A DNA stretch of 64,000 nt from Minisyncoccota bacterium (GTDB taxonomy: Bacteria; Patescibacteriota; Minisyncoccia; Phycocordibacterales; UBA9973): NCBI GenBank assembly GCA_041663005.1, contig JBAZRK010000002.1, positions 128,740-192,739 on the forward strand. Direction: 5' to 3'. Both the position numbers and the translations under genes were made by a program. Under the pieces are notes generated by a model that had not been told where the DNA came from, did no database searches, and saw nothing but the letters and a program-made list of their open reading frames with translations. How positions within the stretch are numbered: the stretch's first letter is position 1; each line of letters starts with the position of its first letter. Of this stretch, positions 1 through 64,000 are shown piece after piece.

Positions 1-132
1 CCGTCATATCACAAGGGCTAGGGCGTTGTGGTATTAACTCTGTACAGCTAGGAACTGAGGAAGTGGTAGAAGTTCTTTATAAAGTTTTTAACCCCGGAGA
101 GTTGGAAGGTAAAATTAAAGTAGCATAACATT

Positions 133-1977
133 ATGTCATTTTTTGATAAATTATTAGGAAAAAAGGAATCTAAGGGCGAAGAAGAAACAGCTGCTTCGAC
201 ATTGGCAGTCTTGCCAGAGCAAATTTATGAATCGGGAAATTTGGAACTCCAGGACATAATTGCTCCTTCCGCGCTAAAGATAGAGCCAAAGGCCTTAAAC
301 CTTGGGGAGAAAATTGCCCGCACATTTTTTATAATTTCTTATCCGCGATTCTTGTCTGACAACTGGTTTTCGCCCATTATAAACCTCGATAAGGTTTTTG
401 ACATTTCAATTTTTATACACCCGATAGATACCTCCCTTGCCCTGCGTCAATTTCAGAAAAAGGTTGCCGAAGTGCAAAGCCAGATAAGCGTCCGCGAAGG
501 GAAAGGCATGGTGCGTGATCCTATGCTCGACACAGCGTATCAAGATCTCGAAAGTTTACGTGACAGCTTAATCCAGGCCCAAGAAAAGATGTTTGATATC
601 GGTGTGTACATAACCATTTATGCCGACAACGAGCTTGAGCTGTTCAAGGTAGAAAGTGAAGTAAAGTCTATTCTAGAATCCAAGCTTATTTACATCAAGC
701 CTGCGTTATTCCAACAAGTGGAGGGTTTCAAAAGTGTAATCCCGATAAATACCGACCTTTTGGGGATTACCCAGAAACTCAATTCTGAACCCTTGTCGAG
801 TATCTTTCCCTTTATATCTTTTGACCTAACTTCAGATAAAGGAATTCTCTACGGAATTAACCGACATAACTCCAGTATGGTTATTTTCGATCGTTTTTCT
901 CTGGAAAACTATAACTCAGTCACTTTCGCCAAATCCGGTTCGGGTAAATCTTACGCCACCAAGCTAGAAATCCTTCGGTCGCTTATGTTCGATACGGATG
1001 TTATTGTTATCGATCCCGAAAGAGAGTATGAATTCCTTTCAGAAACAGTGGGTGGAAGATATTTCAATATCTCTCTTTCTTCCGATCACCACATAAATCC
1101 TTTCGACCTGCCTATCCCGCGTGAAGACGAAACCGCAGAAGATGTTTTGCGTTCCAACATCATAAACCTGGTGGGATTGTTCCGCTTGATGTTAGGCGGG
1201 CTTTCGCCGGAAGAAGACTCAATGGTAGACCGTGCAATTTCGGAAACTTACGCAATGAAAGACATAACGCCGGAGTCAGACTTCTCGAATATCGACCCCC
1301 CGCTTCTTTCGGACTTTGAAATGGTACTCTCGGGTATGGACGGCAGCGACTCTGTGGTGCAGAGATTGGTGAAGTACACCCGCGGCTCCTGGGCCACGTT
1401 TCTAAATCGACCCTCAAACGTAGACATAAATAAAAAGTTCGTCGTTTTCTCCGTGCGAGATATGGAAGACGAGCTTAAGCCTATCGCAATGTATATCATT
1501 ATGCATTATATTTGGAACACTATCAGGAAAAATTTGAAGAAGCGCATCTTGGTAGTCGACGAGGCTTGGTGGATGATGAAGTCCGAAGATACCGCCTCTT
1601 TCCTTTACTCTATCGCTAAACGAGGGAGAAAATATTACTTGGGCCTTTCGACAATAACTCAAGACGCCGCCGACTTTATGAAATCTCCTTATGGGGTGCC
1701 CATAATCACAAACTCCTCCATCCAGCTCTTACTTAAACAATCCCCAACAACCATCGACATTCTCCAGCAAACCTTTAACCTAACCGACGAGGAAAAATAC
1801 CTCCTACTTGAGTCCAATGTAGGGGAGGGAATATTCTTCGCCGGGTTAAAGCATGTGGCTATAAAAATAGTGGCCTCTTATACCGAAGACCAAATCATCA
1901 CTTCTGACCCTTCGCAAATCCTTTCTAACAAAAAAGCGAAACAGGACGAGGAGAAAGCGGAATTGGCTAAGAAGTAA
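133..1977 (+). CDS. VirB4/TrbE/TraC-family conjugative-type (T4SS-like) ATPase
   Basis: 614-aa ORF. Walker A FAKSGSGKSYATK. Walker B embedded in ILVVDEAWWMM (the DEAW motif typical of VirB4/TraC). Size is small for VirB4 but the fold signature is consistent. tataat-like promoter context upstream. Confidence 0.6.
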   Translation: MSFFDKLLGKKESKGEEETAASTLAVLPEQIYESGNLELQDIIAPSALKIEPKALNLGEKIARTFFIISYPRFLSDNWFSPIINLDKVFDISIFIHPIDTSLALRQFQKKVAEVQSQISVREGKGMVRDPMLDTAYQDLESLRDSLIQAQEKMFDIGVYITIYADNELELFKVESEVKSILESKLIYIKPALFQQVEGFKSVIPINTDLLGITQKLNSEPLSSIFPFISFDLTSDKGILYGINRHNSSMVIFDRFSLENYNSVTFAKSGSGKSYATKLEILRSLMFDTDVIVIDPEREYEFLSETVGGRYFNISLSSDHHINPFDLPIPREDETAEDVLRSNIINLVGLFRLMLGGLSPEEDSMVDRAISETYAMKDITPESDFSNIDPPLLSDFEMVLSGMDGSDSVVQRLVKYTRGSWATFLNRPSNVDINKKFVVFSVRDMEDELKPIAMYIIMHYIWNTIRKNLKKRILVVDEAWWMMKSEDTASFLYSIAKRGRKYYLGLSTITQDAADFMKSPYGVPIITNSSIQLLLKQSPTTIDILQQTFNLTDEEKYLLLESNVGEGIFFAGLKHVAIKIVASYTEDQIITSDPSQILSNKKAKQDEEKAELAKK

Positions 1978-2031
1978 GTAGGCTATTAGGCCCTAGGCAA
2001 CTAGGCATTAGCTTTGGTATAATACTTTATA

Positions 2032-2997
2032 ATGAGATTAAGGATCTTTTTTCTGCTTCTAATATTTTTGCTCCCTATGACGGCTGGAGCGATCTCCCCG
2101 TCAAGTATTTTAGTAAACGTCTCTCCAGAAAATCCTGCGCCGGATGAAAGTGTTTATATTTCTTTAAACAGCTATGCTGCCAACCTTGACAGTGTGGCCA
2201 TATCTTGGCTCGTAAATGGAAAAACTGTGTCTTCGGGCATTGGTAAAAAGTCCCTCACGGTAACGGCGCCTGGCGCTGGGCAAGAAATGCGCATTTCTAC
2301 TAGCATCGCCTTCGCTGATGGCAAAGTGGATAAAAATATAGTTTTGCGTCCGGCGGTTATGGCCCTTATCTGGCAAGCCAATGATGCCTACGTCCCCCCT
2401 TTCTATAAAGGCAAGGCGCTCCCTACAACAGGGAGCGATATAAAGATTGTGGCTATGCCTGAGCTAAAGAGCGGTTCGCAGCCCGTAAATATCAAAAATA
2501 TGGTTTATGCTTGGAAGAAAGATTACAACAATGACCAAGGAGCCTCAGGTTATGGTAAAAATTTCTATATTTTCACCAATGACTACCTCGAGGACTCCAA
2601 TGTAGTGAGCGTCGTTGCTTCCACCACAGACCAGAAGTACTCTTCCGCAGGGGAGATAACTGTCGGTATCTTCGAACCTAAAATTTTATTTTACAAAAAT
2701 GATGCTTCGCTCGGGACCCTCTGGGAACACGCCCTCGCTGACGGTCACCGCATAAACGGCGAAGAAATTCTCGAGGCAGCTCCTTACTATATCTCGCCTG
2801 AAGATATCCGCCTTCCTTCCCTTACCTGGGACTGGTCCATAAATGGTACTTATGTTGGCGTTTCAAGCTTAAAGAAAAATGCGCTTCCGGTTAAAGCTAA
2901 CCCTGGCGCATCTGGCACCTCGCGCATAAAAGTGGAAATAAATAATAAATACAAATTATTCACTTCGGCCGAAAAGGAGCTCGACGTGCAATTTTAA
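2032..2997 (+). CDS. secreted hypothetical protein (N-terminal signal peptide, beta-rich)
   Basis: 321-aa ORF starting MRLRIFFLLLIFLLPMTAGA (signal peptide). No recognizable catalytic motif. Tightly linked between the VirB4-like gene and the lysozyme-like membrane protein. Confidence 0.5.
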   Translation: MRLRIFFLLLIFLLPMTAGAISPSSILVNVSPENPAPDESVYISLNSYAANLDSVAISWLVNGKTVSSGIGKKSLTVTAPGAGQEMRISTSIAFADGKVDKNIVLRPAVMALIWQANDAYVPPFYKGKALPTTGSDIKIVAMPELKSGSQPVNIKNMVYAWKKDYNNDQGASGYGKNFYIFTNDYLEDSNVVSVVASTTDQKYSSAGEITVGIFEPKILFYKNDASLGTLWEHALADGHRINGEEILEAAPYYISPEDIRLPSLTWDWSINGTYVGVSSLKKNALPVKANPGASGTSRIKVEINNKYKLFTSAEKELDVQF

Positions 2998-2999
2998 TT

Positions 3000-4001
3000 A
3001 TGAAAAAAATTTTATTTTACATTTTAATACTTACCACTTTAACCTTTTCTGTCTCGTCAAACATTTTCGCAGCTACTGTGTGCCAAGAAGGAACGGTCCC
3101 TTCCCCAGACGGCAACTCCTGTGTCCCAGCGCCCACCCCTGTCTCTCCCACAACATATCAGCTTTTATCTCCACTACCTTGCCCAGATGGCGCTGCGGGT
3201 TGTTCGGGAACTAAACTTGAAAGTTTTGATACTGCCTTAGATAAAAACGCGGGTTTGGCGCCATATTTAAACACGATGATAAAGATCTTCATCGGCATTT
3301 GCGCCGTGTTGGCTGTGGTGATGATAGTAATAGGTGGCTTGGAATATATGACTAGCGAGCTCCCCAGCAACAAAGAAGGTGGTAAAAATAGAATCACTCA
3401 AGCTGTGTTCGGCCTTATTCTCGCACTTGTCGCCTGGCTAATACTCTACACCATCAACCCAGCTCTCCTCGATGCGGATTTGAAAAACGTGGGGACTGCC
3501 ACGGTGACGGTCACTTTAGACGAAAAGATTAAAATATATTCTGGTGGAGGAACCTGTGAACCTATCACAACGGGTCTATGTAGCCCGGAAAATTTAGCTG
3601 GAGCTGGTTTTGCGAATGGCACACAGGCTTCGTCTATATGTAAAGGGGAAAGTAATGGGAACGCTAGTTTGCAAAGCGAGGTAGATAAATGTAAAGACGG
3701 AAACTCTTTTTCTTTTGGTTTATTTCAAGTAAATGTCATCGCCCATGCAAATGAAATTCCTGGTGGGGTGTGTAGTGGTATATTTGAAGTAAGCGGCGGA
3801 GGGACTCAAGGTGCCTGTATGCCGGGAAAAAGCAAGAATGGTATATGTTTTGAACGAGACTGTAGTGTAAAAAACCCCACCAAATACCAATCGTGCATAA
3901 ATTACATAAACAACCCTGCCAACAACATAGCTTATGCAAAAAATTTGCAAGCGGCGCGAGGGTGGGGGCAGTGGGGCGCCAATGCCTCATGTCATTTTTA
4001 A
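3000..4001 (+). CDS. membrane-anchored Cys-rich lysozyme/lytic-transglycosylase-like protein (signal peptide + two-TM hairpin + VirB1/SLT-like C-terminal domain)
   Basis: Signal peptide MKKILFYILILTTLTFSVSS. Two hydrophobic helices (IKIFIGICAVLAVVMIVIGG and AVFGLILALVAWLILYTI) arranged like a TrbC/VirB2 hairpin. C-terminal domain has about 14 Cys, a CKGES-Xn-S-X-GLFQVN arrangement and a terminal AYAKNLQAARGWGQW, reminiscent of SLT (E-S ... GLMQ ... AYNAG) and i-type lysozyme signatures. Starts 3 nt after the previous stop, so probably co-transcribed. Confidence 0.4.
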   Translation: MKKILFYILILTTLTFSVSSNIFAATVCQEGTVPSPDGNSCVPAPTPVSPTTYQLLSPLPCPDGAAGCSGTKLESFDTALDKNAGLAPYLNTMIKIFIGICAVLAVVMIVIGGLEYMTSELPSNKEGGKNRITQAVFGLILALVAWLILYTINPALLDADLKNVGTATVTVTLDEKIKIYSGGGTCEPITTGLCSPENLAGAGFANGTQASSICKGESNGNASLQSEVDKCKDGNSFSFGLFQVNVIAHANEIPGGVCSGIFEVSGGGTQGACMPGKSKNGICFERDCSVKNPTKYQSCINYINNPANNIAYAKNLQAARGWGQWGANASCHF

Positions 4002-4008
4002 TTATTTT

Positions 4009-5343
4009 ATGTCAAAAAGAAATTTTACACTTCTAATAATCGTCCTGGTAATCGTTGTTGCGGTACTTTTCGGATTTTTATTTTATAAAAACGCGCCAGT
4101 CGCTCCCGGGGAAGAACCGGGGGGCACAAACTTTTTCTCACAATTTAATCCTTTCAGTAATAACGACAGCACTACGCCTGACGTCACTCCTCCGCCTACC
4201 GACATTTCAGATTACGTGCCTCCAGAAGAAGAAACCAACTTATCACTTCTTAAGGTCTCCAGTATGCCTGTGGCAGGGTACACAGTCTTCCAGAAAGAAA
4301 GATTTAAGGAGGTGCCTGTAGTAGCTCCTAGCGCAATGGAAGGGGAAGGAGCTCTCCCTGCCCCTGTTCCAACAAAACCAACCCCGCCACAGACAGAATT
4401 TGTGCCCGCGCTTAGATATGTGGACCGCGCTACCGGGAATATTTATCAAACTTTCGCAGATAAAATTGAGGAGCGTAAATTCTCAGTCACAGTAATTCCT
4501 AAAGTGTATGAGGCAGTGTTCGGAAACGGGGGAGAGGCTGTAGTAATGAGATATGTTAAAGGCGATGGAAAAAGTATAGAAACTTTCTTCGGCAAACTGC
4601 CAAAGGAAATTCTTGGTGGGGACAGCACGGGAGAGAACGAAGTGCGAGGAACTTTCCTCCCCGCTAATATTACCGACCTCAGCCTCACCGCCGATGGTAA
4701 AAATTTGTTTTATCTTTTTGATTCCGGAGAAACAACCATAGGCACAACCCTTGACCTCACTACGGAGAAAAAAGCTCAGATTTTTGACTCCGCTTTCAAT
4801 GAATGGCTCCCTCTTTGGCCTAATAGCAAACTCATAACACTTACAACCAAGCCTTCATACCTAGCCCCAGGATATATGTATAAGTTAGATACGGGCACCA
4901 AGGGCTTTAGCCAGATTTTGGCAGACATAACTGGACTTACGACACTTACTAGCCCTGATGGAAAAAAGGTTTTGTATGCGAACAATACTCTAGCCTTAAA
5001 TATTTACCACACGGACACCAAAGTTTCCGAATCTCTCGGCGTCAGAACCCTGCCTGAGAAATGTGTCTGGGGTAAAGATAGTCTTGTTATTTATTGTGCT
5101 GCGCCGAAAATGGTAACAGGAGCAAACTATCCAGACATATGGTATCAGGGAGAAACATCCTTTGATGATCAAATTTGGAAAATAGAAGTAGAGACTGGAA
5201 GTGCCTCTATCCTCCTTGACCCAGCCAGTACTACGGCAGGAGAAAACGTAGACGGCATTAAGCTCTCTCTTGACCAAGGAGAAAAATATTTATTTTTCGT
5301 AAACAAAAAAGACTCTTTCTTGTGGAAATTCGATTTGGAATAG
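4009..5343 (+). CDS. membrane-anchored hypothetical protein (N-terminal TM, Pro/Thr-rich linker, large extracytoplasmic domain)
   Basis: Start chosen at the internal ATG at 4009 (MSKRNFTLLIIVLVIVVAVLF), 8 nt after the previous stop; the longer ORF from 3934 overlaps the upstream gene. A PPPTDISDYVPPEEE linker is followed by a beta-rich domain. Confidence 0.5.
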   Translation: MSKRNFTLLIIVLVIVVAVLFGFLFYKNAPVAPGEEPGGTNFFSQFNPFSNNDSTTPDVTPPPTDISDYVPPEEETNLSLLKVSSMPVAGYTVFQKERFKEVPVVAPSAMEGEGALPAPVPTKPTPPQTEFVPALRYVDRATGNIYQTFADKIEERKFSVTVIPKVYEAVFGNGGEAVVMRYVKGDGKSIETFFGKLPKEILGGDSTGENEVRGTFLPANITDLSLTADGKNLFYLFDSGETTIGTTLDLTTEKKAQIFDSAFNEWLPLWPNSKLITLTTKPSYLAPGYMYKLDTGTKGFSQILADITGLTTLTSPDGKKVLYANNTLALNIYHTDTKVSESLGVRTLPEKCVWGKDSLVIYCAAPKMVTGANYPDIWYQGETSFDDQIWKIEVETGSASILLDPASTTAGENVDGIKLSLDQGEKYLFFVNKKDSFLWKFDLE

Positions 5344-5348
5344 TAAAC

Positions 5349-5831
5349 TTATTTCAGTTCTCCTATATACTTGATTACAACCCGGCGTGAGTTGCCGGTA
5401 CCGATAGATTCTGTTTCGAGGTCTCGCGCTTCGGACAAAAATTCGTGAACAATTCTGCGCTCAAAGGCCGTCATCGGGTCAACTTCTATATTTGATTTAA
5501 AGTATCTTGCTCGCTCGGACATCATATGCGCTACGGCACGAATACTGTCGATGTGTTTCTTTTGGAAACCGTTGATATCTACTAAAATTCCCATTCTCTC
5601 GGGATTCGCTTCCCTCTTGGCATAATTGCGAGCCTCAACAATTCGGTGCACGAGGTGATTTAAGGCGTGGAGCCCTTCCGCATCGCGACCGATGAAGAGA
5701 TGTGGTTCATTTACTTCAACTGAAATCCACACGTTGCCCGGCTTTTCTTCGATAACAGAAATTTCCCGTGGTTCTCCTGCGGTTTTTTCTATCAAGTCCT
5801 TTATTAAATTGCGTATTTCGCTTGTGTCCAT
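5349..5831 (-). CDS. jag: Jag/KhpB-like RNA-binding protein (KH + R3H)
   Basis: 160 aa with a C-terminal R3H-like motif region. Sits in the canonical position immediately downstream of yidC in the rnpA-yidD-yidC-jag operon. Confidence 0.7.
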   Translation of the reverse strand: MDTSEIRNLIKDLIEKTAGEPREISVIEEKPGNVWISVEVNEPHLFIGRDAEGLHALNHLVHRIVEARNYAKREANPERMGILVDINGFQKKHIDSIRAVAHMMSERARYFKSNIEVDPMTAFERRIVHEFLSEARDLETESIGTGNSRRVVIKYIGELK

Positions 5832-5833
5832 TT

Positions 5834-6565
5834 CTAAATATGTTGATCCGGCTTACTAAACTCTTTTCTTTTGACATAAATCTGTTGCCCCGCCATAAAG
5901 ACGTTGCTCGTAATCCAGTAAAGCGCCACGGCTCCGGAAATACTGTAGGCGATGAAAGCTACAATGAAAGGGAAGATATATTTCATCTGCAGGTGCATAC
6001 TCTTGGCAAAGCTGTCAGAGAACGAACCCGAGTTCGAAGAACTGGTAGGGGTGGGTTTAGGCATAAAGTGAGCTTGTAGGTATTGTGAAACTCCCGCTAA
6101 AATGGCAAGAACCACACTTTTGCCAGCAATATCAAGCACCCCTAAAAACATCATATTAGCATGCTCGGGTACTGGGATGAATGAATACAAGTAACCGTTC
6201 TGGAAACTTATTCCTCGAGAAAATACGTAATACAAAGCGAAAATTATAGGGATTTGCACCAGAACCAGGAGACAACCGGAAAATGGGTTAACTTTATGTT
6301 TCTTATATAGTTCAAAGGTAAGCTTGGCCTGCTCTTCCTTAGAAGCTCCGCTAGTCTTTATTTTACTGAGCTCGGGCTGAAGCATATTCATTTCAGCCTG
6401 GCTTTCAATAGAGCGGTGCGAAAGCGGAAGGAGAATGAGCTTTACGATAATGGTTAAGATTATAACCGCAAGACCGACGTCTCCGCCGGGGATAACTGAA
6501 ACCAAGAACGCTAGGGCATTTAATAATGGCTCATACAAAACTGTGTTCCAGATGTTTGAAATCAT
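5834..6565 (-). CDS. yidC: membrane protein insertase YidC (short form)
   Basis: 243-aa polytopic membrane protein. Operon context with rnpA and yidD. Conserved C-terminal basic tail. Confidence 0.85.
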   Translation of the reverse strand: MISNIWNTVLYEPLLNALAFLVSVIPGGDVGLAVIILTIIVKLILLPLSHRSIESQAEMNMLQPELSKIKTSGASKEEQAKLTFELYKKHKVNPFSGCLLVLVQIPIIFALYYVFSRGISFQNGYLYSFIPVPEHANMMFLGVLDIAGKSVVLAILAGVSQYLQAHFMPKPTPTSSSNSGSFSDSFAKSMHLQMKYIFPFIVAFIAYSISGAVALYWITSNVFMAGQQIYVKRKEFSKPDQHI

Positions 6566-6641
6566 AGTCTCATCTTATCTCAAAATCTCAAAAAGTCCAC
6601 CCAGTGGTATATTTTTATCCTTTTTTAGTGCTCTTCTAATT

Positions 6642-6857
6642 CTACCTGAGCGGGTCCATATGGTTTTTCTGCCAGGGGTGACAGCGTAAGATACGGAAAA
6701 ATCCCAGACGGGTTCCTTTGAGTGTCCCATATTTTTCTACGGCTTGTTTGGTGTACTCCGAGCAGGTGGGGTAGAAAACGCAAGCTGGTCGAAAAAGAGG
6801 GGAGATGTACTTCTGGTATAAACTAATTAATTTTACTGAGTATCGTCTCAATTTCAT
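6642..6857 (-). CDS. yidD: membrane protein insertion efficiency factor YidD
   Basis: 71 aa with the YPTCSEY...HPW..GG..DP signature typical of YidD. Confidence 0.8.
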   Translation of the reverse strand: MKLRRYSVKLISLYQKYISPLFRPACVFYPTCSEYTKQAVEKYGTLKGTRLGFFRILRCHPWQKNHMDPLR

Positions 6858-7146
6858 TTTTTAACGTTTCGTTGTTGTCTTGATATTTCTTAAACACGAA
6901 TGCCCCAGTAAGACCCTTTGGGAGCTTTTTCTCCTGCTTGCTTAAGGCCAAATACCCCAACCGGCGCAAGGCATTTCTTTTAACAGCAAGCTTAGCCGTA
7001 CTTTTCGGCACAATAAAAGAAATTCGCGGCTCGCCCCCCGCTACTTTTGTATACTTGAAACTCAAAGAAGGGGAATTTAAGAATCTTCCCTCTTTAAATA
7101 TTCGATCTATGGCCTTTTTGTCGGCCCTATTCTTCTTAGGAAGCAT
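6823..7146 (-). CDS. rnpA: ribonuclease P protein component
   Basis: 107 aa, basic, with an RnpA-like KLAVKRNALRRLGY motif. Overlaps the yidD start and lies downstream of rpmH. Confidence 0.8.
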   Translation of the reverse strand: MLPKKNRADKKAIDRIFKEGRFLNSPSLSFKYTKVAGGEPRISFIVPKSTAKLAVKRNALRRLGYLALSKQEKKLPKGLTGAFVFKKYQDNNETLKNEIETILSKIN

Positions 7147-7158
7147 TAGCTATGAGAG

Positions 7159-7293
7159 CTAGACAGAAAGTCGCGCTCGGCCCTTTCTCCTCCGCTTTAC
7201 CAATACCTTCTTGCCGGTCTTAGTTCGGGAACGCACCAGAAAACCGTGCGATCTTGCCCTTTTCCTCTTTTTGGGTTGATATGTTTGCGACAT
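7159..7293 (-). CDS. rpmH: 50S ribosomal protein L34
   Basis: Hand-translated 44-aa ORF (below the 60-aa cutoff of the ORF track): [44 protein letters not shown]. Classic L34 sequence, in the conserved rpmH-rnpA position. Confidence 0.85.
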
Positions 7294-7341
7294 ATATAAG
7301 AGTGTATAATAAAAAAAGCCGTAAGGCAACTGGTGTGTCTT

Positions 7342-7350
7342 TTATCCACA
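7342..7350 (+). promoter_or_regulatory. consensus DnaA box TTATCCACA in the rpmH-dnaA intergenic region (oriC/dnaA promoter region 7294-7417)
   Basis: Exact 9-mer TTATCCACA at 7342-7350. tataat at 7404-7409 lies just upstream of the dnaA ATG at 7418. Confidence 0.6.
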
Positions 7351-7417
7351 GTTTATTAACACAGTTAATAAGTCGGGAAGAGTGCCGTTTGATTTATAAA
7401 TAGTATAATACTGACCT

Positions 7418-8761
7418 ATGAATACAAAGCAGTTGTGGAAGAATTGCCTGCTCCAGATAGAGGCGAGCATGTCAAAAGCAAATTTCAGCACCTGGTTTAA
7501 AAACACATCTATTGTAAAAGAGGAAACGGGGATAATTTACATTGGCGTACCTAACGAATTTGTCCGCGATTGGTTAATGAACAAATACCATAAGCTCATT
7601 ACTAAGACCATCGCCGACGCTTATGAAAATATGCGTGCGGTTGAGTACACTATAACCAAAATAGAGGTAGAAAAAGAGTCTTCTACGGCCCCAGTGAGTG
7701 AGACCACTGAGAGGGAGCTGCCTTTAAAGGATTTATACATCAATCCGGACGATAATTTGAACCCGAGGTACCATTTTAACTCTTTTATCGTGGGTGCTTT
7801 CAATGAGTTGGCGTATGCGGCATCTCAAGCGATCATTGATTCTCCTGGAACGAAGTATAATCCGTTTTTCATTTACGGAGGCACAGGACTCGGGAAGACT
7901 CATATGATCCAAGCCGTTGGAAACTCCATCAAAGATAAATATCCGAACAAGAAAGTTCACTATATGACCCTGGAGAAATTCGCCACCGACTTCATAAACG
8001 CCCTCCAGAACAACAAAGCGAACTCTTTCAAAGAAAAATATCGAAAATACGACCTTTTGATTATCGACGACATTCAATTTATTGGTAAAATGGAAAAAAT
8101 TCAGGAAGAACTCTTTCACACCTTCAATACTTTCCATGAAAGCAACAAGCAAATAATATTTTCTTCAGACAAACATCCTAATTACATCCCAGAGCTTGCC
8201 GACAGGCTAAAGTCTCGGTTTGCGGCGGGGATGATAGTTGATATTTCTGAACCAGAGTATGAGTCCCGCCTGGCAATCCTAAAAGTTAAACTGCGCGACC
8301 TAAATATTGACCTAGAGCAGGAAGTTGTGGAGTATATAGCTGGGGTTGTTCAAGGTAATATCAGAGAATTAGAGGGGAGCTTAAACCTGGTAGTAATGCA
8401 GTATCGCCTTAAAAACAAGCCTTTAACTGTTATTGAGGTTAAAAACCTACTTAAAAACAACATGCGTCCAAAGAAAAACATCGCCATTAAGGATGTTGTG
8501 AAGATTGTGAGTGATTATTATAAACTTGAGGAGGCTTCTGTTTATGAAAAAACTCGAAAAAAGGAGATTGTGAAGGCGCGCCAGGTGGTTATGTATTTAC
8601 TGAGAGAAGATTTTAATGTTTCCTACCCATTAATAGGACAAAAGTTGGGGGGTAAGGACCATACAACAGTTATTCATTCTTGTTTAAAAATAAAAACAGA
8701 TTTAAAGAGCGACCCACAACTACTTCAAGAGTTGGAACAAATAAGAATTATGTTTAAATAG
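7418..8761 (+). CDS. dnaA: chromosomal replication initiator DnaA
   Basis: 447 aa. AAA+ Walker A GGTGLGKTH, Walker B LLIIDDIQF, and a C-terminal DNA-binding domain (VMYLLRE...SYPLIGQKLGGKDHTTV). Confidence 0.95.
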   Translation: MNTKQLWKNCLLQIEASMSKANFSTWFKNTSIVKEETGIIYIGVPNEFVRDWLMNKYHKLITKTIADAYENMRAVEYTITKIEVEKESSTAPVSETTERELPLKDLYINPDDNLNPRYHFNSFIVGAFNELAYAASQAIIDSPGTKYNPFFIYGGTGLGKTHMIQAVGNSIKDKYPNKKVHYMTLEKFATDFINALQNNKANSFKEKYRKYDLLIIDDIQFIGKMEKIQEELFHTFNTFHESNKQIIFSSDKHPNYIPELADRLKSRFAAGMIVDISEPEYESRLAILKVKLRDLNIDLEQEVVEYIAGVVQGNIRELEGSLNLVVMQYRLKNKPLTVIEVKNLLKNNMRPKKNIAIKDVVKIVSDYYKLEEASVYEKTRKKEIVKARQVVMYLLREDFNVSYPLIGQKLGGKDHTTVIHSCLKIKTDLKSDPQLLQELEQIRIMFK

Positions 8762-8998
8762 CTGTGGGTAAGTTAAGAAAAACATACTAACAACTTTCAT
8801 TTCAATTGTTAATAAAAAATGATAATTAAATTAAGATAATATTAAAAGATAAATATTACTAAAAATTAAAGAAGGTTGTTAGTTAAAAATAAGATTAAAA
8901 TTTTACAAAATAACCATATAAAGTAATATTGAAAAATTTTATCCACTTATAAACACAACTAGTATTACTAATAATTTAAATATATAAAATATAAACAT
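8762..8998. other. extremely AT-rich dnaA-dnaN spacer, candidate DNA unwinding element of oriC
   Basis: About 237 bp, almost entirely A/T. DnaA-box-like 9-mers occur at 8763-8771 (TGTGGGTAA, 1 mismatch, reverse orientation) and 8939-8947 (TTATCCACT, 1 mismatch). Confidence 0.5.
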
Positions 8999-10096
8999 AT
9001 GAAAATTGAATGCTCTGTTGAAAAAATTAAAAATGCAATTTACCAAACCGAAAGGGTTACAGGTAAAAATCTAACCCTGCCAGTTTTAAGTTCTATCCTT
9101 TTAATCGCTTCGGGGAAATCTTTAAAATTACGAGCCACAAATTTAAGTATTGGTATTGAAATAGAAATCCCAGCAAAAATTGAAAAAGAAGGAATTTTAG
9201 CAGTTTCTGGGTCGGTTTTAAATGCGGTCTTCTCTAACTTACCTACTAATGATAATGTTTTCCTGGAGGAAAAGAATGGTAATTTGTCGGTTAAAACAAA
9301 AAAGAGCCAAATAATACTCAAAGGGCAATCCCATGAAGATTTCCCAACTATACCATCTGTATCTGGATCAAATTTTGAAATAGATTCCAAAAAATTTACA
9401 GAAGGAATAAAATCTGTGTATTATAGCTCCTCGGTTTCAGATATAAAGCCAGAAATATCCAGTGTGTTTATGTATACCAATGATGATGGCTTGGTGTTTG
9501 TTTCCACTGATTCGTTCCGCTTAGCAGAGAAAAAAATAAAAGCGAAGGGGATTGAAGAAATACCTGGAATTATAATCCCATTTAAAAATGTAGTTGAAAT
9601 TTTACGAGTATTCGGGGATGCAAGTGGTGTTATTAAGGTGTGTTTTAATAAAAACCAAATATCATTTTCTTCCGATAATATATACCTAACCTCTCGGATT
9701 ATTGATGGAATTTTCCCCGATTATCGACAAATATTACCTAAAGATACTTCTACGGAGATAGTGGTTTTGAAGCAAGACTTGCTTAACGCCCTAAAATTAT
9801 CAAATGTATTTTCTGATAAATTTAATCAAGTAAACTTTTCCGCCGACCCGAAACAGAAAATTCTTGAACTATCCTCTACTAATAATGATGTGGGTGAGAA
9901 CAAAACCCGATTAGACGCAGTGTTGAAAGGGGAAGGGGTGGAACTAGGCTTCAATTATAAATACTTCTTAGATTGCTTCCAATCTATTACAACCGATAGT
10001 GTTTCAATAAAAATGTCCGGCGGCAGCAAGCCAATGGTTATAACCCCGGTTTCTGACACATCCTTCACATACCTCATAATGCCAATGAATAGGTAG
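8999..10096 (+). CDS. dnaN: DNA polymerase III beta sliding clamp
   Basis: 365 aa with three-domain clamp architecture. Sits in the conserved position after dnaA. Confidence 0.9.
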   Translation: MKIECSVEKIKNAIYQTERVTGKNLTLPVLSSILLIASGKSLKLRATNLSIGIEIEIPAKIEKEGILAVSGSVLNAVFSNLPTNDNVFLEEKNGNLSVKTKKSQIILKGQSHEDFPTIPSVSGSNFEIDSKKFTEGIKSVYYSSSVSDIKPEISSVFMYTNDDGLVFVSTDSFRLAEKKIKAKGIEEIPGIIIPFKNVVEILRVFGDASGVIKVCFNKNQISFSSDNIYLTSRIIDGIFPDYRQILPKDTSTEIVVLKQDLLNALKLSNVFSDKFNQVNFSADPKQKILELSSTNNDVGENKTRLDAVLKGEGVELGFNYKYFLDCFQSITTDSVSIKMSGGSKPMVITPVSDTSFTYLIMPMNR

Positions 10097-10116
10097 GGTT
10101 CGAAGAAATTTAAATT

Positions 10117-10377
10117 ATGATAGAGATAAAAAACCTACTCGAAAGATTCTCGAGCATAATTCTCTCCGAAGAGAACAAGAGAGAGTCGGTTCGTAGGGCA
10201 GTTTCGGAAACACTCCACATGGAGATAAAAAGTGAGGATGTAAAAATAAAAAACAGTGTTATTTATTTAAACATAAAACCCATCTACAAAAACGAAGTTT
10301 TAATGAAGCGGGAGCAAATTTTTAAAAGGCTGCAAGAGCTATTTTTAGGGAAAAATCCACCACTTGAAATAAGGTAA
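10117..10377 (+). CDS. small hypothetical protein downstream of dnaN (position typical of DUF721/DciA-like or RNA-binding proteins)
   Basis: 86-aa ORF 20 nt after dnaN. No motif recognized; the assignment rests on position only. Confidence 0.35.
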   Translation: MIEIKNLLERFSSIILSEENKRESVRRAVSETLHMEIKSEDVKIKNSVIYLNIKPIYKNEVLMKREQIFKRLQELFLGKNPPLEIR

Positions 10378-12915
10378 TTACTCGCTAATTTTGAAGGTAG
10401 TTGTGGTTTCTCCTCTATTGTATATTTTGTCGTAGTAAACTATTTTAAGTTCATTCACCACTTGGAGATTTTCTAGGTTTTGTGGGGTGAAAGAGTAGTT
10501 AAATGGTGGAGTAAGGTTATCCATATATATATCATTAATAAACACATCCACCTTCTCAATTGGGTAAGAGCCTAAGTTTTTTAATAAAAGAGATATTTTC
10601 TGATCCTGTGGATACACAGCGTCATTCTTTGGAGAAATTATGGACATTTGAGACCTGCTAACTCCGGTATGAATGTCATCAGCCCCAACTGGTTTATCAG
10701 CCCAGGCGGTTACGGGGTACTTCAATTTGTTCTGTGCCCACCAGTTCTGAACGGCAGTTTCCCAGTTGTTAAATTGATAGTCATTCCCGGGATTCACTGG
10801 AGCCGGGCCGGTTATGTCTTTTCTATCTACCCAGTACAGTATTGAATGGACATTGGTGACAACTCTCTCTTCACGGGTCTCAAGTGGTGTGTCGGCGGTA
10901 GCAAGCTTGCCCGAAATTTTATCAATGAAGAAGCTCTCACCCCCCTGCCAATATCCACGGAGGACGGGCTTGGTGGTGAGAGGGTCTACTTCAAGGTTTG
11001 GTTCTTCAAAGGTTTCGTTCGGCACAACCTTCAGAGCCTCATTCATAAATTTATTCCAAATAGGACCTGCAAGGGCTGCACCACCTTTTCGCATAGGAGT
11101 GTTGTCGTTGTTTCCAGCCCAAACCCCCACTACAACGGAAGGAGTATAGCCTATTGTCCAGGCGTCCTTGTTGTTGTTGGTGGTTCCGGTTTTTACAGCA
11201 ACATCCCTACCTGGTATATTTAAAACCGAGTTAGCCCCAAACGTAGGGATACGTGCAGAGTTATCAGACAATATGTCGGAAATAATTAAAGCGGTATTTT
11301 TCGGCAGGACTTCCCGAGGAGCTGGAGTAAATTCTTCTAAAACTTGCCCTGTCGAATTCTCAACTTTTATAATTCCAGTGTAAGAATTCTTCATTCCGCT
11401 ATTGGCAAATACTCCATAAGCCGTAGTCATGTCGAGGAGGGACACTTCACCGCCTCCGATAACCAATGTCAGACCGTATCTACCAGGGTCACCGAGGGTG
11501 CTGATCCCCATATTCTCGGCAGTGCGCAGGGCGTCTATAGTACCAGCTAAATAAAACAATTTTACTGCGGGAATGTTGATTGACTGAGCTAAGGCGTCTC
11601 GGAGTTTCATTGGGCCTCGAAAAGCGCCGTCATAGTTTTGAGGCATATAACAATCTGATGCACTTCGTCCACCCTTCGGTCGCCCATACGGGTCGCAGGT
11701 TGATTGAAATTCTGTAGGTACATCGAAGAGTACTGTGTCCTCTGTAAAGCCCTTATTGAAGGCCGTAGCGTAAATGAAGGGCTTAAAGGAGGATCCTGGC
11801 TGGCGGGCGGCGGTGGCCACGTTGAAATTGCCATCAATTGCTTTATCGAAATAATCTCTCGAGCCTACCATTGTAAGTATTTGTCCGGTCTTGGGGTCTA
11901 TGGCCACAAGCGCAGCATTTTTACCATTCCAGCTCTTCTCGTTTTCAAGTGCGCCTTCACGCACAAACTCTTCAGCTTTCGCCTGAAGTTCAGCATCAAT
12001 TGTGGTTATTACTTTAAGTCCACCGTTTTCCACCATGTCGGCTCCGTACTTCTCTTCCAGATATTCCCTAATAAAAAATACAAAATGAGGGGCTTTAATT
12101 CCCGCAGTTGCCTGTGGTACAAACGTTACCACCTCACTTTTAGCGGAATTGTATTCTTCCTCGGTTATAAATTTCAACTCAAGCATCCTGCGCAATACCA
12201 AATTTTTCCTAGATTCTAGGCGGTCTTTATGTTTCCCGTAAGGGGAGAGCACTGTCGGAGACTGGGGAATAGAAGCAAGGTAGGCTGCCTCGGCGAGCGT
12301 AAGGTCGAGAGCACCCTTGTTGAAGTAAGTATTCGCGGCGGCCTCGATGCCGTAGATGGTGCCGCCATAAGGAACCTCGTTCAAATAATATTCCAAAATT
12401 TCTTCTTTCGACATTACCCGTTCAATTTTCACTGCGAGAACCCACTCCTTAATCTTGCGTATATACCTGTCGAGACCTTGTTCCGAGCTAAGCAAAGTAT
12501 TTTTTACCAACTGTTGCGTTATCGTCGAGCCACCTCCACCTATCCCTATGTGCGTTAGGTTGGATAGCACCGCACGCATTGTAGAAGTTATGCGGATGCC
12601 GTGGTGGTTGTAAAATTCCGAGTCCTCAATGGCGACAGTGGCGTTCTTGATATTCGGGCTCATTTTGTCGAAAGTCACATTGGTGCGTTTGATGTCTTGG
12701 TGGATGTCATAGAGGAGCACTTGGCCTGTGCGGTCGTATATTTTTGTTGAGTTAGCAATTTTGCGAGCGTCGAAGGAATTAAAGTCGGGAATTTTCATCG
12801 AAAACAAAAACAGAACTACGAGTCCAGATATTAATATTGCCCCGCTCCCCAGAAGAAGGGCGGTATTTTTAAGTAGTTTTTTATTTTTGTGCACTTTTTT
12901 CAGGAATTTAAGCAT
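10378..12915 (-). CDS. mrcA: bifunctional class A penicillin-binding protein (glycosyltransferase + transpeptidase), PBP1A-like
   Basis: 845 aa. N-terminal TM. GT51 motifs (GGGSTITQQLVKN). Transpeptidase motifs SSFKP, SxN region and KTGTT. Long C-terminal extension. Confidence 0.85.
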   Translation of the reverse strand: MLKFLKKVHKNKKLLKNTALLLGSGAILISGLVVLFLFSMKIPDFNSFDARKIANSTKIYDRTGQVLLYDIHQDIKRTNVTFDKMSPNIKNATVAIEDSEFYNHHGIRITSTMRAVLSNLTHIGIGGGGSTITQQLVKNTLLSSEQGLDRYIRKIKEWVLAVKIERVMSKEEILEYYLNEVPYGGTIYGIEAAANTYFNKGALDLTLAEAAYLASIPQSPTVLSPYGKHKDRLESRKNLVLRRMLELKFITEEEYNSAKSEVVTFVPQATAGIKAPHFVFFIREYLEEKYGADMVENGGLKVITTIDAELQAKAEEFVREGALENEKSWNGKNAALVAIDPKTGQILTMVGSRDYFDKAIDGNFNVATAARQPGSSFKPFIYATAFNKGFTEDTVLFDVPTEFQSTCDPYGRPKGGRSASDCYMPQNYDGAFRGPMKLRDALAQSINIPAVKLFYLAGTIDALRTAENMGISTLGDPGRYGLTLVIGGGEVSLLDMTTAYGVFANSGMKNSYTGIIKVENSTGQVLEEFTPAPREVLPKNTALIISDILSDNSARIPTFGANSVLNIPGRDVAVKTGTTNNNKDAWTIGYTPSVVVGVWAGNNDNTPMRKGGAALAGPIWNKFMNEALKVVPNETFEEPNLEVDPLTTKPVLRGYWQGGESFFIDKISGKLATADTPLETREERVVTNVHSILYWVDRKDITGPAPVNPGNDYQFNNWETAVQNWWAQNKLKYPVTAWADKPVGADDIHTGVSRSQMSIISPKNDAVYPQDQKISLLLKNLGSYPIEKVDVFINDIYMDNLTPPFNYSFTPQNLENLQVVNELKIVYYDKIYNRGETTTTFKISE

Positions 12916-12955
12916 ACTTAATCATAGCAGAAAATGTGTTATAATCGAAGACAAT

Positions 12956-14140
12956 ATGAAAGCCGTAGCACAGGGGGACAAAATAACAGAGTTACTTACC
13001 CGTGGAGTAGACAAAATATATCCTTCACGCGAAGCGCTCGAAGAAGCCCTTCGCTCCGGCAAAAAACTCAAGCTCTACCAAGGCTTCGACCCGACAGGCG
13101 ACAAGCTTCACCTCGGGCATATGGTTGGCCTCCGTAAACACAGACAGTGGCAAGATTTAGGCCACGAAGTAATATTCCTCATTGGTGACGGCACCGGGCA
13201 AGCAGGAGACCCCACCGGCAAGAAGAAAACCCGAGAGAAATTTTTCACTCAAGAAGAATTACGCGCGAATGCTAAAGGTTATTTAGAACAAGCTTCTAAA
13301 ATAGTGCGCTTTGGTGGCGAGAACCCGATCAAGATTCTTTATAACGGCGACTGGCTTAACAAGCTTACTCTGCCGGAAATTTTAAATATCCTGGGAAATT
13401 TTTCGGAGCAACAGCTAGTAGAACGGGATATGTTTCAAGAACGTTTAAAAAAACAAGAAGAAATTAATATGCGGGAATTTATGTACCCAGTACTTCAGGC
13501 CTACGATTCTGTGGCGATGGAAGTCGACTTGGAGCTTGGCGGCTCTGATCAGACATTCAATATGCTCGCGGGGCGGACATTAATGAAAAAAATGAAAGGC
13601 AAGGAAAAGTTTGTGATGACTACGCCACTACTTTCTGATTCAAAAGGAGTAAAAATTGGAAAAACAGAAGGTAACGTCATAGGCCTCACCGACGAACCTA
13701 ATGATTTGTTTGGGAAAATTATGTCTTTGGGTGACGACGCAATTATTCCGATGTTTACCTTACTTACTGATGTGCCGACAGAAGAAATAAAAACTTTTAA
13801 TCTAAAAAAGGATGCGATGATGCTCAAAAAGAAGGTAGCAAAGATTCTAGTAGCAACCCTACACTCAGAAAAGGAAGCGCAGGAAGCCGAAGATAGCTTC
13901 AGCAATACTTTTCAGAAAAAAGAAATTCCCGAAGAAGTCGAGGAGATAAAATTAGGTAAAAATTTACTCGACACCCTAGTATCAAGCAAGGTGGCTCTGT
14001 CTACCTCTGCCGCGCGCCGACTTCTCGAAGAAGGGGCAATTACAGATATGACCGACAACAAGAAAATCTCGCTCAAGAGTGAATTAATCCCCGGGCACGT
14101 GTATCGAGTGGGCAAACACAAGTTCATAAAAATAAAATAG
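12956..14140 (+). CDS. tyrS: tyrosine--tRNA ligase
   Basis: HIGH-class motif LHLGH. KMSKS-variant KIGKT. C-terminal S4-like domain. Start set at the ATG at 12956 (MKAVAQ) rather than the long upstream ORF, which would overlap the PBP1A start. Confidence 0.9.
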   Translation: MKAVAQGDKITELLTRGVDKIYPSREALEEALRSGKKLKLYQGFDPTGDKLHLGHMVGLRKHRQWQDLGHEVIFLIGDGTGQAGDPTGKKKTREKFFTQEELRANAKGYLEQASKIVRFGGENPIKILYNGDWLNKLTLPEILNILGNFSEQQLVERDMFQERLKKQEEINMREFMYPVLQAYDSVAMEVDLELGGSDQTFNMLAGRTLMKKMKGKEKFVMTTPLLSDSKGVKIGKTEGNVIGLTDEPNDLFGKIMSLGDDAIIPMFTLLTDVPTEEIKTFNLKKDAMMLKKKVAKILVATLHSEKEAQEAEDSFSNTFQKKEIPEEVEEIKLGKNLLDTLVSSKVALSTSAARRLLEEGAITDMTDNKKISLKSELIPGHVYRVGKHKFIKIK

Positions 14141-14162
14141 CCCCGAGCGGGGCTATTTTATT
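14141..14162. terminator. rho-independent terminator hairpin (bidirectional) after tyrS
   Basis: AGCCCCGAGCGGGGCT hairpin followed by ATTTTA. On the other strand it is followed by a T-rich run and lies after the small acidic ORF. Confidence 0.6.
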
Positions 14163-14292
14163 AATGAAACCTATCGTCCGGATCGTAACTATCTTCGTCC
14201 TCTAACGCGATTCCTGCCTCTAAATCTATATCGGCGTCGTCAGTCATTTCGAAGGTGTCATCGTCCGTGACATTTTCGTCCTCATCGTGCAT
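14161..14292 (-). CDS. small highly acidic peptide ORF (43 aa)
   Basis: Hand translation: MHDEDENVTDDDTFEMTDDADIDLEAGIALEDEDSYDPDDRFH. About 50% Asp/Glu. Flanked by a terminator. No RBS seen, so speculative. Confidence 0.25.
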   Translation of the reverse strand: MHDEDENVTDDDTFEMTDDADIDLEAGIALEDEDSYDPDDRFH

Positions 14293-14401
14293 ATAAAAGC
14301 GATGTTTATATTAGCAAGCTTATAATGCCTACTTTGTATCAAATAAAGAAATACTCTGCAATAGAATATGTGGATAACCCTTCGATAAACAGAGAGCAGG
14401 T

Positions 14402-14908
14402 TTAGCGCAGGTGGGCCAGGCCGGTTATGGCTATGGCGATGGCGTCGAGTTCGTCATCGGACTCCCGCCCGACCGAAAGGTTTCGGCCGTTCGGGCGGGT
14501 TTTAGGAGTAATGTCTACCAGCATTTTTACCATTTTGATTATCTGAGCCTTGTCGGATTTGCCATAACCCGTAGTGGCTATTTTGATTTGCGGAGGAGAG
14601 GCTTCGAAAATTCTAAGCCCAGCCCGAGCCGCCTCGTACATTACCACCCCGCGAGCTTCAGCGACGCGCATTACTGTCTTCTGGTTGGTGGTGAGAAATA
14701 AAGTCTCTATCGCTAGAACCCCAGGCTTGTATTTTTTAATTACCGCGCGGACTTCTTCACCTATCAAATTTAACCTTTCACTGAATTCTAACTTCGCGGA
14801 TGTTTTAAAACATTCGGAAAATAAAACAACCTCCTTACCGCGTGCCGATTTCTCGAGTACAGCAACGCCTAGCCTTTCAAACCCGGGATCAATTCCTAAA
14901 ATTATCAT
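14402..14908 (-). CDS. ruvC: crossover junction endodeoxyribonuclease RuvC
   Basis: 168 aa starting MIILGIDPG with the RuvC catalytic D7. RNase H-like fold signature. Confidence 0.9.
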   Translation of the reverse strand: MIILGIDPGFERLGVAVLEKSARGKEVVLFSECFKTSAKLEFSERLNLIGEEVRAVIKKYKPGVLAIETLFLTTNQKTVMRVAEARGVVMYEAARAGLRIFEASPPQIKIATTGYGKSDKAQIIKMVKMLVDITPKTRPNGRNLSVGRESDDELDAIAIAITGLAHLR

Positions 14909-14993
14909 TCCGTTAGAAGCAGGTCGCGGTCAAACCGTGACTACTTAATATTTTATAATAATAGCGACCGCGGCTTCTAACGGAAATCATAAA

Positions 14994-15530
14994 TTATTCC
15001 GCGTTAGTATAAACATCTTGTACGTCATCATTTTCTTCCAGTTCTTCCACTAATTTATCCAACATTGCCAAATCTTCGTCGGAGAGAGGAATAGTATTCG
15101 TAGGTTTCCAGACTAAACCTTCAGGAGTTATCTCTTTTTGAAACGCCCAAGTCACCGAACCTATTGCGCCCAAGTTGAAACCGTTTTTCGTGAGTGTGTG
15201 CTTAATGTCTTGCACGGTTCTGTTCTTACTGTCGGTTAGAGTTTCAATAATTATTCCAACTCCGCCTGGGCCGTGAGCTTCGTAGTGTATCGCATCCATA
15301 TGCGCACCCGGTTCGCTCGCTTTCTTCACCGCGCGCTCGATGTTGTCTGCCGGCATATTTACTTTTTTCGCTTTTTCAATCGCTGCGCGGAGCCCCGGGC
15401 TATCTTTTCCACCCGAAAGTTTTGCTTCTACAGAAATGAAACGTACCAGCTTGGAGAAAATTTTGCTTTTCTTCGCATCCGTAATTCCCTTTTGTCTTTT
15501 GATTTGTGTCCAGCGATTATGTCCCGACAT
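14994..15530 (-). CDS. yebC: YebC/PmpR-family transcriptional regulator (short form, 178 aa)
   Basis: N-terminal MSGHNRWTQIKRQKG and C-terminal DDVQDVY match the YebC termini. About 70 aa shorter than typical YebC. Confidence 0.85.
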   Translation of the reverse strand: MSGHNRWTQIKRQKGITDAKKSKIFSKLVRFISVEAKLSGGKDSPGLRAAIEKAKKVNMPADNIERAVKKASEPGAHMDAIHYEAHGPGGVGIIIETLTDSKNRTVQDIKHTLTKNGFNLGAIGSVTWAFQKEITPEGLVWKPTNTIPLSDEDLAMLDKLVEELEENDDVQDVYTNAE

Positions 15531-16350
15531 GGTTTATTAAGGTTAGTACTTTTAATGCATCACCCTTTCTTTTTTCATGCTTTAAATAAGGAAGCAGGTT
15601 AGAAATTATTTTACCTAAATCTCTTTTATTATACACGAATACACCATAAACATCCTTATTTGATTTTACACCATTTTTTACGGAACCAGCCGCCCTGACA
15701 AATTGCAAACGTGTTTTTACTCCAATACGTGGCAGTATTTTCGACTGTATTTGCGCCATTGTATGCTTATCTTGGGTTTTTATAGAAAACACAGGTTGAT
15801 TTCGATAATTAATTGAAAATGTTCCCTCAGCATCTACATACCCTGCAAAAAAAGCCAAAGCGGTATTTCTTTTACCTAAAATTTCCTTAGGTACTCCACC
15901 GGCTTTATTTATTAAAAAAGAAAAAGAATTGTTTAAATAACACCTTATATTCACAGCACCTTGTTTATCTGGGCCGATTTCTTTTACGTGGCCGTATTTA
16001 CAAAATAAATCCCTAACAAGACTTAATTGTTCTAATTTGCCACTGTTGGTGCTGGCACGAATGGTTGGGCTATCGGGGTGGGTTTTACTGATATATAAAT
16101 CACCATATCTAAATCCCAAAAGATAAGCTTTTTCTTCAGGTGATCCGCAGAAATCTTTTCGCGGGTATTTAGGGGGAGTTAATGCCTTGCCTTGTTGGAT
16201 TGTTCTGGTAGGAATACGAAAAAGTTTTAGTTTTTTCATTACCAAAGCCTGGCTGCAATTCAACTGCTTGCTTATTTGGTAGGAGCTGAGTTTCTTCTTT
16301 AGATACAAATCGAGTAACACACTTTTTTGGATGTTTATAAAGCTGGGCAC
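15517..16350 (-). CDS. double-motif LAGLIDADG homing endonuclease with N-terminal HTH
   Basis: 277 aa. Motif 1 YLLGFRYGDLYIS and motif 2 AFFAGYVDAEGTFSI. N-terminal helix-turn-helix (SSYQISKQLNCSQALVMKKL). Its 3' end overlaps the yebC start by 14 nt. Confidence 0.7.
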   Translation of the reverse strand: MPSFINIQKSVLLDLYLKKKLSSYQISKQLNCSQALVMKKLKLFRIPTRTIQQGKALTPPKYPRKDFCGSPEEKAYLLGFRYGDLYISKTHPDSPTIRASTNSGKLEQLSLVRDLFCKYGHVKEIGPDKQGAVNIRCYLNNSFSFLINKAGGVPKEILGKRNTALAFFAGYVDAEGTFSINYRNQPVFSIKTQDKHTMAQIQSKILPRIGVKTRLQFVRAAGSVKNGVKSNKDVYGVFVYNKRDLGKIISNLLPYLKHEKRKGDALKVLTLINHVGT

Positions 16351-16439
16351 AAACTAAGTATACCATAAAACTTAACAGGTTACTCTGTGCATAACCCTAC
16401 TTGTTTTTCATTTACATATATTGCACTATTGTCCTTATC

Positions 16440-16869
16440 GAGACTCAGCAGCACAACGAGCTCGATAGGGGCGCTTGCTCCACATTTGGTACCGCTACGG
16501 ATAAAGGACCGTGGCACATTAAGGTCGTCAGTTTTAGGAGACGACCGAGTTCTTTCAAAGAGGCGTGCGACGCGTAGTCGCACATACGATTCACACTTAA
16601 GTTCTTTCCGCACGAAAAGCCAGGCGGTGGCAACACTGGCACTGGCGATCCCTGAGCTAGGAGGCTCTATGAATCGCATTGCCCATCGGTTCAAGACCCC
16701 GTTCTTCATGCTGGCGATGATGCTCGTCGCGGCGCCGGCAGCCACTTCGAAGAAGACGTTCTGATCCACCGGTGCGGAAAAGCGCTGGAGCTTGCTCTCC
16801 AGCTGGCGGTGGGGACCTTCGGGTCCCCACCCACCCAAAATCTTCGGATTTTGGCATTACATCAAAACG
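16440..16869. ncRNA. unassigned GC-rich, hairpin-dense non-coding element adjacent to the LAGLIDADG gene (candidate structured RNA such as an intron/ribozyme core or RNase P-like RNA; identity unresolved)
   Basis: About 430 nt that is much more GC-rich than the flanks. It carries overlapping ORFs on both strands and in several frames, which is typical of structured RNA. Successive perfect hairpins are present, for example CCAAAATC-CGAA-GATTTTGG, GGGGACC-CGAA-GGTCCCC, GCTGGAG-AGCAAG-CTCCAGC and GTGCGAC-GCGTA-GTCGCAC. Weak matches to RNase P P4-like strings on the plus strand (AAAGGACCGUGGCACAUUAAGG; AAAACGGCUUAG). A strong plus-strand terminator follows. Confidence 0.3.
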
Positions 16870-16916
16870 GCTTAGTAATTTTTCTTTTCTAAAGAGAAAT
16901 TGCTAAGCTTTTTTCG
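16870..16916 (+). terminator. rho-independent terminator (hairpin + T6) on the plus strand, downstream of the GC-rich element; could also serve ruvB on the minus strand
   Basis: GCTTAGTAATTT...AAATTGCTAAGC stem followed by TTTTTTCG. Confidence 0.55.
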
Positions 16917-16956
16917 TTCTTATCATTCTTGACGACCAGATAAAAGTGATAAGAAG

Positions 16957-18024
16957 CTATATTAGTTTTTCTTGCCCTTTTTTCAAATCGAACCCGAGAT
17001 GTTCGTATGCTTTATTTGTAGCTACCCGTCCGCGAGGGGAGCGTTCGAGGAGGCCGAGCTGGAGGAGGTAAGGTTCAATGACTTCTTCCACGGTGGCTTC
17101 CTCTTCAGACATTGCCGCCGCGATAGTTTTGAGGCCGACGGGCCCGCCGTTAAACTTTTCAATTAAAACTTCCAAGAATTTTCTATCATTTTGATTAAGG
17201 CCTATCTCATCTACCGCGAGCATATTTAACGCCCCCACAGCAATTTTTTTACTAATTACCATTTTTTTACCTGCCCCGAGCGAAGTCGAGGGGTGTACTT
17301 GCGCGTAGTCGCGAACGCGTTTTAGGAAGTAGTTCGCCGTACGTGGAGTGAATCTACTTCTCTTTGCGATTTCTTCTAGCGCTTCCTTTTCTAATTCTGC
17401 TTCGAGGAGTTTGCTCGAGCGTTCGATAATTTTTGCAATTTCTTCATTGGAATAAAATTCCAAACGGAAAACTCCTCCAGAGAAACGGGAACGAAGAGGG
17501 GAGGAAACTAGAGCAACGCGCGTAGTTGCTGCGATGAGAGTAAACGGCGGCAGGTCGAGCTGGATGGTGCGCGCAGATGGACCCTTGCCTATAATAATGT
17601 CGAGGACTCCGGACTCCATAGCTGGGTAGAGAATTTCCTCCACCATTTTATTCAAGCGGTGGATTTCGTCTATGAAAAGGATGTCGCCGGGGGCAAGGTT
17701 GGTGAGGATTGAGGCTAAATCACCCACTTTTTCAATAGCGGGCCCGGAAGTTATTTTCATCTGCTTGCCAGTTTCCTTGGCTATGAGGTGGGCGAGAGTA
17801 GTTTTCCCTAAGCCCGGAGGCCCGTAGAAAAGTATGTGCTCCGGAATATGCCCGCGCTCTTCGGCGGCGCGGAGGAGGATTTTAACATTGTCTTTTATAT
17901 GTTTTTGACCGATGTAGTCGTCCCAGCGGGTAGGGCGGAGAGTTTGATCGAGAAAAGAGTCCGTATTCCCGTTCGTTTTTGGTGCTTCAGGAGCAGCTGT
18001 TTTGTGGGTTTTAGTACTTGACAT
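16957..18024 (-). CDS. ruvB: Holliday junction branch migration ATPase RuvB
   Basis: 355 aa. Walker A GPPGLGKTTLA. RuvB sensor and winged-helix regions. About 30-aa low-complexity N-terminal extension. Confidence 0.95.
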   Translation of the reverse strand: MSSTKTHKTAAPEAPKTNGNTDSFLDQTLRPTRWDDYIGQKHIKDNVKILLRAAEERGHIPEHILFYGPPGLGKTTLAHLIAKETGKQMKITSGPAIEKVGDLASILTNLAPGDILFIDEIHRLNKMVEEILYPAMESGVLDIIIGKGPSARTIQLDLPPFTLIAATTRVALVSSPLRSRFSGGVFRLEFYSNEEIAKIIERSSKLLEAELEKEALEEIAKRSRFTPRTANYFLKRVRDYAQVHPSTSLGAGKKMVISKKIAVGALNMLAVDEIGLNQNDRKFLEVLIEKFNGGPVGLKTIAAAMSEEEATVEEVIEPYLLQLGLLERSPRGRVATNKAYEHLGFDLKKGQEKLI

Positions 18025-18307
18025 TATATTAAGAATATGCTATACTCTATTTATGTACCTTTATCAACAGGGTATTAACATAGCTATCAACATTATAGCA
18101 TTTGTGCGATTACGCACATAGTATAATTCTTTTAGTGAGTTAGTTTGAAAAGAAGGCATTAATCTCTAAGCGATCAGCCACAGGTTATACAAAATTGCGT
18201 AGGACGTTCTGGTACTATTTATAGTCCACTGGGTCCATCCTATAATATTTTGTTACTTCTGGAACCAAGTTCTGGAAGGATTGTTTAGAGATTAATGCTT
18301 TTTTTAT

Positions 18308-20005
18308 TTACTCCTCATTTAAATCTACGACGCTCTGAACTTCTTCGAGCGAAGTGACGCCGTTTAGAATTTTTACCAAGCCGTCCTGGCGCATAGAGAG
18401 TATGCCTTGCAGCGCGGCAACTTTTTTAATTTCACGTTCGCTTGGATTCTCCGGCATTATTTTTTCAATAGTTTCATCGGTGCGAATAGCTTCAAAAATA
18501 CCCATTCTTCCTTTAAATCCAGTCATGTTGCATTTATCACACCCCACAGAAGTAAAAATTTTAAAAGAAGCATCGGGGTCTATCTTGTAATTAGTAAGGC
18601 TTTTGCCTTCCGCTTTGATGTTAACCATTATTTTTTTTATGAGCGCGTCCTCTTCTGCTGTCAGTGTTTTTTCTTTTTTACAAAATTCGCAGAGCTTGCG
18701 CACCAGACGCTGGGCTATAGAAAGTGACAAGGCCGATACCAGGATTTTTGGGTTGACCCCGAGATCTATCAGACGGGGGATGACACCTGCGGCATTGTTT
18801 GTGTGGAGAGTCGAGAAGACCATATGTCCGGTGAGAGCGGATTGTACCGCTGTTTCTGCGGTTTCGCGGTCGCGGATTTCTCCTACCATCACCACATCTG
18901 GGTCCTGACGCAAAGCGGAGCGCAGACCCTCCACGAAAGTGTAACCGCGCTCTTCGTTTGTCTGTGTTTGAGTTACGCCGGGGAGGTGATACTCCACCGG
19001 GTCTTCAATGGTGATAATTTTTATTTCCGGAGAATATATTTTTCGCAGGAAGGCGTAAAGTGTAGTGGTTTTTCCGGAACCAGTTGGACCGGTGACCAGG
19101 ATGAGGCCGTTAGGCTTGGCGATTTCTTCTTGAATAACGGAAAACAAAAATGGTTCTATTCCCATTTCTTCCAATTTTACCTGTATGGATTTCGGGTCGA
19201 GTATTCGCATAACGATGGACTCGCCGTAAGCACCGGGAATGAGGGAGGCACGGATACTGATTTCCTCTTTTTCTTCCAGGATACTAAAGCGACCATCTTG
19301 AGCCACCGTGGAAGTCAATTTCATACCGGAGAGAAGTTTGATGCGTGAATTGAGCAGGCGATAAACTTCCAAACCAAAAAAGTTTAAATCTTGCAGAACC
19401 CCATCCAGACGAAGTCGAAGCCTGCCACGGTCTCTTTCAGCTTCGATGTGAATATCCGAAGCCTTGATGGCGATAGCGCCAGCCAAGATGATTTCAAGGA
19501 GGTGTGAGATTTTGTGGGTTTTGTTACCCTCTAATGCTTCTGTCACCATTTTTTGAATATCCTGCATTTTCTCTATCTGGTTGGCTGTTTCGCGCAGAAC
19601 TTCACCCGAGATGTCAATGCCGCCGACGATAGAACTTTCGGCCATAGAGATTTCCTTATAGCGTTCCCAGATTTTAGTTAGGCTCGCGGTGGATGCCATA
19701 TAGAAAACCGGCGTTAGATTTTTTCGCCCCATATCCTCTTTTAATTTTCCAAAGAGTGCATCTGACGGCGAATGCACGGCGATATAAATATTTTTGCCGA
19801 AAAGTTTAAATGGGCCTACGGAGAGTTCTCGGGACTCTTTTTCCGTAATGGCGCGGAGAGCTTCGTTGTCTATGCCCAGCCGAGATAGATCAATATAAGG
19901 CAGGCCGTATTTTTCTTCCGCCAGGGTCGCCACAAGCTCTTCCTCTTCCTGCTTGCGCAGGTCGTCAAGACGCTTGTTTTGCTTTTCTTCATCAAAGGGA
20001 GGCAT
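18308..20005 (-). CDS. pilB: type IV pilus assembly / type II secretion ATPase (PilB/GspE family)
   Basis: 565 aa. Walker A LVTGPTGSGKTTTL. His/Asp boxes. C-terminal tetra-Cys motif CDKC...C. Confidence 0.85.
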   Translation of the reverse strand: MPPFDEEKQNKRLDDLRKQEEEELVATLAEEKYGLPYIDLSRLGIDNEALRAITEKESRELSVGPFKLFGKNIYIAVHSPSDALFGKLKEDMGRKNLTPVFYMASTASLTKIWERYKEISMAESSIVGGIDISGEVLRETANQIEKMQDIQKMVTEALEGNKTHKISHLLEIILAGAIAIKASDIHIEAERDRGRLRLRLDGVLQDLNFFGLEVYRLLNSRIKLLSGMKLTSTVAQDGRFSILEEKEEISIRASLIPGAYGESIVMRILDPKSIQVKLEEMGIEPFLFSVIQEEIAKPNGLILVTGPTGSGKTTTLYAFLRKIYSPEIKIITIEDPVEYHLPGVTQTQTNEERGYTFVEGLRSALRQDPDVVMVGEIRDRETAETAVQSALTGHMVFSTLHTNNAAGVIPRLIDLGVNPKILVSALSLSIAQRLVRKLCEFCKKEKTLTAEEDALIKKIMVNIKAEGKSLTNYKIDPDASFKIFTSVGCDKCNMTGFKGRMGIFEAIRTDETIEKIMPENPSEREIKKVAALQGILSMRQDGLVKILNGVTSLEEVQSVVDLNEE

Positions 20006-20052
20006 TGAAATAAATTATACCTCCGCCCCTCTTTTTATGCTAATATTTTTCT

Positions 20053-20526
20053 ATGCGGAAATTATCCCGAAATAAAAAAGAAACAGGAGAAATAGCAAAG
20101 ATATTTCTGGACAAAATTCTAAACAAGAAAGTGCCTAAAGGTGCGCGGGTGGTAGGGCTTTATGGTAATTTGGGTGCGGGGAAAACAGCCTTCGTCAAGG
20201 CTATTGCCAAGCACCTAGCGGTTAAGGAGGTGGTTAACAGCCCGACTTTCGTCATCATCAAGAGATACCCCATACCAGAACGAGTTCGGTACGGGGCAGG
20301 TCCTATAAAAAAAAGTGAGCTGAAAACTCTTTTTCATTTAGACGCGTATCGCCTAAAGAATGAGCATGAGCTCCTTACTCTCGGCTGGGAAGAAATAATT
20401 AAAGATGACGCAAACTTGGTTTTCATTGAATGGCCGGAAAACGTAGAAAAGGTAATGCCTCGCCAGTCGAGCAATGTGCATATTGCTCACGAAAAGGGTA
20501 CTCGCCGAAGCCTCAAATTAAGTTAG
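20053..20526 (+). CDS. tsaE: tRNA t6A37 threonylcarbamoyladenosine biosynthesis protein TsaE
   Basis: 157 aa with P-loop GLYGNLGAGKTAFVK, characteristic of YjeE/TsaE. Confidence 0.8.
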   Translation: MRKLSRNKKETGEIAKIFLDKILNKKVPKGARVVGLYGNLGAGKTAFVKAIAKHLAVKEVVNSPTFVIIKRYPIPERVRYGAGPIKKSELKTLFHLDAYRLKNEHELLTLGWEEIIKDDANLVFIEWPENVEKVMPRQSSNVHIAHEKGTRRSLKLS

Positions 20527-20549
20527 GCTAAAATGCTATAATTAGCTTA

Positions 20550-22994
20550 ATGGCGAAAACAAACAACAATAAAAGGCTGGTACTGCTTGATGCGCACGCA
20601 ATAATCCACCGCGCCTACCACGCCCTGCCCGAATTCACTTCAAGTAGTGGTGAGCCCACTGGAGCCCTCTACGGCCTTTCCAGTATGCTTATTCGTATTA
20701 TTGCCGACCTTAAGCCTGACTATATTGCCGCTTGTTATGACCTACCGCAGAAAACATTTCGCCACGAGGTTTATGATGCCTATAAAGCTGGCCGGGCAAA
20801 GACCGACGAAGCGCTCATTTCTCAACTCAAAGTATCGCGACAAATTTTCGATGCTTTTAACATTCCTATTTATGATGCGCCGGGCTTTGAGGCTGACGAC
20901 GTTTTGGGTACGATAGTTGAGCAATATAAAAAAGATAAAAAATTAGACATCATCATTGCTTCCGGAGATATGGATACAATGCAGTTAGTGGATGACAAGA
21001 AAGTACAAGTTTACACCCTAAAGAAAGGGATTAACGACACGATTCTTTATGATGAAGAAAAAGTTGTAGAACGCTTCGGTTTCAAGCCGGTGCTCTTGCC
21101 GGATTACAAAGGACTCCGAGGGGACCCGTCGGACAATATAATTGGAGTGAAAGGCATAGGAGAGAAAACGGCGCAAACCCTCATCTTGAATTTCGGAACT
21201 GTTGAAGAAATTTATAAAAAAATAAAAAAGGACCCAGAAGCTTTGGCCAAGGCAGGTATAAGCGCCCGGATGATTGAGATACTCAAAGAAAACGAGGAAG
21301 AGGCGCTGTTTTCGAAGACGCTTGCAACCATTCGTACTGATGCACCAATCAAATTTTCCTTACCGGAGAAAACTTTTTGGGAAAGTGCCGACCAGAAGAA
21401 AATAGAAGAAACCTTCACACGGCTAGAATTCAAAAGTCTAGGGGCTCGATTACAGAATTTTTTTAAGAACGGGAATGAGGGCCCCCGGCCAGCAGAATTT
21501 TCTCGGGTCCTTGGGTCGCCCGCGCAAGTTTCTAAAAACGAGCGGGCTCAACCAGACCAGCTCGAAAATTCTCTGGCCGGGAGCCCAGAGATAGATTCCG
21601 AAAAGCTCCAGGAAACGAGCATTGCGCTGTGGCTCATAAATTCCGAAATTTCCGACCCGAAAATAGAAAACATTTTACAATATGCTAAAACCGAAAGCTT
21701 CGAAGAGGCGCGAAGTATAATTTTAAAGAAGCTCAAAGCAGACAAACTGGAAAATGTTTTCGAAGAAATTGAAAAACCGATTATGCCAGTGGTAAAGCAG
21801 ATGGAAGACTATGGGATATTAATCGATAAGAAATATTTTAAAAGTTTATCTGTCGAATACCATAAGGAGCTCGATTTACTTACGAAAAGAATATGGAAAA
21901 CAGCCGGGACAGAATTCAATATTAATTCCCCGAAACAGTTAGGCGAAGTACTTTTCGGCAAGATGGGCATTAAGTCTGGGAAAAAAAGTGCGGGCGGGGC
22001 GCTCTCTACTCGAGTTTCTGTCCTAGAAGAGCTCGAAGAAGAAAACCCGATAATTTCCGACATCCTAGCTTATCGCGAACTTCAGAAGCTCCTTTCTACG
22101 TACATCGACGTTATACCTGATATGGCGGGGGAGGATGGGCGGCTGCACGCCAGGTTCATTCAGAACGGGACGACGACGGGACGCTTTTCTTCCCAAGATC
22201 CAAATTTACAAAATTTACCCATAAAGTCAGAGCTAGGTAGGAGGATTCGCGGCGGCTTCGTAGCCCCGTCTGGGAGCGTCTTGGCAGCATTTGACTACAG
22301 CCAGATTGAACTTCGGGTTGCCGCTATGCTCTCGGGCGACAAGAAAATGACAGCGTTGTTCCGCGAACGTAAGGACATTCACGCCGGAGTGGCGTCTTTT
22401 GTATTCGGGGTGCCTATTGAAAAGGTTGATGCGGAAATGAGACGCAAAGCGAAAGTTATAAACTTCGGCATTATTTACGGGATGGGAGTAAGTGCCTTGC
22501 GGAAAAACTTGGGAGGCACCCGCGACGAAGCGCAGAAATTCTACGACAACTATTTTAATCAGTTTTCTGGGGTGAGGGATTACTTGGAGGAAGTAAAAAG
22601 TTTTGCCAAGAAAAATTCTTATACCGAAACATTGTTCGGCCGCCGAAGATATTTCCCAAACATAAATTCACGCCTGCCATTTCTCCGAAGTATGGCAGAG
22701 CGTACCGCTACCAATGCGTCAATTCAGGGGACAGCTGCGGACATTATTAAGCTTGCCATCAGGTTTACAGAAGAAGACCTCAAAGCGGCAGAGCTTTTAA
22801 AAAAGGTACACCTTGTGCTTCAAGTGCACGATGAGCTGGTTTATGAAATAGAAAAGGATGTGGTAGAAAAAGCTGCCGAAATAATAAAAAAGGCAATGGA
22901 GAGCGCTCTCGTGCGAGCTTACTTGGGCTACAAAACTGACATTCCGCTCTTGGTCCACGAAGGGGCAGGGGCGAACTTAGGGGAAGTCAAATAG
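20550..22994 (+). CDS. polA: DNA polymerase I (5'-3' exonuclease + polymerase domains; no obvious 3'-5' proofreading motifs)
   Basis: 814 aa. N-terminal FEN-like nuclease. Pol motif A DYSQIELR, motif B RRKAKVINFGIIYG, motif C QVHDELV. The inter-domain linker (about 21470-21600) is GC-rich with hairpins. Confidence 0.9.
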   Translation: MAKTNNNKRLVLLDAHAIIHRAYHALPEFTSSSGEPTGALYGLSSMLIRIIADLKPDYIAACYDLPQKTFRHEVYDAYKAGRAKTDEALISQLKVSRQIFDAFNIPIYDAPGFEADDVLGTIVEQYKKDKKLDIIIASGDMDTMQLVDDKKVQVYTLKKGINDTILYDEEKVVERFGFKPVLLPDYKGLRGDPSDNIIGVKGIGEKTAQTLILNFGTVEEIYKKIKKDPEALAKAGISARMIEILKENEEEALFSKTLATIRTDAPIKFSLPEKTFWESADQKKIEETFTRLEFKSLGARLQNFFKNGNEGPRPAEFSRVLGSPAQVSKNERAQPDQLENSLAGSPEIDSEKLQETSIALWLINSEISDPKIENILQYAKTESFEEARSIILKKLKADKLENVFEEIEKPIMPVVKQMEDYGILIDKKYFKSLSVEYHKELDLLTKRIWKTAGTEFNINSPKQLGEVLFGKMGIKSGKKSAGGALSTRVSVLEELEEENPIISDILAYRELQKLLSTYIDVIPDMAGEDGRLHARFIQNGTTTGRFSSQDPNLQNLPIKSELGRRIRGGFVAPSGSVLAAFDYSQIELRVAAMLSGDKKMTALFRERKDIHAGVASFVFGVPIEKVDAEMRRKAKVINFGIIYGMGVSALRKNLGGTRDEAQKFYDNYFNQFSGVRDYLEEVKSFAKKNSYTETLFGRRRYFPNINSRLPFLRSMAERTATNASIQGTAADIIKLAIRFTEEDLKAAELLKKVHLVLQVHDELVYEIEKDVVEKAAEIIKKAMESALVRAYLGYKTDIPLLVHEGAGANLGEVK

Positions 22995-23020
22995 TGAAAT
23001 TTGTGGTAGAATATTAAATT

Positions 23021-23491
23021 ATGTACGGCGGCGGCACAAAAGATCCTAAAAGAGTAAGTGTGCACCGAGTGCTGGTGCGGTCCTACTACACCTCGCTCCT
23101 TTTCTTCCTTATCGGCGTGTGTCTGGATATGATTTTCCGATTGAATATCTTAAAAGGAGTGATGATTGCCCCGGCAGGGTTTATATTTTTAATTGCTGGA
23201 ACATGGCTAATAATTTGGGCTCAGCACACCTCGCGCAACTTTCAAAATGATAACATTACTTCGGAAAGTTTCCGCCGAGGGCCATATAGCTTTACCAGAA
23301 ACCCGACATATTGGGGGCTATACCTTGTATTGTTCGGCTTCGGCTTGGTTATTAATGCAATTTTCGTGCTTGCTTCAACAATTGTTTCTTTCTTTATAAC
23401 CAAATTCTTTTTCTTGAAACAGGAAGAAAAAATACTGGCGGAAAAATACGGTGACGCTTACTTGGAATACAAGAAATCGGTGCACACTTAG
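23021..23491 (+). CDS. membrane methyltransferase-family protein (isoprenylcysteine carboxyl methyltransferase / PEMT-like)
   Basis: 156 aa, four TM segments. TRNPTYWGLYLVLFGFG resembles the ICMT-family signature. Confidence 0.4.
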   Translation: MYGGGTKDPKRVSVHRVLVRSYYTSLLFFLIGVCLDMIFRLNILKGVMIAPAGFIFLIAGTWLIIWAQHTSRNFQNDNITSESFRRGPYSFTRNPTYWGLYLVLFGFGLVINAIFVLASTIVSFFITKFFFLKQEEKILAEKYGDAYLEYKKSVHT

Positions 23492-23503
23492 ACTTGTTGA
23501 TTT

Positions 23504-24151
23504 ATGATTTACCTTTTTGCCGGCGACGACGCTAAGACTAAAATTCTCAATTACGAGAAATTCGCAAAAACTTTTCCTAAATCGGTGGATATTTTCTCTG
23601 TTAGTCGAAACAATTTCGACCCAGCGCAGATAGAGAGTTACTATTCAGGGGAAAGCCTTTTTACTAAAAAGTCCGTCGTGGTTTTCCAGGGCATTCTCGA
23701 ACGAGAAGAAGCACGGGACTTTGCTCTTCTGAAGCTCGGGTTGATGGCAAGTTCTGGCAACGATTTTGTTTTCATTGAAGGAAAACTAAATAAACCTGTT
23801 ATCGATGCCTTCAAGAAAGCTCGCGCCGAAATTAACATTTTTGATCTATCGAAAGAGAAAAAAGAGAAATATGACAATTTTCTAGTCGCTAATGCTTTCG
23901 CCAGCAGAGACAAATTTCATACTTGGTTGTATTTCCGACAAGCCGTGGACTTGGGTGTGGCTCTAGATGAGCTCGCTGGAATTCTTTTCTGGAAGGTGAA
24001 AGATATGTTGGTAAAAAAGAACTTCAGCAAATTTAAAGAAGAGGAGTTAAAAAATTTCGTCGGGAAGCTCTCATATCTTCTCCCAGAAGCCAGACAAAAA
24101 GGCCCTGAGGCCGAGTCCGCCTTCGAGCAATTTTTACTTGAGGCTTTCTAG
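23504..24151 (+). CDS. holA: putative DNA polymerase III delta subunit (HolA-like)
   Basis: 215 aa. N-terminal MIYLFAGDD resembles the delta N-terminus. Weak call. Confidence 0.4.
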   Translation: MIYLFAGDDAKTKILNYEKFAKTFPKSVDIFSVSRNNFDPAQIESYYSGESLFTKKSVVVFQGILEREEARDFALLKLGLMASSGNDFVFIEGKLNKPVIDAFKKARAEINIFDLSKEKKEKYDNFLVANAFASRDKFHTWLYFRQAVDLGVALDELAGILFWKVKDMLVKKNFSKFKEEELKNFVGKLSYLLPEARQKGPEAESAFEQFLLEAF

Positions 24152-24224
24152 TGCGCCCGCTCGGGATCGAACCGAGGACCTTATCCTTAAAAGGGATCTG
24201 CTCTACCAGCTGAGCTACGGGCGC
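24152..24224 (-). tRNA. tRNA-Lys (anticodon UUU)
   Basis: Hand-folded cloverleaf: acceptor GCGCCCG/CGGGCGC, anticodon loop CUUUUAA, T-loop GGTTCGATCC. Starts immediately after the holA stop. Confidence 0.85.
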
Positions 24225-24270
24225 ATACGCTGATACTATAAGAGAAAAGCTTAAAAATCAAGGAGATTAG

Positions 24271-24936
24271 CTATTGCTTCTTCAGCCACTCAATCATTTT
24301 CTTGTATGTAGCTGGGCCTGTTTCTCCGTCAGCAGTGGTGCCGACATCTTTCTGGAAATCAGTAACGGCGGTTTTAAGCCCGGCACCGTAGTCGTTGTCG
24401 ACTTTATTTGAAGTTTTGTTATAAAGATTTAAAAATTTCTGTATTGTACCCACCCGAGTGCCCTTCGAACCAACTTTCATAAATACATTATCAGTAACGA
24501 GCTTCTGCAGTTCGTTTATAAGAGTTTGGTTTTTGTAAGTTATTGTAGTTGGGGCAGGCTTTTCTTCTTCTGGTGCAGGCGCAGGCTCTTCCTTCACTTC
24601 TTCCTTTTCTGCTTCAAGTGTTCCGAGCTGGCTTTTTAAAGCAGCTAATTCTTTTTCAAGCTCGCTATTTTTCTCGGCAAGTTCGCGTTCGTGTTGACGC
24701 GCCGCGTGCAAGTCACCGGGTTCGAGGGTTGTAAATGCCCAGTAGCCCAAGAGGCCTAAGGCGGCAATAACGATAATTGATATCAATCCGAATTTAAAAT
24801 TCTCCACAATGTATATATTGTAGTATAATGATGCTTCTTTGTAAAATAGTGCTAGTATAAAAAAAGATAACACCAGTATGAAACAAGGAATTTTCAAACT
24901 AAAAAGCAAATGGCAGCCTGCCGGGGACCAACCCAA
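24271..24936 (-). CDS. membrane-anchored coiled-coil protein with C-terminal peptidoglycan-binding (PG_binding_1-like) domain
   Basis: TM helix ISIIVIAALGLLGYWAF. Coiled coil AEKNSELEKELAALKSQLGTLEAEKEE. C-terminal ...TADGETGPATYKKM, PG-binding-like. The annotated ATG overlaps the divergent uvrB start; an internal GTG (about 24807) may be the true start. Confidence 0.5.
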   Translation of the reverse strand: MGWSPAGCHLLFSLKIPCFILVLSFFILALFYKEASLYYNIYIVENFKFGLISIIVIAALGLLGYWAFTTLEPGDLHAARQHERELAEKNSELEKELAALKSQLGTLEAEKEEVKEEPAPAPEEEKPAPTTITYKNQTLINELQKLVTDNVFMKVGSKGTRVGTIQKFLNLYNKTSNKVDNDYGAGLKTAVTDFQKDVGTTADGETGPATYKKMIEWLKKQ

Positions 24937-27100
24937 GGCTATTTCTGAGCTTATGTCCGGGCTTAAAAAAGGGTTTCAAAAGCAGACTCTCCTGGGCGCC
25001 ACCGGCACCGGGAAAACTTTCACGATGGCGAACGTCATTGCAGAGTGGGGGAAGCCGGCGCTGGTCATTGCCCACAATAAAACTCTGGCTGCTCAGCTGG
25101 CGCAAGAATTTAAAATGTTTTTCCCTGAAGCGGCCGTTCATTACTTCGTTTCCTATTATGATTACTATCAGCCGGAGGCATATATGCCGGTCTCAGATAC
25201 CTATATCGAAAAAGACGCGCAAATAAACAAAGAGATTGACCGCTTGCGCCACGCTACTACCCAGGCACTCTTAACGAGGAGGGATGTCGTTATTGTCGCT
25301 TCCGTGTCTTGTATCTATGGTCTTGGTAGTCCGGAAGAGTACGAGAAAGTAAATTTAAAATTGGAAATTGGGCAGGCAATGGACCGCACGACCCTGATGA
25401 AACGCTTGATCGAAATACATTTCGAGCGCACCAATGCTGACCTTACCCCTGGCACATTCCGAGTTATGGGTTCGCGAGTGGAATTTATGCCTGTTTCCGA
25501 GACGATTATGTATCAACTGGAACTTGCGGGAGGCGAAATTTCAAAAATCACCAAAGTAGACCCCGTTTCCTCAAGGGTTATCAAAGAAGAAACAAATGTT
25601 TTTATTTTCCCCGCAAAACATTTCATCACAGATGAAGCGCGACTTAAGACAGCTCTGGTTAACATTAAAAAAGAGTTAGCCGCGCAACTCAAGAAGTTCG
25701 AAAAGGAAGGTAAGCTTCTCGAGGCAGAAAGAATAAAACGAAGAACCAATTACGACCTAGCAATGATTAAAGAAGTTGGCTACTGCAACGGGATAGAAAA
25801 CTATTCCCGACATCTGTCAGGAAAAAAAGAAGGCGAGCCGCCGGAAACACTTTTGAGTTACTTTCCAAAAACCACCTCACCTCGCCCCTCGAAAAACTCG
25901 GGGCACCCCTCTCCTTGGCAAGGAGAGGGGTTGGGGGGAGGGGTCCATGTTCCGGACTTCCTTACTATTATCGACGAGTCCCACGTCACCCTCCCACAAC
26001 TCGGCGGAATGTATGCAGGTGATGCTTCTAGGAAAAATACACTTGTTGAATACGGATTTCGTTTACCATCGGCAAAAGATAATCGCCCCCTTAAGTACGC
26101 GGAATTCGAAGAACGCATCGGACCCGTAATATACACCAGCGCCACTCCAAGCGAAGTCGAGAGGAAAACCAGCGAACAGATCGTGGAGCAAATAATTCGC
26201 CCGACGGGTCTAGTAGACCCGGAAGTGCTTGTTAGGCCAGTGTCCGAAAAGGAGAAGTATCTTGGGCAAATTCAAGATTTCATAACCGAAGCGGAAAAGA
26301 CTATTGCCAAAGGTTTCCGGGCGATGGCGACCACGCTTACGAAGAAGATGGCAGAAGACCTGACTGCATATTTAAAAGAAAAAGGTTTTAAGGCTGAGTA
26401 TTTACATTCTGATATAAAAACCATGGACAGAATCAAAATATTAACTCAATTCAGACGAGGAGGAAGGGGAACTCCTGCCCCGTCTGGAGTCGAAGACTCT
26501 CGTTCGGGGTTTGATGTTTTGGTGGGGGTAAACTTGTTGCGAGAAGGTTTGGACCTTCCTGAGGTGGCGCTTATTGGAATTCTCGACGCTGACAAGGAGG
26601 GCTTTCTCCGTTCAGAAACATCGCTCATTCAAATCATTGGCCGTGCGGCGCGTAACTCCGAGGGCAGGGTAATTTTATATGCGGACAGCATTACCGGCTC
26701 TATGGAGAGGGCGATAGGGGAGACCGAGCGCCGCAGAAACATTCAACTCGCATATAACAAGGAGCACGGCATAACGCCGCAAACTATTCTTAAGAAAATT
26801 CACGATATCACCGAAGAGCTAGAAAGTGAGCATGGCAAAATTGTAAATGCAGAGCTTGCCCTGGATGTGGAATTGTTTAAAAAAGTTTTTGCCAAAGAGA
26901 AAAGCAATAAAGGCAGAACCGAGTCCGATACCATTAAAAACATCGGCCTTTCTGACGAAGAACGAAACAAGGTGGTCTATGACAAGATAATTAAAATGAA
27001 AGAAAAAGAAATGAACAAAGCGGTGAAACAGCTCGACTTCGAAACCGCCGCTATATTGCGCGACGAAATTAAAGTTTTGCAAGAAAAATATTTGAGATAA
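24878..27100 (+). CDS. uvrB: excinuclease ABC subunit B
   Basis: 740 aa. Walker A GATGTGKTF. Helicase motifs. VIDESHVTLPQLGGMY. C-terminal UVR domain (FETAAILRDEIKVLQ). Two in-frame GC-rich extra segments relative to canonical UvrB. Confidence 0.95.
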   Translation: MKQGIFKLKSKWQPAGDQPKAISELMSGLKKGFQKQTLLGATGTGKTFTMANVIAEWGKPALVIAHNKTLAAQLAQEFKMFFPEAAVHYFVSYYDYYQPEAYMPVSDTYIEKDAQINKEIDRLRHATTQALLTRRDVVIVASVSCIYGLGSPEEYEKVNLKLEIGQAMDRTTLMKRLIEIHFERTNADLTPGTFRVMGSRVEFMPVSETIMYQLELAGGEISKITKVDPVSSRVIKEETNVFIFPAKHFITDEARLKTALVNIKKELAAQLKKFEKEGKLLEAERIKRRTNYDLAMIKEVGYCNGIENYSRHLSGKKEGEPPETLLSYFPKTTSPRPSKNSGHPSPWQGEGLGGGVHVPDFLTIIDESHVTLPQLGGMYAGDASRKNTLVEYGFRLPSAKDNRPLKYAEFEERIGPVIYTSATPSEVERKTSEQIVEQIIRPTGLVDPEVLVRPVSEKEKYLGQIQDFITEAEKTIAKGFRAMATTLTKKMAEDLTAYLKEKGFKAEYLHSDIKTMDRIKILTQFRRGGRGTPAPSGVEDSRSGFDVLVGVNLLREGLDLPEVALIGILDADKEGFLRSETSLIQIIGRAARNSEGRVILYADSITGSMERAIGETERRRNIQLAYNKEHGITPQTILKKIHDITEELESEHGKIVNAELALDVELFKKVFAKEKSNKGRTESDTIKNIGLSDEERNKVVYDKIIKMKEKEMNKAVKQLDFETAAILRDEIKVLQEKYLR
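25871..25954 (+). repeat. in-frame GC-rich palindromic insertion inside uvrB (encodes TTSPRPSKNSGHPSPWQGEGLGGGVHVP)
   Basis: 84 nt containing the perfect hairpin CCCCTCTCC-TTGGCAA-GGAGAGGGG and a second stem GCCCC...GGGGC. It interrupts the conserved LLxYxPK | DxLxxxDESHV junction of UvrB. Confidence 0.6.
26452..26510 (+). repeat. second in-frame GC-rich palindromic insertion inside uvrB (encodes GGRGTPAPSGVEDSRS)
   Basis: Hairpins CAGACG-AGGAG...CTCCT...-CGTCTG and GAGTC-GAA-GACTC, located between the conserved R/L and GFDVLVG motifs. Confidence 0.5.
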
Positions 27101-27104
27101 AAAA

Positions 27105-27126
27105 AGCCGGGCGTTTCCGTCCGGCT
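27105..27126. terminator. terminator hairpin downstream of uvrB (A-run before, works better for the minus strand)
   Basis: AAAAAAAGCCGGGCGTTTCCGTCCGGCT. Confidence 0.5.
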
Positions 27127-27153
27127 GGGGTCAGGCGCATATCCCCAAAGCGC

Positions 27154-27255
27154 GTAATTCTAACTTCCGACGATGGCGATGTGCCTGACCGACCAATTCT
27201 CCCACAACAATTCCTGAATCTTTTCGCGTTCCAGAATACTTAAATGCTTGTATTG
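27154..27255 (-). pseudogene. 33-aa remnant resembling the N-terminal HTH of IS30-family transposases
   Basis: Hand translation MQYKHLSILEREKIQELLWENWSVRHIAIVGS. Compare IS30 HTH ...LTLSEREEIRAGLSAKMSIRAIA. Terminated after 33 codons. Lies between uvrB and the island. Confidence 0.3.
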
Positions 27256-27449
27256 CATACCTCTATTTTACTAAAAGTGTTGCACTTACTTGTTGAACCT
27301 AGGGGCATGTGTCCGACTGGGGGCACTGGAATGATCGTTACTCAGGGATTTTATAATTGTTATGTTATTTTAGATAAAGGTCTATTGGTTTTGGGAGTTT
27401 TGCTACTAATTGTAGGGCTTATATTTTACACGTTTCAAAAAGCACGCAC

Positions 27450-28757
27450 CTAATTACGTAATATATTACGTAACTTTTCCAATAATTTTATGCTTGAAGT
27501 TAATGCACCTTCGGTTGAGGGATTTTCAAGGTAGTCGCCGCAGAAATACACATGGTTTTTGGAATCATCGGGCCGGTTAAGAAATTTTGTTACTGATTTT
27601 GTAAACCCTGGATAAATAATAGGAGTCGCAGATTCCCACGTTCTCATTTCCAGAATATCTAAATCCTCTATATCTGGGAATTCTTCTTTTAGTAAATACA
27701 AAATATTATCAGAATTAAAATTACCTGTTTTGATCAAAGATTTGTAAGTATTTGCACGCAAAGAAGCAATGAACGTTACTCTACCCGAGGCGTCCTTTTT
27801 TGATCCCACCTTACCCAATGCCGTAAAGTTTGATTTCTCGGCGGGCAGGAATTCTATGACCTTAAATCTAGGAAATAAATCGGTTTTACCCTCACACAAT
27901 ATTTGAACCGTGCTGGCATATCTTATACTTGAGAAAAATGTTTTTTCCTCCGGCGATGGGGTTTTTAGGATGTCGAGAACATAAACTCCAGGTATCGCAA
28001 TTATTGCATTTTTTGCCTCATGCATTTTTATTTGCTTGTTGTTTATTGCAGTGATAAAAACACCATCGCGTGTTTGTTTTACCGACGTTACTTTTGTGTT
28101 TAATTCGACTGGAACTTCCGCTGCCATTTTTTGACACAATTGGCCTACCCCTTCTCTAAAAGTGAAAGTCTTAATCTTTACCAATTTTAACAACACAGAG
28201 TAAAAGGCGAGTCGAGAGAAATCTTTTGTTGGATAAAAAAGAACATTTTGATTAAAAAGCTCTACGACATGGTCATACCCTTCATGCCCAGCAAAATCTC
28301 GAAAATCATCGCGGATGCTTTTGTCGTCCAACTGTAAAGCGTCTTCAAGTTTGTAAAAATCTATTTTTCTATACTGAATCAAACGTACCAGCGTGGCAAA
28401 ACAAAGTTGCAGCTTGGCTTTAAAGGATATACCGTTGTAGAGAAATGCGCCCGCAAATCTTTTTTGACCATCAAAAGGGTAAAGTTTGCCGTTTTTAACT
28501 ATAGCTGCTTGCTTTAGATTTATAGGCACGAGTTCCACCCCTAATTCCTTTGCAAGGGGTAACATATACTTATATAAATTTGCTATGAATTTAGCCCCGA
28601 AATCTACCGGCTGGCCGTTTACAAAATTAGTAGACATCCTACCGCCAAAATAGGATTCCTGTTCTAAAACCAGCACCTTTTTACCTCGCTGTTTAAGCCT
28701 GTAAGCTGTGTGGAGACCGGCTATGCCAGAACCTATGATAATATAATCAAATTGCAT
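27450..28757 (-). CDS. FAD-dependent oxidoreductase of the amine oxidase / phytoene desaturase (CrtI) / protoporphyrinogen oxidase superfamily
   Basis: 435 aa. N-terminal dinucleotide fold IIIGSGIAGLHTAYRL...VLVLE...GGR. C-terminal FCGDY...EGALTSS FAD motif. Confidence 0.6.
   Translation of the reverse strand: MQFDYIIIGSGIAGLHTAYRLKQRGKKVLVLEQESYFGGRMSTNFVNGQPVDFGAKFIANLYKYMLPLAKELGVELVPINLKQAAIVKNGKLYPFDGQKRFAGAFLYNGISFKAKLQLCFATLVRLIQYRKIDFYKLEDALQLDDKSIRDDFRDFAGHEGYDHVVELFNQNVLFYPTKDFSRLAFYSVLLKLVKIKTFTFREGVGQLCQKMAAEVPVELNTKVTSVKQTRDGVFITAINNKQIKMHEAKNAIIAIPGVYVLDILKTPSPEEKTFFSSIRYASTVQILCEGKTDLFPRFKVIEFLPAEKSNFTALGKVGSKKDASGRVTFIASLRANTYKSLIKTGNFNSDNILYLLKEEFPDIEDLDILEMRTWESATPIIYPGFTKSVTKFLNRPDDSKNHVYFCGDYLENPSTEGALTSSIKLLEKLRNILRN
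27454..27473. repeat. perfect palindrome TTACGTAATATATTACGTAA (left copy of an island-flanking 18-bp repeat)
   Basis: Shares the identical 18-nt core TACGTAATATATTACGTA with the palindrome at 31605-31626. Overlaps the stop codon of the CrtI-like gene. Confidence 0.7.
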
Positions 28758-28850
28758 TTTACTCTATTATTTTTCTCTCGACCCTTTTAATGCCGGGCAG
28801 AAAAAGGAATCGGATAATTTTTTGCAGAATTTTTTCCATGACAATATCTA

Positions 28851-29645
28851 TTATGGCAATTTGTGCTCGATACTAAATTCGTATAAAACAACTACACAGG
28901 GGGCACTCAAGATCACTATGAATAAAAATTCTTCCAAAGGAAATGGATAAGGAACGTAACCCATAAACCCTAAATATTTTCCTGGAAAGTCCCAGTGGTG
29001 CAAGAAGTTGCCTGTCATTTCAAACAATAAAAGCAAAAATGCCATGAAGGATGCAGGAATAAGCATACTTTTAGACAGGTATTTGTATTTCCACAAAGCA
29101 ACACCTAGAAACATTATAGCAAACAGACACATGTAGAAATAAGGGTATGCTAAATTTAGGCTAATAACCATTAACAATAAAAGTATGGCCAGAGATAAAA
29201 TTGGTAAGATAAAAAATCTTAACCTTAAACGCACGGGCGATTTGGGTAAAGCTAGCGTGTGATAAAGCATCACTGTTACATAACAATAAAGAAGAACCCA
29301 TATTATATCGTCTACAGGCAGAGATCCGCTCAGTAGTCGGAAAGGGAATATCGTGTTTGGTATATACCAAACTTTGTATATAAAGGCATAATAATCTACA
29401 GGCAAAAGAATTGGCACCATCGCAAATGCAGAAAACAAAAGAGAGGAGGATATGTTTTCAGGGCGACGGAATGATAGTATGAATGCCAAAGGAACAAAAA
29501 ATAAAAGGGTTGATATGAGGTAATTAGCACTCAAAAAAATCGAAACAGTTGCGGCTCCAATAGGGAATAGCAGGAAAACAAAATTCATACTTTCTATATG
29601 ATACAATAACGTAGTGACTAAGCAAAGCTTGGATCTTAAAGACAA
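28851..29645 (-). CDS. lycopene cyclase domain-containing membrane protein (CrtYcd-like)
   Basis: Polytopic membrane protein. The hPLEE motif (YPFPLEEFLF) is typical of lycopene-cyclase-domain proteins. True start is probably the internal ATG at 29588 (MNFVFLLFPIG). Confidence 0.5.
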   Translation of the reverse strand: MSLRSKLCLVTTLLYHIESMNFVFLLFPIGAATVSIFLSANYLISTLLFFVPLAFILSFRRPENISSSLLFSAFAMVPILLPVDYYAFIYKVWYIPNTIFPFRLLSGSLPVDDIIWVLLYCYVTVMLYHTLALPKSPVRLRLRFFILPILSLAILLLLMVISLNLAYPYFYMCLFAIMFLGVALWKYKYLSKSMLIPASFMAFLLLLFEMTGNFLHHWDFPGKYLGFMGYVPYPFPLEEFLFIVILSAPCVVVLYEFSIEHKLP

Positions 29646-29646
29646 A

Positions 29647-30312
29647 ATGATTTATGCCCACAAGGGCTATTTTGACAGGGAGTCGGTAAAACATTACCGC
29701 GAAAATTCAGTAGAGGTTTGTAAAATTGCCAGTACGAAAGATTATATAAAAGCCATAGAAGTTGACGTGCGAAAATCCAGCGACGGCATTTTATATTGCT
29801 ACCATGGTAATTTTTGGCAGTATATTTTCTTACTAAAAATTCCACAAACCTTCACTACGCTCCAGAAAAAATACCATGTCGCAACTCTCAAAGATATTTT
29901 AAGCGTTATTTCTTCAGACAAAATTATCGCGCTCGATATCAAAGATACCAAAATAACTAAGGCAGATATTTTGAATGCTTTTGCGGGCAAAAAATTCAAG
30001 GAAGTAGTCATAATTAATAAATCTACTGCTTATCTGGAGCGTTTTGATAATATGTCCAAAGAGTTTGTAAAAATGTTGAACGTGAATGTGTTTCCCGCTT
30101 TTTGCAATCTGGAAAAACTGAAAGGCGATAACTTTAAGTATTTCGAAATCCTTTTTCCTTTCCTGGCAACCAAAAAGATTTTACAAAAAATAAAAGATAG
30201 CGGCCTGGAATGGACAGGTTTTCCTGCAATTATTTTCACGAGCGAGGAAAGTTATCGAGAATGCGTAGAGAAATATAAAATTCCCTACCTACCCGCCCAC
30301 TTATTTTATTGA
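29647..30312 (+). CDS. glycerophosphodiester phosphodiesterase-family (GDPD/PI-PLC-like) protein
   Basis: AHKG...ENS...IEVDVRKSSDGILYCYHG parallels the GDPD H-R-G / E-N-T / IE-D-V...DG...HD signature. Start set at the internal ATG at 29647 (MIYAHKG) rather than the longer ORF from 29614. Confidence 0.45.
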   Translation: MIYAHKGYFDRESVKHYRENSVEVCKIASTKDYIKAIEVDVRKSSDGILYCYHGNFWQYIFLLKIPQTFTTLQKKYHVATLKDILSVISSDKIIALDIKDTKITKADILNAFAGKKFKEVVIINKSTAYLERFDNMSKEFVKMLNVNVFPAFCNLEKLKGDNFKYFEILFPFLATKKILQKIKDSGLEWTGFPAIIFTSEESYRECVEKYKIPYLPAHLFY

Positions 30313-30315
30313 CCG

Positions 30316-31134
30316 ATGAAGTTAAAAATTTTTACAGCGAACATAGCATTTGGGCTCAAGGGAATGGACAATCTTTTAGTAAATACTATTGGGCATTTGG
30401 TATTTCACGGCTGGTCCATGATAGCTTTATTTTTAAATCCTACCTCTTTTAAAAATCGCAAAAAAACGCTGAACCCCCGAAGAATCTCGTACATAAAAAA
30501 GCACAGTAGCCTTGCGTCGATACTGGAAGTAATAAAAAAAGAAAAACCGGACATTTTGATGTTAAATGAGTTAATAAAGCAAATCCAATGTAGTGAAATC
30601 GAAAAAGAGCTGTCTGCTTTAGGGTATTCTTCAATTTATTTCGGTTATTCGGCACACCATGATGACGCCACGGTTTCTTCTCTCGTTGCATCTAAAATAA
30701 AAGGAGAAAAATTGGCGATAGAATTTACCGAAGGGGCTCATGCGGGTGGCGGGGGAGGTATTGTCGGGCTAAGGCTTGTGCAGTCAAACATAACCGTGGT
30801 AGGAGTACATATGTGTACGCCTAAATTTCCATGGTTATATGACGCGCAAATTGCAGATATAGTAAAATTTTTAGAGACCGAAAAATTACTTGGGCGGGAA
30901 GTTATAATTGCAGGGGATTGGAATGCGTCAACACTTTTTCTTAAAAAATACCCCGCATTTTCAAAACTGAATCTTATAAATAGCGAAGGGGATATGCTTA
31001 CTTGTCCTACGTTTTTACCAAAGCTCGAGCCCCTAGACCATATCTTTGTCCCGCAGAATTTTAAAACTATAAATTCCAAAACGATCGCTTTCGGTTCGGA
31101 CCATTTGGCTGTAAGTGTTGAAGTGGGAAAATAA
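30316..31134 (+). CDS. endonuclease/exonuclease/phosphatase (EEP) family protein
   Basis: IIAGDWNAS and GSDHLAVSVEV motifs typical of EEP/sphingomyelinase-like phosphoesterases. Confidence 0.6.
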   Translation: MKLKIFTANIAFGLKGMDNLLVNTIGHLVFHGWSMIALFLNPTSFKNRKKTLNPRRISYIKKHSSLASILEVIKKEKPDILMLNELIKQIQCSEIEKELSALGYSSIYFGYSAHHDDATVSSLVASKIKGEKLAIEFTEGAHAGGGGGIVGLRLVQSNITVVGVHMCTPKFPWLYDAQIADIVKFLETEKLLGREVIIAGDWNASTLFLKKYPAFSKLNLINSEGDMLTCPTFLPKLEPLDHIFVPQNFKTINSKTIAFGSDHLAVSVEVGK

Positions 31135-31613
31135 TATAATGGAAGACTTACCAATAAAAATAAACAACGACAAATATCAAGTTTTTCTTTTTACTAGCAG
31201 ATGTCCACTGCCCATCCCCTTCGCTTCCCACCTGTGGTTTGTCATAAATAAAAAAGGAGCGCTATATAGATATGAAGTTACTAATCATAAAAATCCGAAA
31301 GGCGTAAAACATTGGGGGCACATAGCTTTAAATTTCCTACCCTTTTTTTTCTGGAATGAGTGTAATTCCTTACTATAAAAAAATTTGTTTCAAGGCGAAA
31401 CTTTTAAGTCAAATCGAAGGCGACGAAAAAAGCATAGCCAGGTTAATGGCGGATTTTATAGAAAATTCTCCGAATACGTATGCCCACCGCGATGTTTATC
31501 ATTTTGTTGGACCCAACAGCAATACTTACGCAGCTTGGGTTCTGCGCAATTTTCCGGAGTTTAAAGCCGCATTGCCCAGGAATGCTTTCGGAAAAAATTA
31601 CAAATGTACGTAA
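31115..31613 (+). CDS. two overlapping small ORFs (87 and 85 aa) of unknown function, possibly one gene split by a frameshift
   Basis: ORFs 31115-31378 and 31356-31613 overlap by 23 nt in different frames. No motif recognized. Confidence 0.25.
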
Positions 31614-31626
31614 TATATTACGTACA
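31605..31626. repeat. perfect 22-nt palindrome TGTACGTAATATATTACGTACA (right copy of the island-flanking repeat)
   Basis: Identical 18-nt core to the 27454-27473 palindrome. Overlaps the stop of the preceding ORF and lies about 45 nt upstream of uvrA. Confidence 0.7.
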
Positions 31627-31713
31627 TTGAAAGAGGACTCAAATGTGATAGAATAGCCCTATACACCCCCTATGGATGAGGCGGGGTGGATTTGTGTTAT
31701 ACGGCACAATTTT

Positions 31714-34380
31714 ATGAAAACCGATAAAAATATAGACCCTCCTTCGCGTAAAGCTACGGACGGGCAAAGCAAAATAATAGTTAAGGGTGCTAGGACGCAC
31801 AACTTAAAGAATATAAGCGTAGAAATGCCTCGCAATAAAATGGTGGTAATTACCGGTGTTTCGGGGTCTGGAAAGTCATCTCTTGCCTTCGACACTATCT
31901 TCGCCGAAGGGCAGAGGAGGTATGTGGAATCCCTCTCTTCTTATGCGCGGCAATTTTTGAACCAAATGCCCAAGCCGGATGTGGACGAAATTTCCGGCCT
32001 GTCGCCCGCGATCTCCATCGACCAAAAATCACGCTCCAACAATCCGCGTTCTACGGTGGCAACCATCACGGAGATTTATGACTACCTCCGCGTCATGTAC
32101 GCCCGCATCGGGCACCCACATTGTCCGCAATGTGGAGAAGAGATTAAAAAACTTTCCAACGAAGAAATTTTAAATTTTGTTATTGGGAAAGTTTTTTCGA
32201 GGTCGGACCTCAAGAATTCCCGAGGTCCGACCTCTAGGCGGAAGGTGATGGGCGTGGAGTGGGACGAGACCGAGATAAGTATTTTCTCTCCGGTGGTGAG
32301 GGGCAGAAAGGGGGAGTACTACCAGCTCCTGTACGATTTACTTGGAAAAGGTTTCGCCGAAATACGCCTCGACGGAGCTGCGAAGAAGCTCCGTGAACAG
32401 ATTACGCTTTCTAAAAACAAGGCCCACAACATCGACATCCTGATAGACCGTTTCGCTGTTCACGAATTTACCGACGACAAAGACGCGAGCCGAATGCGCT
32501 TGGCAGAAGCCATTGAGCGCGCCTTGATAGAGTCAGATAGTTTGGTAACTATTAAAATTGGCGAGGAGGAATTTATTATGTCAGCGAAGTTTGCCTGTAA
32601 GAACGATGGATTTTCTTTCCCCGAAGTTGAGCCCAGGCTTTTCTCCTTCAATTCTCCATACGGAGCCTGCCCGGTATGTAACGGCTTAGGGTCCAAATAT
32701 TTTATGGGTGACGAACCTTGTGACGCTTGTCATGGCGCGCGATTGCGGCCCGAAGCGCTGAATGTTTTCTTGAGGTCGGACCTCAAGAATTCCCGAGGCC
32801 CGACCTCGAAGAGCGGACTAAACATACTTGATATTTCATCACTTTCTATTAAGGACGCCCACGACTTCTTCAAGAATTTGAAACTCTCGGAGCAAGAGAA
32901 AGAAATTTCTGTACCAGTAGTGCGCGAGATAGAAGCGCGGTTACAGTTTATGCTCGATGTGGGCCTCGACTACCTCCAGCTTTCAAGAAAAGCCAATACT
33001 CTCTCGGGCGGAGAAGCACAACGAATAAGGCTTGCTTCCCAGCTGGGCTCACGTCTTGTCGGAGCGTTGTATGTGCTAGATGAACCCACGATTGGTCTCC
33101 ACCAGCGCGACAATGACCGACTGATAAAAACTTTGCAAAATTTGCGCGATCTAGGGAATACCATACTTATAGTGGAACACGACGAGGACACTATTTACGC
33201 CTCGGACTACATTGTCGACATAGGGCCAAAGGCCGGAGTTCACGGGGGCGAAGTAATTGTGTCCGGATATTTAGAAGACTTACTTACCGCAAAGAAGAAT
33301 CCTAATAATTCTCGTACCCTCGCCTACCTCCGCGAGGAAACTCGGATTGAAATTCCTAAAAAGCGCCGCGAGGCTAAAGGGGTACTGCGAATTGCCGGAG
33401 GGAAAATATTTAATATAAAAAATATGAACGTGGAGGTGCCGCTCGGTGTTATGACCTCGATTACCGGCGTGTCTGGGTCTGGTAAAAGTTCTCTTATGTA
33501 CGAGATTCTCTATAAGAACTTGCAGGCGAGGTACGAAAGGAAATATCGCACAGCGAAAATATTTAATGCCACATCTTTTTCGGGTACAGAATACCTCTCC
33601 CGCGCGATATTAATTGATCAGTCGCCCATAGGCAGAACTCCGCGTTCAAACATTGCCACTTATACGGGCTCCTTTACCCACATCCGTGACCTTTTCGCAC
33701 TAACAGAAGAGGCGCGCTTGCGGGGCTGGAAGGCTAACAGATTTTCTTTCAACGTGAAGGGCGGACGCTGCGAAGCTTGTGAAGGCAACGGTGAAATAGC
33801 CGTGGAAATGCATTTCTTGCCGACAGTGTATGTTACCTGTGATGTGTGTAATGGTAAACGTTTCGACAAAGAAACCCTCACCGTAAAATACAAAAAGAAA
33901 AATATTCACGAAGTACTGCGAATGACCGTGGAAGAGGGATTGAAATTTTTCAAAGATATTCCCGCGATTTCCGACAGGTTGCAAACTCTTATGGATGTAG
34001 GGCTTGGATATTTGGAATTGGGACAATCAGCTACAACTCTTTCGGGAGGGGAAGCGCAACGAGTAAAAATTTCGAGCGAACTGTACCGTCCACACTTAGA
34101 GAAAACAATTTATCTTTTGGATGAGCCTACCGTGGGGCTGCATTACGATGACGTCCACAAGCTGCTCGAGGTATTAAGCAAGCTCGTGTCCAAAGGTAAC
34201 ACCGTGGTCCTAATTGAGCACAACCTTGATATTATAAAAAGCTCGGACTACATTATAGACATAGGTCCTGAGGGGGGAGTAAACGGCGGGAACATAGTTG
34301 CTAAAGGTACTCCGGAAGAAGTGGCCAATAATACTAAAAGTTATACCGGTAAATATTTAAAAAAGGTTCTACGAAAATAA
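31714..34380 (+). CDS. uvrA: excinuclease ABC subunit A
   Basis: Two ABC ATPase modules (GVSGSGKSSLA; GVSGSGKSSLMY; LSGGE signatures). Zn-finger Cys clusters. Start set at MKTDKN (31714) rather than the upstream extended ORF. Confidence 0.95.
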   Translation: MKTDKNIDPPSRKATDGQSKIIVKGARTHNLKNISVEMPRNKMVVITGVSGSGKSSLAFDTIFAEGQRRYVESLSSYARQFLNQMPKPDVDEISGLSPAISIDQKSRSNNPRSTVATITEIYDYLRVMYARIGHPHCPQCGEEIKKLSNEEILNFVIGKVFSRSDLKNSRGPTSRRKVMGVEWDETEISIFSPVVRGRKGEYYQLLYDLLGKGFAEIRLDGAAKKLREQITLSKNKAHNIDILIDRFAVHEFTDDKDASRMRLAEAIERALIESDSLVTIKIGEEEFIMSAKFACKNDGFSFPEVEPRLFSFNSPYGACPVCNGLGSKYFMGDEPCDACHGARLRPEALNVFLRSDLKNSRGPTSKSGLNILDISSLSIKDAHDFFKNLKLSEQEKEISVPVVREIEARLQFMLDVGLDYLQLSRKANTLSGGEAQRIRLASQLGSRLVGALYVLDEPTIGLHQRDNDRLIKTLQNLRDLGNTILIVEHDEDTIYASDYIVDIGPKAGVHGGEVIVSGYLEDLLTAKKNPNNSRTLAYLREETRIEIPKKRREAKGVLRIAGGKIFNIKNMNVEVPLGVMTSITGVSGSGKSSLMYEILYKNLQARYERKYRTAKIFNATSFSGTEYLSRAILIDQSPIGRTPRSNIATYTGSFTHIRDLFALTEEARLRGWKANRFSFNVKGGRCEACEGNGEIAVEMHFLPTVYVTCDVCNGKRFDKETLTVKYKKKNIHEVLRMTVEEGLKFFKDIPAISDRLQTLMDVGLGYLELGQSATTLSGGEAQRVKISSELYRPHLEKTIYLLDEPTVGLHYDDVHKLLEVLSKLVSKGNTVVLIEHNLDIIKSSDYIIDIGPEGGVNGGNIVAKGTPEEVANNTKSYTGKYLKKVLRK
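32198..32234 (+). repeat. 36-nt palindromic element (GAGGTCGGACCTC-AAGAATTCCC-GAGGTCCGACCTC) inserted in frame in uvrA, copy 1
   Basis: Inverted 13-nt arms around an EcoRI-containing spacer. Translated as (S)RSDLKNSRGPTS. Confidence 0.7.
32773..32808 (+). repeat. 36-nt palindromic element, copy 2 (1 mismatch), inserted in frame in uvrA
   Basis: GAGGTCGGACCTCAAGAATTCCCGAGGCCCGACCTC. Same reading frame and same peptide (LRSDLKNSRGPTS) as copy 1, about 575 nt downstream. Confidence 0.7.
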
Positions 34381-34404
34381 TGGTTCGATAAGCTCACCAT
34401 AAAA

Positions 34405-35640
34405 ATGGAACTCAAAAATCTAAAAAAATTAAACCCCGAAGGAAAGCAGAATAAAAATATAGCTTCCTACGGGGCAGGACTTCCCAATAGTCCTGGCGTT
34501 TACTTTTTCATGAGAGGTCGGAAGATTTTATATATCGGCAAGGCGACATCCTTACGGGATAGAGTGAGGAGTTACTGGAGCAAGGATTTAATCGAGACGC
34601 GCGGGCCCATTGTGGCAGATATGGTTTTTCAAGCAGACAAGGTGGAGTGGCAGGCTACTGACACCGTTCTCGAAGCGCTTATACTCGAAGCCAATTTAAT
34701 TAAAAAGCACCAACCCCAAGCCAACACTAAGGAGAAGGATAATAAGAGTTTTAATTATGTTTGTATAACCCGAGAGAAATTACCAAGGGTTTTAGTAGTA
34801 AGAGGAAGAGTTTTGGAAAATTACAAAGGAAGTATCTTCGGCCCATACACTAACGGCAGGCAGCTAGGTGAGGCGCTAAAAATTGTGCGTCGAATATTCC
34901 CATTTATCGATGACAGCTCGAGCAAGAAACAGAATTATCAATTTTACAAGCAAATCGGACTTACCCCTGACACCAAGGCACCCAGCGAACTTTATTTAAG
35001 CAACATAAAATACCTTAAACTGTTTTTCGCCGGAAAAAAGAAATCAGTAATGCGAGAAATTAAAAAAGAGATGATGCAGAGGGCTAAAAATCGCGAATTC
35101 GAACAAGCTACCGAATTGAAAAGACAGCTTTTTGCCATACAGCACATTAATGATGTTGCACTTATAAAAGAAGAAAACCTAAACCCCTCGATTTTTAGAA
35201 TTGAGGCGTACGACATAGCGCATATGTCGGGGAAAAGTATGGTGGGTGTGATGACGGTGGTGGACGGACACGAACCGGACAAAAGCCAATATAGGAAATT
35301 TAGAATCCGCACCCAAGAAGGTGCAAACGACACCGGCGCGCTTAAGGAGGTACTCACAAGGCGCCTTGCTCACGAAGAATGGCCTTACCCGAATCTTATT
35401 GTAATGGATGGTTTCACCGCCCAAATAAATTCTGCTAAAAAAGCGCTAGGAGAAGCAGGAATGAACATACCCGTCGTCTCAGTTATTAAAGACGAACGTC
35501 ACCGCCCGAGAGGATTCGGTGGCGACAAAGAACTCGCACACAAATATGAGCGGGAAATACTTCTTGCCAACAGCGAAGCACACCGCTTCGCCATTACTTA
35601 CCATAAAAATTTACGCGGGAAAAAGTTTTTAGGTAAATAA
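34405..35640 (+). CDS. uvrC: excinuclease ABC subunit C (short form lacking the C-terminal HhH region)
   Basis: GIY-YIG domain (GVYFF...ILYIGKA...R..Y). UVR domain (REFEQATELKRQL). RNase H-like endonuclease region starting RIEAYDIAHMSG. Only 411 aa. Confidence 0.8.
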   Translation: MELKNLKKLNPEGKQNKNIASYGAGLPNSPGVYFFMRGRKILYIGKATSLRDRVRSYWSKDLIETRGPIVADMVFQADKVEWQATDTVLEALILEANLIKKHQPQANTKEKDNKSFNYVCITREKLPRVLVVRGRVLENYKGSIFGPYTNGRQLGEALKIVRRIFPFIDDSSSKKQNYQFYKQIGLTPDTKAPSELYLSNIKYLKLFFAGKKKSVMREIKKEMMQRAKNREFEQATELKRQLFAIQHINDVALIKEENLNPSIFRIEAYDIAHMSGKSMVGVMTVVDGHEPDKSQYRKFRIRTQEGANDTGALKEVLTRRLAHEEWPYPNLIVMDGFTAQINSAKKALGEAGMNIPVVSVIKDERHRPRGFGGDKELAHKYEREILLANSEAHRFAITYHKNLRGKKFLGK

Positions 35641-35721
35641 AGTATCCCCGTAGTGAATTTTGGCGACGCGCAAAGCGCAACGAAGTTATCGCCAAAATCT
35701 ACTACAGGGTATAATAAGCAT

Positions 35722-36279
35722 ATGACCAAGCAAGAGGAGCTGGAACACTTAAAGATCGAAATTGAGCAAAATAAAGCTCTGCCGCTCGATACTAATCTCG
35801 TTTTCGGGGAAGGCAATCCGGACTGCGAAATACTTTTTATCGGAGAGGCTCCTGGTATGAATGAGGACCGCGATAGGCGCCCATTCGTGGGCCGTGCTGG
35901 GCAATTATTACGCAAAAATATTCGCGACCTTGGTTGGAAGGAAGAGGATGTATATATCACTAACATAGTTAAACGCCGCCCCCCGGAAAATCGCGATCCT
36001 TTACCTGAAGAAATTGAAAGTTATAAGCCCTACTTGGCGAAGCAAATAGAAATACTCCAGCCTAAAATAATTATTCCCCTCGGGCGATTTTCTATGAACT
36101 ACTTCTTGCCCCTGGCGAAAATCACTCGCGACCAGGGCAAACTTTTCAAGACAGGGAAGTATTTCATCTTGCCGATGCTTCACCCCGCCGCGGCGTTGCG
36201 GGGCAACACGAATATGGCAATGTTCGTGGAAACGTTTAAAAAATTACCTCGAGCACTCGAGAAAGTCAAAAGTTTATGA
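35722..36279 (+). CDS. udg: uracil-DNA glycosylase, family 4
   Basis: GEAPGMNEDRDRRPFVGRAGQLL family-4 UDG motif. Start at the ATG at 35722, preceded by TATAAT. Confidence 0.8.
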   Translation: MTKQEELEHLKIEIEQNKALPLDTNLVFGEGNPDCEILFIGEAPGMNEDRDRRPFVGRAGQLLRKNIRDLGWKEEDVYITNIVKRRPPENRDPLPEEIESYKPYLAKQIEILQPKIIIPLGRFSMNYFLPLAKITRDQGKLFKTGKYFILPMLHPAAALRGNTNMAMFVETFKKLPRALEKVKSL

Positions 36280-36329
36280 AACTCATGAGTTTTACATTTT
36301 AGCTTAACAGTTGTATTATTTAAGCGATT

Positions 36330-36491
36330 ATGACACCAGAGGAACAAGCCAAAAAAATCGAGGAAATATATAATGACGCCATGCAAAAGCTGGAAAAGCT
36401 TGGTGGTGAGCGCAAAGAAATTATTCGTAGCTATATCAAAGAACTCGAAGTTCAAAAAGTTAATGCGATTCGAGCATCGTTGGGATTATAA
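36330..36491 (+). CDS. small helical hypothetical protein (about 53 aa)
   Basis: Hand translation MTPEEQAKKIEEIYNDAMQKLEKLGGERKEIIRSYIKELEVQKVNAIRASLGL. Immediately upstream of the 359-aa unknown protein. Confidence 0.3.
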   Translation: MTPEEQAKKIEEIYNDAMQKLEKLGGERKEIIRSYIKELEVQKVNAIRASLGL

Positions 36492-36509
36492 GATAACTGA
36501 GATATTTTT

Positions 36510-37589
36510 ATGAGCATGGAAGAAGATATCCTTAAGAGAGATTTAAGTAAAGCAGAAACTCCAGAAGCGATTCAGGAGATTAAACAAAGCGCTGAGGATA
36601 TGGGAATAGATATTGAGAAGTTAGTTAATGAAAGACTCGCTGCTATTTCAACTAAAGCAGAAGTAGCAGAAACCACGACGCCTGGACAAGTCGCGCAGGT
36701 TGAAAGTATGGGCGGTTCTATGGACGAAATTGAAAAAAGAACTGAAGGGGTGGATCAAAAAATTGGGGAAGTAAAAGCCGAGGCGAGAGAAAGAATAGAA
36801 AAAGCTCAAGGAGAACAAAGTCCCGTAGAAGTTACTCAACAAAAAGAAAGTCCCGCAGACATTGCTTTGAAGCAAATTAGGGAGAAGTTGGATGCTGACA
36901 AAGATCTAAGGCAAAATAAAGTTGTAATTGACAATAAGCTCGTGGACATAGCAGAAATTACTGCTAATCCAGATTTAGTGAAACAAATAGATTGGACTCG
37001 CCCTGCCTCACTTAAAACAGCAGGGAGTCTTTTAGAGTCGGGAGTTGTTTCTTCTAAAGAAGTTCTTAAGGGTATAGCTAAACTCCAAATTACGGTCTTA
37101 GAAGATATCCCCATGGTTATCCTTAAAAGACTCAAAGAAGAGAATTCTTTGGATTTTACCCAAACCCTAGAGTCTATGATCGAGAAAAATAAAAGTGGTT
37201 TAAACGACTCACTTTTGGCGATAAGTTATGTTGCCAACATAGTTCGTATGCCAGGGTGGGGGGCGGCCACAAGCAAACTTGGTCTAAAAGACAACATTCT
37301 TAAAATTAGAGATAAATTTGTGGAGTCATCAAACAAAGATCCTGAAGCAATGATCAGAACAACAGAAGGGTTGCCGGCTCTTTTTGATGCTAGTGAAAGA
37401 AAGTTAGTAGAACGAGAAGATTTAATGCGTTGGTTAAAAGACGGGATGTCTTCGGAAGACATGAACATGCCAACCTTTCGTCTTTCAGTAAGAAAAATTC
37501 TTGATTTGGAAAGTAGGGGAAAAATTTCCACAGAAGAGGCGGAGGACATTATAAAAAATAACCCAAATTACCAAAAATATTTGGGTTAA
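36510..37589 (+). CDS. hypothetical cytoplasmic protein (359 aa, Glu/Lys-rich N-terminus)
   Basis: No TM segments and no recognizable motif. Confidence 0.45.
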   Translation: MSMEEDILKRDLSKAETPEAIQEIKQSAEDMGIDIEKLVNERLAAISTKAEVAETTTPGQVAQVESMGGSMDEIEKRTEGVDQKIGEVKAEARERIEKAQGEQSPVEVTQQKESPADIALKQIREKLDADKDLRQNKVVIDNKLVDIAEITANPDLVKQIDWTRPASLKTAGSLLESGVVSSKEVLKGIAKLQITVLEDIPMVILKRLKEENSLDFTQTLESMIEKNKSGLNDSLLAISYVANIVRMPGWGAATSKLGLKDNILKIRDKFVESSNKDPEAMIRTTEGLPALFDASERKLVEREDLMRWLKDGMSSEDMNMPTFRLSVRKILDLESRGKISTEEAEDIIKNNPNYQKYLG

Positions 37590-37640
37590 GAATTTCCCCA
37601 AGTAAGACAGAGCATTAATTGCTGAGGTAGCTCATGAGTT

Positions 37641-37832
37641 ATGGCAAGACCTACAAATTCAATTAGAAAAATATCACGGGTGGGGAGGGCGAAGTCTTTT
37701 GCGGTGGTAATACCCGTGGAGGTAATGCGCTCGCTCGGCTGGCGCGAGAGGCAGAGAGTCGTGGTTAAAAGGGTAGCCCGCGGGATTTCTATCACGGATG
37801 CAAAAACTAAAAAGAAGAAAACACTCGCTTAG
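37641..37832 (+). CDS. AbrB/MazE (SpoVT-AbrB) family DNA-binding protein, orphan
   Basis: 63 aa. The SFAVVIPVEVMRSLGWRERQRVVVKRV pattern is typical of the swapped-hairpin AbrB/MazE fold. No toxin partner adjacent. Confidence 0.45.
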   Translation: MARPTNSIRKISRVGRAKSFAVVIPVEVMRSLGWRERQRVVVKRVARGISITDAKTKKKKTLA

Positions 37833-37865
37833 CACTTTTGGACGGCCGTCAAATATGATAAGAGG

Positions 37866-38333
37866 ATGAAAAAAGAAACAGTAGTAATCCTGCATAACAT
37901 TCGAAGCGTGGAGAATGTCGGAGCGATGTTTCGCACGGCTGATGCGGCGGGGGTAGATAAGATTTATCTCGTTGGCTATACTCCGGCCCCCCTTGATAGG
38001 TTTGGCAGGAAAAGAAATGATTTGCATAAATCTGCCCTAGGAGCAGAAGAATTTGTGGCTTGGGAGCAAGCAAAAACTATTTCTTCCCTTATTTCTAAAT
38101 TTAAAAAACAGGGTTTCCAAATTATTGCCATTGAGCAGGATGAAAAATCCGTAGATTACCGAAAAGTTAAAATGAAAAATAAAAATGCATTCATTATGGG
38201 GGCGGAAGTGGAAGGCATACCCAAGAATGTTCTAAAAAAGTGCGACGTCATTGCCGAAATTCCTATGCGAGGTAAGAAAGAATCCCTCAATGTTTCTGTA
38301 GCATTCGGCGTAGTCATGTTCAGGGTTTTGTAG
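37866..38333 (+). CDS. SpoU/TrmH-family (SPOUT) RNA 2'-O-methyltransferase
   Basis: NVGAMFRTADAAG motif 1. C-terminal IPMRGKKESLNVSVAFGVVMF motif. Confidence 0.8.
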   Translation: MKKETVVILHNIRSVENVGAMFRTADAAGVDKIYLVGYTPAPLDRFGRKRNDLHKSALGAEEFVAWEQAKTISSLISKFKKQGFQIIAIEQDEKSVDYRKVKMKNKNAFIMGAEVEGIPKNVLKKCDVIAEIPMRGKKESLNVSVAFGVVMFRVL

Positions 38334-38534
38334 TTTTTAAGTACGGATATTTTTTTACTAAAAAATTCCTCGTGCTCGCGCCGCCGCGCTCGCAAGCCTC
38401 AAAAACTACAAAACTCTTCCCAAAAAAGCCTTAGAACAAAGTTTTTAAGGGGTTTCGAAGCTGACGAGCTGAGAACTTCAGGATTTTTTAAGCTTCAAAA
38501 AATCCGTACCGGCTAAAACTTTTGTTCTCAAGGC
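38334..38534. repeat. 200-bp intergenic region with nested long-range inverted repeats between convergent genes
   Basis: Outer arms GTACGGATATTTTTTT (38341) and AAAAAATCCGTAC (38502). Inner arms AGCCTTAGAACAAAGTTTT and AAAACTTTTGTTCTCAAGGCTTAG. A GC-rich CGCGCCGCCGCGCTCGC core. Confidence 0.4.
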
Positions 38535-39443
38535 TTAGTGTTGGCATTTTGGGCAGAAAATTGTGGTGCGGCTTTGAATTATTATTTTCCTAAGTGGTGT
38601 TTTACAGCGGAAACATTTTTCTCCGCTTTTGCCATAAACCTTATGCTCGCGAGCGTAGTTGCCTTGGCTCATATCGAGGAGACGGTAGGTGGCTACTGAG
38701 GACCCGCCGACTTTTATGGCCTGTTTCATAATTCGGATTATAGCAGTATGCAAAATCGCGGCTTCTTTCTTAGAAATTAAATTTGTCTGGCGCTCTGGAC
38801 GAATGCCGGCTTCAAACAAGCTTTCATCAGCATAAATATTCCCCAGACCAGTTACAATTTTTTGATCCATCAAGACGGCCTTAATCTTACCTTTTTTGTT
38901 TTTTAGAGCTTCGTATAAATATTCTGCAGTAAATTTCTTATCGAAAGGCTCCAAGCCCAAAAGCGCAAAATGATTTTCTTTTTCAAATGCTGCGAGCGTA
39001 GGGTAGTAGAGCACGTAGCCGAACATTCTGGTGTCGTTGTAATAAAGCGTGCCTTTTTCAAGCTCAAAAATAATATGCGTGTGCTTGTTCGGCAATTCCT
39101 TTTCAGAAAGTTCTATCGGATGCCCTCCAATAACACTGTCAAGGGTGCCCCTTGACAGTGTGGGTCTGTAAGCAAACTGCCCGGACATCTTAAGGTGGGT
39201 TAGAATTATTTTATTTTCACTTAATCTAAAAATTAAATTTTTTGCCCGGCGTTCTACAGCAGTAATTCTTGCTCCCTTGAGCCCTAGCGCGAATTCTCGT
39301 GTCTTGCGAGCATCAGCTTTCCGAATTGTGCCCTTGCCAGACACGAGCTTGGGCTTATGGACTTCTATCCGTAACACTTTTTGTCCGACGATTGCTTTCT
39401 CTAAACCCCGCTTTAAATTTTCTACTTCTGGCAATTCCGGCAT
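38535..39443 (-). CDS. mutM: formamidopyrimidine-DNA glycosylase
   Basis: N-terminal MPELPEVE. H2TH region. C-terminal zinc finger CFRC...CPKC. Confidence 0.9.
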   Translation of the reverse strand: MPELPEVENLKRGLEKAIVGQKVLRIEVHKPKLVSGKGTIRKADARKTREFALGLKGARITAVERRAKNLIFRLSENKIILTHLKMSGQFAYRPTLSRGTLDSVIGGHPIELSEKELPNKHTHIIFELEKGTLYYNDTRMFGYVLYYPTLAAFEKENHFALLGLEPFDKKFTAEYLYEALKNKKGKIKAVLMDQKIVTGLGNIYADESLFEAGIRPERQTNLISKKEAAILHTAIIRIMKQAIKVGGSSVATYRLLDMSQGNYAREHKVYGKSGEKCFRCKTPLRKIIIQSRTTIFCPKCQH

Positions 39444-40009
39444 TATTTTCCTCCTAAAATTTTGAGAGCTTCGCGAATTTTAGCGTTAGTGTTGGATTCA
39501 GGAGAAGTTTGTTTCAAAGCTTCACGAGCTTCGTTTTGAGAATAGCCGAGAGATTTCAAAGCTTCCAGCGCATCGAGTTCGTCTTTTAATGAGCCGCCGT
39601 CTTTTTCTTCCCCGATTTTATCCCTCAACTCGATGACAATTTTCTCTGCTGTTTTTCTGCCGATGCCGGAAATTTTCGTAAGGTAGCTCGTGTCTCCAGT
39701 GCCTATGGCGCGACGCAATGTGTCGATGGAAGCAATTCCAAGTATTGCCAAGGCAGAGCGGGGGCCAATACCAGAAACATTCAAAAGCATTTCAAAGAAG
39801 TTCAAATCTTCCAAATTTAAAAATCCATATAAATCTAGTGCATCTTCGCGGACGTGAGTGTGAATAAAGAGAAAAATTTCGCCGTCAGCCTTTGGCGCTT
39901 TGGAAAGCACGTCAGGGGAGACGCTCACCTTATAACCCACCCCGCCGGCCTCTACAATTAAGAATTTATCAGTCTTTAAGACTATTTTCCCCCTTAAGCT
40001 TCCAATCAT
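39443..40009 (-). CDS. ruvA: Holliday junction DNA helicase RuvA
   Basis: MIGSLRGKI N-terminus. HhH motifs (GIGPRSALAIL, GIGRKTAEKIV). Confidence 0.9.
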   Translation of the reverse strand: MIGSLRGKIVLKTDKFLIVEAGGVGYKVSVSPDVLSKAPKADGEIFLFIHTHVREDALDLYGFLNLEDLNFFEMLLNVSGIGPRSALAILGIASIDTLRRAIGTGDTSYLTKISGIGRKTAEKIVIELRDKIGEEKDGGSLKDELDALEALKSLGYSQNEAREALKQTSPESNTNAKIREALKILGGK

Positions 40010-40062
40010 AAGATAATCATATCATATTTGCCTTTTCGCGTCTTTTCTGGTAGATTACACCT

Positions 40063-40314
40063 ATGCCAATAACAAAATCAGCCAAAAAAGCAATCCGAGT
40101 ATCCGGCCGCAAGAAGGCTCAAAACGACCTCCGAAAGAAGGTAATGAAGGAGCTCGTTAAAAAGATAGAGAAATTAGCCAAAACAGACAAGGCGGCAGCA
40201 GCCAAGCTTCTCTCTAGCGCTTTCCAGTCCATAGACAAGAGCGCCAAGAAAGGAGTTATCAAGAAGAACAACGCCGCTCGCAAGAAATCCAGATTGTCTA
40301 AACTAGTTAAATAA
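40063..40314 (+). CDS. rpsT: 30S ribosomal protein S20
   Basis: 83 aa, Lys/Ala-rich (MPITKSAKKAIRVS...). Confidence 0.9.
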   Translation: MPITKSAKKAIRVSGRKKAQNDLRKKVMKELVKKIEKLAKTDKAAAAKLLSSAFQSIDKSAKKGVIKKNNAARKKSRLSKLVK

Positions 40315-40320
40315 AAACAA

Positions 40321-40342
40321 AAAGCCCCTCGCGGGGCTTTTT
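40321..40342. terminator. bidirectional rho-independent terminator between rpsT and cspA
   Basis: AAAGCCCCTCGCGGGGCTTTTT. Confidence 0.7.
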
Positions 40343-40354
40343 GTTTGGTTGAGG

Positions 40355-40552
40355 TTACGCTCGTTGTACGTTCGTAGCATTCAATCCTTTTGGAGATTCC
40401 TCTGTTTCGAAAGAAACAGTATCACCTTCCTTGAGCTCGTCAAAAGTTACGCCAACTAGAGAGTTCGAGTGAAAGAATAAATCTTTCGCAAGGCCTTCTC
40501 CGGTTATGAAGCCGAAACCTTTATCAGTGAGCCTTTTTATAGTACCAGTCAT
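40355..40552 (-). CDS. cspA: cold-shock protein (CspA family)
   Basis: 65 aa with GTIKRLTDKGFGFIT and FFHSN RNP motifs. Confidence 0.9.
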   Translation of the reverse strand: MTGTIKRLTDKGFGFITGEGLAKDLFFHSNSLVGVTFDELKEGDTVSFETEESPKGLNATNVQRA

Positions 40553-40714
40553 TGATTGTTTTGTTTAGATTTTTAAATACAAATAGATACACGCAAGAAA
40601 TCGACTCTAAATTACTCTTCTTCTACCTACTTTGTCTACTAAGTATAGCATATATGATCCTCATTTGTCAAGCGAATTGGCTATTTTGCCTTAAATAAGC
40701 TAATGTAAAACCTA

Positions 40715-42190
40715 ATGGATACAATAGTTAGATTTGATAAAGTCTCATTCGAATGGGGCGTAAATAAGCCTATTTTAGACGAGGTAAGCTTCAGTATTAA
40801 AAGAGGCACCAAGTTTACCTTGATGGGCCAGAATGGGGCTGGGAAAAGCACCATTTTTGGATTGATTTCTGGAACGAGCACCCCAGAGTCTGGGGTTATA
40901 AACGTGGTTAAGGGAGTAAGCATCGCTTCCGCTAGGCAAGTCATTCCGCGCGACGAGCTCGACCTTAGCGTCCGCGAATTTTTCGAAAAATGTTTCCTAA
41001 ATAAAACATCAGAAAAAGTTTATGATATTGATCCGCGGATTGATGAAATTTTAGAAGTTGTAAATTTGAGGGGCCACGAGAAAGTGCACGACAGGAAAAT
41101 TAAAAGTTTTTCTGGCGGACAGCAGGCGCGATTGCTCTTGGCCTCCGCCCTCATCCAAGACCCCGATTTATTACTCCTAGACGAGCCGACCAACAATCTA
41201 GACAAAGCTGGGATTGCACACCTTACGCAATATCTCAAAAATTATAAAAAAACAGTTCTAGTGATTTCTCACGATGCTGAATTCTTGAACGCCTTTACTG
41301 AAGGAGTGCTTTACTTGGATGTTTATACCAAAAAGATAGAACAATATGTTGGCAACTATTTCAACGTGGTGAAGGACATTACTGCCAGAGTTGAGAAAGA
41401 AAATATGAAGAATGCCCAGCTCGAGAAAGAAATTCAGGCCAAGAAAGACCAGGCGAACGTCTTCGCTCACAAGGGAGGACGGCTACGCCTCGTGGCCAGG
41501 CGAATGCGCGAGAAAGCGGAAGAGCTCGAAGGGGAGATTGTGGAAGTGCGCAAAGAAGATAAATCGATTCGGCCTTTCGTGATCCCTGCCCAGCCTGATT
41601 TAATCGGAGAGATTTTAAATATTTCCTCTTTTACTACAATGCAAAAAGGCAAAATAGTAAAACGCAAAGCGAGCGTATCTTTAAATAAAAATAAACACTT
41701 ACTTTTACAGGGCCCTAACGGCATCGGTAAAACTACTTTGCTTGAGAGGCTGGCGAGCGGCCACGCTGAAGGCGAGACGGTCAAAAGTGGCACCCGCATA
41801 GGGTACTACCGGCAGGATTTCTCGACGCTTAACTTTAACCACACGGTGTACGACTCTCTCGCGGAGGCAATGCTTGAAGGAGGGGAGAGACTGGACGAAG
41901 AGCGGATGCGAGCCATAGCAGCAGGATTCTTAATTACGGGAGAATTTATTCGTACTAAAATCGGCAGTCTGTCAGAAGGGCAGAAGGGCCTTGTAGCTTT
42001 CGCGCGACTGGTCCTTCAAAAGCCAGGATTGCTAATCCTGGACGAACCGACCAACCATATCAATTTCCGTCATTTACCGATAATTGCCAAAGCCCTCGAT
42101 GAGTACAAAGGGGCAATGATTTTGGTATCGCACGTACCCGAGTTCGTAAAACAAATTAGGATTGACGAAGTACTTGATCTAGAAAAGTAG
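40715..42190 (+). CDS. ABC-F family ATPase (tandem ABC domains, no TM; ribosome-associated EttA/Uup-like)
   Basis: GQNGAGKST and GPNGIGKTT Walker A motifs. LSGGQQ signature. Inter-domain linker. Confidence 0.85.
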   Translation: MDTIVRFDKVSFEWGVNKPILDEVSFSIKRGTKFTLMGQNGAGKSTIFGLISGTSTPESGVINVVKGVSIASARQVIPRDELDLSVREFFEKCFLNKTSEKVYDIDPRIDEILEVVNLRGHEKVHDRKIKSFSGGQQARLLLASALIQDPDLLLLDEPTNNLDKAGIAHLTQYLKNYKKTVLVISHDAEFLNAFTEGVLYLDVYTKKIEQYVGNYFNVVKDITARVEKENMKNAQLEKEIQAKKDQANVFAHKGGRLRLVARRMREKAEELEGEIVEVRKEDKSIRPFVIPAQPDLIGEILNISSFTTMQKGKIVKRKASVSLNKNKHLLLQGPNGIGKTTLLERLASGHAEGETVKSGTRIGYYRQDFSTLNFNHTVYDSLAEAMLEGGERLDEERMRAIAAGFLITGEFIRTKIGSLSEGQKGLVAFARLVLQKPGLLILDEPTNHINFRHLPIIAKALDEYKGAMILVSHVPEFVKQIRIDEVLDLEK

Positions 42191-42827
42191 ATAATTCTTC
42201 GCCCTTAATTTCTCGTAAGCCTCCGGGCTTTAAGGTTCCAAGTTTGATATTCATTATTCTTTCACGTTTCAAGTCGGCAATTTCTTGGAAGAGCGCGGCG
42301 CACATTCTGCGAATTTGATGCTTCTTGCCTTCGGTAAGAATAATTTTGAAAGTAGAAGGAGCGATGACGTTCACTTTGCACTTTTTCGTAACATAACCCT
42401 CAATGTTCACCCCTTTCTCCATTTTCGCTTTGAAGCTTCCACGCAGCTTTTCTTTGGTTCGAACTACATATTCTTTTTCGTGAAAATATTTTGGATTTAA
42501 GAGTTGGTCAGTGATGCGTCCGTCGTTCGTGAGGATTAACAAACCGTGGGAATTCTTGTCGAGTCTGCCTAGGGGGAAGAGGTCACTCCGCGGAGAGTTG
42601 GTCTCCAGGCCTATCGGTTTATAGTAAGCGAAATAAGAATAGGCGTTGGGCTTCTGGCCTTTAATTTCCACTACGTCTGCTTCTTCTACTTTGCTCCCCA
42701 GTACGGCGAGCTTCTTGTTGATGAACACCTTCTTGTTTTTTATAAGCTCATCAGCCCCTCTCCTAGTTGAAATCTTTTTCAAGGCGAGGTATTTGTTGAT
42801 TCGCATCGGATATGTATTTTCGTCCAT
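42156..42827 (-). CDS. RsuA/RluB-family pseudouridine synthase with N-terminal S4 domain
   Basis: S4 domain (MRINKYLAL...). Catalytic GRLDKNSHGLLILTNDG. Confidence 0.8.
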   Translation of the reverse strand: MDENTYPMRINKYLALKKISTRRGADELIKNKKVFINKKLAVLGSKVEEADVVEIKGQKPNAYSYFAYYKPIGLETNSPRSDLFPLGRLDKNSHGLLILTNDGRITDQLLNPKYFHEKEYVVRTKEKLRGSFKAKMEKGVNIEGYVTKKCKVNVIAPSTFKIILTEGKKHQIRRMCAALFQEIADLKRERIMNIKLGTLKPGGLREIKGEELSTFLDQVLRQS

Positions 42828-42840
42828 AAATTAAATATAC

Positions 42841-42880
42841 CCCCACACCTATTTTTTCCCTAATGGGAATAGGTGTGGGG
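42841..42880 (-). terminator. long near-perfect hairpin downstream of the giant surface-protein gene
   Basis: CCCCACACCTATTTTTTCCC-TAA-TGGGAATAGGTGTGGGG, an 18-bp stem. Confidence 0.6.
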
Positions 42881-42906
42881 GTATACCACAGTTCTGTGTG
42901 TTTTTT

Positions 42907-45204
42907 TTAATGATGCTCTACCGTGGTTACGGTTTTCTTTGTAAATGGGTCGCCTCCGCTGACTAAATGTTTCGCCAAGAGGACAAGAAGCAAGATTAGA
43001 ATGATGAGGAGTAACCATCCGAAGAGACTGCCCGGCCAGAATGCACCGGAGAGGAAGGCCGCTGCTCCCAAAGATGTCCTCGTGTTTACAACTTCCTGAT
43101 CCGTATTCCAAACCTGGGCAGATACATTGGCGCTCACTGTCTGCGGATAACCGGCAGGGTCGATATAAGAAAGGGTTGCCGGGAAGTTGAGTAGAGCTCC
43201 TGGAGGGGCATCGTTACGAACGAGAACCCTTACTGTTACAGTGCCGGAGCCATTAGCTGCGAGTGTCCCCAAGTTAAAGATTAAAGTATTGCCGGAAATT
43301 ACAGGGTTGTTCGGAGTGGAGTATCGATAAACGACTTCGTACGGAAGGTCAAGCCTTAGTACCAAATTCTTTATCGAGCCGGTTCCTATGTTTTGATAAT
43401 TTACGGTGTAAGTTATCTCGTCTCCTGGTCGTGGGCGAGTGTTGTCGAGAGTAGGCACTATCGGCTGGTTGCGGTCGATTGAAGAGTTGATTACAACCAG
43501 TGAAGTTGCAGGTGGAGGCGTAGGACCGCCGGTTGTTGGGCGACGTACGGCTATGGTTACCGAGTCAGTATCGGAACCGAAATTGTTGAAACAAGTGAGT
43601 GTGAAGGTGCGAGAAGAAGAAAGGGAGCCGGTGTAGAACGAACCCGGGCCGATGCTCTTTACTCCCGCCCATCCTGCTGATCCGCCAGAAGCCTGGCAAG
43701 ATGTGGCGCCTACTGCGCTCCAGCGAACGAATGTTGCGCCGTTATAAGCAAGGCTCGTACTGTCTGCGTAAAGGATAACAGTCGGAGCGCTACCTGTAGG
43801 AACAGGTGTGAAATATCGGCAAGGCAGGGAACCGCCGTAGTTTAGCGCGCTAGTGTCGCGACACTCTCTGTTGGTGGTGTTATTGTTGTCGTCTGTTCGG
43901 AAAGATAGAACGCTACCATAGTCCGTGCCATATGCATTTCTAGCTACGGCGCGGAAATAGTAAACAGTGTCTTCTCGGAGTCCGTCAATTTGGTCATCGA
44001 AGTCATCTGTGCCGGAGCCAGTTGATATTTCATCTGTTTCTTCACCGTCACCATCTTCGACGTCGTTCCTGTCTCGTCCGTATTCAAACCAAACTCGAGT
44101 AGAAGAACCATTGCCGTCTACTTCTCCGCGGAGAGTAGCTTCTTCATCGTCAATATCTGTTGCGCTTCGAGTGGTGACGTCAGGCTTTTGATTGTCGCCA
44201 TCGTCGTTGCCACCAACGGTTACAGCTACGGAGTCAGTAGCTGACTGACCGCTGTTGTTGTAGCACCTGATAGTGTAATACTTGTTGACATATAAAGGTC
44301 CGACAACTTGGCTACCGCCGGAAGCGCTGACGCTACCTGACCAGTCGCCCGAAGCAGTACAGGAAGTTGCGTGTGCAACGGTCCATATCAAAGTAGTTAC
44401 GTCCCCGTAATCAATACTTGCATCGCTGGCGCGGAGATCAACGGTAGGGGCATCGTCTTGTGGTTGCCCAGTAACATTTACAGTTACAGAATCGCTTGCA
44501 GAGCCACCGCTACCGGTACAGGTAATGGTATAGCTTTTTGTGCTGGTTAAGCTTCCTGTGCTCTCGCTTCTGTTGCTGCCAGTTGCTTTGCTTCCTGACC
44601 ACGCACCAGATGCGGTACACGAAGTTGCGTTGGTTGAAGTCCATCGTAGAGTTGTGCTCTGTCCGTAGTCGAGGCTAGTATCATCTGCGGTAAGGTTTAC
44701 AGTAGGGGAATATGTTTGAGTGTATCGGCAAGGATAACCGGTGTGGTAATTATTTGCATCAGGGTCCTGACAAGTCTGAGTCGGCGTAGGATAATGACAG
44801 GGATACCCAGTGTGATAGTTGTCTGCGTCTGGGTCCTGACAAGTTTGAGTAACAGCATTTACGTACACTGTTGCTGTTCCTGTGCCGTACCCGCCATCAT
44901 TGTTGCTCATCGTGATGGTGTAAGTAGTTGTCTTGGAAGGGGAAACAGTTTTGCTTCCTGAAGGCGCAACAGAACCTATGCCCGGGCTTATGGAAATGCT
45001 GGTTGCGTTAAAAGAATTCCACTTGATCTGGGTGGATTCACCTTGGTCTATTGTGTCTGGGGTTGCGATTATTGAACCCGACACTAAAGTTTCGGCTCGA
45101 GCTTGCTGTGAGCTAATTCCGACTAATCCTAAAACAACTGCAAACAAGGCGAAAATAGCTAGTTTTGTGAAACTCTTTAGATATGGTGTTTTTTGGCCGT
45201 TCAT
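42907..45204 (-). CDS. large secreted, C-terminally membrane-anchored repeat protein (surface/adhesin-like)
   Basis: 765 aa. Signal peptide. Repeated roughly 90-aa beta domains (…TTLRWTSTNATSCTASGAWSGS…; …CTASGDWSGSV…). Tandem 21-aa Cys motif TQTCQDPDA(D/N)NYHTGYPC(H/R)Y x2 plus a third degenerate copy. DUF11-like domain. C-terminal TM LLLIILILLLVLLA. Confidence 0.7.
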   Translation of the reverse strand: MNGQKTPYLKSFTKLAIFALFAVVLGLVGISSQQARAETLVSGSIIATPDTIDQGESTQIKWNSFNATSISISPGIGSVAPSGSKTVSPSKTTTYTITMSNNDGGYGTGTATVYVNAVTQTCQDPDADNYHTGYPCHYPTPTQTCQDPDANNYHTGYPCRYTQTYSPTVNLTADDTSLDYGQSTTLRWTSTNATSCTASGAWSGSKATGSNRSESTGSLTSTKSYTITCTGSGGSASDSVTVNVTGQPQDDAPTVDLRASDASIDYGDVTTLIWTVAHATSCTASGDWSGSVSASGGSQVVGPLYVNKYYTIRCYNNSGQSATDSVAVTVGGNDDGDNQKPDVTTRSATDIDDEEATLRGEVDGNGSSTRVWFEYGRDRNDVEDGDGEETDEISTGSGTDDFDDQIDGLREDTVYYFRAVARNAYGTDYGSVLSFRTDDNNNTTNRECRDTSALNYGGSLPCRYFTPVPTGSAPTVILYADSTSLAYNGATFVRWSAVGATSCQASGGSAGWAGVKSIGPGSFYTGSLSSSRTFTLTCFNNFGSDTDSVTIAVRRPTTGGPTPPPATSLVVINSSIDRNQPIVPTLDNTRPRPGDEITYTVNYQNIGTGSIKNLVLRLDLPYEVVYRYSTPNNPVISGNTLIFNLGTLAANGSGTVTVRVLVRNDAPPGALLNFPATLSYIDPAGYPQTVSANVSAQVWNTDQEVVNTRTSLGAAAFLSGAFWPGSLFGWLLLIILILLLVLLAKHLVSGGDPFTKKTVTTVEHH

Positions 45205-45462
45205 AATATTTATTGCTACTTATAATTTTCCCAAATAATTAATAAAAATTTTATATGCATATTGTATCATATTATAATTTAATGTCAATACCCTAACCCA
45301 TCTACCGACAAATGCCGTCCAAATCTCAAAACCATTACGTTGAGCTGGACTTTACTATAAAAAATTAAAAAATCAATATAAAAAGATAAAGGGGGGTCAT
45401 CGAGCGAACTCGACAACCCCCAGCGATACTTCCGAAACTACAGAGATGTGAAAGAACAAGTC

Positions 45463-46392
45463 TTACGGGTGCGCTTCCTGCGGCACCTTAACTTCGGCGG
45501 AGAAGCCTCCTTCCCCCGTGACCCGCACCTTTCCGACGCGGGCTGCCCCGTCATTTCCAGCGACGGTGAGCTGCGGCGAACCCGTACCCACACCTGAAGC
45601 ATTCCCGACGATGGCGATCATCCCCGGGGTGAGCGAAGCGGCGGTCCAAGAACATCCTGCGGTGGCCCCAATGACGAGGCTACCGTTGCTCGTGGCCCCC
45701 TTCCACGAGAACTCCGGGGTTTCCGGGGGCACGGAATAGTTGCAGGTCGGCGCCGGGCACGCCGTCTGCGTCACGAGTACCATCTTATTCTCGATGGTGA
45801 TCGAACCGGTGCGGGTCGCACCGGTGGCGTTGTTGGCGACCGTGAACGTCACGGTGCCGTTCGCCGAACCGGTGTGACCCGAGACGATGGTGATCCAGCT
45901 CTCGTGGGACGTTGCCGTCCATGAGCAGCCAGAGTTCGAGCCGACAACGATGCTACCGTTGCCACCGGCGCACTCGAACGCCGGGGTTGAATCCGGCACG
46001 TTGTAGTTACACACCGGCGTCACCGGAGTGACGACGACCGTAACAGAGTCGGCGGTAGAACCGCCGCTACCGGTACAGGTGAGCGTATACGTGCGGGTGG
46101 AAGCGAGAGCGCCAGTGCTCTCACTGCCTGCGGTTGCTTTGACGCCGCTCCAGCCATCGCTGGCCGAGCAGGAGGTCGCGTTGGACGAGGTCCAACGCAA
46201 AACGGTGCTTTCGCCAGCCGCGATGTTGGTCGCGTCGGCGGTCAGGTCGACCGTCGGAGCGGGGGACGGGCATGTGACACAGGGGGGAGGGGTGTCCTTG
46301 CACCCCTTGCATTCCCCGCCGCCACACGCGACGAGGGCGAGAGAGAGGACGATGAGCGCTACCAGCGCCCAGAGAGAAAACGACTTGTTCAT
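45463..46392 (-). CDS. secreted Cys-rich protein with BACON-like beta domains (GC-rich gene)
   Basis: Signal peptide. CGGGECKGCKDTPPPCVTCPSP. One copy of the domain shared with the giant protein (…TVLRWTSSNATSCSASDGWSGV…). Two CSWTA…WITI…GNGTVTFTV…RTG domains. Confidence 0.6.
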   Translation of the reverse strand: MNKSFSLWALVALIVLSLALVACGGGECKGCKDTPPPCVTCPSPAPTVDLTADATNIAAGESTVLRWTSSNATSCSASDGWSGVKATAGSESTGALASTRTYTLTCTGSGGSTADSVTVVVTPVTPVCNYNVPDSTPAFECAGGNGSIVVGSNSGCSWTATSHESWITIVSGHTGSANGTVTFTVANNATGATRTGSITIENKMVLVTQTACPAPTCNYSVPPETPEFSWKGATSNGSLVIGATAGCSWTAASLTPGMIAIVGNASGVGTGSPQLTVAGNDGAARVGKVRVTGEGGFSAEVKVPQEAHP

Positions 46393-47267
46393 GGCTTCTC
46401 CTTGTTCGGCGCCGAAGCGCTTTCGTTGTTGGTTGTTTTCTTGTTGTCAGTGTCGGCGACGACGTTAGCCACGCCGGCAACCGCTGCGCTTGTTGCACCA
46501 CCTACCGCTGCACCGCCAACGACGGTGGTGCAGAGAGCGGGAGTAGCCGCGGCGGTGACACCGCCGGTAGCTACACCGAGGATGACGAGACCTACAACCG
46601 TTCGCGGGCGAAGTCCTGCGCGAAGGAGCACGCGCTCCTTTCCAGGGCATTCCTGCCACACGAACTTTCGAAGAGGGCCGTACGTCTTGATGATTGTACA
46701 CGGTTCTGCCGGGGGGCCTGGTGCTCCCTTGCAGTCAAGGGAATCCCAGACATCGTCACCGTTGATGTCCTCTTCGGGATCGGTTCGGCCGTTCGCGTTG
46801 AGGTCCCAGCAGCTCAACCCCGGAGGTCCAGGCTCTCCCTGTTCTCCGGGGTCGCCTTTCTCGCCCACGATAGGCGGGAACGGGACGAAGCCGTCGAGCT
46901 TGTTGACACACCACCACAAATAATCAAAAGTGTTGGTGCGCCAGTTGTAAGCCATCGGCCTGTCTGTACCGATGCGGACCCACCCCCACCCGTTTTCTGT
47001 CACGCGATCAGGTAACTCCATGTGGACGCAGCCACCTGTGGGGTGGCCACGTTCCACATAGCTGGGCCCCAGCTTGCGGTTCGATTTTAGTGAGGGGTAG
47101 TAAAGCGGCGCATCGTGCGCCGCAATGCACTCCTCCCAGTTGTCCCAGTGGTCTTTCGCCACCGGGGTGTTTTCGTCCGCCCGGGCGTTGCCCTCGCAGA
47201 CGTTGATCGTGACGAGAAAAAACAGAGCGAGCGCGAGATACTGCAGGAACTTCGTCATTTTCCTCAT
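46389..47267 (-). CDS. secreted protein with short collagen-like Gly-X-Y segment and Gly/Ala/Thr-rich C-terminal membrane anchor (GC-rich gene)
   Basis: Signal peptide MTKFLQYLALALFFLV. GEKGDPGEQGEPGPPG. Its stop codon overlaps the downstream ORF's start codon by 4 nt. Confidence 0.55.
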   Translation of the reverse strand: MRKMTKFLQYLALALFFLVTINVCEGNARADENTPVAKDHWDNWEECIAAHDAPLYYPSLKSNRKLGPSYVERGHPTGGCVHMELPDRVTENGWGWVRIGTDRPMAYNWRTNTFDYLWWCVNKLDGFVPFPPIVGEKGDPGEQGEPGPPGLSCWDLNANGRTDPEEDINGDDVWDSLDCKGAPGPPAEPCTIIKTYGPLRKFVWQECPGKERVLLRAGLRPRTVVGLVILGVATGGVTAAATPALCTTVVGGAAVGGATSAAVAGVANVVADTDNKKTTNNESASAPNKEKP

Positions 47268-47548
47268 TCCTTTCCTGTGCGTTAAAACTGATTATTCTGC
47301 TGACAACGATCAAAGACAAACTGCAAACACTCTTCTAGCATAGCCGTAGTTGGGCCACGCTGATTTCCGTCCGTGATTATATCAGGTTTTCTCAAAAAGT
47401 CAAGGTGAGTTATTAACTAAAATTTAATATTCAACAGGGTTAGGGCATTGTGGTCAGGAATAATTTTGTTTTCGTCAAAACAAAATTTTCACGACCCTGC
47501 CTCAGCTGTTTTGTTTCCTAACAAAACATGCTTCCGGCCAGCACAGCT

Positions 47549-47576
47549 AAAAAACCTGCAGTAGTGCAGGTTTTTC
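47549..47576. terminator. bidirectional terminator hairpin
   Basis: AAAAACCTGCAGTAGTGCAGGTTTTT. Confidence 0.65.
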
Positions 47577-47585
47577 TTTACGCTG

Positions 47586-47657
47586 TGCTCCCGGTAGGAA
47601 TCGAACCTACATCACAACCTCCGCAAGGTCGCATCCTATCCATTGAACGACGGGAGC
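47586..47657 (-). tRNA. tRNA-Arg, apparent anticodon GCG (unusual)
   Basis: Cloverleaf: acceptor GCUCCCG/CGGGAGC, T-arm GUAGG-UUCGAUU-CCUAC, anticodon stem CGACC/GGUUG with loop UUGCGGA. The anticodon assignment should be confirmed with tRNAscan-SE. Confidence 0.7.
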
Positions 47658-47696
47658 GGTTCTTTTAGATTAACAGTTTTTATTTAAAAGTCTATT

Positions 47697-48221
47697 TTAA
47701 AACCCGAGCGCTTCCATTATTTTCTCGGAAGGATGCTCCTTCATCTCCACCTCAGCTATTTCCTGGAACGAAAAAATTTCGTGAATTTGTTCCGCGGTTT
47801 CGATGTGAATCGGAATCGAGATGACGGGGATAAAGATACGCTCGGTATGAATGAAGAGCGTAGGGCGAAGGAGGGGCGTCGGGGAGAAATCAGCCTGCAC
47901 CCAGAAAGCCTTGATGCTTTCGTACGGGTAGAGGCGATTTTTAACACGGAGACCCTTGGAGTTAAGTTCATATTCTACGACGTCTGGCTTTTTGACAGCG
48001 AAAAACGCTAGCAGAACACCGGCGAGGATTAGAAGCGCGGCAAAAAAATAATTTTCGAAAATAATTGAAGCTATGGAGCCTGTGACCACAATCACGCCCA
48101 AAGCCCAGAACCAATCACGGCTCCGTTCTTTGTCTTCGTATTCGAGGGCGGACCAGGTTAGGCTTTCAATGGGAGTTTCTCTCTCTTGCATACATAAAGT
48201 ATACCAAGAAATTAAAAGCAA
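47697..48221 (-). CDS. membrane protein, YdbS/bPH_2 (DUF304)-like (two TM + PH-like domain)
   Basis: WFWALGVIVVTGSIASIIF and YFFAALLILAGVLLAFFAV helices followed by a beta-rich domain. Confidence 0.45.
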   Translation of the reverse strand: MLLISWYTLCMQERETPIESLTWSALEYEDKERSRDWFWALGVIVVTGSIASIIFENYFFAALLILAGVLLAFFAVKKPDVVEYELNSKGLRVKNRLYPYESIKAFWVQADFSPTPLLRPTLFIHTERIFIPVISIPIHIETAEQIHEIFSFQEIAEVEMKEHPSEKIMEALGF

Positions 48222-48239
48222 ATACAGTATAAAGGGACT

Positions 48240-49430
48240 TTAGTCTATCGCACCCACTGCATCATCTGCCAAATCTTCCGCATCCTTCGCTAAATCAGCG
48301 GCTTCGTCGTAATTCTCGTCGTCGAATTCATTTTCTGCATCATCCAGTTTGTCATTTGCTTCATCGAGCAAGTCCTCAGCGTCGCTCACGTCCTTGCCGT
48401 CATCATCAGCGTCACTGATTTCATTCTGGGCATCGTCAATAGCATCGCGGGCGTCATCGATAGCTTCTTCGGCGTCGTCTTTCTCGGTGTTATCTCCGAT
48501 AGCATCTACTGCATCATCGGCCAGGTCAGAAGCTTCATCGGCCAGGTCTTCTACGTCTTCATAATTTTCATCATCGAAAGCTTGCTCGGCTTCTTCAAGC
48601 TTGTTCTCAGCTTTCTTGAGTAAAGCTTCAGCTTCTTTCACATCCTCATCGTTATCATCGGCATCCTCAATTTTCTTTTCAGCGGCATCGATATCACGCT
48701 GAGCTTCGTCAATGAAGTCATCGGCTTCAGCCTCAAGTCCTTCACCTCCAGCATCGTCGAAGGCATCTTCAGCATCGTCAAATGCATCATCTGCATAGTC
48801 GAGCGCCTTTACAAAATCCTTTTTACGGAAAAGAGACCTAACCGCATCAATTATATTTTCTTCAGCGTCAGCATAACTGTCATCAGCGGCCGCCTGGTCG
48901 CCCTCGTTGTCATCCATTTGTTCATCCGCCTTGTCCATCATATCGAGCGCTTCCACCAGCCTTTTAATTGCGGCGGTTTCGGCGGCGCTTTTCCCTGAAG
49001 AAGAACTTCTAGCAAGTGCTAGGTCGGCCTTCAGCTGTGCGATTTGGGTATTTAATTGAGCAACCGTAGAACCCGTCGAGGGCGTCCCAGTTTCTGGGGT
49101 TGCAGGCGTGGTCCCGGTGAGAGATAAATATTTCGCTCGAGATTTAGCGCCGAAGTGTCCGTCGGCAGTTAAGCCGCTCGCCGCTTGCCACTTCATCACA
49201 GCTTGCGAGGTAAGTTCTTTGAAGGTATTGGTTTCTTTCCCTTTAGAGCCAGGGCCACTAGAAGAAATGTTGTAGCCGGCACCGTTTAAATATTGCTGGA
49301 GACATCGGACGTCTTCGCCCTCAACATCTTCTTTTAAGTCGCGAGTAAAATTGCAGGTACTAGCACTAGCATTCCAAGCCAAGCAGATTATTGCTAAAAC
49401 GAACAAGCCTTTTAATATATTTTTATTCAT
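48240..49430 (-). CDS. secreted peptidoglycan-binding-domain protein with coiled coil and long acidic tandem repeats
   Basis: Signal peptide. PG_binding_1-like RCLQQYLNGAGYN…ADGHFGAKSRAKYL. About 50-aa acidic repeats (…DDAENEFDDENYDEAADLAKDAEDLADDAVGAID). Confidence 0.7.
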   Translation of the reverse strand: MNKNILKGLFVLAIICLAWNASASTCNFTRDLKEDVEGEDVRCLQQYLNGAGYNISSSGPGSKGKETNTFKELTSQAVMKWQAASGLTADGHFGAKSRAKYLSLTGTTPATPETGTPSTGSTVAQLNTQIAQLKADLALARSSSSGKSAAETAAIKRLVEALDMMDKADEQMDDNEGDQAAADDSYADAEENIIDAVRSLFRKKDFVKALDYADDAFDDAEDAFDDAGGEGLEAEADDFIDEAQRDIDAAEKKIEDADDNDEDVKEAEALLKKAENKLEEAEQAFDDENYEDVEDLADEASDLADDAVDAIGDNTEKDDAEEAIDDARDAIDDAQNEISDADDDGKDVSDAEDLLDEANDKLDDAENEFDDENYDEAADLAKDAEDLADDAVGAID

Positions 49431-49562
49431 ATTATTTATTATTTTAATGACTAATAAAATTAAAACGGAACGTAAAATAGTAAGGAGTGCCTTGCTACAA
49501 ATTTATTATATCACACGGCTCGTACGCTGGCGGAAAAGGGTCATTTTTGGTATAGTTTCCAA

Positions 49563-49799
49563 ATGAGCACATTTGTATATACATTGATTTTAATACTTTT
49601 AACCCTATGGACCATTCCCTGGAAGGTTTATAGTGTTTGGTTAGCGGTAAAAAACGATCATAAGAAATGGTTCATAGTTCTGCTCCTCTTAAACACCGTC
49701 GCGATATTGGAAATTTTCTACATTTTCAAAATCGCGAAAAAGAGCTGGGCGGAAGTGAGCGGAGACTTCGGGCAGGCCTGGAGATCAGCTACGAAATAA
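49563..49799 (+). CDS. small two-TM membrane protein
   Basis: 78 aa. LILILLTLWTIPW and WFIVLLLLNTVAILEIFYIF helices. Confidence 0.4.
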   Translation: MSTFVYTLILILLTLWTIPWKVYSVWLAVKNDHKKWFIVLLLLNTVAILEIFYIFKIAKKSWAEVSGDFGQAWRSATK

Positions 49800-49803
49800 A
49801 CAC

Positions 49804-49891
49804 GGAGGCGTCGCATAGTGGTTTAGTGCACCTGTCTTGAAAACAGGAGTGCCGCAAGGCACCGTGAGTTCGAATCTCACCGCCTCCGCCA
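49804..49891 (+). tRNA. tRNA-Ser (anticodon UGA), type II with long variable arm, CCA encoded
   Basis: GGAGGCG…anticodon loop CUUGAAA…variable arm GUGCCGCAAGGCAC…T-loop GUUCGAAUC…CGCCUCC G CCA. Confidence 0.9.
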
Positions 49892-50292
49892 TGAGATTTT
49901 TAGGAATAGACTACGGCAAGAAACGGATTGGCATTGCCATCTCTGACGAGAATGGAGTTCTTGGTTTTCCGAAAATTATTTTAGACAACGATGAAGGATT
50001 GGGGCGAAAGATTTCCGCTATTATGAAAGATGAAAATATTACCGAGATTGTGATAGGTGAATCGCTCGATTTCGCCGGGAAGCCGAATCAAATATCCGCG
50101 GAGATAGATACTTTCACCCGAGAATTAGAGAAATTTAACTTACCAGTCCACAAGCAGAAAGAATTCCTGACTTCAGTAGAGGCTCGCAAGTTCCATGGCC
50201 CCAAAAGTAGGGCTGACGCTTCGGCAGCAGCCCTAATTCTGCAAAGATTTTTAGACAAGAGAAATATCTCTAGAGAAAAGCCCTCCGAGTGA
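49891..50292 (+). CDS. ruvX: YqgF/RuvX-family Holliday-junction-resolvase-like nuclease (pre-16S rRNA nuclease)
   Basis: MRFLGIDYGKKRIGIAISD N-terminus. The ATG shares its A with the tRNA-Ser CCA end. Confidence 0.8.
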   Translation: MRFLGIDYGKKRIGIAISDENGVLGFPKIILDNDEGLGRKISAIMKDENITEIVIGESLDFAGKPNQISAEIDTFTRELEKFNLPVHKQKEFLTSVEARKFHGPKSRADASAAALILQRFLDKRNISREKPSE

Positions 50293-50329
50293 TAGCGGAG
50301 CGAGCCGGGATGTCGTATAATATTCCTAT

Positions 50330-51421
50330 ATGCTAGGCAACGAACTTAATAGATTTCTGTTCCGATATTTTCCTCCACCTGCATTCCTAATGGCGCCGTC
50401 GTATGGTCTCGATATTTCAGACCAGTCTTTGAAATTTGTGCAGCTTATTCCGACGAAAGACGGGATTAAAGTTGGGCGATACGGAGAGCGGAAGATTCCA
50501 GCAGGGATTATTGAGTCAGGGAAGATTAAAAATTTATCTCGTCTAGAAGAAGTGCTCTTATCTTTGCGGAAAGAGGGGATAAAGTTTGTTCGGGTATCTC
50601 TACCTGAAGAGCAGGTGTATCTCTTCCCTCTACGTCTCGATAAAACCGGACTGAAAAACGTGAGGGAAGGTATAGAGCTTGCACTTGAAGAGCACGTCCC
50701 AATGCCCGCCGCAGAGGCGATATTTGATTATGACTTTGTGCATGAAGACGAGAAAAGTCTCGAAGTTGAGGTGGCAGCAACATCCTCCAACACCATTGAG
50801 AACTATATTTCTGTATTCCGCAATTGTTTTATCTCTGTACAGTCACTAGAGCTTGAAGCGCAGGCCATCGCCCGTGCCGTGGTTAAGAAGGGGGACCCCG
50901 AGACATACATTATCGTGGATTTCGGGCAGACCCGTACCGGAATTTTCATTGTGGCTCGTGGGGTGGTGGTGTTTACCTCTACGCTCGACATTGGCGGAAT
51001 GTCGCTTAATACCGCCATTCAGAAGAGTTTCAATGTGAGTCAACCAGAAGCGGAAAAAATGAAACAAGAGTATGGCCTGGCGCGAAATGCTCTGAATAAA
51101 GAAGTTTTCCCGGTGCTCCTCAACAGCGTGTCCGTTCTTCGAGATGAAATTGTGAAGCACTTCCTATACTGGAACACGCACAAAGACGAAGACGGCAAGC
51201 AACGTCCGCCCATCAAGAAGATAATTCTCTGCGGAGGAGACTCGAACCTGATAGGCTTGGCGGATTATATTTCCCAGAGTATGAAAACTCCAGTGGAGAT
51301 GGCCAATGTTTGGGCGAACATTTCTGACATAGACAAGCATGTCCCCGAAATAAGTATGAGAGAATCGCTCGGTTTTGCCACGGCGCTCGGCTTGGCACTT
51401 GGAGACTTTGACTACGATTAA
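50330..51421 (+). CDS. pilM: type IV pilus assembly protein PilM (actin-like ATPase)
   Basis: GLDISDQSLKFVQL N-terminal motif, ASKHA fold. True start may be the ATG at 50390. Confidence 0.7.
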   Translation: MLGNELNRFLFRYFPPPAFLMAPSYGLDISDQSLKFVQLIPTKDGIKVGRYGERKIPAGIIESGKIKNLSRLEEVLLSLRKEGIKFVRVSLPEEQVYLFPLRLDKTGLKNVREGIELALEEHVPMPAAEAIFDYDFVHEDEKSLEVEVAATSSNTIENYISVFRNCFISVQSLELEAQAIARAVVKKGDPETYIIVDFGQTRTGIFIVARGVVVFTSTLDIGGMSLNTAIQKSFNVSQPEAEKMKQEYGLARNALNKEVFPVLLNSVSVLRDEIVKHFLYWNTHKDEDGKQRPPIKKIILCGGDSNLIGLADYISQSMKTPVEMANVWANISDIDKHVPEISMRESLGFATALGLALGDFDYD

Positions 51422-51423
51422 TT

Positions 51424-51966
51424 ATGATAAATTTAATTCCAAATCACGAAAAGAAAAAGAAAGTAAGGGATTTCTATTTCCGGTTTACTGCGGTGTTGCT
51501 TGCTGTGTTGGGGTTCTGCGGCGTTGCGGGAATCGTTTCTCTATCACCGGCATATTTTCTTTCCGAGATTAAGAAAAATATTGCCAGCACGAGTCTCGAA
51601 ACACAAAAGAATGAACCAGCCACAAACGAAGATAAGAGTTTATCTACCGCTGTGGCTGATTTGAAAAAGAAGCTGACGATAGTAGAGAACTCGAGGAAGG
51701 ACAGATATGAGGTTTCTCGTAAGGTAATCAATGAAGTTACTTTACGCAAAATGCCCGATATAAAAATAACCCACATAATCTATGAAAGGGATACGGACAC
51801 AGGTCCTCAGGTGAATGTCTTAGGCGTGGCTCCTTCTCGCGAACGGCTCCTCCTTTTCCGCAGAGCACTTGAAGACGCGGGGACCTGGAAGGTTGTGGAT
51901 TTGCCGATTTCGAATTTCGTTAAAGGTTCCAATATCGAATTTCACTTAACTCTTACCCCTTCATAA
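51424..51966 (+). CDS. pilN: type IV pilus assembly protein PilN-like (single N-terminal TM)
   Basis: MINLIPNHEKKKK…TAVLLAVLGFCGVAGIVSL. Position after pilM. Confidence 0.6.
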   Translation: MINLIPNHEKKKKVRDFYFRFTAVLLAVLGFCGVAGIVSLSPAYFLSEIKKNIASTSLETQKNEPATNEDKSLSTAVADLKKKLTIVENSRKDRYEVSRKVINEVTLRKMPDIKITHIIYERDTDTGPQVNVLGVAPSRERLLLFRRALEDAGTWKVVDLPISNFVKGSNIEFHLTLTPS

Positions 51967-51967
51967 T

Positions 51968-52498
51968 ATGCAAAATAATCCTAAAAGCTTTAAAAAATTT
52001 AAAAAGGCACCCCTGGTGTTCTCGACCCTCTTTTTGGCTATGGTTGTGCTGGGATTTTGGTTTGTGTCTGGGGAGATTAATCAAAACAAAAAATCAGCCG
52101 AAGTGATGTGGACCGAATGGCAGAAAGAAAATTTACGACGCCACCAAATCCGCGACCTTGAAGTCCTGCTTAGTGAAGCAGAAGCAAAGAGGGCAGAGCT
52201 CGATACGCACTTCGCAGAAAGCTCTAACATTGTGCCGTTTCTCGATACGACCCAAGAATTAGCCAGAAAAGTGGGCGCTGAATCCGAAATAATTTCCGTC
52301 GACAATAGTGCAGAGTCCGGTGGGCTTACGGTAGTTGTGCATGCCACTGGAAGTTTCGAATCGTTGTATAAATTTCTAGAATTGCTCGAACATTCCCCCT
52401 ACGAACTCGAATTTCTTACAGTTGACCTAGGCAGACTTGCGGAAGGCTCCGGGTGGGAGGCGAACTTTAAACTGAGGCTGCTGACCTTTATTCCATAA
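51968..52498 (+). CDS. pilO: PilO-like bitopic protein (TM + coiled coil)
   Basis: TM LVFSTLFLAMVVLGFWFV. Coiled coil. Position in the pilMNO operon. Confidence 0.5.
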   Translation: MQNNPKSFKKFKKAPLVFSTLFLAMVVLGFWFVSGEINQNKKSAEVMWTEWQKENLRRHQIRDLEVLLSEAEAKRAELDTHFAESSNIVPFLDTTQELARKVGAESEIISVDNSAESGGLTVVVHATGSFESLYKFLELLEHSPYELEFLTVDLGRLAEGSGWEANFKLRLLTFIP

Positions 52499-52510
52499 AC
52501 CAAAATAGTT

Positions 52511-52819
52511 ATGAAACTAGAATTATTAAAAAGGAAAAAAATTTTTAAAAAAGGAGGCTTTCATACCAACCCTAACGTGGGCTGGCAGATAATAGTTGTT
52601 GTCGCCGTGGGTATTGTCGCTGCCTTCTTTGCTTCAGGATTTTATCTTTTTATCGAAACTAATAACTCGCTCGAGGCACCAGAATTTGCGGACAAGGAAG
52701 AGGTTAACGTGCGAGAGAGAACAAGACTTGAAAAGGTTATGAATTATTTCTCGGAACAAGAACAGAAATCACTCGAGATAATAAATTCTCCGGCGCAGGT
52801 CGTTGACCCTTCGCGCTAA
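52511..52819 (+). CDS. small single-TM protein at the end of the pilMNO operon (PilP-like?)
   Basis: 102 aa. TM IIVVVAVGIVAAFFASGFYLFI. Confidence 0.35.
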   Translation: MKLELLKRKKIFKKGGFHTNPNVGWQIIVVVAVGIVAAFFASGFYLFIETNNSLEAPEFADKEEVNVRERTRLEKVMNYFSEQEQKSLEIINSPAQVVDPSR

Positions 52820-52825
52820 AAATTC

Positions 52826-52900
52826 TGGTGCCCCCGCGAGGAATCGAACCTCGAATAGCGGCTTAGAAGTCCGCAGTTATATCCATTTAACTACAGGGGC
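52826..52900 (-). tRNA. tRNA-Arg (anticodon UCU), CCA encoded
   Basis: GCCCCUG acceptor. D-arm GUUA/UAAC. Anticodon loop CUUCUAA. T-arm CGAGG-UUCGAUU-CCUCG. One A·G mismatch at the base of the anticodon stem. Confidence 0.8.
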
Positions 52901-52914
52901 ATTGCATAGTAAGG

Positions 52915-52987
52915 TGCGCGCTGAGGGATTCGAACCCCCGACCTTCGCTGTGTAAAAGCGCTGCTCTACCAACTGAGCTAAGCGCGC
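52915..52987 (-). tRNA. tRNA-Val (anticodon UAC)
   Basis: GCGCGCU acceptor. D-arm GCUC-AGUUGGUA-GAGC. Anticodon loop UUUACAC. T-loop GGUUCGAAUCC. Confidence 0.85.
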
Positions 52988-53047
52988 GCGAACACAAAGA
53001 AAGTGTATAGTATTTCGAGCTTTATTTCAATAGCCAAATATTAAACC

Positions 53048-53076
53048 TTGATATAGTATTATACATACGGTATACT
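53048..53076 (+). promoter_or_regulatory. near-consensus sigma70-type promoter (TTGATA-17-TATACT) placed for a leaderless transcript of the 53083 gene
   Basis: -35 at 53048-53053 and -10 at 53071-53076. The ATG at 53083 is 7 nt downstream of the -10. Confidence 0.45.
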
Positions 53077-53082
53077 CTACCT

Positions 53083-53745
53083 ATGAAAGTTATTGAAAAA
53101 GAAGAAGCACGAGTATTGCGTGGGCAGGGTAAGTCCATTAATGAAATAAAAAATATTTTAAAGGTATCGAAAGCTAGCGTGAGTCTATGGGTACGCGATG
53201 TAGTTTTAACAACAAAACAGAAAAATTCTTTATCACAAAATGGTCGCAGTGTTGCATCGGTTGAAAAACGCAGATTAAATAGAATAGCAAGTACAGAAAG
53301 GAAGACAACCTTAACCATTAAACTTGCCAAAAAAGAAATCACAAGCATTCACAAAAATGACCTAAAAATGATAGGAATATCTCTGTATTTGGGAGAAGGT
53401 GGCAAGACAAAGCGGGGAATTGCGCGAATTACGAACAGTGATCCCTGCATTATAAAGATAATGATGAGATTTTTCAGAGAAATATGTTTGGTTCCTGAAA
53501 ATAAATTTCGGGGACATATACATACATTTTCCAAAACAAATATTCGCAACGCTGAAAATTACTGGTCTAAAATATCAGGAATACCAATTAGTCAATTTTA
53601 TAAAACATACATAAAACCGAGCACTGCTGGTAAAAACAAGAGAAATACTTTACCATATGGAACATTAGATGTTTCAGTTAATGATACGCAGTTATTCCTT
53701 AAAATTTTAGGATGGATGGAAAAGTTAAAAGAATTAGCAGTATGA
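53083..53745 (+). CDS. HTH + single-motif LAGLIDADG-like endonuclease-family protein
   Basis: 220 aa. N-terminal HTH (GKSINEIKNILKVSKASVSLWVRD). MIGISLYLGEGGK resembles a LAGLIDADG motif. Adjacent to a tRNA pair. Confidence 0.45.
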   Translation: MKVIEKEEARVLRGQGKSINEIKNILKVSKASVSLWVRDVVLTTKQKNSLSQNGRSVASVEKRRLNRIASTERKTTLTIKLAKKEITSIHKNDLKMIGISLYLGEGGKTKRGIARITNSDPCIIKIMMRFFREICLVPENKFRGHIHTFSKTNIRNAENYWSKISGIPISQFYKTYIKPSTAGKNKRNTLPYGTLDVSVNDTQLFLKILGWMEKLKELAV

Positions 53746-54473
53746 AAATAAAAGTTTTATACGAAGATGCAAATATCTTAGCGATAGACAAGCCGTCAGG
53801 TATTTCCGTGCATTCTGATGGAAAGAGCAAAGATAAAACGATTGCTGATTGGGTGCTGAAAAATTATCCAAAGATGAAAAATGTGGGGGAGAACGAAGTG
53901 TATGAATATAAGAATAAAAAAATAGAAATTAAAAAGCCGGGGATAGTTCACCGGCTGGACCGAGACACTTCTGGAGTTTTGCTTTTGGCGAAAAATGAAA
54001 AAACTTACCAACTTCTTAAAAAGCAGTTTCAGGATAGAGAAGTAAGGAAAATTTATATTGCTATTGTGTCGGGTGACATGAAAGACGAAAGAGGAGTCGT
54101 AAACCGAGCAATCGGCCGCAGCCCTCGAGATTTTCGTAGATATTCGGCCGGCCGCGGCGCACGAGGAGAAATGCGAGAAGCAGTCACCCAGTTTCGAGTA
54201 TTAGCTAGATTTAGCGACAAGAAAGGAAATAAATTTACGTACTTAGAAGTTCATCCGAAGACGGGCCGCACGCACCAAATCAGGGTGCATATGAAATATC
54301 TAAACCATCCTATTGTAGGTGACAATTTGTACAACCCCAGCGGAGCTTGCCCGAAAGAAATAAAAAGAATGGCTCTGCATGCAAAATCAATCGAGTTTAG
54401 AAACTTGAAAGGCGAGATGATAAAAGTAGAATCACTTTTACCGAAGGAGTTTGAGAAAGTAGCCAAACCATAA
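53742..54473 (+). CDS. RluA-family pseudouridine synthase
   Basis: HRLDRDTSGVLLLAKN catalytic motif. Start taken at the internal ATG at 53742 (MKIKVLYED), consistent with the 3' end of the previous gene. Confidence 0.85.
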   Translation: MKIKVLYEDANILAIDKPSGISVHSDGKSKDKTIADWVLKNYPKMKNVGENEVYEYKNKKIEIKKPGIVHRLDRDTSGVLLLAKNEKTYQLLKKQFQDREVRKIYIAIVSGDMKDERGVVNRAIGRSPRDFRRYSAGRGARGEMREAVTQFRVLARFSDKKGNKFTYLEVHPKTGRTHQIRVHMKYLNHPIVGDNLYNPSGACPKEIKRMALHAKSIEFRNLKGEMIKVESLLPKEFEKVAKP

Positions 54474-54514
54474 GATTGCCTTTAAAATCCTTTTATGTTA
54501 AAGTGTTTTTTGTT

Positions 54515-54946
54515 ATGGCAGGAAATAAAATAATGAAAATAAAGTTCAGCCCGGTAGATATTGAAGCTCGAAAGAAGCTTGATTTTAAGGCTGGGGACAC
54601 CGTCAACGTATCTTCCAAGATTCTGGACGAAAAAGGCAAATACCGTTTCCAGGCTTTCGAGGGCATTGTGCTCGCTCGGAAGCACGGAGCCGAAGCTGGT
54701 GCTACATTTACCGTGCGTAAAGTAGCCAGTGGCGTCGGTGTGGAAAGAATTTTCCCATTGTTCTCACCGATGATTGATAAAATTGAAATAACTAAGAGGT
54801 CTCGCGCTCGCAGATCCAAGCTCTACTATATCCGCACCAAAGCGGTTAAAGATGTTCGACGCAAGATGCGTTCAGTGGCCCACCAGGCCGACGTAGAAGA
54901 GGTGGCAGCTTCGGAAGAAGTTGTAGCCGAAAAAGCAGCAGAATAA
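54515..54946 (+). CDS. rplS: 50S ribosomal protein L19 with C-terminal extension
   Basis: GDTVNVSSKILDEKGKYRFQAFEGIVLARK…TFTVRKVASGVGVERIFPLFSP…RRSKLYYIR. Confidence 0.9.
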   Translation: MAGNKIMKIKFSPVDIEARKKLDFKAGDTVNVSSKILDEKGKYRFQAFEGIVLARKHGAEAGATFTVRKVASGVGVERIFPLFSPMIDKIEITKRSRARRSKLYYIRTKAVKDVRRKMRSVAHQADVEEVAASEEVVAEKAAE

Positions 54947-55046
54947 TCTGCTATAATACCGTTGCATTTTGCCCCCGATCGCCTGCTCGTAAACTCGCAT
55001 CGGCGATTCCGAAACGGATTGGGGGCAAATCAAAGCAGTTTGATTT

Positions 55047-55133
55047 GCCCAGGTGGCGAAACTGGTAGACGTACTACCTTGAGGTGGTAGCGCCCGCAAG
55101 GGCATGGGAGTTCAAATCTCCCCCTGGGCACCA
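55047..55133 (+). tRNA. tRNA-Leu (anticodon GAG), type II, CCA encoded
   Basis: GCCCAGG acceptor. Anticodon stem-loop CUACC-UUGAGGU-GGUAG. Long variable arm. T-loop GGGAG-UUCAAAU-CUCCC. Preceded by two hairpins at 54961-55046. Confidence 0.9.
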
Positions 55134-55146
55134 GAGATATTTAACT

Positions 55147-56241
55147 ATGTCCTCTTTCACACTCAAAAACCTGAAAGAACTTTTTGATAAATACGAATCT
55201 CATTTGTCCTCCGCGACCTTGGTGCTCGGATTTATTTTTGATTTTCTGACGCTCAAGCGGGTGGATTATATCTGGGACAACGTACTCATAATGCTATACC
55301 TAGTAGTTGCCGGGGCGAGTATCCTGATTATTAATCTTTATGAGTCTGGGAAATTTCGCAATAAATTTACTTCATCGGTCCACGAATTTTTGCCTTTTAC
55401 TTTGCAGTTTGCCTTCGGAGGTCTTTTCAGCGCCTTTACTATTTTTTATTCCAAGAGCTCGTCTTTCGTTTCGAGCGGGATGTTTGTAACGCTGCTGTTC
55501 TTGCTGATGGTGGGGAACGAATTTTTTAAAAAAAGATATCAAAAACTGGCTTTTCAGCTGGGAATATATTTTATGGCGATTTTCTCATTCTCAATCTACT
55601 TCTTGCCCGTACTCATAAAGCGAATGGGGGTCGATATTTTTATCTGGAGTGGGGGCTTAAGCCTCGTTTTCATTAGCTCCTTCGTCCTCTTGATTGCGTG
55701 GCTCGCACCACTTAGGTATAAAGAGAGTTACAAATATATTTTTCTGACTATCGGTGCTATCTGGGTCTCGGTGAACGCGTTATATTTTCTAAATATTATT
55801 CCGCCCATACCGCTATCTCTAAAAACCAGCAACGTTTACCACGGTATCACAAAGTTGCCTCAAGGCGGTTACCAAGTTACAGGGGAGCCGGAAAATTGGG
55901 TTGAAAAATTAAAAATAAACAAGAAAATTCACTTAGATAAGGGTGAAGGCGTTTATGTTTTCAGTTCGGTTTTTGCGCCTGCGGATTTAAATATAAAAAT
56001 TGTTCACAACTGGCAGTATTTCGACAGCTCCACGAGCGAGTGGGTTAGTGCTAGTCGTATAAGCTTCCCGATAGCTGGTGGCAGGGCGCAGGGTTATAGA
56101 GGATTTTCTAAAAAAGAAAATATTTTCCCAGGAGCATGGCGGGTGGACGTCGAAACCGAACGAGGTCAAGTAATCGGGCGAATCAGGTTCGACATTGAGA
56201 TAGGGGATTTCATTCCACAGTTCGAGACGAAAAATATCTAA
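55147..56241 (+). CDS. polytopic membrane protein with C-terminal soluble domain (unknown function)
   Basis: Start at MSSFTL (55147), right after the tRNA. About 7 TM helices. Confidence 0.5.
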   Translation: MSSFTLKNLKELFDKYESHLSSATLVLGFIFDFLTLKRVDYIWDNVLIMLYLVVAGASILIINLYESGKFRNKFTSSVHEFLPFTLQFAFGGLFSAFTIFYSKSSSFVSSGMFVTLLFLLMVGNEFFKKRYQKLAFQLGIYFMAIFSFSIYFLPVLIKRMGVDIFIWSGGLSLVFISSFVLLIAWLAPLRYKESYKYIFLTIGAIWVSVNALYFLNIIPPIPLSLKTSNVYHGITKLPQGGYQVTGEPENWVEKLKINKKIHLDKGEGVYVFSSVFAPADLNIKIVHNWQYFDSSTSEWVSASRISFPIAGGRAQGYRGFSKKENIFPGAWRVDVETERGQVIGRIRFDIEIGDFIPQFETKNI

Positions 56242-56260
56242 AATAGTGTAAAATAGAGAA

Positions 56261-58876
56261 ATGAAAATAGAAAAACAGGCATGGTCCCTTTCAGCCGCTG
56301 AAATTTTCGATACTCTAGAAACATCCGAGCAAGGGATAAGCGAAAAAGAGGCCGCCCGTAGGCTTTCGGAGTATGGGAAAAATGTTTTTCACACCAAGGG
56401 TAAAACTAACCCTATGCTCCTGCTTCTTAAGCAGTTCTTAAGCCCGCTAATATTTCTCTTGCTAGGCTCGGTAACCCTTACCGCAATCCTTCACGAATGG
56501 TTAGATATGGGAGTGGTATTGTTCGCCCTAGTTTTAAACGCTGTACTTGGGTTTTTCCACGAGTACAATGCCGAAAATACGCTAGACAAGCTCAAGACGT
56601 ACATTAAGGACCGGGCTCGGGTCATCAGGGGTGGCGTAGAGCAAGAAATTGATTCGGAATTTTTAGCAATAGGGGATGTCATTAAGCTTTCTTATGGAGC
56701 CCGTGTTCCGGCAGATGCTCGGATAATTTCAGTTAATAACTTTCGGGTGGACGAAGCAATCCTTACTGGCGAAGCGCTGCCGGTGGAAAAGACAGAAGAA
56801 GTTATGCCAATAGGGGCACTGGTGGCCGACCGGGAGAATATTGCACACGCTGGGACTTTGGTTGTGCAAGGTTATGCGATAGCTGTTGTTTGTGCCGTTG
56901 GTGACGATACTGAAATAGGTAAAATCGCCGGTATAGTTTCCAAAACAAATAAAGTAAAAACCCCCCTCCAGAAAGGTGTGGATCGGTTGGCCTGGTTTAT
57001 CTTCTTTGTGGTGATGGTCATCGTGGTTGGAATTTTAATCCTAGGGATATTACGTGGAGAGTCGTTCATTGAAATGCTGCTACTTTCCTCTGCTGTAGCT
57101 GTAGGGGCAGTGCCGGAGTCCCTACCTATTGCGCTTACTGTAATTTTGGCTATTGGCTCACTTCGTATCGCCCAGAAAAGGGGTGTGGTCAGACAGCTTG
57201 CCGCTTCAGAGACATTGGGCTCTACTACGCTTATTATGACAGACAAGACAGGAACGCTCACCTTGGCTGATATGAAGCTTACAGGTATTTATGGAACGCA
57301 CGAGATATTGAAGTCAGACAGAGTCGAAAAAGAATCCGAGTTTTCCGCTGAGCAAAAATCTTTACTGGAGATGGCTCTATATAACGTGGACGTGTCCATC
57401 GAAAATCCGCACGAAGAAAAAGATAAATGGATTTTCAAAGGCCGGCCGTTCGAGGTAAACATTGTGAAGGCCTGTCGAACGCACGAGATACCACTTCAGT
57501 CCTTATCTTCTTCGATTTCGCACATTGTTTTACCGTTTAACTCCACAAATAAATTTTCTGTAGCGGAAAAAGACCAGACCTATATATTAATGGGGGCGCC
57601 GGACATTCTACTCAAGAAGTCCACCCTTTCGAAAGAAGAATTTTTAAAGATCGAGGATTGGATAGAAAAAGAAAGCCGACTCGGAAAGAGGTTAATTGGA
57701 ATAGGAAAAGTGGGTAAACAGCACAAGAAAAAAGAATTTTTAATTGAAGAGATCGAGAGCATTGAATTCCTGGGAATGTTTTCATTCGTTGATCCTATTC
57801 GCCCTAACGTGCCGGCCGCGATCAAAAATATTGAAGCTCACGGCATCAAAATGGTATTGGTGACCGGAGACTTGGTGGGGACCGCTTTGTCTGTGGCCAA
57901 AGACTTAGATTGGCAAGTGGAGGAAGATCAGGTACTGTCGGGGGGAGATGTGCGCGTCTTGTCAGACAAAGAACTCATTCAAATAATTCCTAAAATTAAA
58001 ATATTTGCTCGCGTTACTCCTGAAGATAAATTGCGGATCGGGCAACTCTACCAGGAATTAGGAGAAGTTGTGGCGATGACCGGGGATGGAGTGAATGACG
58101 CCCCAGCGCTAAAGGCTGCGGACATTGGGATTTCACTCGGGAGCGGAAGCGATGTAGCTAAAAGTGCCGCCGACTTGGTGCTTCTCGATGATAACTTTGA
58201 AACCATAAGCCTCGCCATTGACGAAGGCAGGAAAATTCTAGGGAATATTCGAAAGACCTTCGTGTACCTGATGTCGAACTCTCTTGATGAAGTATTCATC
58301 ATAGGCGGGAGTTTGATTTTTGCTTTGCCATTGCCCCTTACTGCGCTCCAGATTATATGGGTGAATCTTTTTACTGGTTCTTTGCCCGCGCTCGCCTTTG
58401 CCTTCGACGAGGACATTGACGGGGAGAGATTTGCCGGCAAAGAACTCACTTTGATTTTTTCCCGCGAAGTTAAAATTCTAACTTTCGGTATCGGAGTCTT
58501 GAGTTCATTACTACTTTTTATTCTTCACTTCGTGATGTATAAAATCGGAGTAGACCCTATGGTTTCCCGGGCCATCTTCTTTGTTTGTTTCTCTTCTTAC
58601 ATACTTTTTATTGCTTTCTCTTTTCGCAGTCTTCGCCAGCCACTCTTTAGTTATAAATTGTTTTCAAACAGCAAATTAAACCTTAGTATTTTCATTTGGA
58701 TTGCTCTCTTAGTCTTCACGATGACAGTGCCGTTTATGCGAAGTATCTTCCATCTACCGCCGTTGCCACTCTATGCATTGCCGTTTATTCTCTTTTGGAT
58801 TGTTTTAAACATTCTCTTGGTGGAAGGAGCGAAGTTTATTCTTCGCAAACATATCACCAAGCCAATTGGCATTTAA
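56261..58876 (+). CDS. P-type cation-transporting ATPase (type II, Ca2+/Mg2+-like)
   Basis: DKTGTLT phosphorylation motif. TGDGVNDAPALKAADIGISLG hinge. TGE motif. Ten predicted TM helices. Confidence 0.9.
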   Translation: MKIEKQAWSLSAAEIFDTLETSEQGISEKEAARRLSEYGKNVFHTKGKTNPMLLLLKQFLSPLIFLLLGSVTLTAILHEWLDMGVVLFALVLNAVLGFFHEYNAENTLDKLKTYIKDRARVIRGGVEQEIDSEFLAIGDVIKLSYGARVPADARIISVNNFRVDEAILTGEALPVEKTEEVMPIGALVADRENIAHAGTLVVQGYAIAVVCAVGDDTEIGKIAGIVSKTNKVKTPLQKGVDRLAWFIFFVVMVIVVGILILGILRGESFIEMLLLSSAVAVGAVPESLPIALTVILAIGSLRIAQKRGVVRQLAASETLGSTTLIMTDKTGTLTLADMKLTGIYGTHEILKSDRVEKESEFSAEQKSLLEMALYNVDVSIENPHEEKDKWIFKGRPFEVNIVKACRTHEIPLQSLSSSISHIVLPFNSTNKFSVAEKDQTYILMGAPDILLKKSTLSKEEFLKIEDWIEKESRLGKRLIGIGKVGKQHKKKEFLIEEIESIEFLGMFSFVDPIRPNVPAAIKNIEAHGIKMVLVTGDLVGTALSVAKDLDWQVEEDQVLSGGDVRVLSDKELIQIIPKIKIFARVTPEDKLRIGQLYQELGEVVAMTGDGVNDAPALKAADIGISLGSGSDVAKSAADLVLLDDNFETISLAIDEGRKILGNIRKTFVYLMSNSLDEVFIIGGSLIFALPLPLTALQIIWVNLFTGSLPALAFAFDEDIDGERFAGKELTLIFSREVKILTFGIGVLSSLLLFILHFVMYKIGVDPMVSRAIFFVCFSSYILFIAFSFRSLRQPLFSYKLFSNSKLNLSIFIWIALLVFTMTVPFMRSIFHLPPLPLYALPFILFWIVLNILLVEGAKFILRKHITKPIGI

Positions 58877-58904
58877 GTCTTTTTCTGTTAGATTTAAAAG
58901 GTAT

Positions 58905-58977
58905 GGTGCCCATGGTGTAATGGTTAACACAGAGGTTTGTGGAACCTCTAATTCGGGTTCAACTCCCGATGGGCACC
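58905..58977 (+). tRNA. tRNA-His (anticodon GUG) with genome-encoded G-1
   Basis: Extra 5' G pairing with discriminator C. D-arm GUGU/ACAC. Anticodon loop UUGUGGA. T-arm UCGGG-UUCAACU-CCCGA. Confidence 0.85.
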
Positions 58978-58980
58978 CAA

Positions 58981-60267
58981 ATGGTTTACGAAATTTTTAT
59001 AGTCTTAATACTCACTTTACTTAATGGTTTTTTCTCGATGAGCGAAATTGCTCTGGTGACCATTAGGAAAACTCGCGTTGGTGCTTTAGTTAAACAAGGA
59101 AACAAGCGCGCCAAGGTGGTCCAATATCTTCAGAAAAATCCCGAAGACCTTTTTGCCACTATTCAAATTGGTATTTCCGTAATCACCATAGCCGCGTCTG
59201 CTTTCGCGGGCGCAAGTCTTGCGGCTGACCTTGAGATGATACTAGAGAAATCTAATTTCAATTTTATTGTTTCTAATTCTTCAACAATAAGTTTTGGACT
59301 TGTGGTCGCTCTAGTGTCATATGTAAACATAACAATAGGAGAATTAATACCTAAGTCCATAGGGCTCAGGTACGCTGAGTCAGTAGCCCTACTGGCAGCT
59401 TATCCGGTGTGGGGACTCTCTAAACTTAGCAGGGGATTAATAAAAATATTAAATGTAAGTTCGAACCTTTTCTTGAAATTATTTAAGGACTCTACTACAT
59501 TTATGGAAAGCAGGTTGTCTGAGGAAGAGATACGGACGCTTATATCTGAAGGAACCAAAGCTGGAACGATAGAGCCTATGGAGCACAGTCTTATCGAAAA
59601 CGTGTTCAATATGTCTGACACAAGCGTTGATAAGATAATGGTGCCCCGCGCCAGCATTACAGCGCTAAATATTGCCGACTCCGGCGAGTTGATTGTCCAA
59701 AAGGCGGTTGAGTCCGGTTATTCGCGTATCCCCATTTATCAAGGGGATTTGAATAATACTATCGGCATACTCTATACCAAAAAACTTTTGCCGGAGCTTA
59801 GAAAAGAAAATCCCGACATCTCGCTGAAAGAATTTCTCGTTCCGCCGTATTTTGTACCGAGTACTATGAAAACGAGCGAGGTTTTAAAAAGAATGCAACG
59901 CAAAAAGGCACACGTAGCGCTCGTCACCAATGAGCACGGGGAAGTTGAAGGGCTAGTGGCCCTAGAAGATGTTCTTGAGGAAATCGTTGGCGATATCGAT
60001 GATGAAATCGACGAGACTGATGTAAAAATTAAAGAAGACAGCATGGGATTTACAGTTTTAGGCAATACATCCATCGTTGATTTCAATAAATATTTCCAAG
60101 CTGATTTGCCCGAGCACGAGAATTTCAATACTGTGGCTGGATTTATTTTAGAAAAATTGGAACGCTTTCCCAAGCCGGGAGATGTAGTAGAGTTCGGAAA
60201 AATTAAATTCACCGTAAAGGAAGCTACTTCGCGCACCATCACGAGCACAGTAATAGAAAAGTTATAA
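58981..60267 (+). CDS. CNNM/CorC/TlyC-family protein (DUF21 TM domain + CBS pair + CorC_HlyC)
   Basis: Start MVYEIFIV just after the tRNA. Four TM helices, then CBS-like and C-terminal transporter-associated domain. Confidence 0.75.
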   Translation: MVYEIFIVLILTLLNGFFSMSEIALVTIRKTRVGALVKQGNKRAKVVQYLQKNPEDLFATIQIGISVITIAASAFAGASLAADLEMILEKSNFNFIVSNSSTISFGLVVALVSYVNITIGELIPKSIGLRYAESVALLAAYPVWGLSKLSRGLIKILNVSSNLFLKLFKDSTTFMESRLSEEEIRTLISEGTKAGTIEPMEHSLIENVFNMSDTSVDKIMVPRASITALNIADSGELIVQKAVESGYSRIPIYQGDLNNTIGILYTKKLLPELRKENPDISLKEFLVPPYFVPSTMKTSEVLKRMQRKKAHVALVTNEHGEVEGLVALEDVLEEIVGDIDDEIDETDVKIKEDSMGFTVLGNTSIVDFNKYFQADLPEHENFNTVAGFILEKLERFPKPGDVVEFGKIKFTVKEATSRTITSTVIEKL

Positions 60268-60294
60268 ATTCACTAATTGGGGCAGTTGGAGATT

Positions 60295-60681
60295 CTACTT
60301 GTCACCCAATTCCTTTTCAAGATTAGAGATTTTTTGCTCTACGCGGTCTAGCGTTGTCTTGATGTCATCGAGCTCTGTTTCTTCGGTTTCGAGTTCCGCC
60401 TTAGCTTTTTCGCTTATCTTTTCTTCGCCTTCGATGCCGGACATAATAATTTTACTTCCAATAAATTCCGAGACGAATACCCCGGTTATAAGTAAAATGA
60501 CGGAGCCGATAACCATTGAAGCTATGCTCCCCAAGTTAAGCTCGTCGGCGATATGCCAGACTCCTCGCCAGAAGAGAACTACACCAATACCTCCTAAAAC
60601 CGCATATAAAATAGGGTAATGGCTTAATTTCCCTCTTACTTTGTCCTCGAGTTTGTCGAAAAATTTTATTAGGCCTTTCAT
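60295..60681 (-). CDS. small membrane protein with C-terminal coiled coil (hypothetical)
   Basis: Start probably MKGLIKFFDKL (60681). Two TM helices, then an acidic coiled coil. Confidence 0.4.
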   Translation of the reverse strand: MKGLIKFFDKLEDKVRGKLSHYPILYAVLGGIGVVLFWRGVWHIADELNLGSIASMVIGSVILLITGVFVSEFIGSKIIMSGIEGEEKISEKAKAELETEETELDDIKTTLDRVEQKISNLEKELGDK

Positions 60682-60733
60682 TGGTGTGCGTTTGTTTGTA
60701 TAATCATAATACATTAAAAAAATAACTATTTCC

Positions 60734-61294
60734 ATGGTTTGGAACAATTCTAATTTAATAGACGCACTGAAGCGAGGCAAGGTGGCGGTGATGCCCACCG
60801 ATACAATATACGGTATTGTCGGCAGGGCAGAAGACAAGGGTGTTGTCGAACGCATTTACCAAGCAAGGCAGCGCGCGCCGGAGAAGCCTTGCATAATCCT
60901 CATTGGAGACATCGCGGAGCTAGAAAAATTTTCCATTAAACTATCGAAAGAACAAAAAAGCAAACTAAAAGAATTTTGGCCTGGGCCAGTGAGCATAGTT
61001 CTAGATTGTCTGGATGATAAATTTTCATATCTCCATCGAGGTACTAAAGGGCTCGCTTTTCGGTTGCCGAAAGACGAAAATCTCAGGAATTTACTAACTC
61101 ACACAGGGCCACTAGTCGCCCCATCGGCTAATAGAGAGGGAGCCCCCCCAGCGCAAAATATTGCCGAAGCGAAAAATTATTTCGGCGACAAAGTAGAGAT
61201 GTATGCTGACGGGGGAACCATACAAGGGTCTCCATCGCGACTCATAAAATTTAATCCTCAAGGAGGAGTCGTTGTGTTGCGAGGACAGAGCTAG
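60734..61294 (+). CDS. tsaC: L-threonylcarbamoyladenylate synthase TsaC/YrdC
   Basis: KRGKVAVMPTDTIYGIVGRA YrdC signature. 186 aa. Confidence 0.85.
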   Translation: MVWNNSNLIDALKRGKVAVMPTDTIYGIVGRAEDKGVVERIYQARQRAPEKPCIILIGDIAELEKFSIKLSKEQKSKLKEFWPGPVSIVLDCLDDKFSYLHRGTKGLAFRLPKDENLRNLLTHTGPLVAPSANREGAPPAQNIAEAKNYFGDKVEMYADGGTIQGSPSRLIKFNPQGGVVVLRGQS

Positions 61295-62580
61295 AGAGAC
61301 TCTACGAATTTCTTAATTCTTCCCATTCCCTCCACGATGTTTTCTTCGGTTGAAACGTAAGAAAAACGCACGAAGTCTTCCGCGAAATCTCCGAAGACCG
61401 GACCTGCCAATATCAGGACATTTGCTTCACGCATAATTCGCTCTGCTAGTTCGGCGGCGGTGATTCCCAATTTATCCAAGAGCCCCCGGACATTGACCAT
61501 AAGGTAGAAAGCTCCCTTCGGAGAGTGGCACTTCATTCCCGGGATTTCGTTTGCCAATTTGACTATCAAATCGCGTCTCTTTTTATATTCGGCGAGCATT
61601 TTATGAACGTCTTCTTGTGGTCCAGTGATAGCTTCAAGTGCGGCGTATTGTGAAATAGCGGAAGGGCAGGAAGTATCGTTGCAGGCGAATTTTTCTAAAG
61701 CCGCGGCCATCTCCTTGTTCTTGGTGACCCCCCAGCCAATGCGGTAGCCAGTCATGGCGTAAGTTTTCGAGCAGCCGTTCAATATTATAGTTCTCTCAGC
61801 CATTCCGGGGATGCTGGCGATTGAAAAATGTTTGCCGTCGTGAACCATTTCGCTGTAAATTTCGTCCGACAATACCCAGAGGTCATTTTCCTTCGCAATC
61901 TCGGCTATTTCTCTGATTGTTTTTTCACTGAAGACTCCGCCCGTAGGATTCTGGGGTGAGTTTAAAATTATGACTTTTGTTTTTTCAGTTACACTTTTTT
62001 TGAGTGTTTCTATGTCAGGGTTAAAGTCATTTTCTTCGGGGAGTGGAAGAGGAACAATTTTACCTCCTAGATATTCTGTGACCGAACCATAAATAGGAAA
62101 GGCCGGGTTGGGAATTATTACCTCATCACCCTCATCGATGAGCGCGTTTAGCATATAGAAAATCACCGGCTTGGCTCCCGACACTACTACTACATCTTCC
62201 GCCAAATACGAGATACCAACTTCGCGACTCATTTTCTCTGCGACCGCTTTTCTTAACTCTGGAATCCCTGGGGTAGGCGTGTAGTGGGTCTTGTTATTGT
62301 TCACAGCATTAATAGCTGCTTGGTTTATGTTTGCAGGGGTATCAAAGCCTGGTTCGCCAATCTGGAGGTATATCAAATTTTTACCTTGAGGCTTAAGCAC
62401 CTCTTCTTCGAATTTTTTCGCCTTACCTATAACAGAAAATGCGTTTTCTGTTCCCAAGCGCGGCAACCTAATAGAAAAGTTTTTCATTCCATTAATAATC
62501 TTATTAATTAATAATTGCCCGCTAAAGGAATCTAACGGGAGTCTTGCCTGTATTGTACTACAATTATCGAAACGTGCCAC
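61291..62580 (-). CDS. class I/II pyridoxal-phosphate-dependent aminotransferase (aspartate/alanine aminotransferase-like)
   Basis: PLP-lysine context NGCSKTYAMTGYRIGW. Probable true start at the internal MKNFSI. Confidence 0.8.
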   Translation of the reverse strand: MARFDNCSTIQARLPLDSFSGQLLINKIINGMKNFSIRLPRLGTENAFSVIGKAKKFEEEVLKPQGKNLIYLQIGEPGFDTPANINQAAINAVNNNKTHYTPTPGIPELRKAVAEKMSREVGISYLAEDVVVVSGAKPVIFYMLNALIDEGDEVIIPNPAFPIYGSVTEYLGGKIVPLPLPEENDFNPDIETLKKSVTEKTKVIILNSPQNPTGGVFSEKTIREIAEIAKENDLWVLSDEIYSEMVHDGKHFSIASIPGMAERTIILNGCSKTYAMTGYRIGWGVTKNKEMAAALEKFACNDTSCPSAISQYAALEAITGPQEDVHKMLAEYKKRRDLIVKLANEIPGMKCHSPKGAFYLMVNVRGLLDKLGITAAELAERIMREANVLILAGPVFGDFAEDFVRFSYVSTEENIVEGMGRIKKFVESL

Positions 62581-62629
62581 TCGACGTCAAAGCTTGTTTA
62601 TGCTCCGTGTTTATTGCTACAATTAAAGG

Positions 62630-64000
62630 GTGAAAAAAACCATTCTAGAGAAGATTTTTAGCGCACCGGTAGAAATCCTTGAAAAAGGAGTTGAAACTGG
62701 GATAAACATTGAGCACAAAATAGGAGAAGAAAAACAAGTTAAAGCTGTAAAAAACTTTTGGAAAAATTTGGGTCCTGGGCTCACTACTGGAGCGGCTGAT
62801 GATGACCCTTCGGGAATTGCCACTTATTCCCAAATAGGTGCGTCTCAGGGGTTTAGCCTTTTATGGCTCGCACCTTTTTCCCTGCCGATGATGGGAGTTG
62901 TGCAAGAAATGTGCGCTCGTATAGGTCTTGCTACTGGCGTGGGGTTAGCGGCGAACATCAAACGGCACTATTCTAAAAAGATTTTATATTTTTGTACAGC
63001 GCTTCTTTTATTTGCGAACGTTTTTAACATCGGCGCCGACCTGGGGGCAATGGCTAAAGGGGTTCAACTTATTGTGCCGTGGTTGCCATTTGCTGGACTT
63101 GTGCTCGGTTTTGCTATTGTGTCCTTGTTTCTCCAAATTTTCATTTCCTATAAGACATATGCAGAATATTTAAAATATCTAACCTTTGTTTTGTTTGGAT
63201 ACGTCATCACGGCATTTTTCGTAGAGATCGATTGGAGCACAGTAATGCTTCATACTTTTGTGCCAACTTTTTCTTTTTCGAAAGCTATTATAGTACTGAT
63301 TTGCGCCGCGCTTGGGACGACGATTTCTCCCTACTTATTCTTCTGGCAATCTTCACAGGAAGTAGAAGAGCAGGTATTGCATGGTGAAAAAACTGAAGAA
63401 GCCCGAAGGATGACAACATCCGAAGGCGACATTAAAAAAATGCGGATAGATGTATGGTCTGGAGCCTTTGTTTCTAACATTGTAATGTTTTTTATTGTGG
63501 CTGTTTGTGCGGCGACACTATATCAAGCGGGAATTACAAATATTGACTCTGCTTCTGATGCGGCTATTGCCCTTCGTCCTTTCGCGGGTAACTTCGCTTT
63601 TATGTTGTTTGCCATAGGAATTATTGGCACAGGACTTCTAGCTATTCCAGTCTTGGCGGGGTCTGCTTCTTATGCAATTTCTGAATCTTTTGGCTGGAAG
63701 ACGGGGCTATATCGTAAACTAAAACAAGCCACTTCTTTTTATGGGGTTATAATCGTAGCTGTGGTGTTGGGAATCTTCTTAAATTTTATAGGACTTGATC
63801 CAATCAAAACCCTTATTTATTCCGCGGTGCTGAATGGAATTATCTCTCCAGTTATGATATTTTTAATTATCCGACTTTCGAGCAATGGCGAGATAATGGG
63901 AAATTTTAAGAATAAAAAAATGGGGAAAACCTTTGGCTGGTTGACCTTTGTTTTGATTTCTGTCGTTAGTGTCGGGGCAGTGGTTTCAATGTTTATTTAA
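62630..64000 (+). CDS. mntH: Nramp-family divalent metal cation transporter
   Basis: GPGLTTGAADDDPSGIATYSQIGA consensus Nramp motif. Polytopic membrane protein. The stop codon is the last triplet of the window. Confidence 0.8.
   Translation: MKKTILEKIFSAPVEILEKGVETGINIEHKIGEEKQVKAVKNFWKNLGPGLTTGAADDDPSGIATYSQIGASQGFSLLWLAPFSLPMMGVVQEMCARIGLATGVGLAANIKRHYSKKILYFCTALLLFANVFNIGADLGAMAKGVQLIVPWLPFAGLVLGFAIVSLFLQIFISYKTYAEYLKYLTFVLFGYVITAFFVEIDWSTVMLHTFVPTFSFSKAIIVLICAALGTTISPYLFFWQSSQEVEEQVLHGEKTEEARRMTTSEGDIKKMRIDVWSGAFVSNIVMFFIVAVCAATLYQAGITNIDSASDAAIALRPFAGNFAFMLFAIGIIGTGLLAIPVLAGSASYAISESFGWKTGLYRKLKQATSFYGVIIVAVVLGIFLNFIGLDPIKTLIYSAVLNGIISPVMIFLIIRLSSNGEIMGNFKNKKMGKTFGWLTFVLISVVSVGAVVSMFI

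What the first reader, a model, noticed from the sequence alone, without database searches (positions are those of the whole stretch)
133..5343. T4SS-like module next to the origin: VirB4-type ATPase plus a membrane-anchored, Cys-rich lysozyme/SLT-like protein with a pilin-like TM hairpin
Four co-directional, tightly spaced genes (gaps of 54, 2 and 7 nt) begin with a VirB4/TraC-type ATPase (GSGKS; DEAW). The third gene is an unusual fusion. It has a signal peptide, then a two-helix hydrophobic hairpin arranged like TrbC/VirB2 pilins. Its 200-aa C-terminal domain carries about 14 cysteines, a CKGES…GLFQVN…AYAKNLQAARGWGQW arrangement, and resembles VirB1/SLT lytic transglycosylases and i-type lysozymes. 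A secreted beta-rich protein and a bitopic protein with a Pro-rich stalk complete the block. A transglycosylase tethered by a pilin-like hairpin, paired only with VirB4, is not a canonical conjugation system. It may be a minimal envelope-spanning DNA or protein transfer device.
Basis: partly seen in the sequence, partly recalled or inferred. Interest (0 to 1): 0.65.

Follow-up and report, generated by a model that had tools for sequence, protein, structure and literature searches.

The report
Patescibacterial T4SS with pilin-anchored lysozyme
These four genes are the tail end of the origin-proximal type IV secretion operon already described in ultrasmall Patescibacteria, and its one unusual feature is that the pilin-like membrane hairpin carries a cell-wall-cutting domain that close relatives swap for other wall enzymes.

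Summary
Four tightly spaced co-directional genes at 133-5343 encode a VirB4 ATPase, a secreted beta-rich protein, a signal-peptide + two-helix-hairpin + Cys-rich protein, and a bitopic protein with a Pro-rich stalk.

The hairpin passes Pfam's T4SS_pilin threshold. The C-terminal domain is a divergent SLT_3/lysozyme-like domain with an invariant Glu-Ser…GLxQ.N signature.

The reading "paired only with VirB4, a minimal non-canonical device" is an artefact of the window edge. On the source contig the operon continues upstream with a VirB4 N-domain gene (TrsD-like), a PrgI/VirB3-like gene, a large polytopic protein and four more genes.

The order ksgA…VirB4–g2–pilinX–g4–jag–yidC–dnaA is kept across 80 species-level genomes. 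This is the monoderm-type Patescibacterial T4SS published in 2023-2025, including its position near dnaA.

One point was not found in the searched literature. At the conserved pilin position, 70 relatives carry at least 27 unrelated C-terminal domains, including NlpC/P60, VanY, YkuD, M15 and SLT. These turn over far faster than the rest of the locus.

Most likely this protein is the system's tethered cell-wall-cutting subunit. Whether it cuts its own wall or the host's is open.

The parts
133..1977 (+). VirB4-type T4SS ATPase, 614 aa. It corresponds to the C-terminal roughly three quarters of a full VirB4; the N-terminal domain is a separate gene just upstream of the window.
   Evidence: NCBIfam conju_CD1110 scores 365.4 bits, above the 325 cutoff, and covers model positions 183-733 of 752. 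Pfam P-loop_TraG E 3.7e-25. Walker A GSGKS at aa 269 and Walker B DEAW at aa 476. The upstream 212-aa gene matches VirB4 model positions 2-166 and TrsD. Identity is 75-95% aa across 80 species genomes.
1978..2031 (+). 54-nt spacer between VirB4 and gene 2. It contains TATAAT 13 nt before the ATG and may be an internal promoter.
   Evidence: Sequence read directly. Function not tested.
2032..2997 (+). Gene 2: secreted 321-aa beta-rich protein, probably Ig-like repeats, a conserved T4SS-locus component of unknown role.
   Evidence: Signal peptide visible in the sequence. No Pfam or NCBIfam family. A profile of 35 orthologues gives only weak matches to Ig-like phage decoration proteins (Hoc 3shs, E 0.072). 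Present directly after VirB4 in nearly all loci long enough to show it, at 26-64% identity.
3000..4001 (+). Gene 3: pilin-hairpin / lysozyme-like fusion protein, 333 aa.
   Evidence: An identical protein is annotated "pilin [Candidatus Paceibacterota bacterium]" by NCBI.
3000..3074 (+). Signal peptide of gene 3, aa 1 to about 25 (…NIFA/AT).
   Evidence: Hydrophobic N-terminus followed by an AxA-like site. The cleavage site is inferred.
3156..3179 (+). Conserved Y-x-L-L-x-P-L-P motif (aa 53-60) ahead of the hairpin.
   Evidence: Y53 is invariant, and L56 and P58 are at least 90% conserved in 70 orthologues whose flanks are otherwise unalignable. The model places it in a beta-strand. Function unknown.
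3255..3455 (+). VirB2/TrbC-like two-helix transmembrane hairpin (aa 86-152) with a short K/R-containing cytoplasmic loop (aa 119-121 and flanks). Both termini are predicted to lie outside the cell.
   Evidence: Pfam T4SS_pilin covers aa 90-151 at 40.6 bits, above the 26.6 cutoff. TrbC E 0.016. NCBIfam Mbov_0395 pilin-like scores 30.7, below its cutoff of 40. AF2 predicts helices 86-118 and 122-152. This is the only part of the gene that still aligns at DNA level with L003, L005 and L035 (win 3264-3437).
3513..3998 (+). Disulfide-rich lysozyme-like (SLT_3-type) catalytic domain, aa 172-333, with 10 Cys.
   Evidence: AF2 pLDDT 95.9, pTM 0.89. For this protein Pfam SLT_3 scores 18.7 bits, below the 27 cutoff. 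SLT_3 hits 25 of 27 close homologues and 20 of 63 wider family members (best 7.6e-9), and SLT hits 8 of 27. Foldseek top hits are bovine lysozyme c (E 0.3, prob 0.69) and phage SLT/LT_GEWL proteins (E 0.07-1, prob up to 0.99, TM 0.40-0.45). The family has 1200 clusters at 50% identity, with the domain almost always C-terminal.
3648..3653 (+). Codons for the invariant Glu217-Ser218, the presumed catalytic acid of the lysozyme/SLT "ES" motif.
   Evidence: Invariant in 34 of 34 and 63 of 63 aligned family members, together with S238, G240, Q243, N245 and W325; L241 is invariant in the 34 and at least 90% conserved in the 63. The catalytic role is inferred from the SLT/lysozyme superfamily.
4009..5343 (+). 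Gene 4: bitopic membrane protein of 444 aa, with an N-terminal TM helix, a Pro-rich stalk and an extracellular TolB-like beta-propeller (weak evidence).
   Evidence: ATG at 4009 (gene call). A profile of 35 orthologues gives weak TolB matches (7mx5, E 0.055). PD40 repeats are found in 5 of 35 orthologues and a PG_binding_1 domain in 3 of 35. It follows the pilin gene directly in most loci (exceptions include L009) at 24-74% identity.

Best explanation
The region is the 3' end of the chromosomal, origin-proximal type IV secretion operon typical of Paceibacteria (Patescibacteria/CPR). This system is related to Gram-positive (MPF-FATA) conjugation machines but lacks a relaxase or coupling protein nearby.

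The VirB4 ATPase is split into a TrsD-like N-domain gene and the 614-aa gene seen here. It sits at the membrane with a PrgI/VirB3-like protein and a large polytopic protein, and it powers assembly and transport.

Gene 3 is the machine's cell-wall-cutting subunit. It is exported by Sec and held in the membrane, or in a pilus-like polymer, by a VirB2-like two-helix hairpin with both ends outside the cell. Its disulfide-rich SLT_3/lysozyme-like domain uses Glu217 to cleave peptidoglycan glycan strands locally, so that the channel or pilus can pass a wall.

This makes gene 3 the functional counterpart of VirB1, PrgK, TraG(pIP501) and CwlT. Gene 2 (secreted, Ig-like) and gene 4 (membrane-anchored propeller, with a peptidoglycan-binding domain in some orthologues) are extracellular, wall-associated structural partners.

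Shown here: gene identities, topology, synteny and domain swapping. Inferred: enzymatic activity, which wall is cut, and what the system transports.
For: - VirB4 membership.
- Upstream TrsD-like, PrgI (38.2 bits, cutoff 27) and polytopic protein genes on the same contig with 1-54 nt gaps apart from one larger interval before the PrgI-like gene.
- Synteny in 80 species.
- T4SS_pilin above threshold and the predicted hairpin.
- Lysozyme/SLT-like evidence.
- At the same locus position, relatives carry NlpC/P60 (9), VanY (8), YkuD (5), Peptidase_M15_4 (3), SLT_2 (2) or SLT (1) on the same hairpin. The slot is therefore a cell-wall-enzyme slot.
- Three of 35 gene-4 orthologues carry PG_binding_1.
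- No relaxase or VirD4 was found in the 64-kb window, and none was recognised among the seven genes searched just upstream.
- The published description of the same system reports MPF-FATA-related VirB4, TrsD, PrgI, VirB2-like pilins, no relaxase, and proximity to dnaA, dnaN, rnpA, ksgA and rpmH. It also reports VirB1 hits linked to VirB4 specifically in Paceibacteria: PMC12102498.
- The T4SS and its pilins are essential in Southlakia: PMC10633639.
- The gene order polytopic–PrgI–VirB4–anchored hydrolase–bitopic protein parallels prgH-I-J-K-L of pCF10 (own knowledge, plus references in PMC12102498).
Against: - This protein's own SLT_3 score is below Pfam's cutoff.
- Every structural match has E of at least 0.07 and TM of at most 0.48.
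- hhalign against hen lysozyme or against a canonical SLT domain gave probabilities below 2%.
- Four of 70 orthologues have almost no C-terminal domain, and about six carry a helical non-enzyme domain. A hydrolase at this position is therefore not obligatory.
- The 808-aa "VirB6-like" protein is supported only by sub-cutoff hits to mycoplasma ICE membrane proteins.
- No activity or localisation data exist.
Confidence: 0.7

Rival explanations
1. Host-directed "drill". The hairpin polymerises, or sits at the tip of a VirB2-type pilus or stalk, and displays the enzyme and the variable N-terminal domains outward. The enzyme then opens the host cell's wall at the epibiont-host contact. The enzyme type is matched to host wall chemistry. 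This partly overlaps with the best explanation and differs in the target.
For: - C-terminal domains turn over very fast. Only 10 of 70 proteins share their type with the nearest VirB4 relative, against 4.8 expected by shuffling. Only 4 of 24 pairs with at least 92% VirB4 identity share a type. L001, L003 and L004 have lysozyme-like, YkuD and NlpC/P60 domains at 94-95% VirB4 identity.
- The DNA breakpoints are cassette-like, lying at the hairpin end and at the start of gene 4.
- N-terminal regions are also hypervariable (49 clusters among 70) and include TIG, Big_1 and CBM_10 adhesin-like domains.
- The hairpin is kept even where the enzyme is absent.
- The enzyme repertoire matches that of interbacterial peptidoglycan-targeting effectors and phage lysins (own knowledge).
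- T4SS-pilin-domain proteins are among the most highly expressed unknown genes in parasitic Paceibacteria (PMC10936435).
- In known VirB2/TraA pili both termini face the outside of the filament (own knowledge).
Against: - There is no evidence that any monoderm or Patescibacterial T4SS makes a pilus.
- A 17-kDa or larger domain on every subunit may be sterically hard to pack.
- Some cultured Paceibacteria parasitise methanogenic archaea that have no murein (PMC10936435).
- Fast turnover could also reflect relaxed constraint on which bond in the cell's own wall is cut.
- No immunity-like gene accompanies the enzyme.
Confidence: 0.25
2. Polyprotein / pro-pilin. The C-terminal domain is cleaved off after export, as C-terminal peptides are removed from TrbC and VirB2. 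This yields a mature short pilin plus a free hydrolase in equal amounts at the assembly site.
For: - C-terminal processing is a known step in TrbC maturation (own knowledge).
- The linker aa 160-171 is the lowest-confidence segment of the model, with pLDDT below 50 at residues 164-170.
- No stand-alone short pilin exists in the 74 kb examined.
- Hairpin-matched homologues are all at least 214 aa.
Against: - No TraF-like or other dedicated peptidase gene is recognised in the locus.
- No conserved cleavage motif is seen after the hairpin apart from NP.LL.
- The idea is entirely untested.
Confidence: 0.12
3. One reading: a minimal envelope-spanning device built only from VirB4 and a pilin-tethered transglycosylase, distinct from canonical T4SSs.
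For: Within the window alone no VirB3, VirB6, VirB8 or VirD4 gene is visible.
Against: - The window begins inside the operon.
- TrsD, PrgI and a polytopic membrane protein, plus four further conserved genes, lie 0-8 kb upstream on the same strand of the same contig and in 80 related genomes.
Confidence: 0.03
4. An integrated conjugative element (ICE) that happens to sit beside the origin and still moves DNA by conjugation.
For: - The closest curated VirB4 family is from a Clostridioides conjugative transposon.
- The pilin-like, TM and VirB4 trio also matches mycoplasma ICE families.
Against: - No relaxase, coupling protein or integrase was found in the 64-kb window, and none was recognised among the seven genes searched just upstream.
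- The chromosomal context (ksgA … jag-yidC-rnpA-rpmH-dnaA) is identical in 80 species, and VirB4 is 75-95% identical while the DNA is only about 70% identical. This is the pattern of a vertically inherited core locus under purifying selection.
- The literature reaches the same conclusion (PMC12102498).
Confidence: 0.03
5. The whole machine is an importer (ComB-like) that takes DNA, nucleotides or other building blocks from the host. The hydrolase only clears the path. This concerns the cargo, and is compatible with the best explanation for gene 3.
For: - Patescibacteria cannot make nucleotides.
- The T4SS is essential in Southlakia, whereas ComEC-dependent competence is not.
- Reviewers have proposed uptake by analogy with H. 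pylori ComB (PMC11665869; PMC12857230).
Against: Nothing in this locus speaks to direction or cargo. No ComB-specific components were recognised.
Confidence: 0.15

Closest known systems
Patescibacterial (CPR) T4SS as described by Quiñonero-Coronel et al. 2025 (PMC12102498) and Wang et al. 2023 (PMC10633639)
   Same: MPF-FATA-type VirB4, an adjacent TrsD-like gene, a PrgI/VirB3-like gene, a VirB2-like PF18895 protein beside virB4, no relaxase or T4CP nearby, a chromosomal location next to dnaA/dnaN/rnpA/rpmH/ksgA, and a Paceibacteria host.
   Different: Those papers treat VirB2-like pilins and VirB1-like hydrolases as separate components, and state that most genomes with VirB2 lack VirB1. Here, and in about half of 70 relatives, one polypeptide carries both. 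No tandem pilin array like that of Saccharimonadia is present in the 74 kb examined.
PrgK (pCF10), TraG (pIP501) and CwlT (ICEBs1): membrane-anchored peptidoglycan hydrolases of Gram-positive T4SSs
   Same: An exported, membrane-tethered wall hydrolase encoded close downstream of VirB4 (here one gene intervenes). It includes a lysozyme/SLT-type glycan-cutting domain. Relatives carry NlpC/P60 or peptidase domains, as these proteins do.
   Different: The anchor here is a VirB2-like two-helix hairpin rather than a single TM helix or a lipid anchor. There is one catalytic domain instead of two or three. No detectable sequence similarity to PrgK, TraG or CwlT was seen. The domain is unusually Cys-rich.
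VirB2/TrbC/TraA conjugative pilins (Pfam TrbC PF04956, T4SS_pilin PF18895)
   Same: A signal peptide, two hydrophobic helices joined by a short basic loop, both termini outside the cell, and a T4SS_pilin score above threshold.
   Different: The mature protein is about 300 aa rather than about 70-120. It carries a 60-aa N-terminal extension and a 160-aa enzyme domain. Polymerisation, cyclisation and processing are unknown. The organism is a monoderm.
SLT / goose-type / c-type lysozyme superfamily (Pfam clan Lysozyme: SLT PF01464, SLT_3 PF18896)
   Same: An invariant Glu-Ser, then S-x-G-L-x-Q-x-N about 20 residues later, and a helical C-terminal lobe with a conserved Trp. The best structural neighbours are SLT/LT_GEWL proteins and lysozyme c.
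   Different: The scores are sub-threshold for this protein. The second catalytic Asp of c-type lysozymes is an invariant Ser (S238). The spacing is C-x-x-E-S rather than C-x4-E-S. There are ten cysteines. TM-scores reach only about 0.4-0.48.
Mycoplasma ICE conjugation module (NCBIfam Mbov_0395 pilin-like, Mbov_0396 TM protein, Mbov_0397 VirB4)
   Same: The same trio is detectable: pilin-like hairpin (E 1.8e-7), polytopic TM protein (E 8.3e-8) and VirB4 (E 1.5e-78).
   Different: All three scores are below the equivalog cutoffs. Mycoplasmas have no wall and no hydrolase fusion. The gene order differs, and the element there is mobile.

Membership tests
VirB4/TraC/CagE T4SS ATPase | Curated family HMM score above cutoff | tested here: met
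   NCBIfam NF045971 conju_CD1110 scores 365.4 bits against a cutoff of 325. The weaker DUF87/HerA hit (E 5.5e-6) is only the shared P-loop.
VirB4/TraC/CagE T4SS ATPase | Walker A and Walker B motifs | tested here: met
   GSGKS at aa 269 and DEAW at aa 476.
VirB4/TraC/CagE T4SS ATPase | N-terminal (membrane/VirB3-interacting) domain and an adjacent VirB3-like gene | tested here: met
   The N-domain is a separate 212-aa gene just upstream. It matches VirB4 models at positions 2-166 / 102-280, TrsD, and precomputed Pfam TraC-like. PrgI PF12666 scores 38.2 against a cutoff of 27 in the gene before it. Both lie outside the window.
VirB2/TrbC-type T4SS pilin (PF18895 T4SS_pilin) | Family HMM above gathering score | tested here: met
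   40.6 bits against a cutoff of 26.6, covering aa 90-151. 60 of 70 syntenic orthologues also match.
VirB2/TrbC-type T4SS pilin (PF18895 T4SS_pilin) | Signal peptide plus a two-helix hydrophobic hairpin with a short basic loop | tested here: met
   Hydropathy peaks at aa 86-103 and 130-141 (window starts). AF2 helices at 86-118 and 122-152. Loop sequence SELPSNKEGGKNR.
VirB2/TrbC-type T4SS pilin (PF18895 T4SS_pilin) | Small mature subunit (about 70-120 aa) without large extra domains | tested here: not met
   The protein is 333 aa with a 160-aa folded enzyme domain after the hairpin.
VirB2/TrbC-type T4SS pilin (PF18895 T4SS_pilin) | Polymerises into an extracellular pilus, with maturation by cleavage or cyclisation | not testable with these tools
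   Needs microscopy or mass spectrometry.
SLT / lysozyme-like superfamily (PF18896 SLT_3, PF01464 SLT) | Family HMM above gathering score for this protein | tested here: not met
   SLT_3 scores 15.5 bits for the full protein and 18.7 bits for the domain alone, against a cutoff of 27.
SLT / lysozyme-like superfamily (PF18896 SLT_3, PF01464 SLT) | Homologues of the domain recognised by the family HMMs | tested here: met
   SLT_3 is found in 25 of 27 close homologues (best 1.6e-5) and in 20 of 63 wider members at E ≤ 1e-3 (best 7.6e-9). SLT is found in 8 of 27 and 3 of 63.
SLT / lysozyme-like superfamily (PF18896 SLT_3, PF01464 SLT) | Catalytic Glu in an E-S motif followed by a G-L-x-Q motif | tested here: met
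   E217, S218, S238, G240, Q243 and N245 are invariant in both the 34 and the 63 aligned sequences; L241 is invariant in the 34 and at least 90% conserved in the 63.
SLT / lysozyme-like superfamily (PF18896 SLT_3, PF01464 SLT) | Lysozyme-type fold | tested here: inconclusive
SLT / lysozyme-like superfamily (PF18896 SLT_3, PF01464 SLT) | Muralytic activity | not testable with these tools
   Needs a biochemical assay.
c-type lysozyme (GH22) | Significant sequence match and the Glu35/Asp52 catalytic pair | tested here: not met
   The best PDB match is Bombyx lysozyme at E 0.049. hhalign against hen lysozyme gives probability 1.9%. The Asp52 position is an invariant Ser238.
i-type lysozyme / destabilase | Any sequence or fold match | tested here: not met
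   No Destabilase hit appeared in Pfam at E ≤ 1, and none appeared among the PDB sequence or Foldseek hits.
Patescibacterial MPF-FATA-like T4SS (PMC12102498) | VirB4 with TrsD, PrgI and a VirB2-like gene within a few genes | tested here: met
Patescibacterial MPF-FATA-like T4SS (PMC12102498) | VirB6-like polytopic protein near virB4 | tested here: inconclusive
   The 808-aa polytopic protein gives only sub-cutoff hits to mycoplasma ICE TM families (E 8.3e-8 and 4.3e-7). No Pfam TrbL or PDB match was found, even with a 30-sequence profile.
Patescibacterial MPF-FATA-like T4SS (PMC12102498) | No relaxase or coupling protein in the neighbourhood; chromosomal, near dnaA/dnaN/rnpA/rpmH/ksgA | tested here: met
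Patescibacterial MPF-FATA-like T4SS (PMC12102498) | VirB4 falls in the Patescibacteria clade of the VirB4 tree | not tested
   No tree with outgroups was built. At least 590 related loci came from Patescibacterial genomes, the best 80 being 75-95% identical.
Gram-positive T4SS wall hydrolases (PrgK/TraG/CwlT) | Membrane-anchored exported peptidoglycan hydrolase encoded next to VirB4 | tested here: met
   Enzyme identity is as in the SLT rows above.
Gram-positive T4SS wall hydrolases (PrgK/TraG/CwlT) | Sequence homology to those proteins (SLT + CHAP/NlpC-P60 architecture) | tested here: not met
   No CHAP, NlpC/P60 or LytM domain is present in this protein. Nine of 70 orthologues do carry NlpC/P60.

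The most novel reading that the evidence does not exclude
The VirB2-like hairpin of the Paceibacterial T4SS may be a conserved display scaffold. Its outward-facing N- and C-termini would carry interchangeable adhesin-like and wall-cutting modules: lysozyme-like, NlpC/P60, VanY/M15, YkuD, SLT and others. These modules are exchanged as cassettes between close relatives. On this reading the T4SS filament or stalk is an enzyme-armed tool for breaching the partner cell's wall, and the module type reports host wall chemistry and host range.
Probability: 0.2. Interest if true: 0.75.

Novelty: new member of a known kind. Interest (0 to 1): 0.4.

Why it matters
The function of the Patescibacterial T4SS is described as completely unknown, even though it is essential in the one species tested (PMC11665869, PMC10633639).

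This locus adds nothing new about the system's existence or position. It does show that in Paceibacteria the only pilin-like protein of the locus is usually one polypeptide with a cell-wall enzyme. It also shows that the enzyme module is replaced very often while the rest of the operon stays fixed.

That gives two concrete, testable handles. The first is the activity and target wall of these domains. The second is whether module type tracks host identity. The published inference that the putative VirB2 pilus does not need a VirB1-like function should be revisited, at least for this class.

Tried and rejected
- **Foldseek, full-length model against the PDB.** The results were dominated by generic helical hairpins and were uninformative. 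The C-domain was therefore re-predicted alone.
- **hhalign of the C-domain profile.** Against hen lysozyme and against a bona fide SLT domain from relative L052, probabilities were below 2%. A single-sequence template is too weak, so this counts neither for nor against.
- **i-type lysozyme / destabilase.** No hit anywhere; rejected.
- **c-type lysozyme membership.** Only marginal similarity, and the Asp52 equivalent is Ser; rejected as membership and kept as a superfamily resemblance.
- **VirB6 identity of the 808-aa upstream protein.** Pfam scans of the 30 orthologues and a PDB search with their profile found nothing. It is left as "VirB6-like by position and topology only".
- **Genes 2 and 4.** No curated family was found. 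Only weak Ig-like and TolB-like signals came from orthologue profiles.
- **Other pilin-like ORFs.** A local HMM search over the window plus 10 kb upstream found none.
- **VirD4 or relaxase in the rest of the window.** None was found. One look-up failed and was replaced by a Pfam scan.
- **DnaA-box count over the whole window.** It is not above chance (17 observed against 13.3 expected). Only the placement of boxes around dnaA is suggestive.
- **ICE hypothesis.** Rejected on conserved chromosomal synteny.
- **Literature searches for a description of pilin-hydrolase fusions.** None was found in the held library. This is not proof that none exists.

Full report
**1. What is in the sequence.**

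The four ORFs exist as described: 133-1977, 2032-2997, 3000-4001 and 4009-5343. All are on the + strand, with gaps of 54, 2 and 7 nt.

They run head-on into jag (5349-5831, R3H domain) and yidC (5834-6565). These are followed by yidD, rnpA and rpmH, and then by dnaA (7418-8761) and dnaN (8999-10096). A perfect DnaA box lies at 7342 and near-perfect ones at 8763 and 8939, although box density over the whole window is not above chance. The rest of the window is housekeeping: DNA repair, tRNAs, PBP1a, a PilB-like ATPase and PilM. An identical gene-3 protein is annotated by NCBI as coming from a Candidatus Paceibacterota MAG.

**2. The ATPase.**

Gene 1 scores 365.4 bits on NCBIfam's VirB4-like CD1110 family, above the 325 cutoff. 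It also matches the mycoplasma-ICE VirB4, TraC and VirB4_CagE models, and has Walker motifs GSGKS and DEAW. Its HerA/DUF87 match is weak. It is VirB4, but it covers only positions 183-733 of the 752-position model.

**3. The window cuts the operon.**

The exact protein was found on a 226-kb ENA contig. Eight more co-directional genes follow ksgA immediately upstream; seven of them were searched here:

- a 303-aa anchored protein
- a 731-aa secreted protein
- an 808-aa polytopic protein
- two small soluble proteins
- a 149-aa PrgI/VirB3-like protein (PF12666, 38.2 bits against a cutoff of 27)
- a 212-aa protein that matches the N-terminal 170-280 positions of the VirB4 models and TrsD

VirB4 is therefore split in two, and the "VirB4 plus transglycosylase only" picture is an edge artefact. 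The 808-aa protein gives only sub-cutoff hits to mycoplasma ICE membrane proteins. It is not recognised by Pfam scans of 30 orthologues or by a PDB search with their profile. I call it VirB6-like by position and topology only.

**4. Synteny.**

A genome-collection scan with VirB4 returned at least 590 related loci. The best 80 are distinct species-level Patescibacterial MAGs with 75-95% VirB4 identity.

tblastn with all locus proteins shows the order ksgA–u1–u2–polytopic–u4–u5–PrgI–TrsD–VirB4–g2–pilin–g4–jag–yidC–dnaA in almost every locus long enough to show it. At DNA level these genomes are only about 65-77% identical. The protein conservation therefore reflects purifying selection on a vertically inherited core locus, not a recently spread mobile element. 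No relaxase, coupling protein or integrase was found in the 64-kb window, and none was recognised among the seven genes searched just upstream.

**5. Gene 3, N-terminal half.**

Pfam T4SS_pilin (PF18895) matches aa 90-151 at 40.6 bits, above the 26.6 cutoff. TrbC and the NCBIfam pilin-like ICE family match below threshold.

AlphaFold2 with 34 homologues gives a helical hairpin at 86-118 / 122-152. The loop is short and basic, so both termini should be extracellular, as in VirB2.

An invariant Tyr within Y-x-LL-x-PLP (aa 53-60) precedes the hairpin in all 70 orthologues. Its role is unexplained.

**6. Gene 3, C-terminal half.**

Modelled alone with 27 homologues, aa 172-333 gives pLDDT 95.9 and pTM 0.89. 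Several lines point to a lysozyme/SLT-like domain:

- **Invariant residues.** E217-S218, S226, D229, S238, G240, L241, Q243, N245, W325 and five Cys are invariant in the 34-sequence alignment. This is the "ES … GLxQ" pattern of the lysozyme/SLT superfamily.
- **Pfam, this protein.** SLT_3 (PF18896, "Lysozyme like domain") is sub-threshold at 18.7 bits against a cutoff of 27.
- **Pfam, relatives.** SLT_3 hits 25 of 27 close homologues. At E ≤ 1e-3 it hits 20 of 63 members of the wider family (best 7.6e-9). SLT (PF01464) hits 8 of 27 and 3 of 63.
- **PDB sequence search.** The best match of the profile is silkworm lysozyme c (E 0.049).
- **Foldseek.** The best PDB hit is bovine stomach lysozyme (E 0.3, prob 0.69). 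Against viral models the top ranks are almost all SLT/LT_GEWL proteins (E 0.07-1, prob up to 0.99, TM 0.40-0.45).

No single match is significant, and hhalign against single templates failed. Three independent kinds of evidence nonetheless converge. I accept "divergent SLT_3-type lysozyme-like domain", probably a single-Glu enzyme, because the c-type Asp52 position is an invariant Ser.

Nothing supports an i-type lysozyme. The domain has 10 cysteines, and the whole protein has 15.

The family is large: 1200 clusters at 50% identity with E ≤ 1e-3. The domain is nearly always C-terminal, and 36 of 63 sampled members also carry T4SS_pilin.

**7. Domain swapping at the pilin slot.**

This point was not found in the papers searched. 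In the protein search, homologues that match only the hairpin carry VanY, Peptidase_M15_4, YkuD, NlpC/P60 or SLT_2 domains.

I extracted the gene at the syntenic position from 70 genomes and scanned them:

| Pfam family | Members (of 70) |
|---|---|
| T4SS_pilin | 60 |
| NlpC/P60 | 9 |
| VanY | 8 |
| YkuD | 5 |
| Peptidase_M15_4 | 3 |
| Amidase_5 | 3 |
| SLT_2 | 2 |
| SLT | 1 |

BLAST clustering gives 27 unrelated C-terminal types and 49 N-terminal types. The largest cluster, with 12 members, has no Pfam match. It shows H…D and H-x-H motifs suggestive of a LAS-type metallopeptidase (inference).

The Cys-rich lysozyme-like type of this window occurs in only three other loci: L012, L019 and L035. 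Four orthologues have almost no C-terminal domain, and about six have a roughly 240-aa helical one.

Only 10 of 70 proteins share their type with their nearest VirB4 relative, against a shuffled mean of 4.8. Only 4 of 24 pairs with at least 92% VirB4 identity share a type. This genome and its two closest relatives, at 94-95% VirB4 identity, carry lysozyme-like, YkuD and NlpC/P60 domains respectively.

DNA alignment to L003 and L005 runs unbroken from PrgI to the start of gene 3. It then covers only the hairpin (win 3264-3437), finds nothing over 3440-4000, and resumes at the start of gene 4. This is a cassette-like replacement.

**8. Genes 2 and 4.**

Neither gene has a curated family. Orthologue profiles give weak Ig-like matches for gene 2. 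For gene 4 they give weak TolB/PD40 propeller matches, with a PG_binding_1 domain in 3 of 35 orthologues.

Both proteins are extracellular by topology and are fixed parts of the locus.

**9. Comparison with what is known.**

Quiñonero-Coronel et al. 2025 (PMC12102498) describe this system. Their findings include:

- VirB4 proteins of Patescibacteria form a clade allied to MPF-FATA.
- TrsD, PrgI, VirB6 and PF18895 VirB2-like genes lie near virB4.
- Relaxases are almost absent.
- In Paceibacteria the locus lies beside dnaA, dnaN, rnpA, ksgA and rpmH.
- VirB1 hits associate with VirB4 mainly in Paceibacteria.

Wang et al. 2023 (PMC10633639) showed that the T4SS and its pilin genes are essential for epibiotic growth of Southlakia. 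Reviews call the function completely unknown (PMC11665869; PMC12857230). Kuroda et al. 2024 (PMC10936435) found T4SS-pilin-domain proteins among the most highly expressed unknown genes of archaea-parasitising Paceibacteria.

The 2025 paper counts VirB2 and VirB1 separately, and concludes that the putative pilus does not need VirB1. It does not mention fusions. Three literature searches found no description of them. Pfam's adjacent accessions PF18895 and PF18896, together with NCBI names such as "pilin" and "M15 family metallopeptidase" for these proteins, suggest that the architecture is implicit in the databases.

**10. Mechanism.**

I commit to gene 3 being the wall-cutting subunit of this T4SS. 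It is tethered by a VirB2-like hairpin and is functionally equivalent to PrgK, TraG, CwlT and VirB1 (confidence 0.7). The gene order parallels prgH-I-J-K-L of pCF10.

Whether it opens the cell's own wall or the host's is unresolved. Features that favour an outward, host-facing role (0.25):

- rapid module turnover
- hypervariable adhesin-like N-termini
- persistence of the hairpin where the enzyme is absent

Points that caution against it:

- there is no evidence for a monoderm T4SS pilus
- some known hosts are archaea
- a tethered autolysin is a simpler explanation

Cleavage into a pilin plus a free enzyme remains possible (0.12).

**11. Verdict.**

The locus is an ordinary member of a recently described system. 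It has one under-described and testable twist: a modular pilin-enzyme fusion.

Noticed in passing
window 3156-3179 (aa 53-60 of gene 3); alignment A3: A Y-x-L-L-x-P-L-P motif about 30 aa before the first hairpin helix is invariant or nearly invariant in all 70 syntenic orthologues, while everything around it is unalignable. The model places it in a beta-strand. No function is known; it could be a processing or docking site.
   Followed up: partly
source contig upstream of the window (L001 9358-9996 and 10001-11845): VirB4 is encoded as two genes, a 212-aa TrsD-like N-domain and a 614-aa ATPase, separated by 4 nt. This split is conserved in all 80 related genomes. The two genes together tile the full VirB4 HMM.
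   Followed up: partly
L001 versus L003-L082: VirB4 is 75-95% identical at protein level across species whose DNA is only about 65-77% identical. The extracellular locus proteins (u1, u2, polytopic, g2, g4) drop to 22-74%. This is a strong cytoplasmic-versus-surface rate contrast within one operon.
   Followed up: partly
L008 4798-5349, L016 3669-4268, L063 7161-8102, L078 13353-14015: Some orthologues of the pilin-fusion gene have little or no C-terminal domain (3-84 aa after the hairpin). No separate hydrolase gene lies between them and gene 4 in L008 and L016 (L063 has an unexamined 480-nt gap). Whether a hydrolase is supplied elsewhere in those genomes is unknown.
   Followed up: no
L067, L072, L074, L075, L077, L081 (pilin-position genes): The more distant loci (VirB4 about 75-77% identical) carry a roughly 240-aa highly charged helical or coiled-coil C-terminal domain instead of an enzyme. 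It has no family match.
   Followed up: no
window 1978-2031: The only sizeable gap in the operon, 54 nt between VirB4 and gene 2, contains TATAAT 13 nt upstream of the ATG. This suggests an internal promoter for the three extracellular-protein genes.
   Followed up: no
window 15517-16350 (-): An ORF with a weak LAGLIDADG_3 homing-endonuclease match sits between the YebC-like regulator gene and a 152-aa unknown gene, close to ruvB and ruvC.
   Followed up: no
window 42907-47267 (-), GC 0.51-0.55 versus a window mean of about 0.43: A GC-rich patch encodes a 765-aa CLIPPER-domain protein, a BACON-domain protein and a 292-aa unknown. It may be a horizontally acquired surface-protein block.
   Followed up: no
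window 18308-20005 (-) and 50330-52498 (+): Type IV pilus genes lie in the same window: a PilB-like T2SSE ATPase, PilM, and two small downstream genes. This is a second envelope machine, separate from the T4SS.
   Followed up: no
window 8001-10000 and 28001-32000: There are local GC dips, to 0.33 around the dnaA-dnaN spacer and dnaN, and to 0.37-0.39 at 28-32 kb. The first fits an AT-rich origin region.
   Followed up: no

Follow-up and report, generated by a model that had tools for sequence, protein, structure and literature searches.

The closest described counterparts of the elements reported here, which we call P, are the REP and REPIN sequences associated with RAYT transposases, exemplified by E. 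coli TnpA-REP (PDB 4ER8) and the REPINs of Pseudomonas fluorescens. These are palindromic repeats of 20-40 nt that form hairpins, are arranged as inverted doublets and occur as dispersed copies, with the same palindromes flanking a Y1/HUH transposase gene; P shares all of these features. Different RAYT paralogues are paired with different palindromes (PMC3337134, PMC5581495, PMC3733652), as we also find here. The RAYT has been described as single-copy and vertically inherited (PMC5581495). Here several paralogues occur per genome (at least five RAYT-like frames in CAZVEC01), each of which may still belong to a single-copy clade. One end of a classical REP bears a conserved tag, GTAG or CGTC (PMC3733652), whereas no such tag was found in or beside the P arm, which, unlike the arms of classical REPINs, is itself a 6-1-6 palindrome. 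REPINs and RAYTs have been viewed as strictly extragenic and lineage-bound; most are known from Proteobacteria, the remainder from a small number of other groups. Each REPIN population is described as being specific to its lineage and passed on vertically. In contrast to the almost exclusively extragenic REPINs, about two thirds of P copies lie in open frames of real genes, and the P arm is common to several classes and even phyla. RAYT-driven transposition of REPINs is not known to have been demonstrated in vivo for any organism.

A second point of reference is provided by the Rickettsia palindromic elements (RPEs), reportedly described by Ogata et al. in 2000. RPEs are in-frame palindromic repeats in protein-coding genes (PMC1779305). 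Both RPEs and P are selfish palindromic repeats that reside in frame in conserved genes of reduced genomes and add hydrophilic peptide segments without destroying the gene, but RPEs are 100-150 bp long, restricted to Rickettsia and without a known transposase, whereas P measures 30-48 nt, is linked to RAYTs and has no sequence similarity to them. Bacterial MITEs that insert into open reading frames (a Coxiella example, PMC5896051; review, PMC10969869) resemble P in being non-autonomous, having terminal inverted repeats, and being sometimes intragenic and peptide-adding; they are, however, usually 100-400 bp long, derived from DDE insertion sequences and accompanied by target-site duplications, none of which was seen for P. 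IS200/IS605 elements have in common with the P system a Y1 HUH transposase and, presumably, hairpin recognition and a single-stranded DNA mechanism. Their subterminal hairpins are imperfect and differ from each other, and the whole element moves, whereas here identical perfect palindromes flank the transposase gene and also occur widely on their own. Uptake sequences (Neisseria DUS, Pasteurellaceae USS) are likewise short conserved motifs tolerated in coding frames; they occur at about one per kb, often as inverted pairs resembling terminators, need no complementary partner and are biased to genome-maintenance genes, as Davidsen reportedly noted in 2004 for Neisseria and Haemophilus. P differs from them in reaching tens of copies per genome at most, in its covarying doublets and in the rarity of single arms. 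The 36-nt size and the occurrence in Patescibacteria also suggested a comparison with TIGR/CRISPR-type arrays. TIGR arrays are tandem repeats with variable spacers adjoining an effector gene (PMC12045711), and they were rejected, as P doublets are isolated and form no arrays.

The window, that is, the whole 64,000-nt stretch of DNA analysed here, contains two 36-nt P copies in uvrA (Table 1). We regard these as copies of a REPIN-like mobile family that is linked to RAYTs and tolerated in frame in permissive protein loops, a reading to which we assign a probability of about 0.7. The family is apparently undescribed: the 13-mer arm was not found in any paper, and the searched literature held no paper joining RPE, RAYT or REPIN with Patescibacteria. 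An earlier note on this DNA had likened the elements to RPEs. The likeness holds in principle, since both are in-frame palindromes, but on our best reading the closest known kind is REP/REPIN with RAYT, P being RPE-like in its behaviour and nearer to REPINs in its mechanism.

Table 1. Positions of the genes and palindromic segments in the window.
Feature	Position	Strand	Remarks
polA inter-domain linker, long imperfect palindrome	21479..21587	+	in frame
uvrB host gene	24878..27100	+	
uvrB site A insertion, 28 aa (TTSPRPSKNSGHPSPWQGEGLGGGVHVP)	25871..25954	+	two hairpins
uvrB site B insertion, 15 aa (GRGTPAPSGVEDSRS)	26462..26506	+	between FRRG and FDVLVG
uvrA host gene	31672..34380	+	database start 31714, 888 aa
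12-nt flank upstream of copy 1 (GAAAGTTTTTTC)	32187..32198	+	9/12 identical to copy 2 flank
P-element copy 1 (REPIN-like doublet)	32199..32234	+	in frame, uvrA site 1, peptide RSDLKNSRGPTS
flank of copy 2 (GAATGTTTTCTT)	32760-32771		encodes conserved LNVFL residues at site 2
P-element copy 2	32772..32807	+	in frame, uvrA site 2, peptide RSDLKNSRGPTS again
uvrC	34405..35640	+	without P-element here

Both uvrA copies consist of 13-nt arms (GAGGTCSGACCTC) around a 10-nt loop; copy 1 is built of the arms GAGGTCGGACCTC and GAGGTCCGACCTC and the loop AAGAATTCCC. The earlier note had claimed two elements with one mismatch that add the same peptide in the same frame, and this was confirmed, with coordinates shifted by 1 nt. 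The single difference in copy 2, T>C at 32799, creates an A.C mispair in the stem, and none of 100 shuffles contained a match to the 36-mer GAGGTCGGACCTC-AAGAATTCCC-GAGGTCCGACCTC. The codon-aligned peptide is encoded by 32200-32235 and 32773-32808, corresponding to residues 177-188 and 368-379 of the open reading frame. As DNA, copy 1 folds into a hairpin of -14.6 kcal/mol (z -5.2). Similarity between the copies reaches 12 nt further upstream, giving 48 nt at 92% identity; as the flank at site 2 encodes conserved residues, part of the flank may have been co-copied. Loop AAGAATTCCC is common to both window copies, the other recovered copies of this loop class having AAGGGRTCCC; the loops that come closest to it are those of L067 (12 nt) and L089 (11 nt). 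With up to three mismatches allowed per arm, no third copy was found in the window or in 10 kb more of the contig upstream, which together form the 74-kb sample of the source genome used in the P and RAYT searches.

Alignment with orthologues and with sequences of solved structures supported the view that the segments in uvrA and uvrB are lineage-specific. The residues of the uvrA inserts are missing from orthologues of 85-90% identity and from the solved-structure sequences, copy 1 falling within a 22-residue gap and copy 2 within a 13-residue gap relative to solved UvrA 9gxk; the source uvrA also lacks the ~115-aa insertion domain of canonical UvrA. Among 120 orthologues both sites are hypervariable, and at site 1 a P-element was found in the source genome only. 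Site 2 carries P-elements, intact or decayed, in P0006, P0033, P0064, P0080, P0010, P0060, P0095, L061 and L121. P-bearing sequences are scattered across the UvrA tree, and no insert-free variant was found among the 90% cluster members of P-bearing UvrA proteins. An AlphaFold UvrA model based on 34 close orthologues and meant for surface-loop mapping was unusable (mean pLDDT 42), so the assignment of the inserts to surface loops is drawn entirely from the gaps against solved sequences. A padded 40-column profile of the peptide RSDLKGSRGPTS, run against a set of 5.8 billion proteins, returned 26 candidates, none with E <= 10.

Beyond the source genome, where the 74-kb sample holds only two copies, P is dispersed over many genomes and genes. 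The doublet pattern GAGGTCSGACCTC-N4-20-GAGGNCSGACCTC matched at least 120 stretches of species-representative genomes against a chance expectation that we estimate at ~0.04. Among the matches listed, the hosts are nearly all Patescibacteria, together with two Omnitrophota MAGs, whose loci have only ~41 nt in common, set between flanks that are otherwise unrelated, as expected of a discrete unit. CAZVEC01 has at least 22 copies, spread over 17 contigs or more, and JACPGX01 has at least 10. Searches of viral contigs, plasmids and phages for P gave no copy, and Rfam searches of the window (gathering thresholds) and of eight loci (E <= 1) returned nothing but tRNAs, a single group II intron and microRNA-like hairpin hits attributable to chance.

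The loci of the matches listed, 834 kb in all, contain 139 doublets and 27 single arms. The central base of the arms is complementary in 122 of the 139 doublets (p = 9e-21), and the stem covaries: double changes occur at 9 of the 13 pairs and 93% of cells are paired, which none of 500 shuffles reached. Loop variants are genome-specific, and the palindromes extend into the loops and into copy-specific inverted flanks X/X'. The arm is free of stop codons in all six frames. Of the 139 doublets, 91 lie within open frames of 150 aa or more, and Pfam-supported domains are present in 51 of the 61 host frames that were inspected one by one. In LigA, P occupies three sites in five genomes in differing frames.

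The earlier note had also pointed to an enrichment in repair genes. This is strong for the 36-nt subfamily of uvrA, uvrB and uvrC only. Over the entire family it is modest: genome-maintenance genes make up 17 of 86 hosts (LigA five times, UvrA/B/C/D, DnaG, DprA, RecJ and HolA), a share of ~20% that is significant against a baseline of 10% but not against 15%. A more far-reaching interpretation, which we think rather unlikely, is that P constitutes a cross-phylum, gene-adapted REPIN-RAYT system, common to Patescibacteria and to some Omnitrophota of the same habitats. The adaptations would lie in the absence of stop codons from the arms and in the dominant lengths (30, 36, 39 and 42 nt), and within this system the nucleotide excision repair subfamily would be preferentially gained or kept, always in one frame and orientation; this would point to a coupling between single-stranded DNA transposition and repair, or to a hairpin acting as a cis-signal of repair genes.

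Two loci link P to a transposase, in that a Y1/HUH gene is directly bracketed by P palindromes. In L013, the RAYT gene lies between two 34-nt P doublets that differ by a single base, one located 4 nt before the ATG and the other in the last codons of the gene; the unit measures roughly 630 nt including the two flanking hairpins, and the RAYT genes encode ~170-190 aa. In L110, the frame at 699-1277 matches PF01797 (E = 1e-15) and NF047646 REP_Tyr_transpos (82.6 bits, cut-off 80), its protein has TnpA-REP (4ER8) as best PDB hit with the HUH and tyrosine motifs aligned (MPNHFHLL, YIHLNP), and P-centred palindromes are located at 653 and 1304. P-bearing loci contain seven further RAYT homologues, five with a different palindrome on both sides and a sixth (L021b) with a P-like arm at its 3' end; RAYT genes flanked by P itself number only two, perhaps three. 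Wherever both flanks of a RAYT paralogue could be read, a palindrome was present on both sides. One of the nine RAYT-like frames reaches the NCBIfam cut-off, NF047646 is still the best hit of the others, and the REP-transposase model far outscores the IS200 model of NCBIfam. The paralogues within CAZVEC01 and MHMD01 (two in the latter) are mutually 32-51% identical, and most are accompanied by a different palindrome.

Taken together with the analogy to E. coli TnpA-REP and IS200/IS605, these observations suggest how P could spread. Each element is a doublet of inverted 13-nt REP-like units, which as single-stranded nucleic acid fold into a hairpin, and belongs to a family spread across Patescibacteria and some Omnitrophota and associated with RAYT-type Y1 (HUH) tyrosine transposases. 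The RAYT may be the mobilising enzyme, recognising the hairpins and cutting or rejoining them in a putative single-stranded DNA intermediate. In such gene-dense genomes the elements would land within genes, and the survivors would be those copies that keep the frame, are stop-free and lie in permissive loops. Survival of tolerated copies only would lead to their build-up at a few hypervariable sites of large housekeeping enzymes such as UvrA, UvrB, UvrC and LigA.

It is unlikely that P consists instead of selfish palindromes of the RPE or MITE type that spread otherwise, either mobilised by a DDE transposase for which the 13-nt arms serve as terminal inverted repeats, or by recombination after DNA uptake, with the RAYT neighbours being coincidental or insertion targets. 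The in-frame insertions in permissive loops do look like RPEs, the P arms of some Saccharibacteria copies enclose 46-70 nt of cargo in a MITE-like manner, and no RAYT homologue was found in the 74-kb source sample. In L110, moreover, the P core is central in a longer palindrome and might instead have entered another REP there as a secondary insertion. Against this stand the L013 gene, bracketed by P doublets only, and the palindromes on both sides of every readable RAYT paralogue, a RAYT/REP signature, while no DDE transposase bounded by P arms was found in ~1 Mb of loci. Target-site duplications were not seen either: the flanks of the 139 copies showed no direct repeats and occasionally inverted ones instead, and at uvrA, uvrB and uvrC no target duplication could be defined, nor a clean filled/empty pair or exact boundary, because the flanks of these hot spots are too diverged. 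A separate question, which concerns the origin of the site 1 copy and not the nature of the family, is whether a transposase was needed. From the loop that the two window copies have in common, and from the occupation of site 1 in this genome alone, we infer that the site 2 copy is the older and that the site 1 copy was probably made from it recently, 573 nt away. Hairpin-promoted template switching or short-patch ectopic gene conversion at microhomologies is a possible, though tentative, account of this copy and perhaps of others in uvrB-uvrA-uvrC. The donor is close, 9 of 12 nt of upstream host flank and a downstream GCGGA are in common, and the microhomologies (GAAWGT upstream, GCGRA downstream) fit template switching as well as transposition, although they are short enough to be due to chance. 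Subfamily copies also cluster within a few kb, with two in one uvrB (L122/L123) and, in JAGOSH01, copies in uvrB, the spacer and uvrC, and the inverted flanks and loop extensions are as expected of quasipalindrome correction. Dispersal to unrelated loci, as seen in CAZVEC01, would however be unexplained.

That P is a selected cis-signal and not selfish DNA is very unlikely in our view; it might then be a DNA-uptake sequence serving natural competence, a portable transcription terminator or, within a DNA-damage regulon, an operator or RNA hairpin. Such a signal would agree with the conservation of the 13-mer across classes, with the many genome-maintenance hosts, which recall the uptake-sequence bias of Neisseria and Haemophilus, and with the intergenic Saccharibacteria copies, which have an A-run on one side and a T-run on the other, resembling a bidirectional terminator. 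The density of two copies in 74 kb is nevertheless low compared with uptake sequences, a duplex-binding dimer would need no covarying doublets, and 0.5-1.1 kb inside an open reading frame is a poor position for an operator. In addition, uvrB and uvrC of the source genome lack P, and its presence among close orthologues is patchy, so that no gene depends on it. As for artefacts of sequencing or assembly, for instance a chimeric hairpin or an adapter, hairpins can misassemble locally, a general point with nothing specific to this locus, and we consider this barely conceivable: the identical UvrA protein appears in several deposited sequences (NCBI, JGI and ENA entries), an ENA and a Logan data set gave the same assembly for the region's first 18 kb, and the family is present in MAGs and single-cell genomes of many studies with host frames always kept.

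In the ultra-small Patescibacteria, then, a REP-like hairpin with one conserved 13-nt arm is widespread; it resides for the most part in essential and repair genes, to whose products it adds, on translation, a peptide of 10-14 residues. If the REPIN-RAYT reading is true, this association reaches a very large and poorly known part of the bacterial tree, offers a possible mechanism for "selfish DNA in proteins" of the RPE kind and explains a visible source of length variation of conserved Patescibacteria proteins in the hypervariable loops of UvrA, UvrB, UvrC and LigA. A RAYT gene with its 34-36-nt hairpin substrate would make a compact pair for biochemistry, and such inserts should not be taken for functional domains or errors in alignments and structure predictions.

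The palindromic segments of uvrB and polA belong to families other than P. Like those of uvrA, all of them keep the reading frame, as the earlier note had stated. The site A insertion amounts to exactly 28 aa between YFPK and DFLTIIDESH when compared with solved UvrB sequences, and the perfect stem claimed for it corresponds to a palindrome with 13-nt arms (ACCCCTCTCCTTG/CAAGGAGAGGGGT; family CCCTCTCCTT/AAGGAGAGGG) at 25905-25931. This palindrome recurs in L131, at site 1 of uvrA, and also in L103. Among 120 orthologues the length of site A is hypervariable, ranging from 'TG' to ~40 aa. At site B, which the earlier note had placed at 26452-26510, the 15-aa insertion was confirmed; the hairpin at 26478-26509, folded alone, is no better than shuffles (z -1.0), and its stem has compensatory changes relative to L130. 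Of 120 orthologues, 14 have the insertion (13 of the 119 besides this one), and in one it is 10 aa long. These alignments confirm that both uvrB inserts are lineage-specific, hairpin-forming and placed at hypervariable hot spots. No second DNA copy of their palindromes was found within the window, nor, for site B, in ~0.95 Mb of loci. The orthologous uvrC site is occupied by a P-element in L093, L124, L126 and L127.

For polA, the proposed hairpin was upheld, with a predicted 110-nt fold of -63.4 kcal/mol (z -4.8), outer arms GGGCCCCCGGCCAG and CTGGCCGGGAGCCC complementary at 13 of 14 positions and an inner stem GCCCGC/GCGGGC. Its status as an insertion was not: no second DNA copy of the palindrome was found in the window or in ~0.95 Mb of loci, the region is poorly conserved relative to a 70%-identical PolA, and the segment is a variable linker rather than a demonstrated insertion. 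This hairpin is the only segment here of RPE size.

The uvrA gene of the window carries two copies of the P-element, a 36-nt REPIN-like hairpin doublet (REPIN, inverted REP doublet) of two inverted 13-nt arms and a loop. As the earlier note had described, the copies differ by one mismatch, lie in the same phase and encode the same peptide, RSDLKNSRGPTS; no 36-mer match arose in 100 shuffles of the window. Each copy forms a 13-bp stem with a 10-nt loop (-14.6 kcal/mol, z -5.2 as DNA; z -3.6 and -4.1 as RNA with flanks), and upstream of each the similarity runs on for 12 nt (92% identity over 48 nt in total).

P-elements, in-frame segments and their host gene in the window (window positions), and loci of the 36-nt subfamily in other genomes
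Feature	Position or loci	Strand	Description
P copy 1	32199-32234	+	GAGGTCGGACCTC-AAGAATTCCC-GAGGTCCGACCTC, site 1 of uvrA
P copy 2	32772-32807	same as copy 1	one mismatch, T>C at 32799
uvrA host ORF	31672-34380		holds both P copies
uvrB site A	25871-25954		in-frame GC-rich segment, 28 residues; includes perfect palindrome ACCCCTCTCCTTG-G-CAAGGAGAGGGGT
uvrB site B	26462-26506		in-frame GC-rich segment, 15 residues
polA linker	21479-21587		110-nt imperfect palindrome, -63 kcal/mol, z -4.8
36-nt subfamily, uvrA site 2	L061, L121		
36-nt subfamily, uvrB third site	L057, L122		
36-nt subfamily, uvrB fourth site	L123		
36-nt subfamily, uvrC	L093, L124, L126, L127		
36-nt subfamily, TGT	L099		
36-nt subfamily, one other ORF	L125		

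Alignment bore out the proposal that the uvrA and uvrB segments are lineage-specific insertions. Two sites are hypervariable among 120 UvrA orthologues (84-91% identical), and against the solved UvrA 9gxk they appear as gaps 22 and 13 residues long. Site 1, which follows EEILNFVLEK, has a length of ~10 to 45 residues and, among these orthologues, holds the P peptide in this genome only, while site 2, after EALNVFL, has the minimal form EDKNKK, an intact P peptide (orthologues P0006, P0033 and P0064) or a decayed one (P0080, P0010, P0060 and P0095). P-bearing sequences are scattered over a UvrA distance tree, each beside P-less relatives, and the states of the two sites occur in many combinations; gain, loss and replacement at these few loops are rapid. 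In UvrB, the 28 site A residues are an exact insertion relative to the solved protein 9gy7, and the 15 site B residues lie between RxG and FDVLVG. Site A, between SYFPK and DFLTII, consists of TG in the shortest orthologues and of up to ~40 residues in others, with several recurring peptide families that include a decayed P copy in P0209; 14 of the 120 orthologues carry a segment at site B. For the polA linker, which had been likened to these segments, the strong hairpin stood, whereas the linker itself may or may not be an insertion: compared with a 70%-identical orthologue, it is poorly alignable and 15 residues longer in the window.

The loop AAGAATTCCC is common to both window copies; other recovered copies of this loop class have AAGGGRTCCC, and the nearest look-alikes are a 12-nt AAAGAATTCCCA (locus L067) and an 11-nt TAAGAATTCTT (L089). 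This loop, together with the restriction of the site 1 element to this genome, indicates that the site 1 copy is a recent copy from site 2. Both copies are preceded by GAAWGTTTTYYY, which at site 2 encodes the conserved LNVFL, and followed by GCGGA, suggesting that the site 1 copy took some flank along or was made with the help of microhomology. Canonical UvrA has an insertion domain of ~115 residues that this UvrA lacks (its residues 342-343 align to 305 and 421 of 9gxk); the UvrB-binding domain is kept, and the same absence appears to hold for all of its clade of 860-915-aa orthologues. An AT-rich palindrome, TACGTAATATATTACGTA, is found at 27454-27473 and 31606-31625 (0 and 2 mismatches; 0.01 expected by chance), the latter copy just upstream of a -10-like box, TGTGATAGAAT, before uvrA; the palindrome may be the operator of a repair regulon.

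Further copies, a search for which the earlier note had proposed, were absent at up to 3 mismatches per arm from the rest of the window and 10 kb more of the contig (74 kb in all), and abundant in other genomes. Scanning one genome per species for arm pairs 4-20 nt apart gave at least 120 stretches, all copy numbers being lower bounds. The matches listed come nearly all from Patescibacteria (Saccharibacteria, Paceibacterota, Nealson-, Lipton-, Taylor-, Giovannoni-, Zambryski-, Yanofsky- and Chisholmbacteria), plus two MAGs of Omnitrophota and a few that are labelled otherwise, and one arm sequence is conserved across phyla. P is a dispersed doublet repeat with a covarying stem: the 834 kb of matches listed contain 139 doublets and only 27 single arms, with genome-specific loops of 4-21 nt. 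Among these matches the central arm base is complementary in 122 of 139 doublets, and over 38 distinct arm pairs compensatory double changes affect 9 of the 13 stem positions and 93% of cells are paired, a level reached by none of 500 shuffles. Unrelated Omnitrophota loci have only ~41 nt in common, so the doublet is a discrete unit. Read from its sequence, the arm has stop codons in none of six frames, and the dominant doublet lengths among the matches listed (30, 36, 39 and 42 nt) are all divisible by three, whether or not the copy lies in an ORF. Rfam holds no family matching P; in the literature searched, no paper contains the 13-mer and none joins RPE (Rickettsia palindromic element), RAYT (REP-associated tyrosine transposase) or REPIN with Patescibacteria. 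One P-bearing Omnitrophota contig also carries a group II intron domain V/VI (L014 53-138; Rfam RF00029, 49.9 bits), and L014, L019 and L070 share a ~230-nt repeat that includes a P-element.

P occupies real genes in frame. Among the matches listed, 91 of 139 doublets fall within open frames 150 aa or longer, in 86 distinct host ORFs; 51 of the 61 looked at singly have Pfam-supported domains. The hosts are ordinary housekeeping enzymes of DNA replication and repair (UvrA, UvrB, UvrC, UvrD, DnaG, DprA, RecJ, HolA), translation and tRNA modification (TGT, ArgRS, LeuRS, GatA, GatB, MnmA, TsaD, Dus, KsgA, Fmt) and the cell envelope (Mur ligases, PBP2, glycosyltransferases), with further hosts elsewhere; LigA is a host in five genomes, at three sites and with different frames and loops. 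The suspected enrichment in repair genes depends on the baseline: genome-maintenance genes make up 17 of the 86 hosts among the matches listed, an excess over 10% (p = 0.005) but not over 15% (p = 0.14), the copies being not all independent. In one DprA (L027 782-1954) the same ~40-residue segment, a P doublet plus a further arm, stands near both termini (arms at 1046/1063/1138 and 1736/1753/1828). A Zambryskibacteria leucyl-tRNA synthetase (L082 4080-6806) has a NUDIX domain (residues 345-464) inserted after the editing domain, and a P-element near the anticodon-binding domain.

RAYT genes are bracketed by P sequence. In L110, a 192-aa ORF between two P-centred palindromes, AAAAGGTTCGGCATTTT-P-AAAATGCCGAACCTTTT, scores E = 1e-15 against Pfam Y1_Tnp and 82.6 bits (cut-off 80) against the NCBIfam equivalog 'REP-associated tyrosine transposase'; among solved proteins it is closest to E. 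coli TnpA-REP (4ER8), whose HUH and Tyr motifs align with its own. A homologous ORF in L013 is bracketed by two near-identical 34-nt doublets, one 4 nt before the ATG and the other within the last codons; the downstream doublet is GAGGTCGGACCTCCAGATCTGGAGGTCCGACCTC, and the upstream one differs at one base. Flanking of a transposase gene by such palindromes is what defines RAYT genes and their REP/REPIN sequences (PMC5581495, PMC3337134). A tblastn search of P-bearing loci found seven more RAYT homologues; the P-rich Saccharibacteria genome CAZVEC01 accounts for at least five of these, and the paralogues are 32-51% identical. Five have a different perfect palindrome on both sides, some of these also found elsewhere and one in frame inside its own transposase gene, and in a sixth homologue (L021b) the 3' end bears a P-like arm. 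In L110 (1-1320) a sigma-70-like gene and the RAYT gene are set apart by three long P-centred palindromes spaced 652 nt from one another, as if the same hairpin boxed each small gene. A Saccharibacteria RAYT-like gene (L104 1943-2985) is flanked by ATGTTTGGACCTCSGAGGTCCAAACAT, a palindrome that includes both P half-sites in swapped order, with one copy in frame in the coding sequence at 2206.

By analogy with TnpA-REP and IS200/IS605 enzymes, the RAYT would recognise the P hairpin in single-stranded DNA and move or copy it, and selection would afterwards remove gene-breaking copies. For these enzymes PMC5581495 cites Messing 2012 and Ton-Hoang 2010 and 2012. Intergenic Saccharibacteria copies have inverted, copy-specific flanks and some P loops have turned palindromic, which suggests either insertion into existing hairpins or palindrome extension by template switching. 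The patchy presence of P, its low density and the covariation of the doublets make a role as a regulatory or uptake signal unlikely. The likeness to Rickettsia elements drawn in the earlier note holds for appearance, the P-elements resembling miniature RPEs; in their working they are rather like REPINs, with which they share the doublet hairpin, dispersal and RAYT flanking, but from which they differ in location, not being confined to extragenic DNA, and in having no GTAG/CGTC tag.

The window copies belong to a 36-nt subfamily, for which a metagenome scan with GGTCGGACCTCAAGNNNTCCCGAGG gave seven loci that we pooled with those of the species-representative scan. All coding copies read as RSDLK(G/N)SRG(P/T)TS, a single frame and orientation, though 5 of 6 frames are open. 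They lie mainly in genes that neighbour one another in these genomes, uvrA, uvrB and uvrC, with TGT and the L125 ORF besides; the five copies known from the P-bearing genome JAGOSH01 are all in or beside uvrB, uvrC, recJ and ligA. The single frame and orientation, the uvr restriction and the cross-phylum arm may reflect local copying, a bias in the orientation of single-strand transposition together with tolerance of the peptide, or a relaxed constraint on repair genes.

Further copies of the uvrB site A palindrome (CCCTCTCCTT...AAGGAGAGGG) lie in uvrA site 1 of L131 and beside a P-element in L103, peptides from it recur in P0061, P0072 and P0218, and the site B hairpin shows compensatory inner-stem changes against L130. 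Peptide families NHLALKGTPPQKGG, SPLLRGEKKGG and SPKxDLGA..KKxKS stand at varied UvrA/UvrB sites in different genomes. The same permissive loops are therefore used by several palindrome families, which fits several RAYT paralogues, each with a different REP. A different small palindrome, TCCCCCTTGGAAAGGGGGA, occurs with conserved flanks three times in 620 nt of a Liptonbacteria locus (L103 1326-1947), and uvrA site 1 of L131 (770-788) contains a palindrome related to it. Unrelated to P is a terminator-like perfect inverted repeat at window 42836-42885, between two minus-strand ORFs (18-nt arms TATACCCCCACACCTATT / AATAGGTGTGGGGGTATA, 14-nt loop).

The window's UvrA and UvrB proteins are identical to entries labelled Candidatus Paceibacterota, and their nearest relatives are from Nomurabacteria-like Patescibacteria. 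The window has a G+C content of ~43% and starts near dnaA and dnaN. This replication origin region (133-10096) comprises R3H/jag, yidC, yidD, dnaA (7418-8761) and dnaN (8999-10096); upstream of it (L128 1-10000) come the genes of a type IV secretion-like cluster (TraC-like, TraG P-loop ATPase, T4SS pilin) and, beyond these, uvrD and ksgA.
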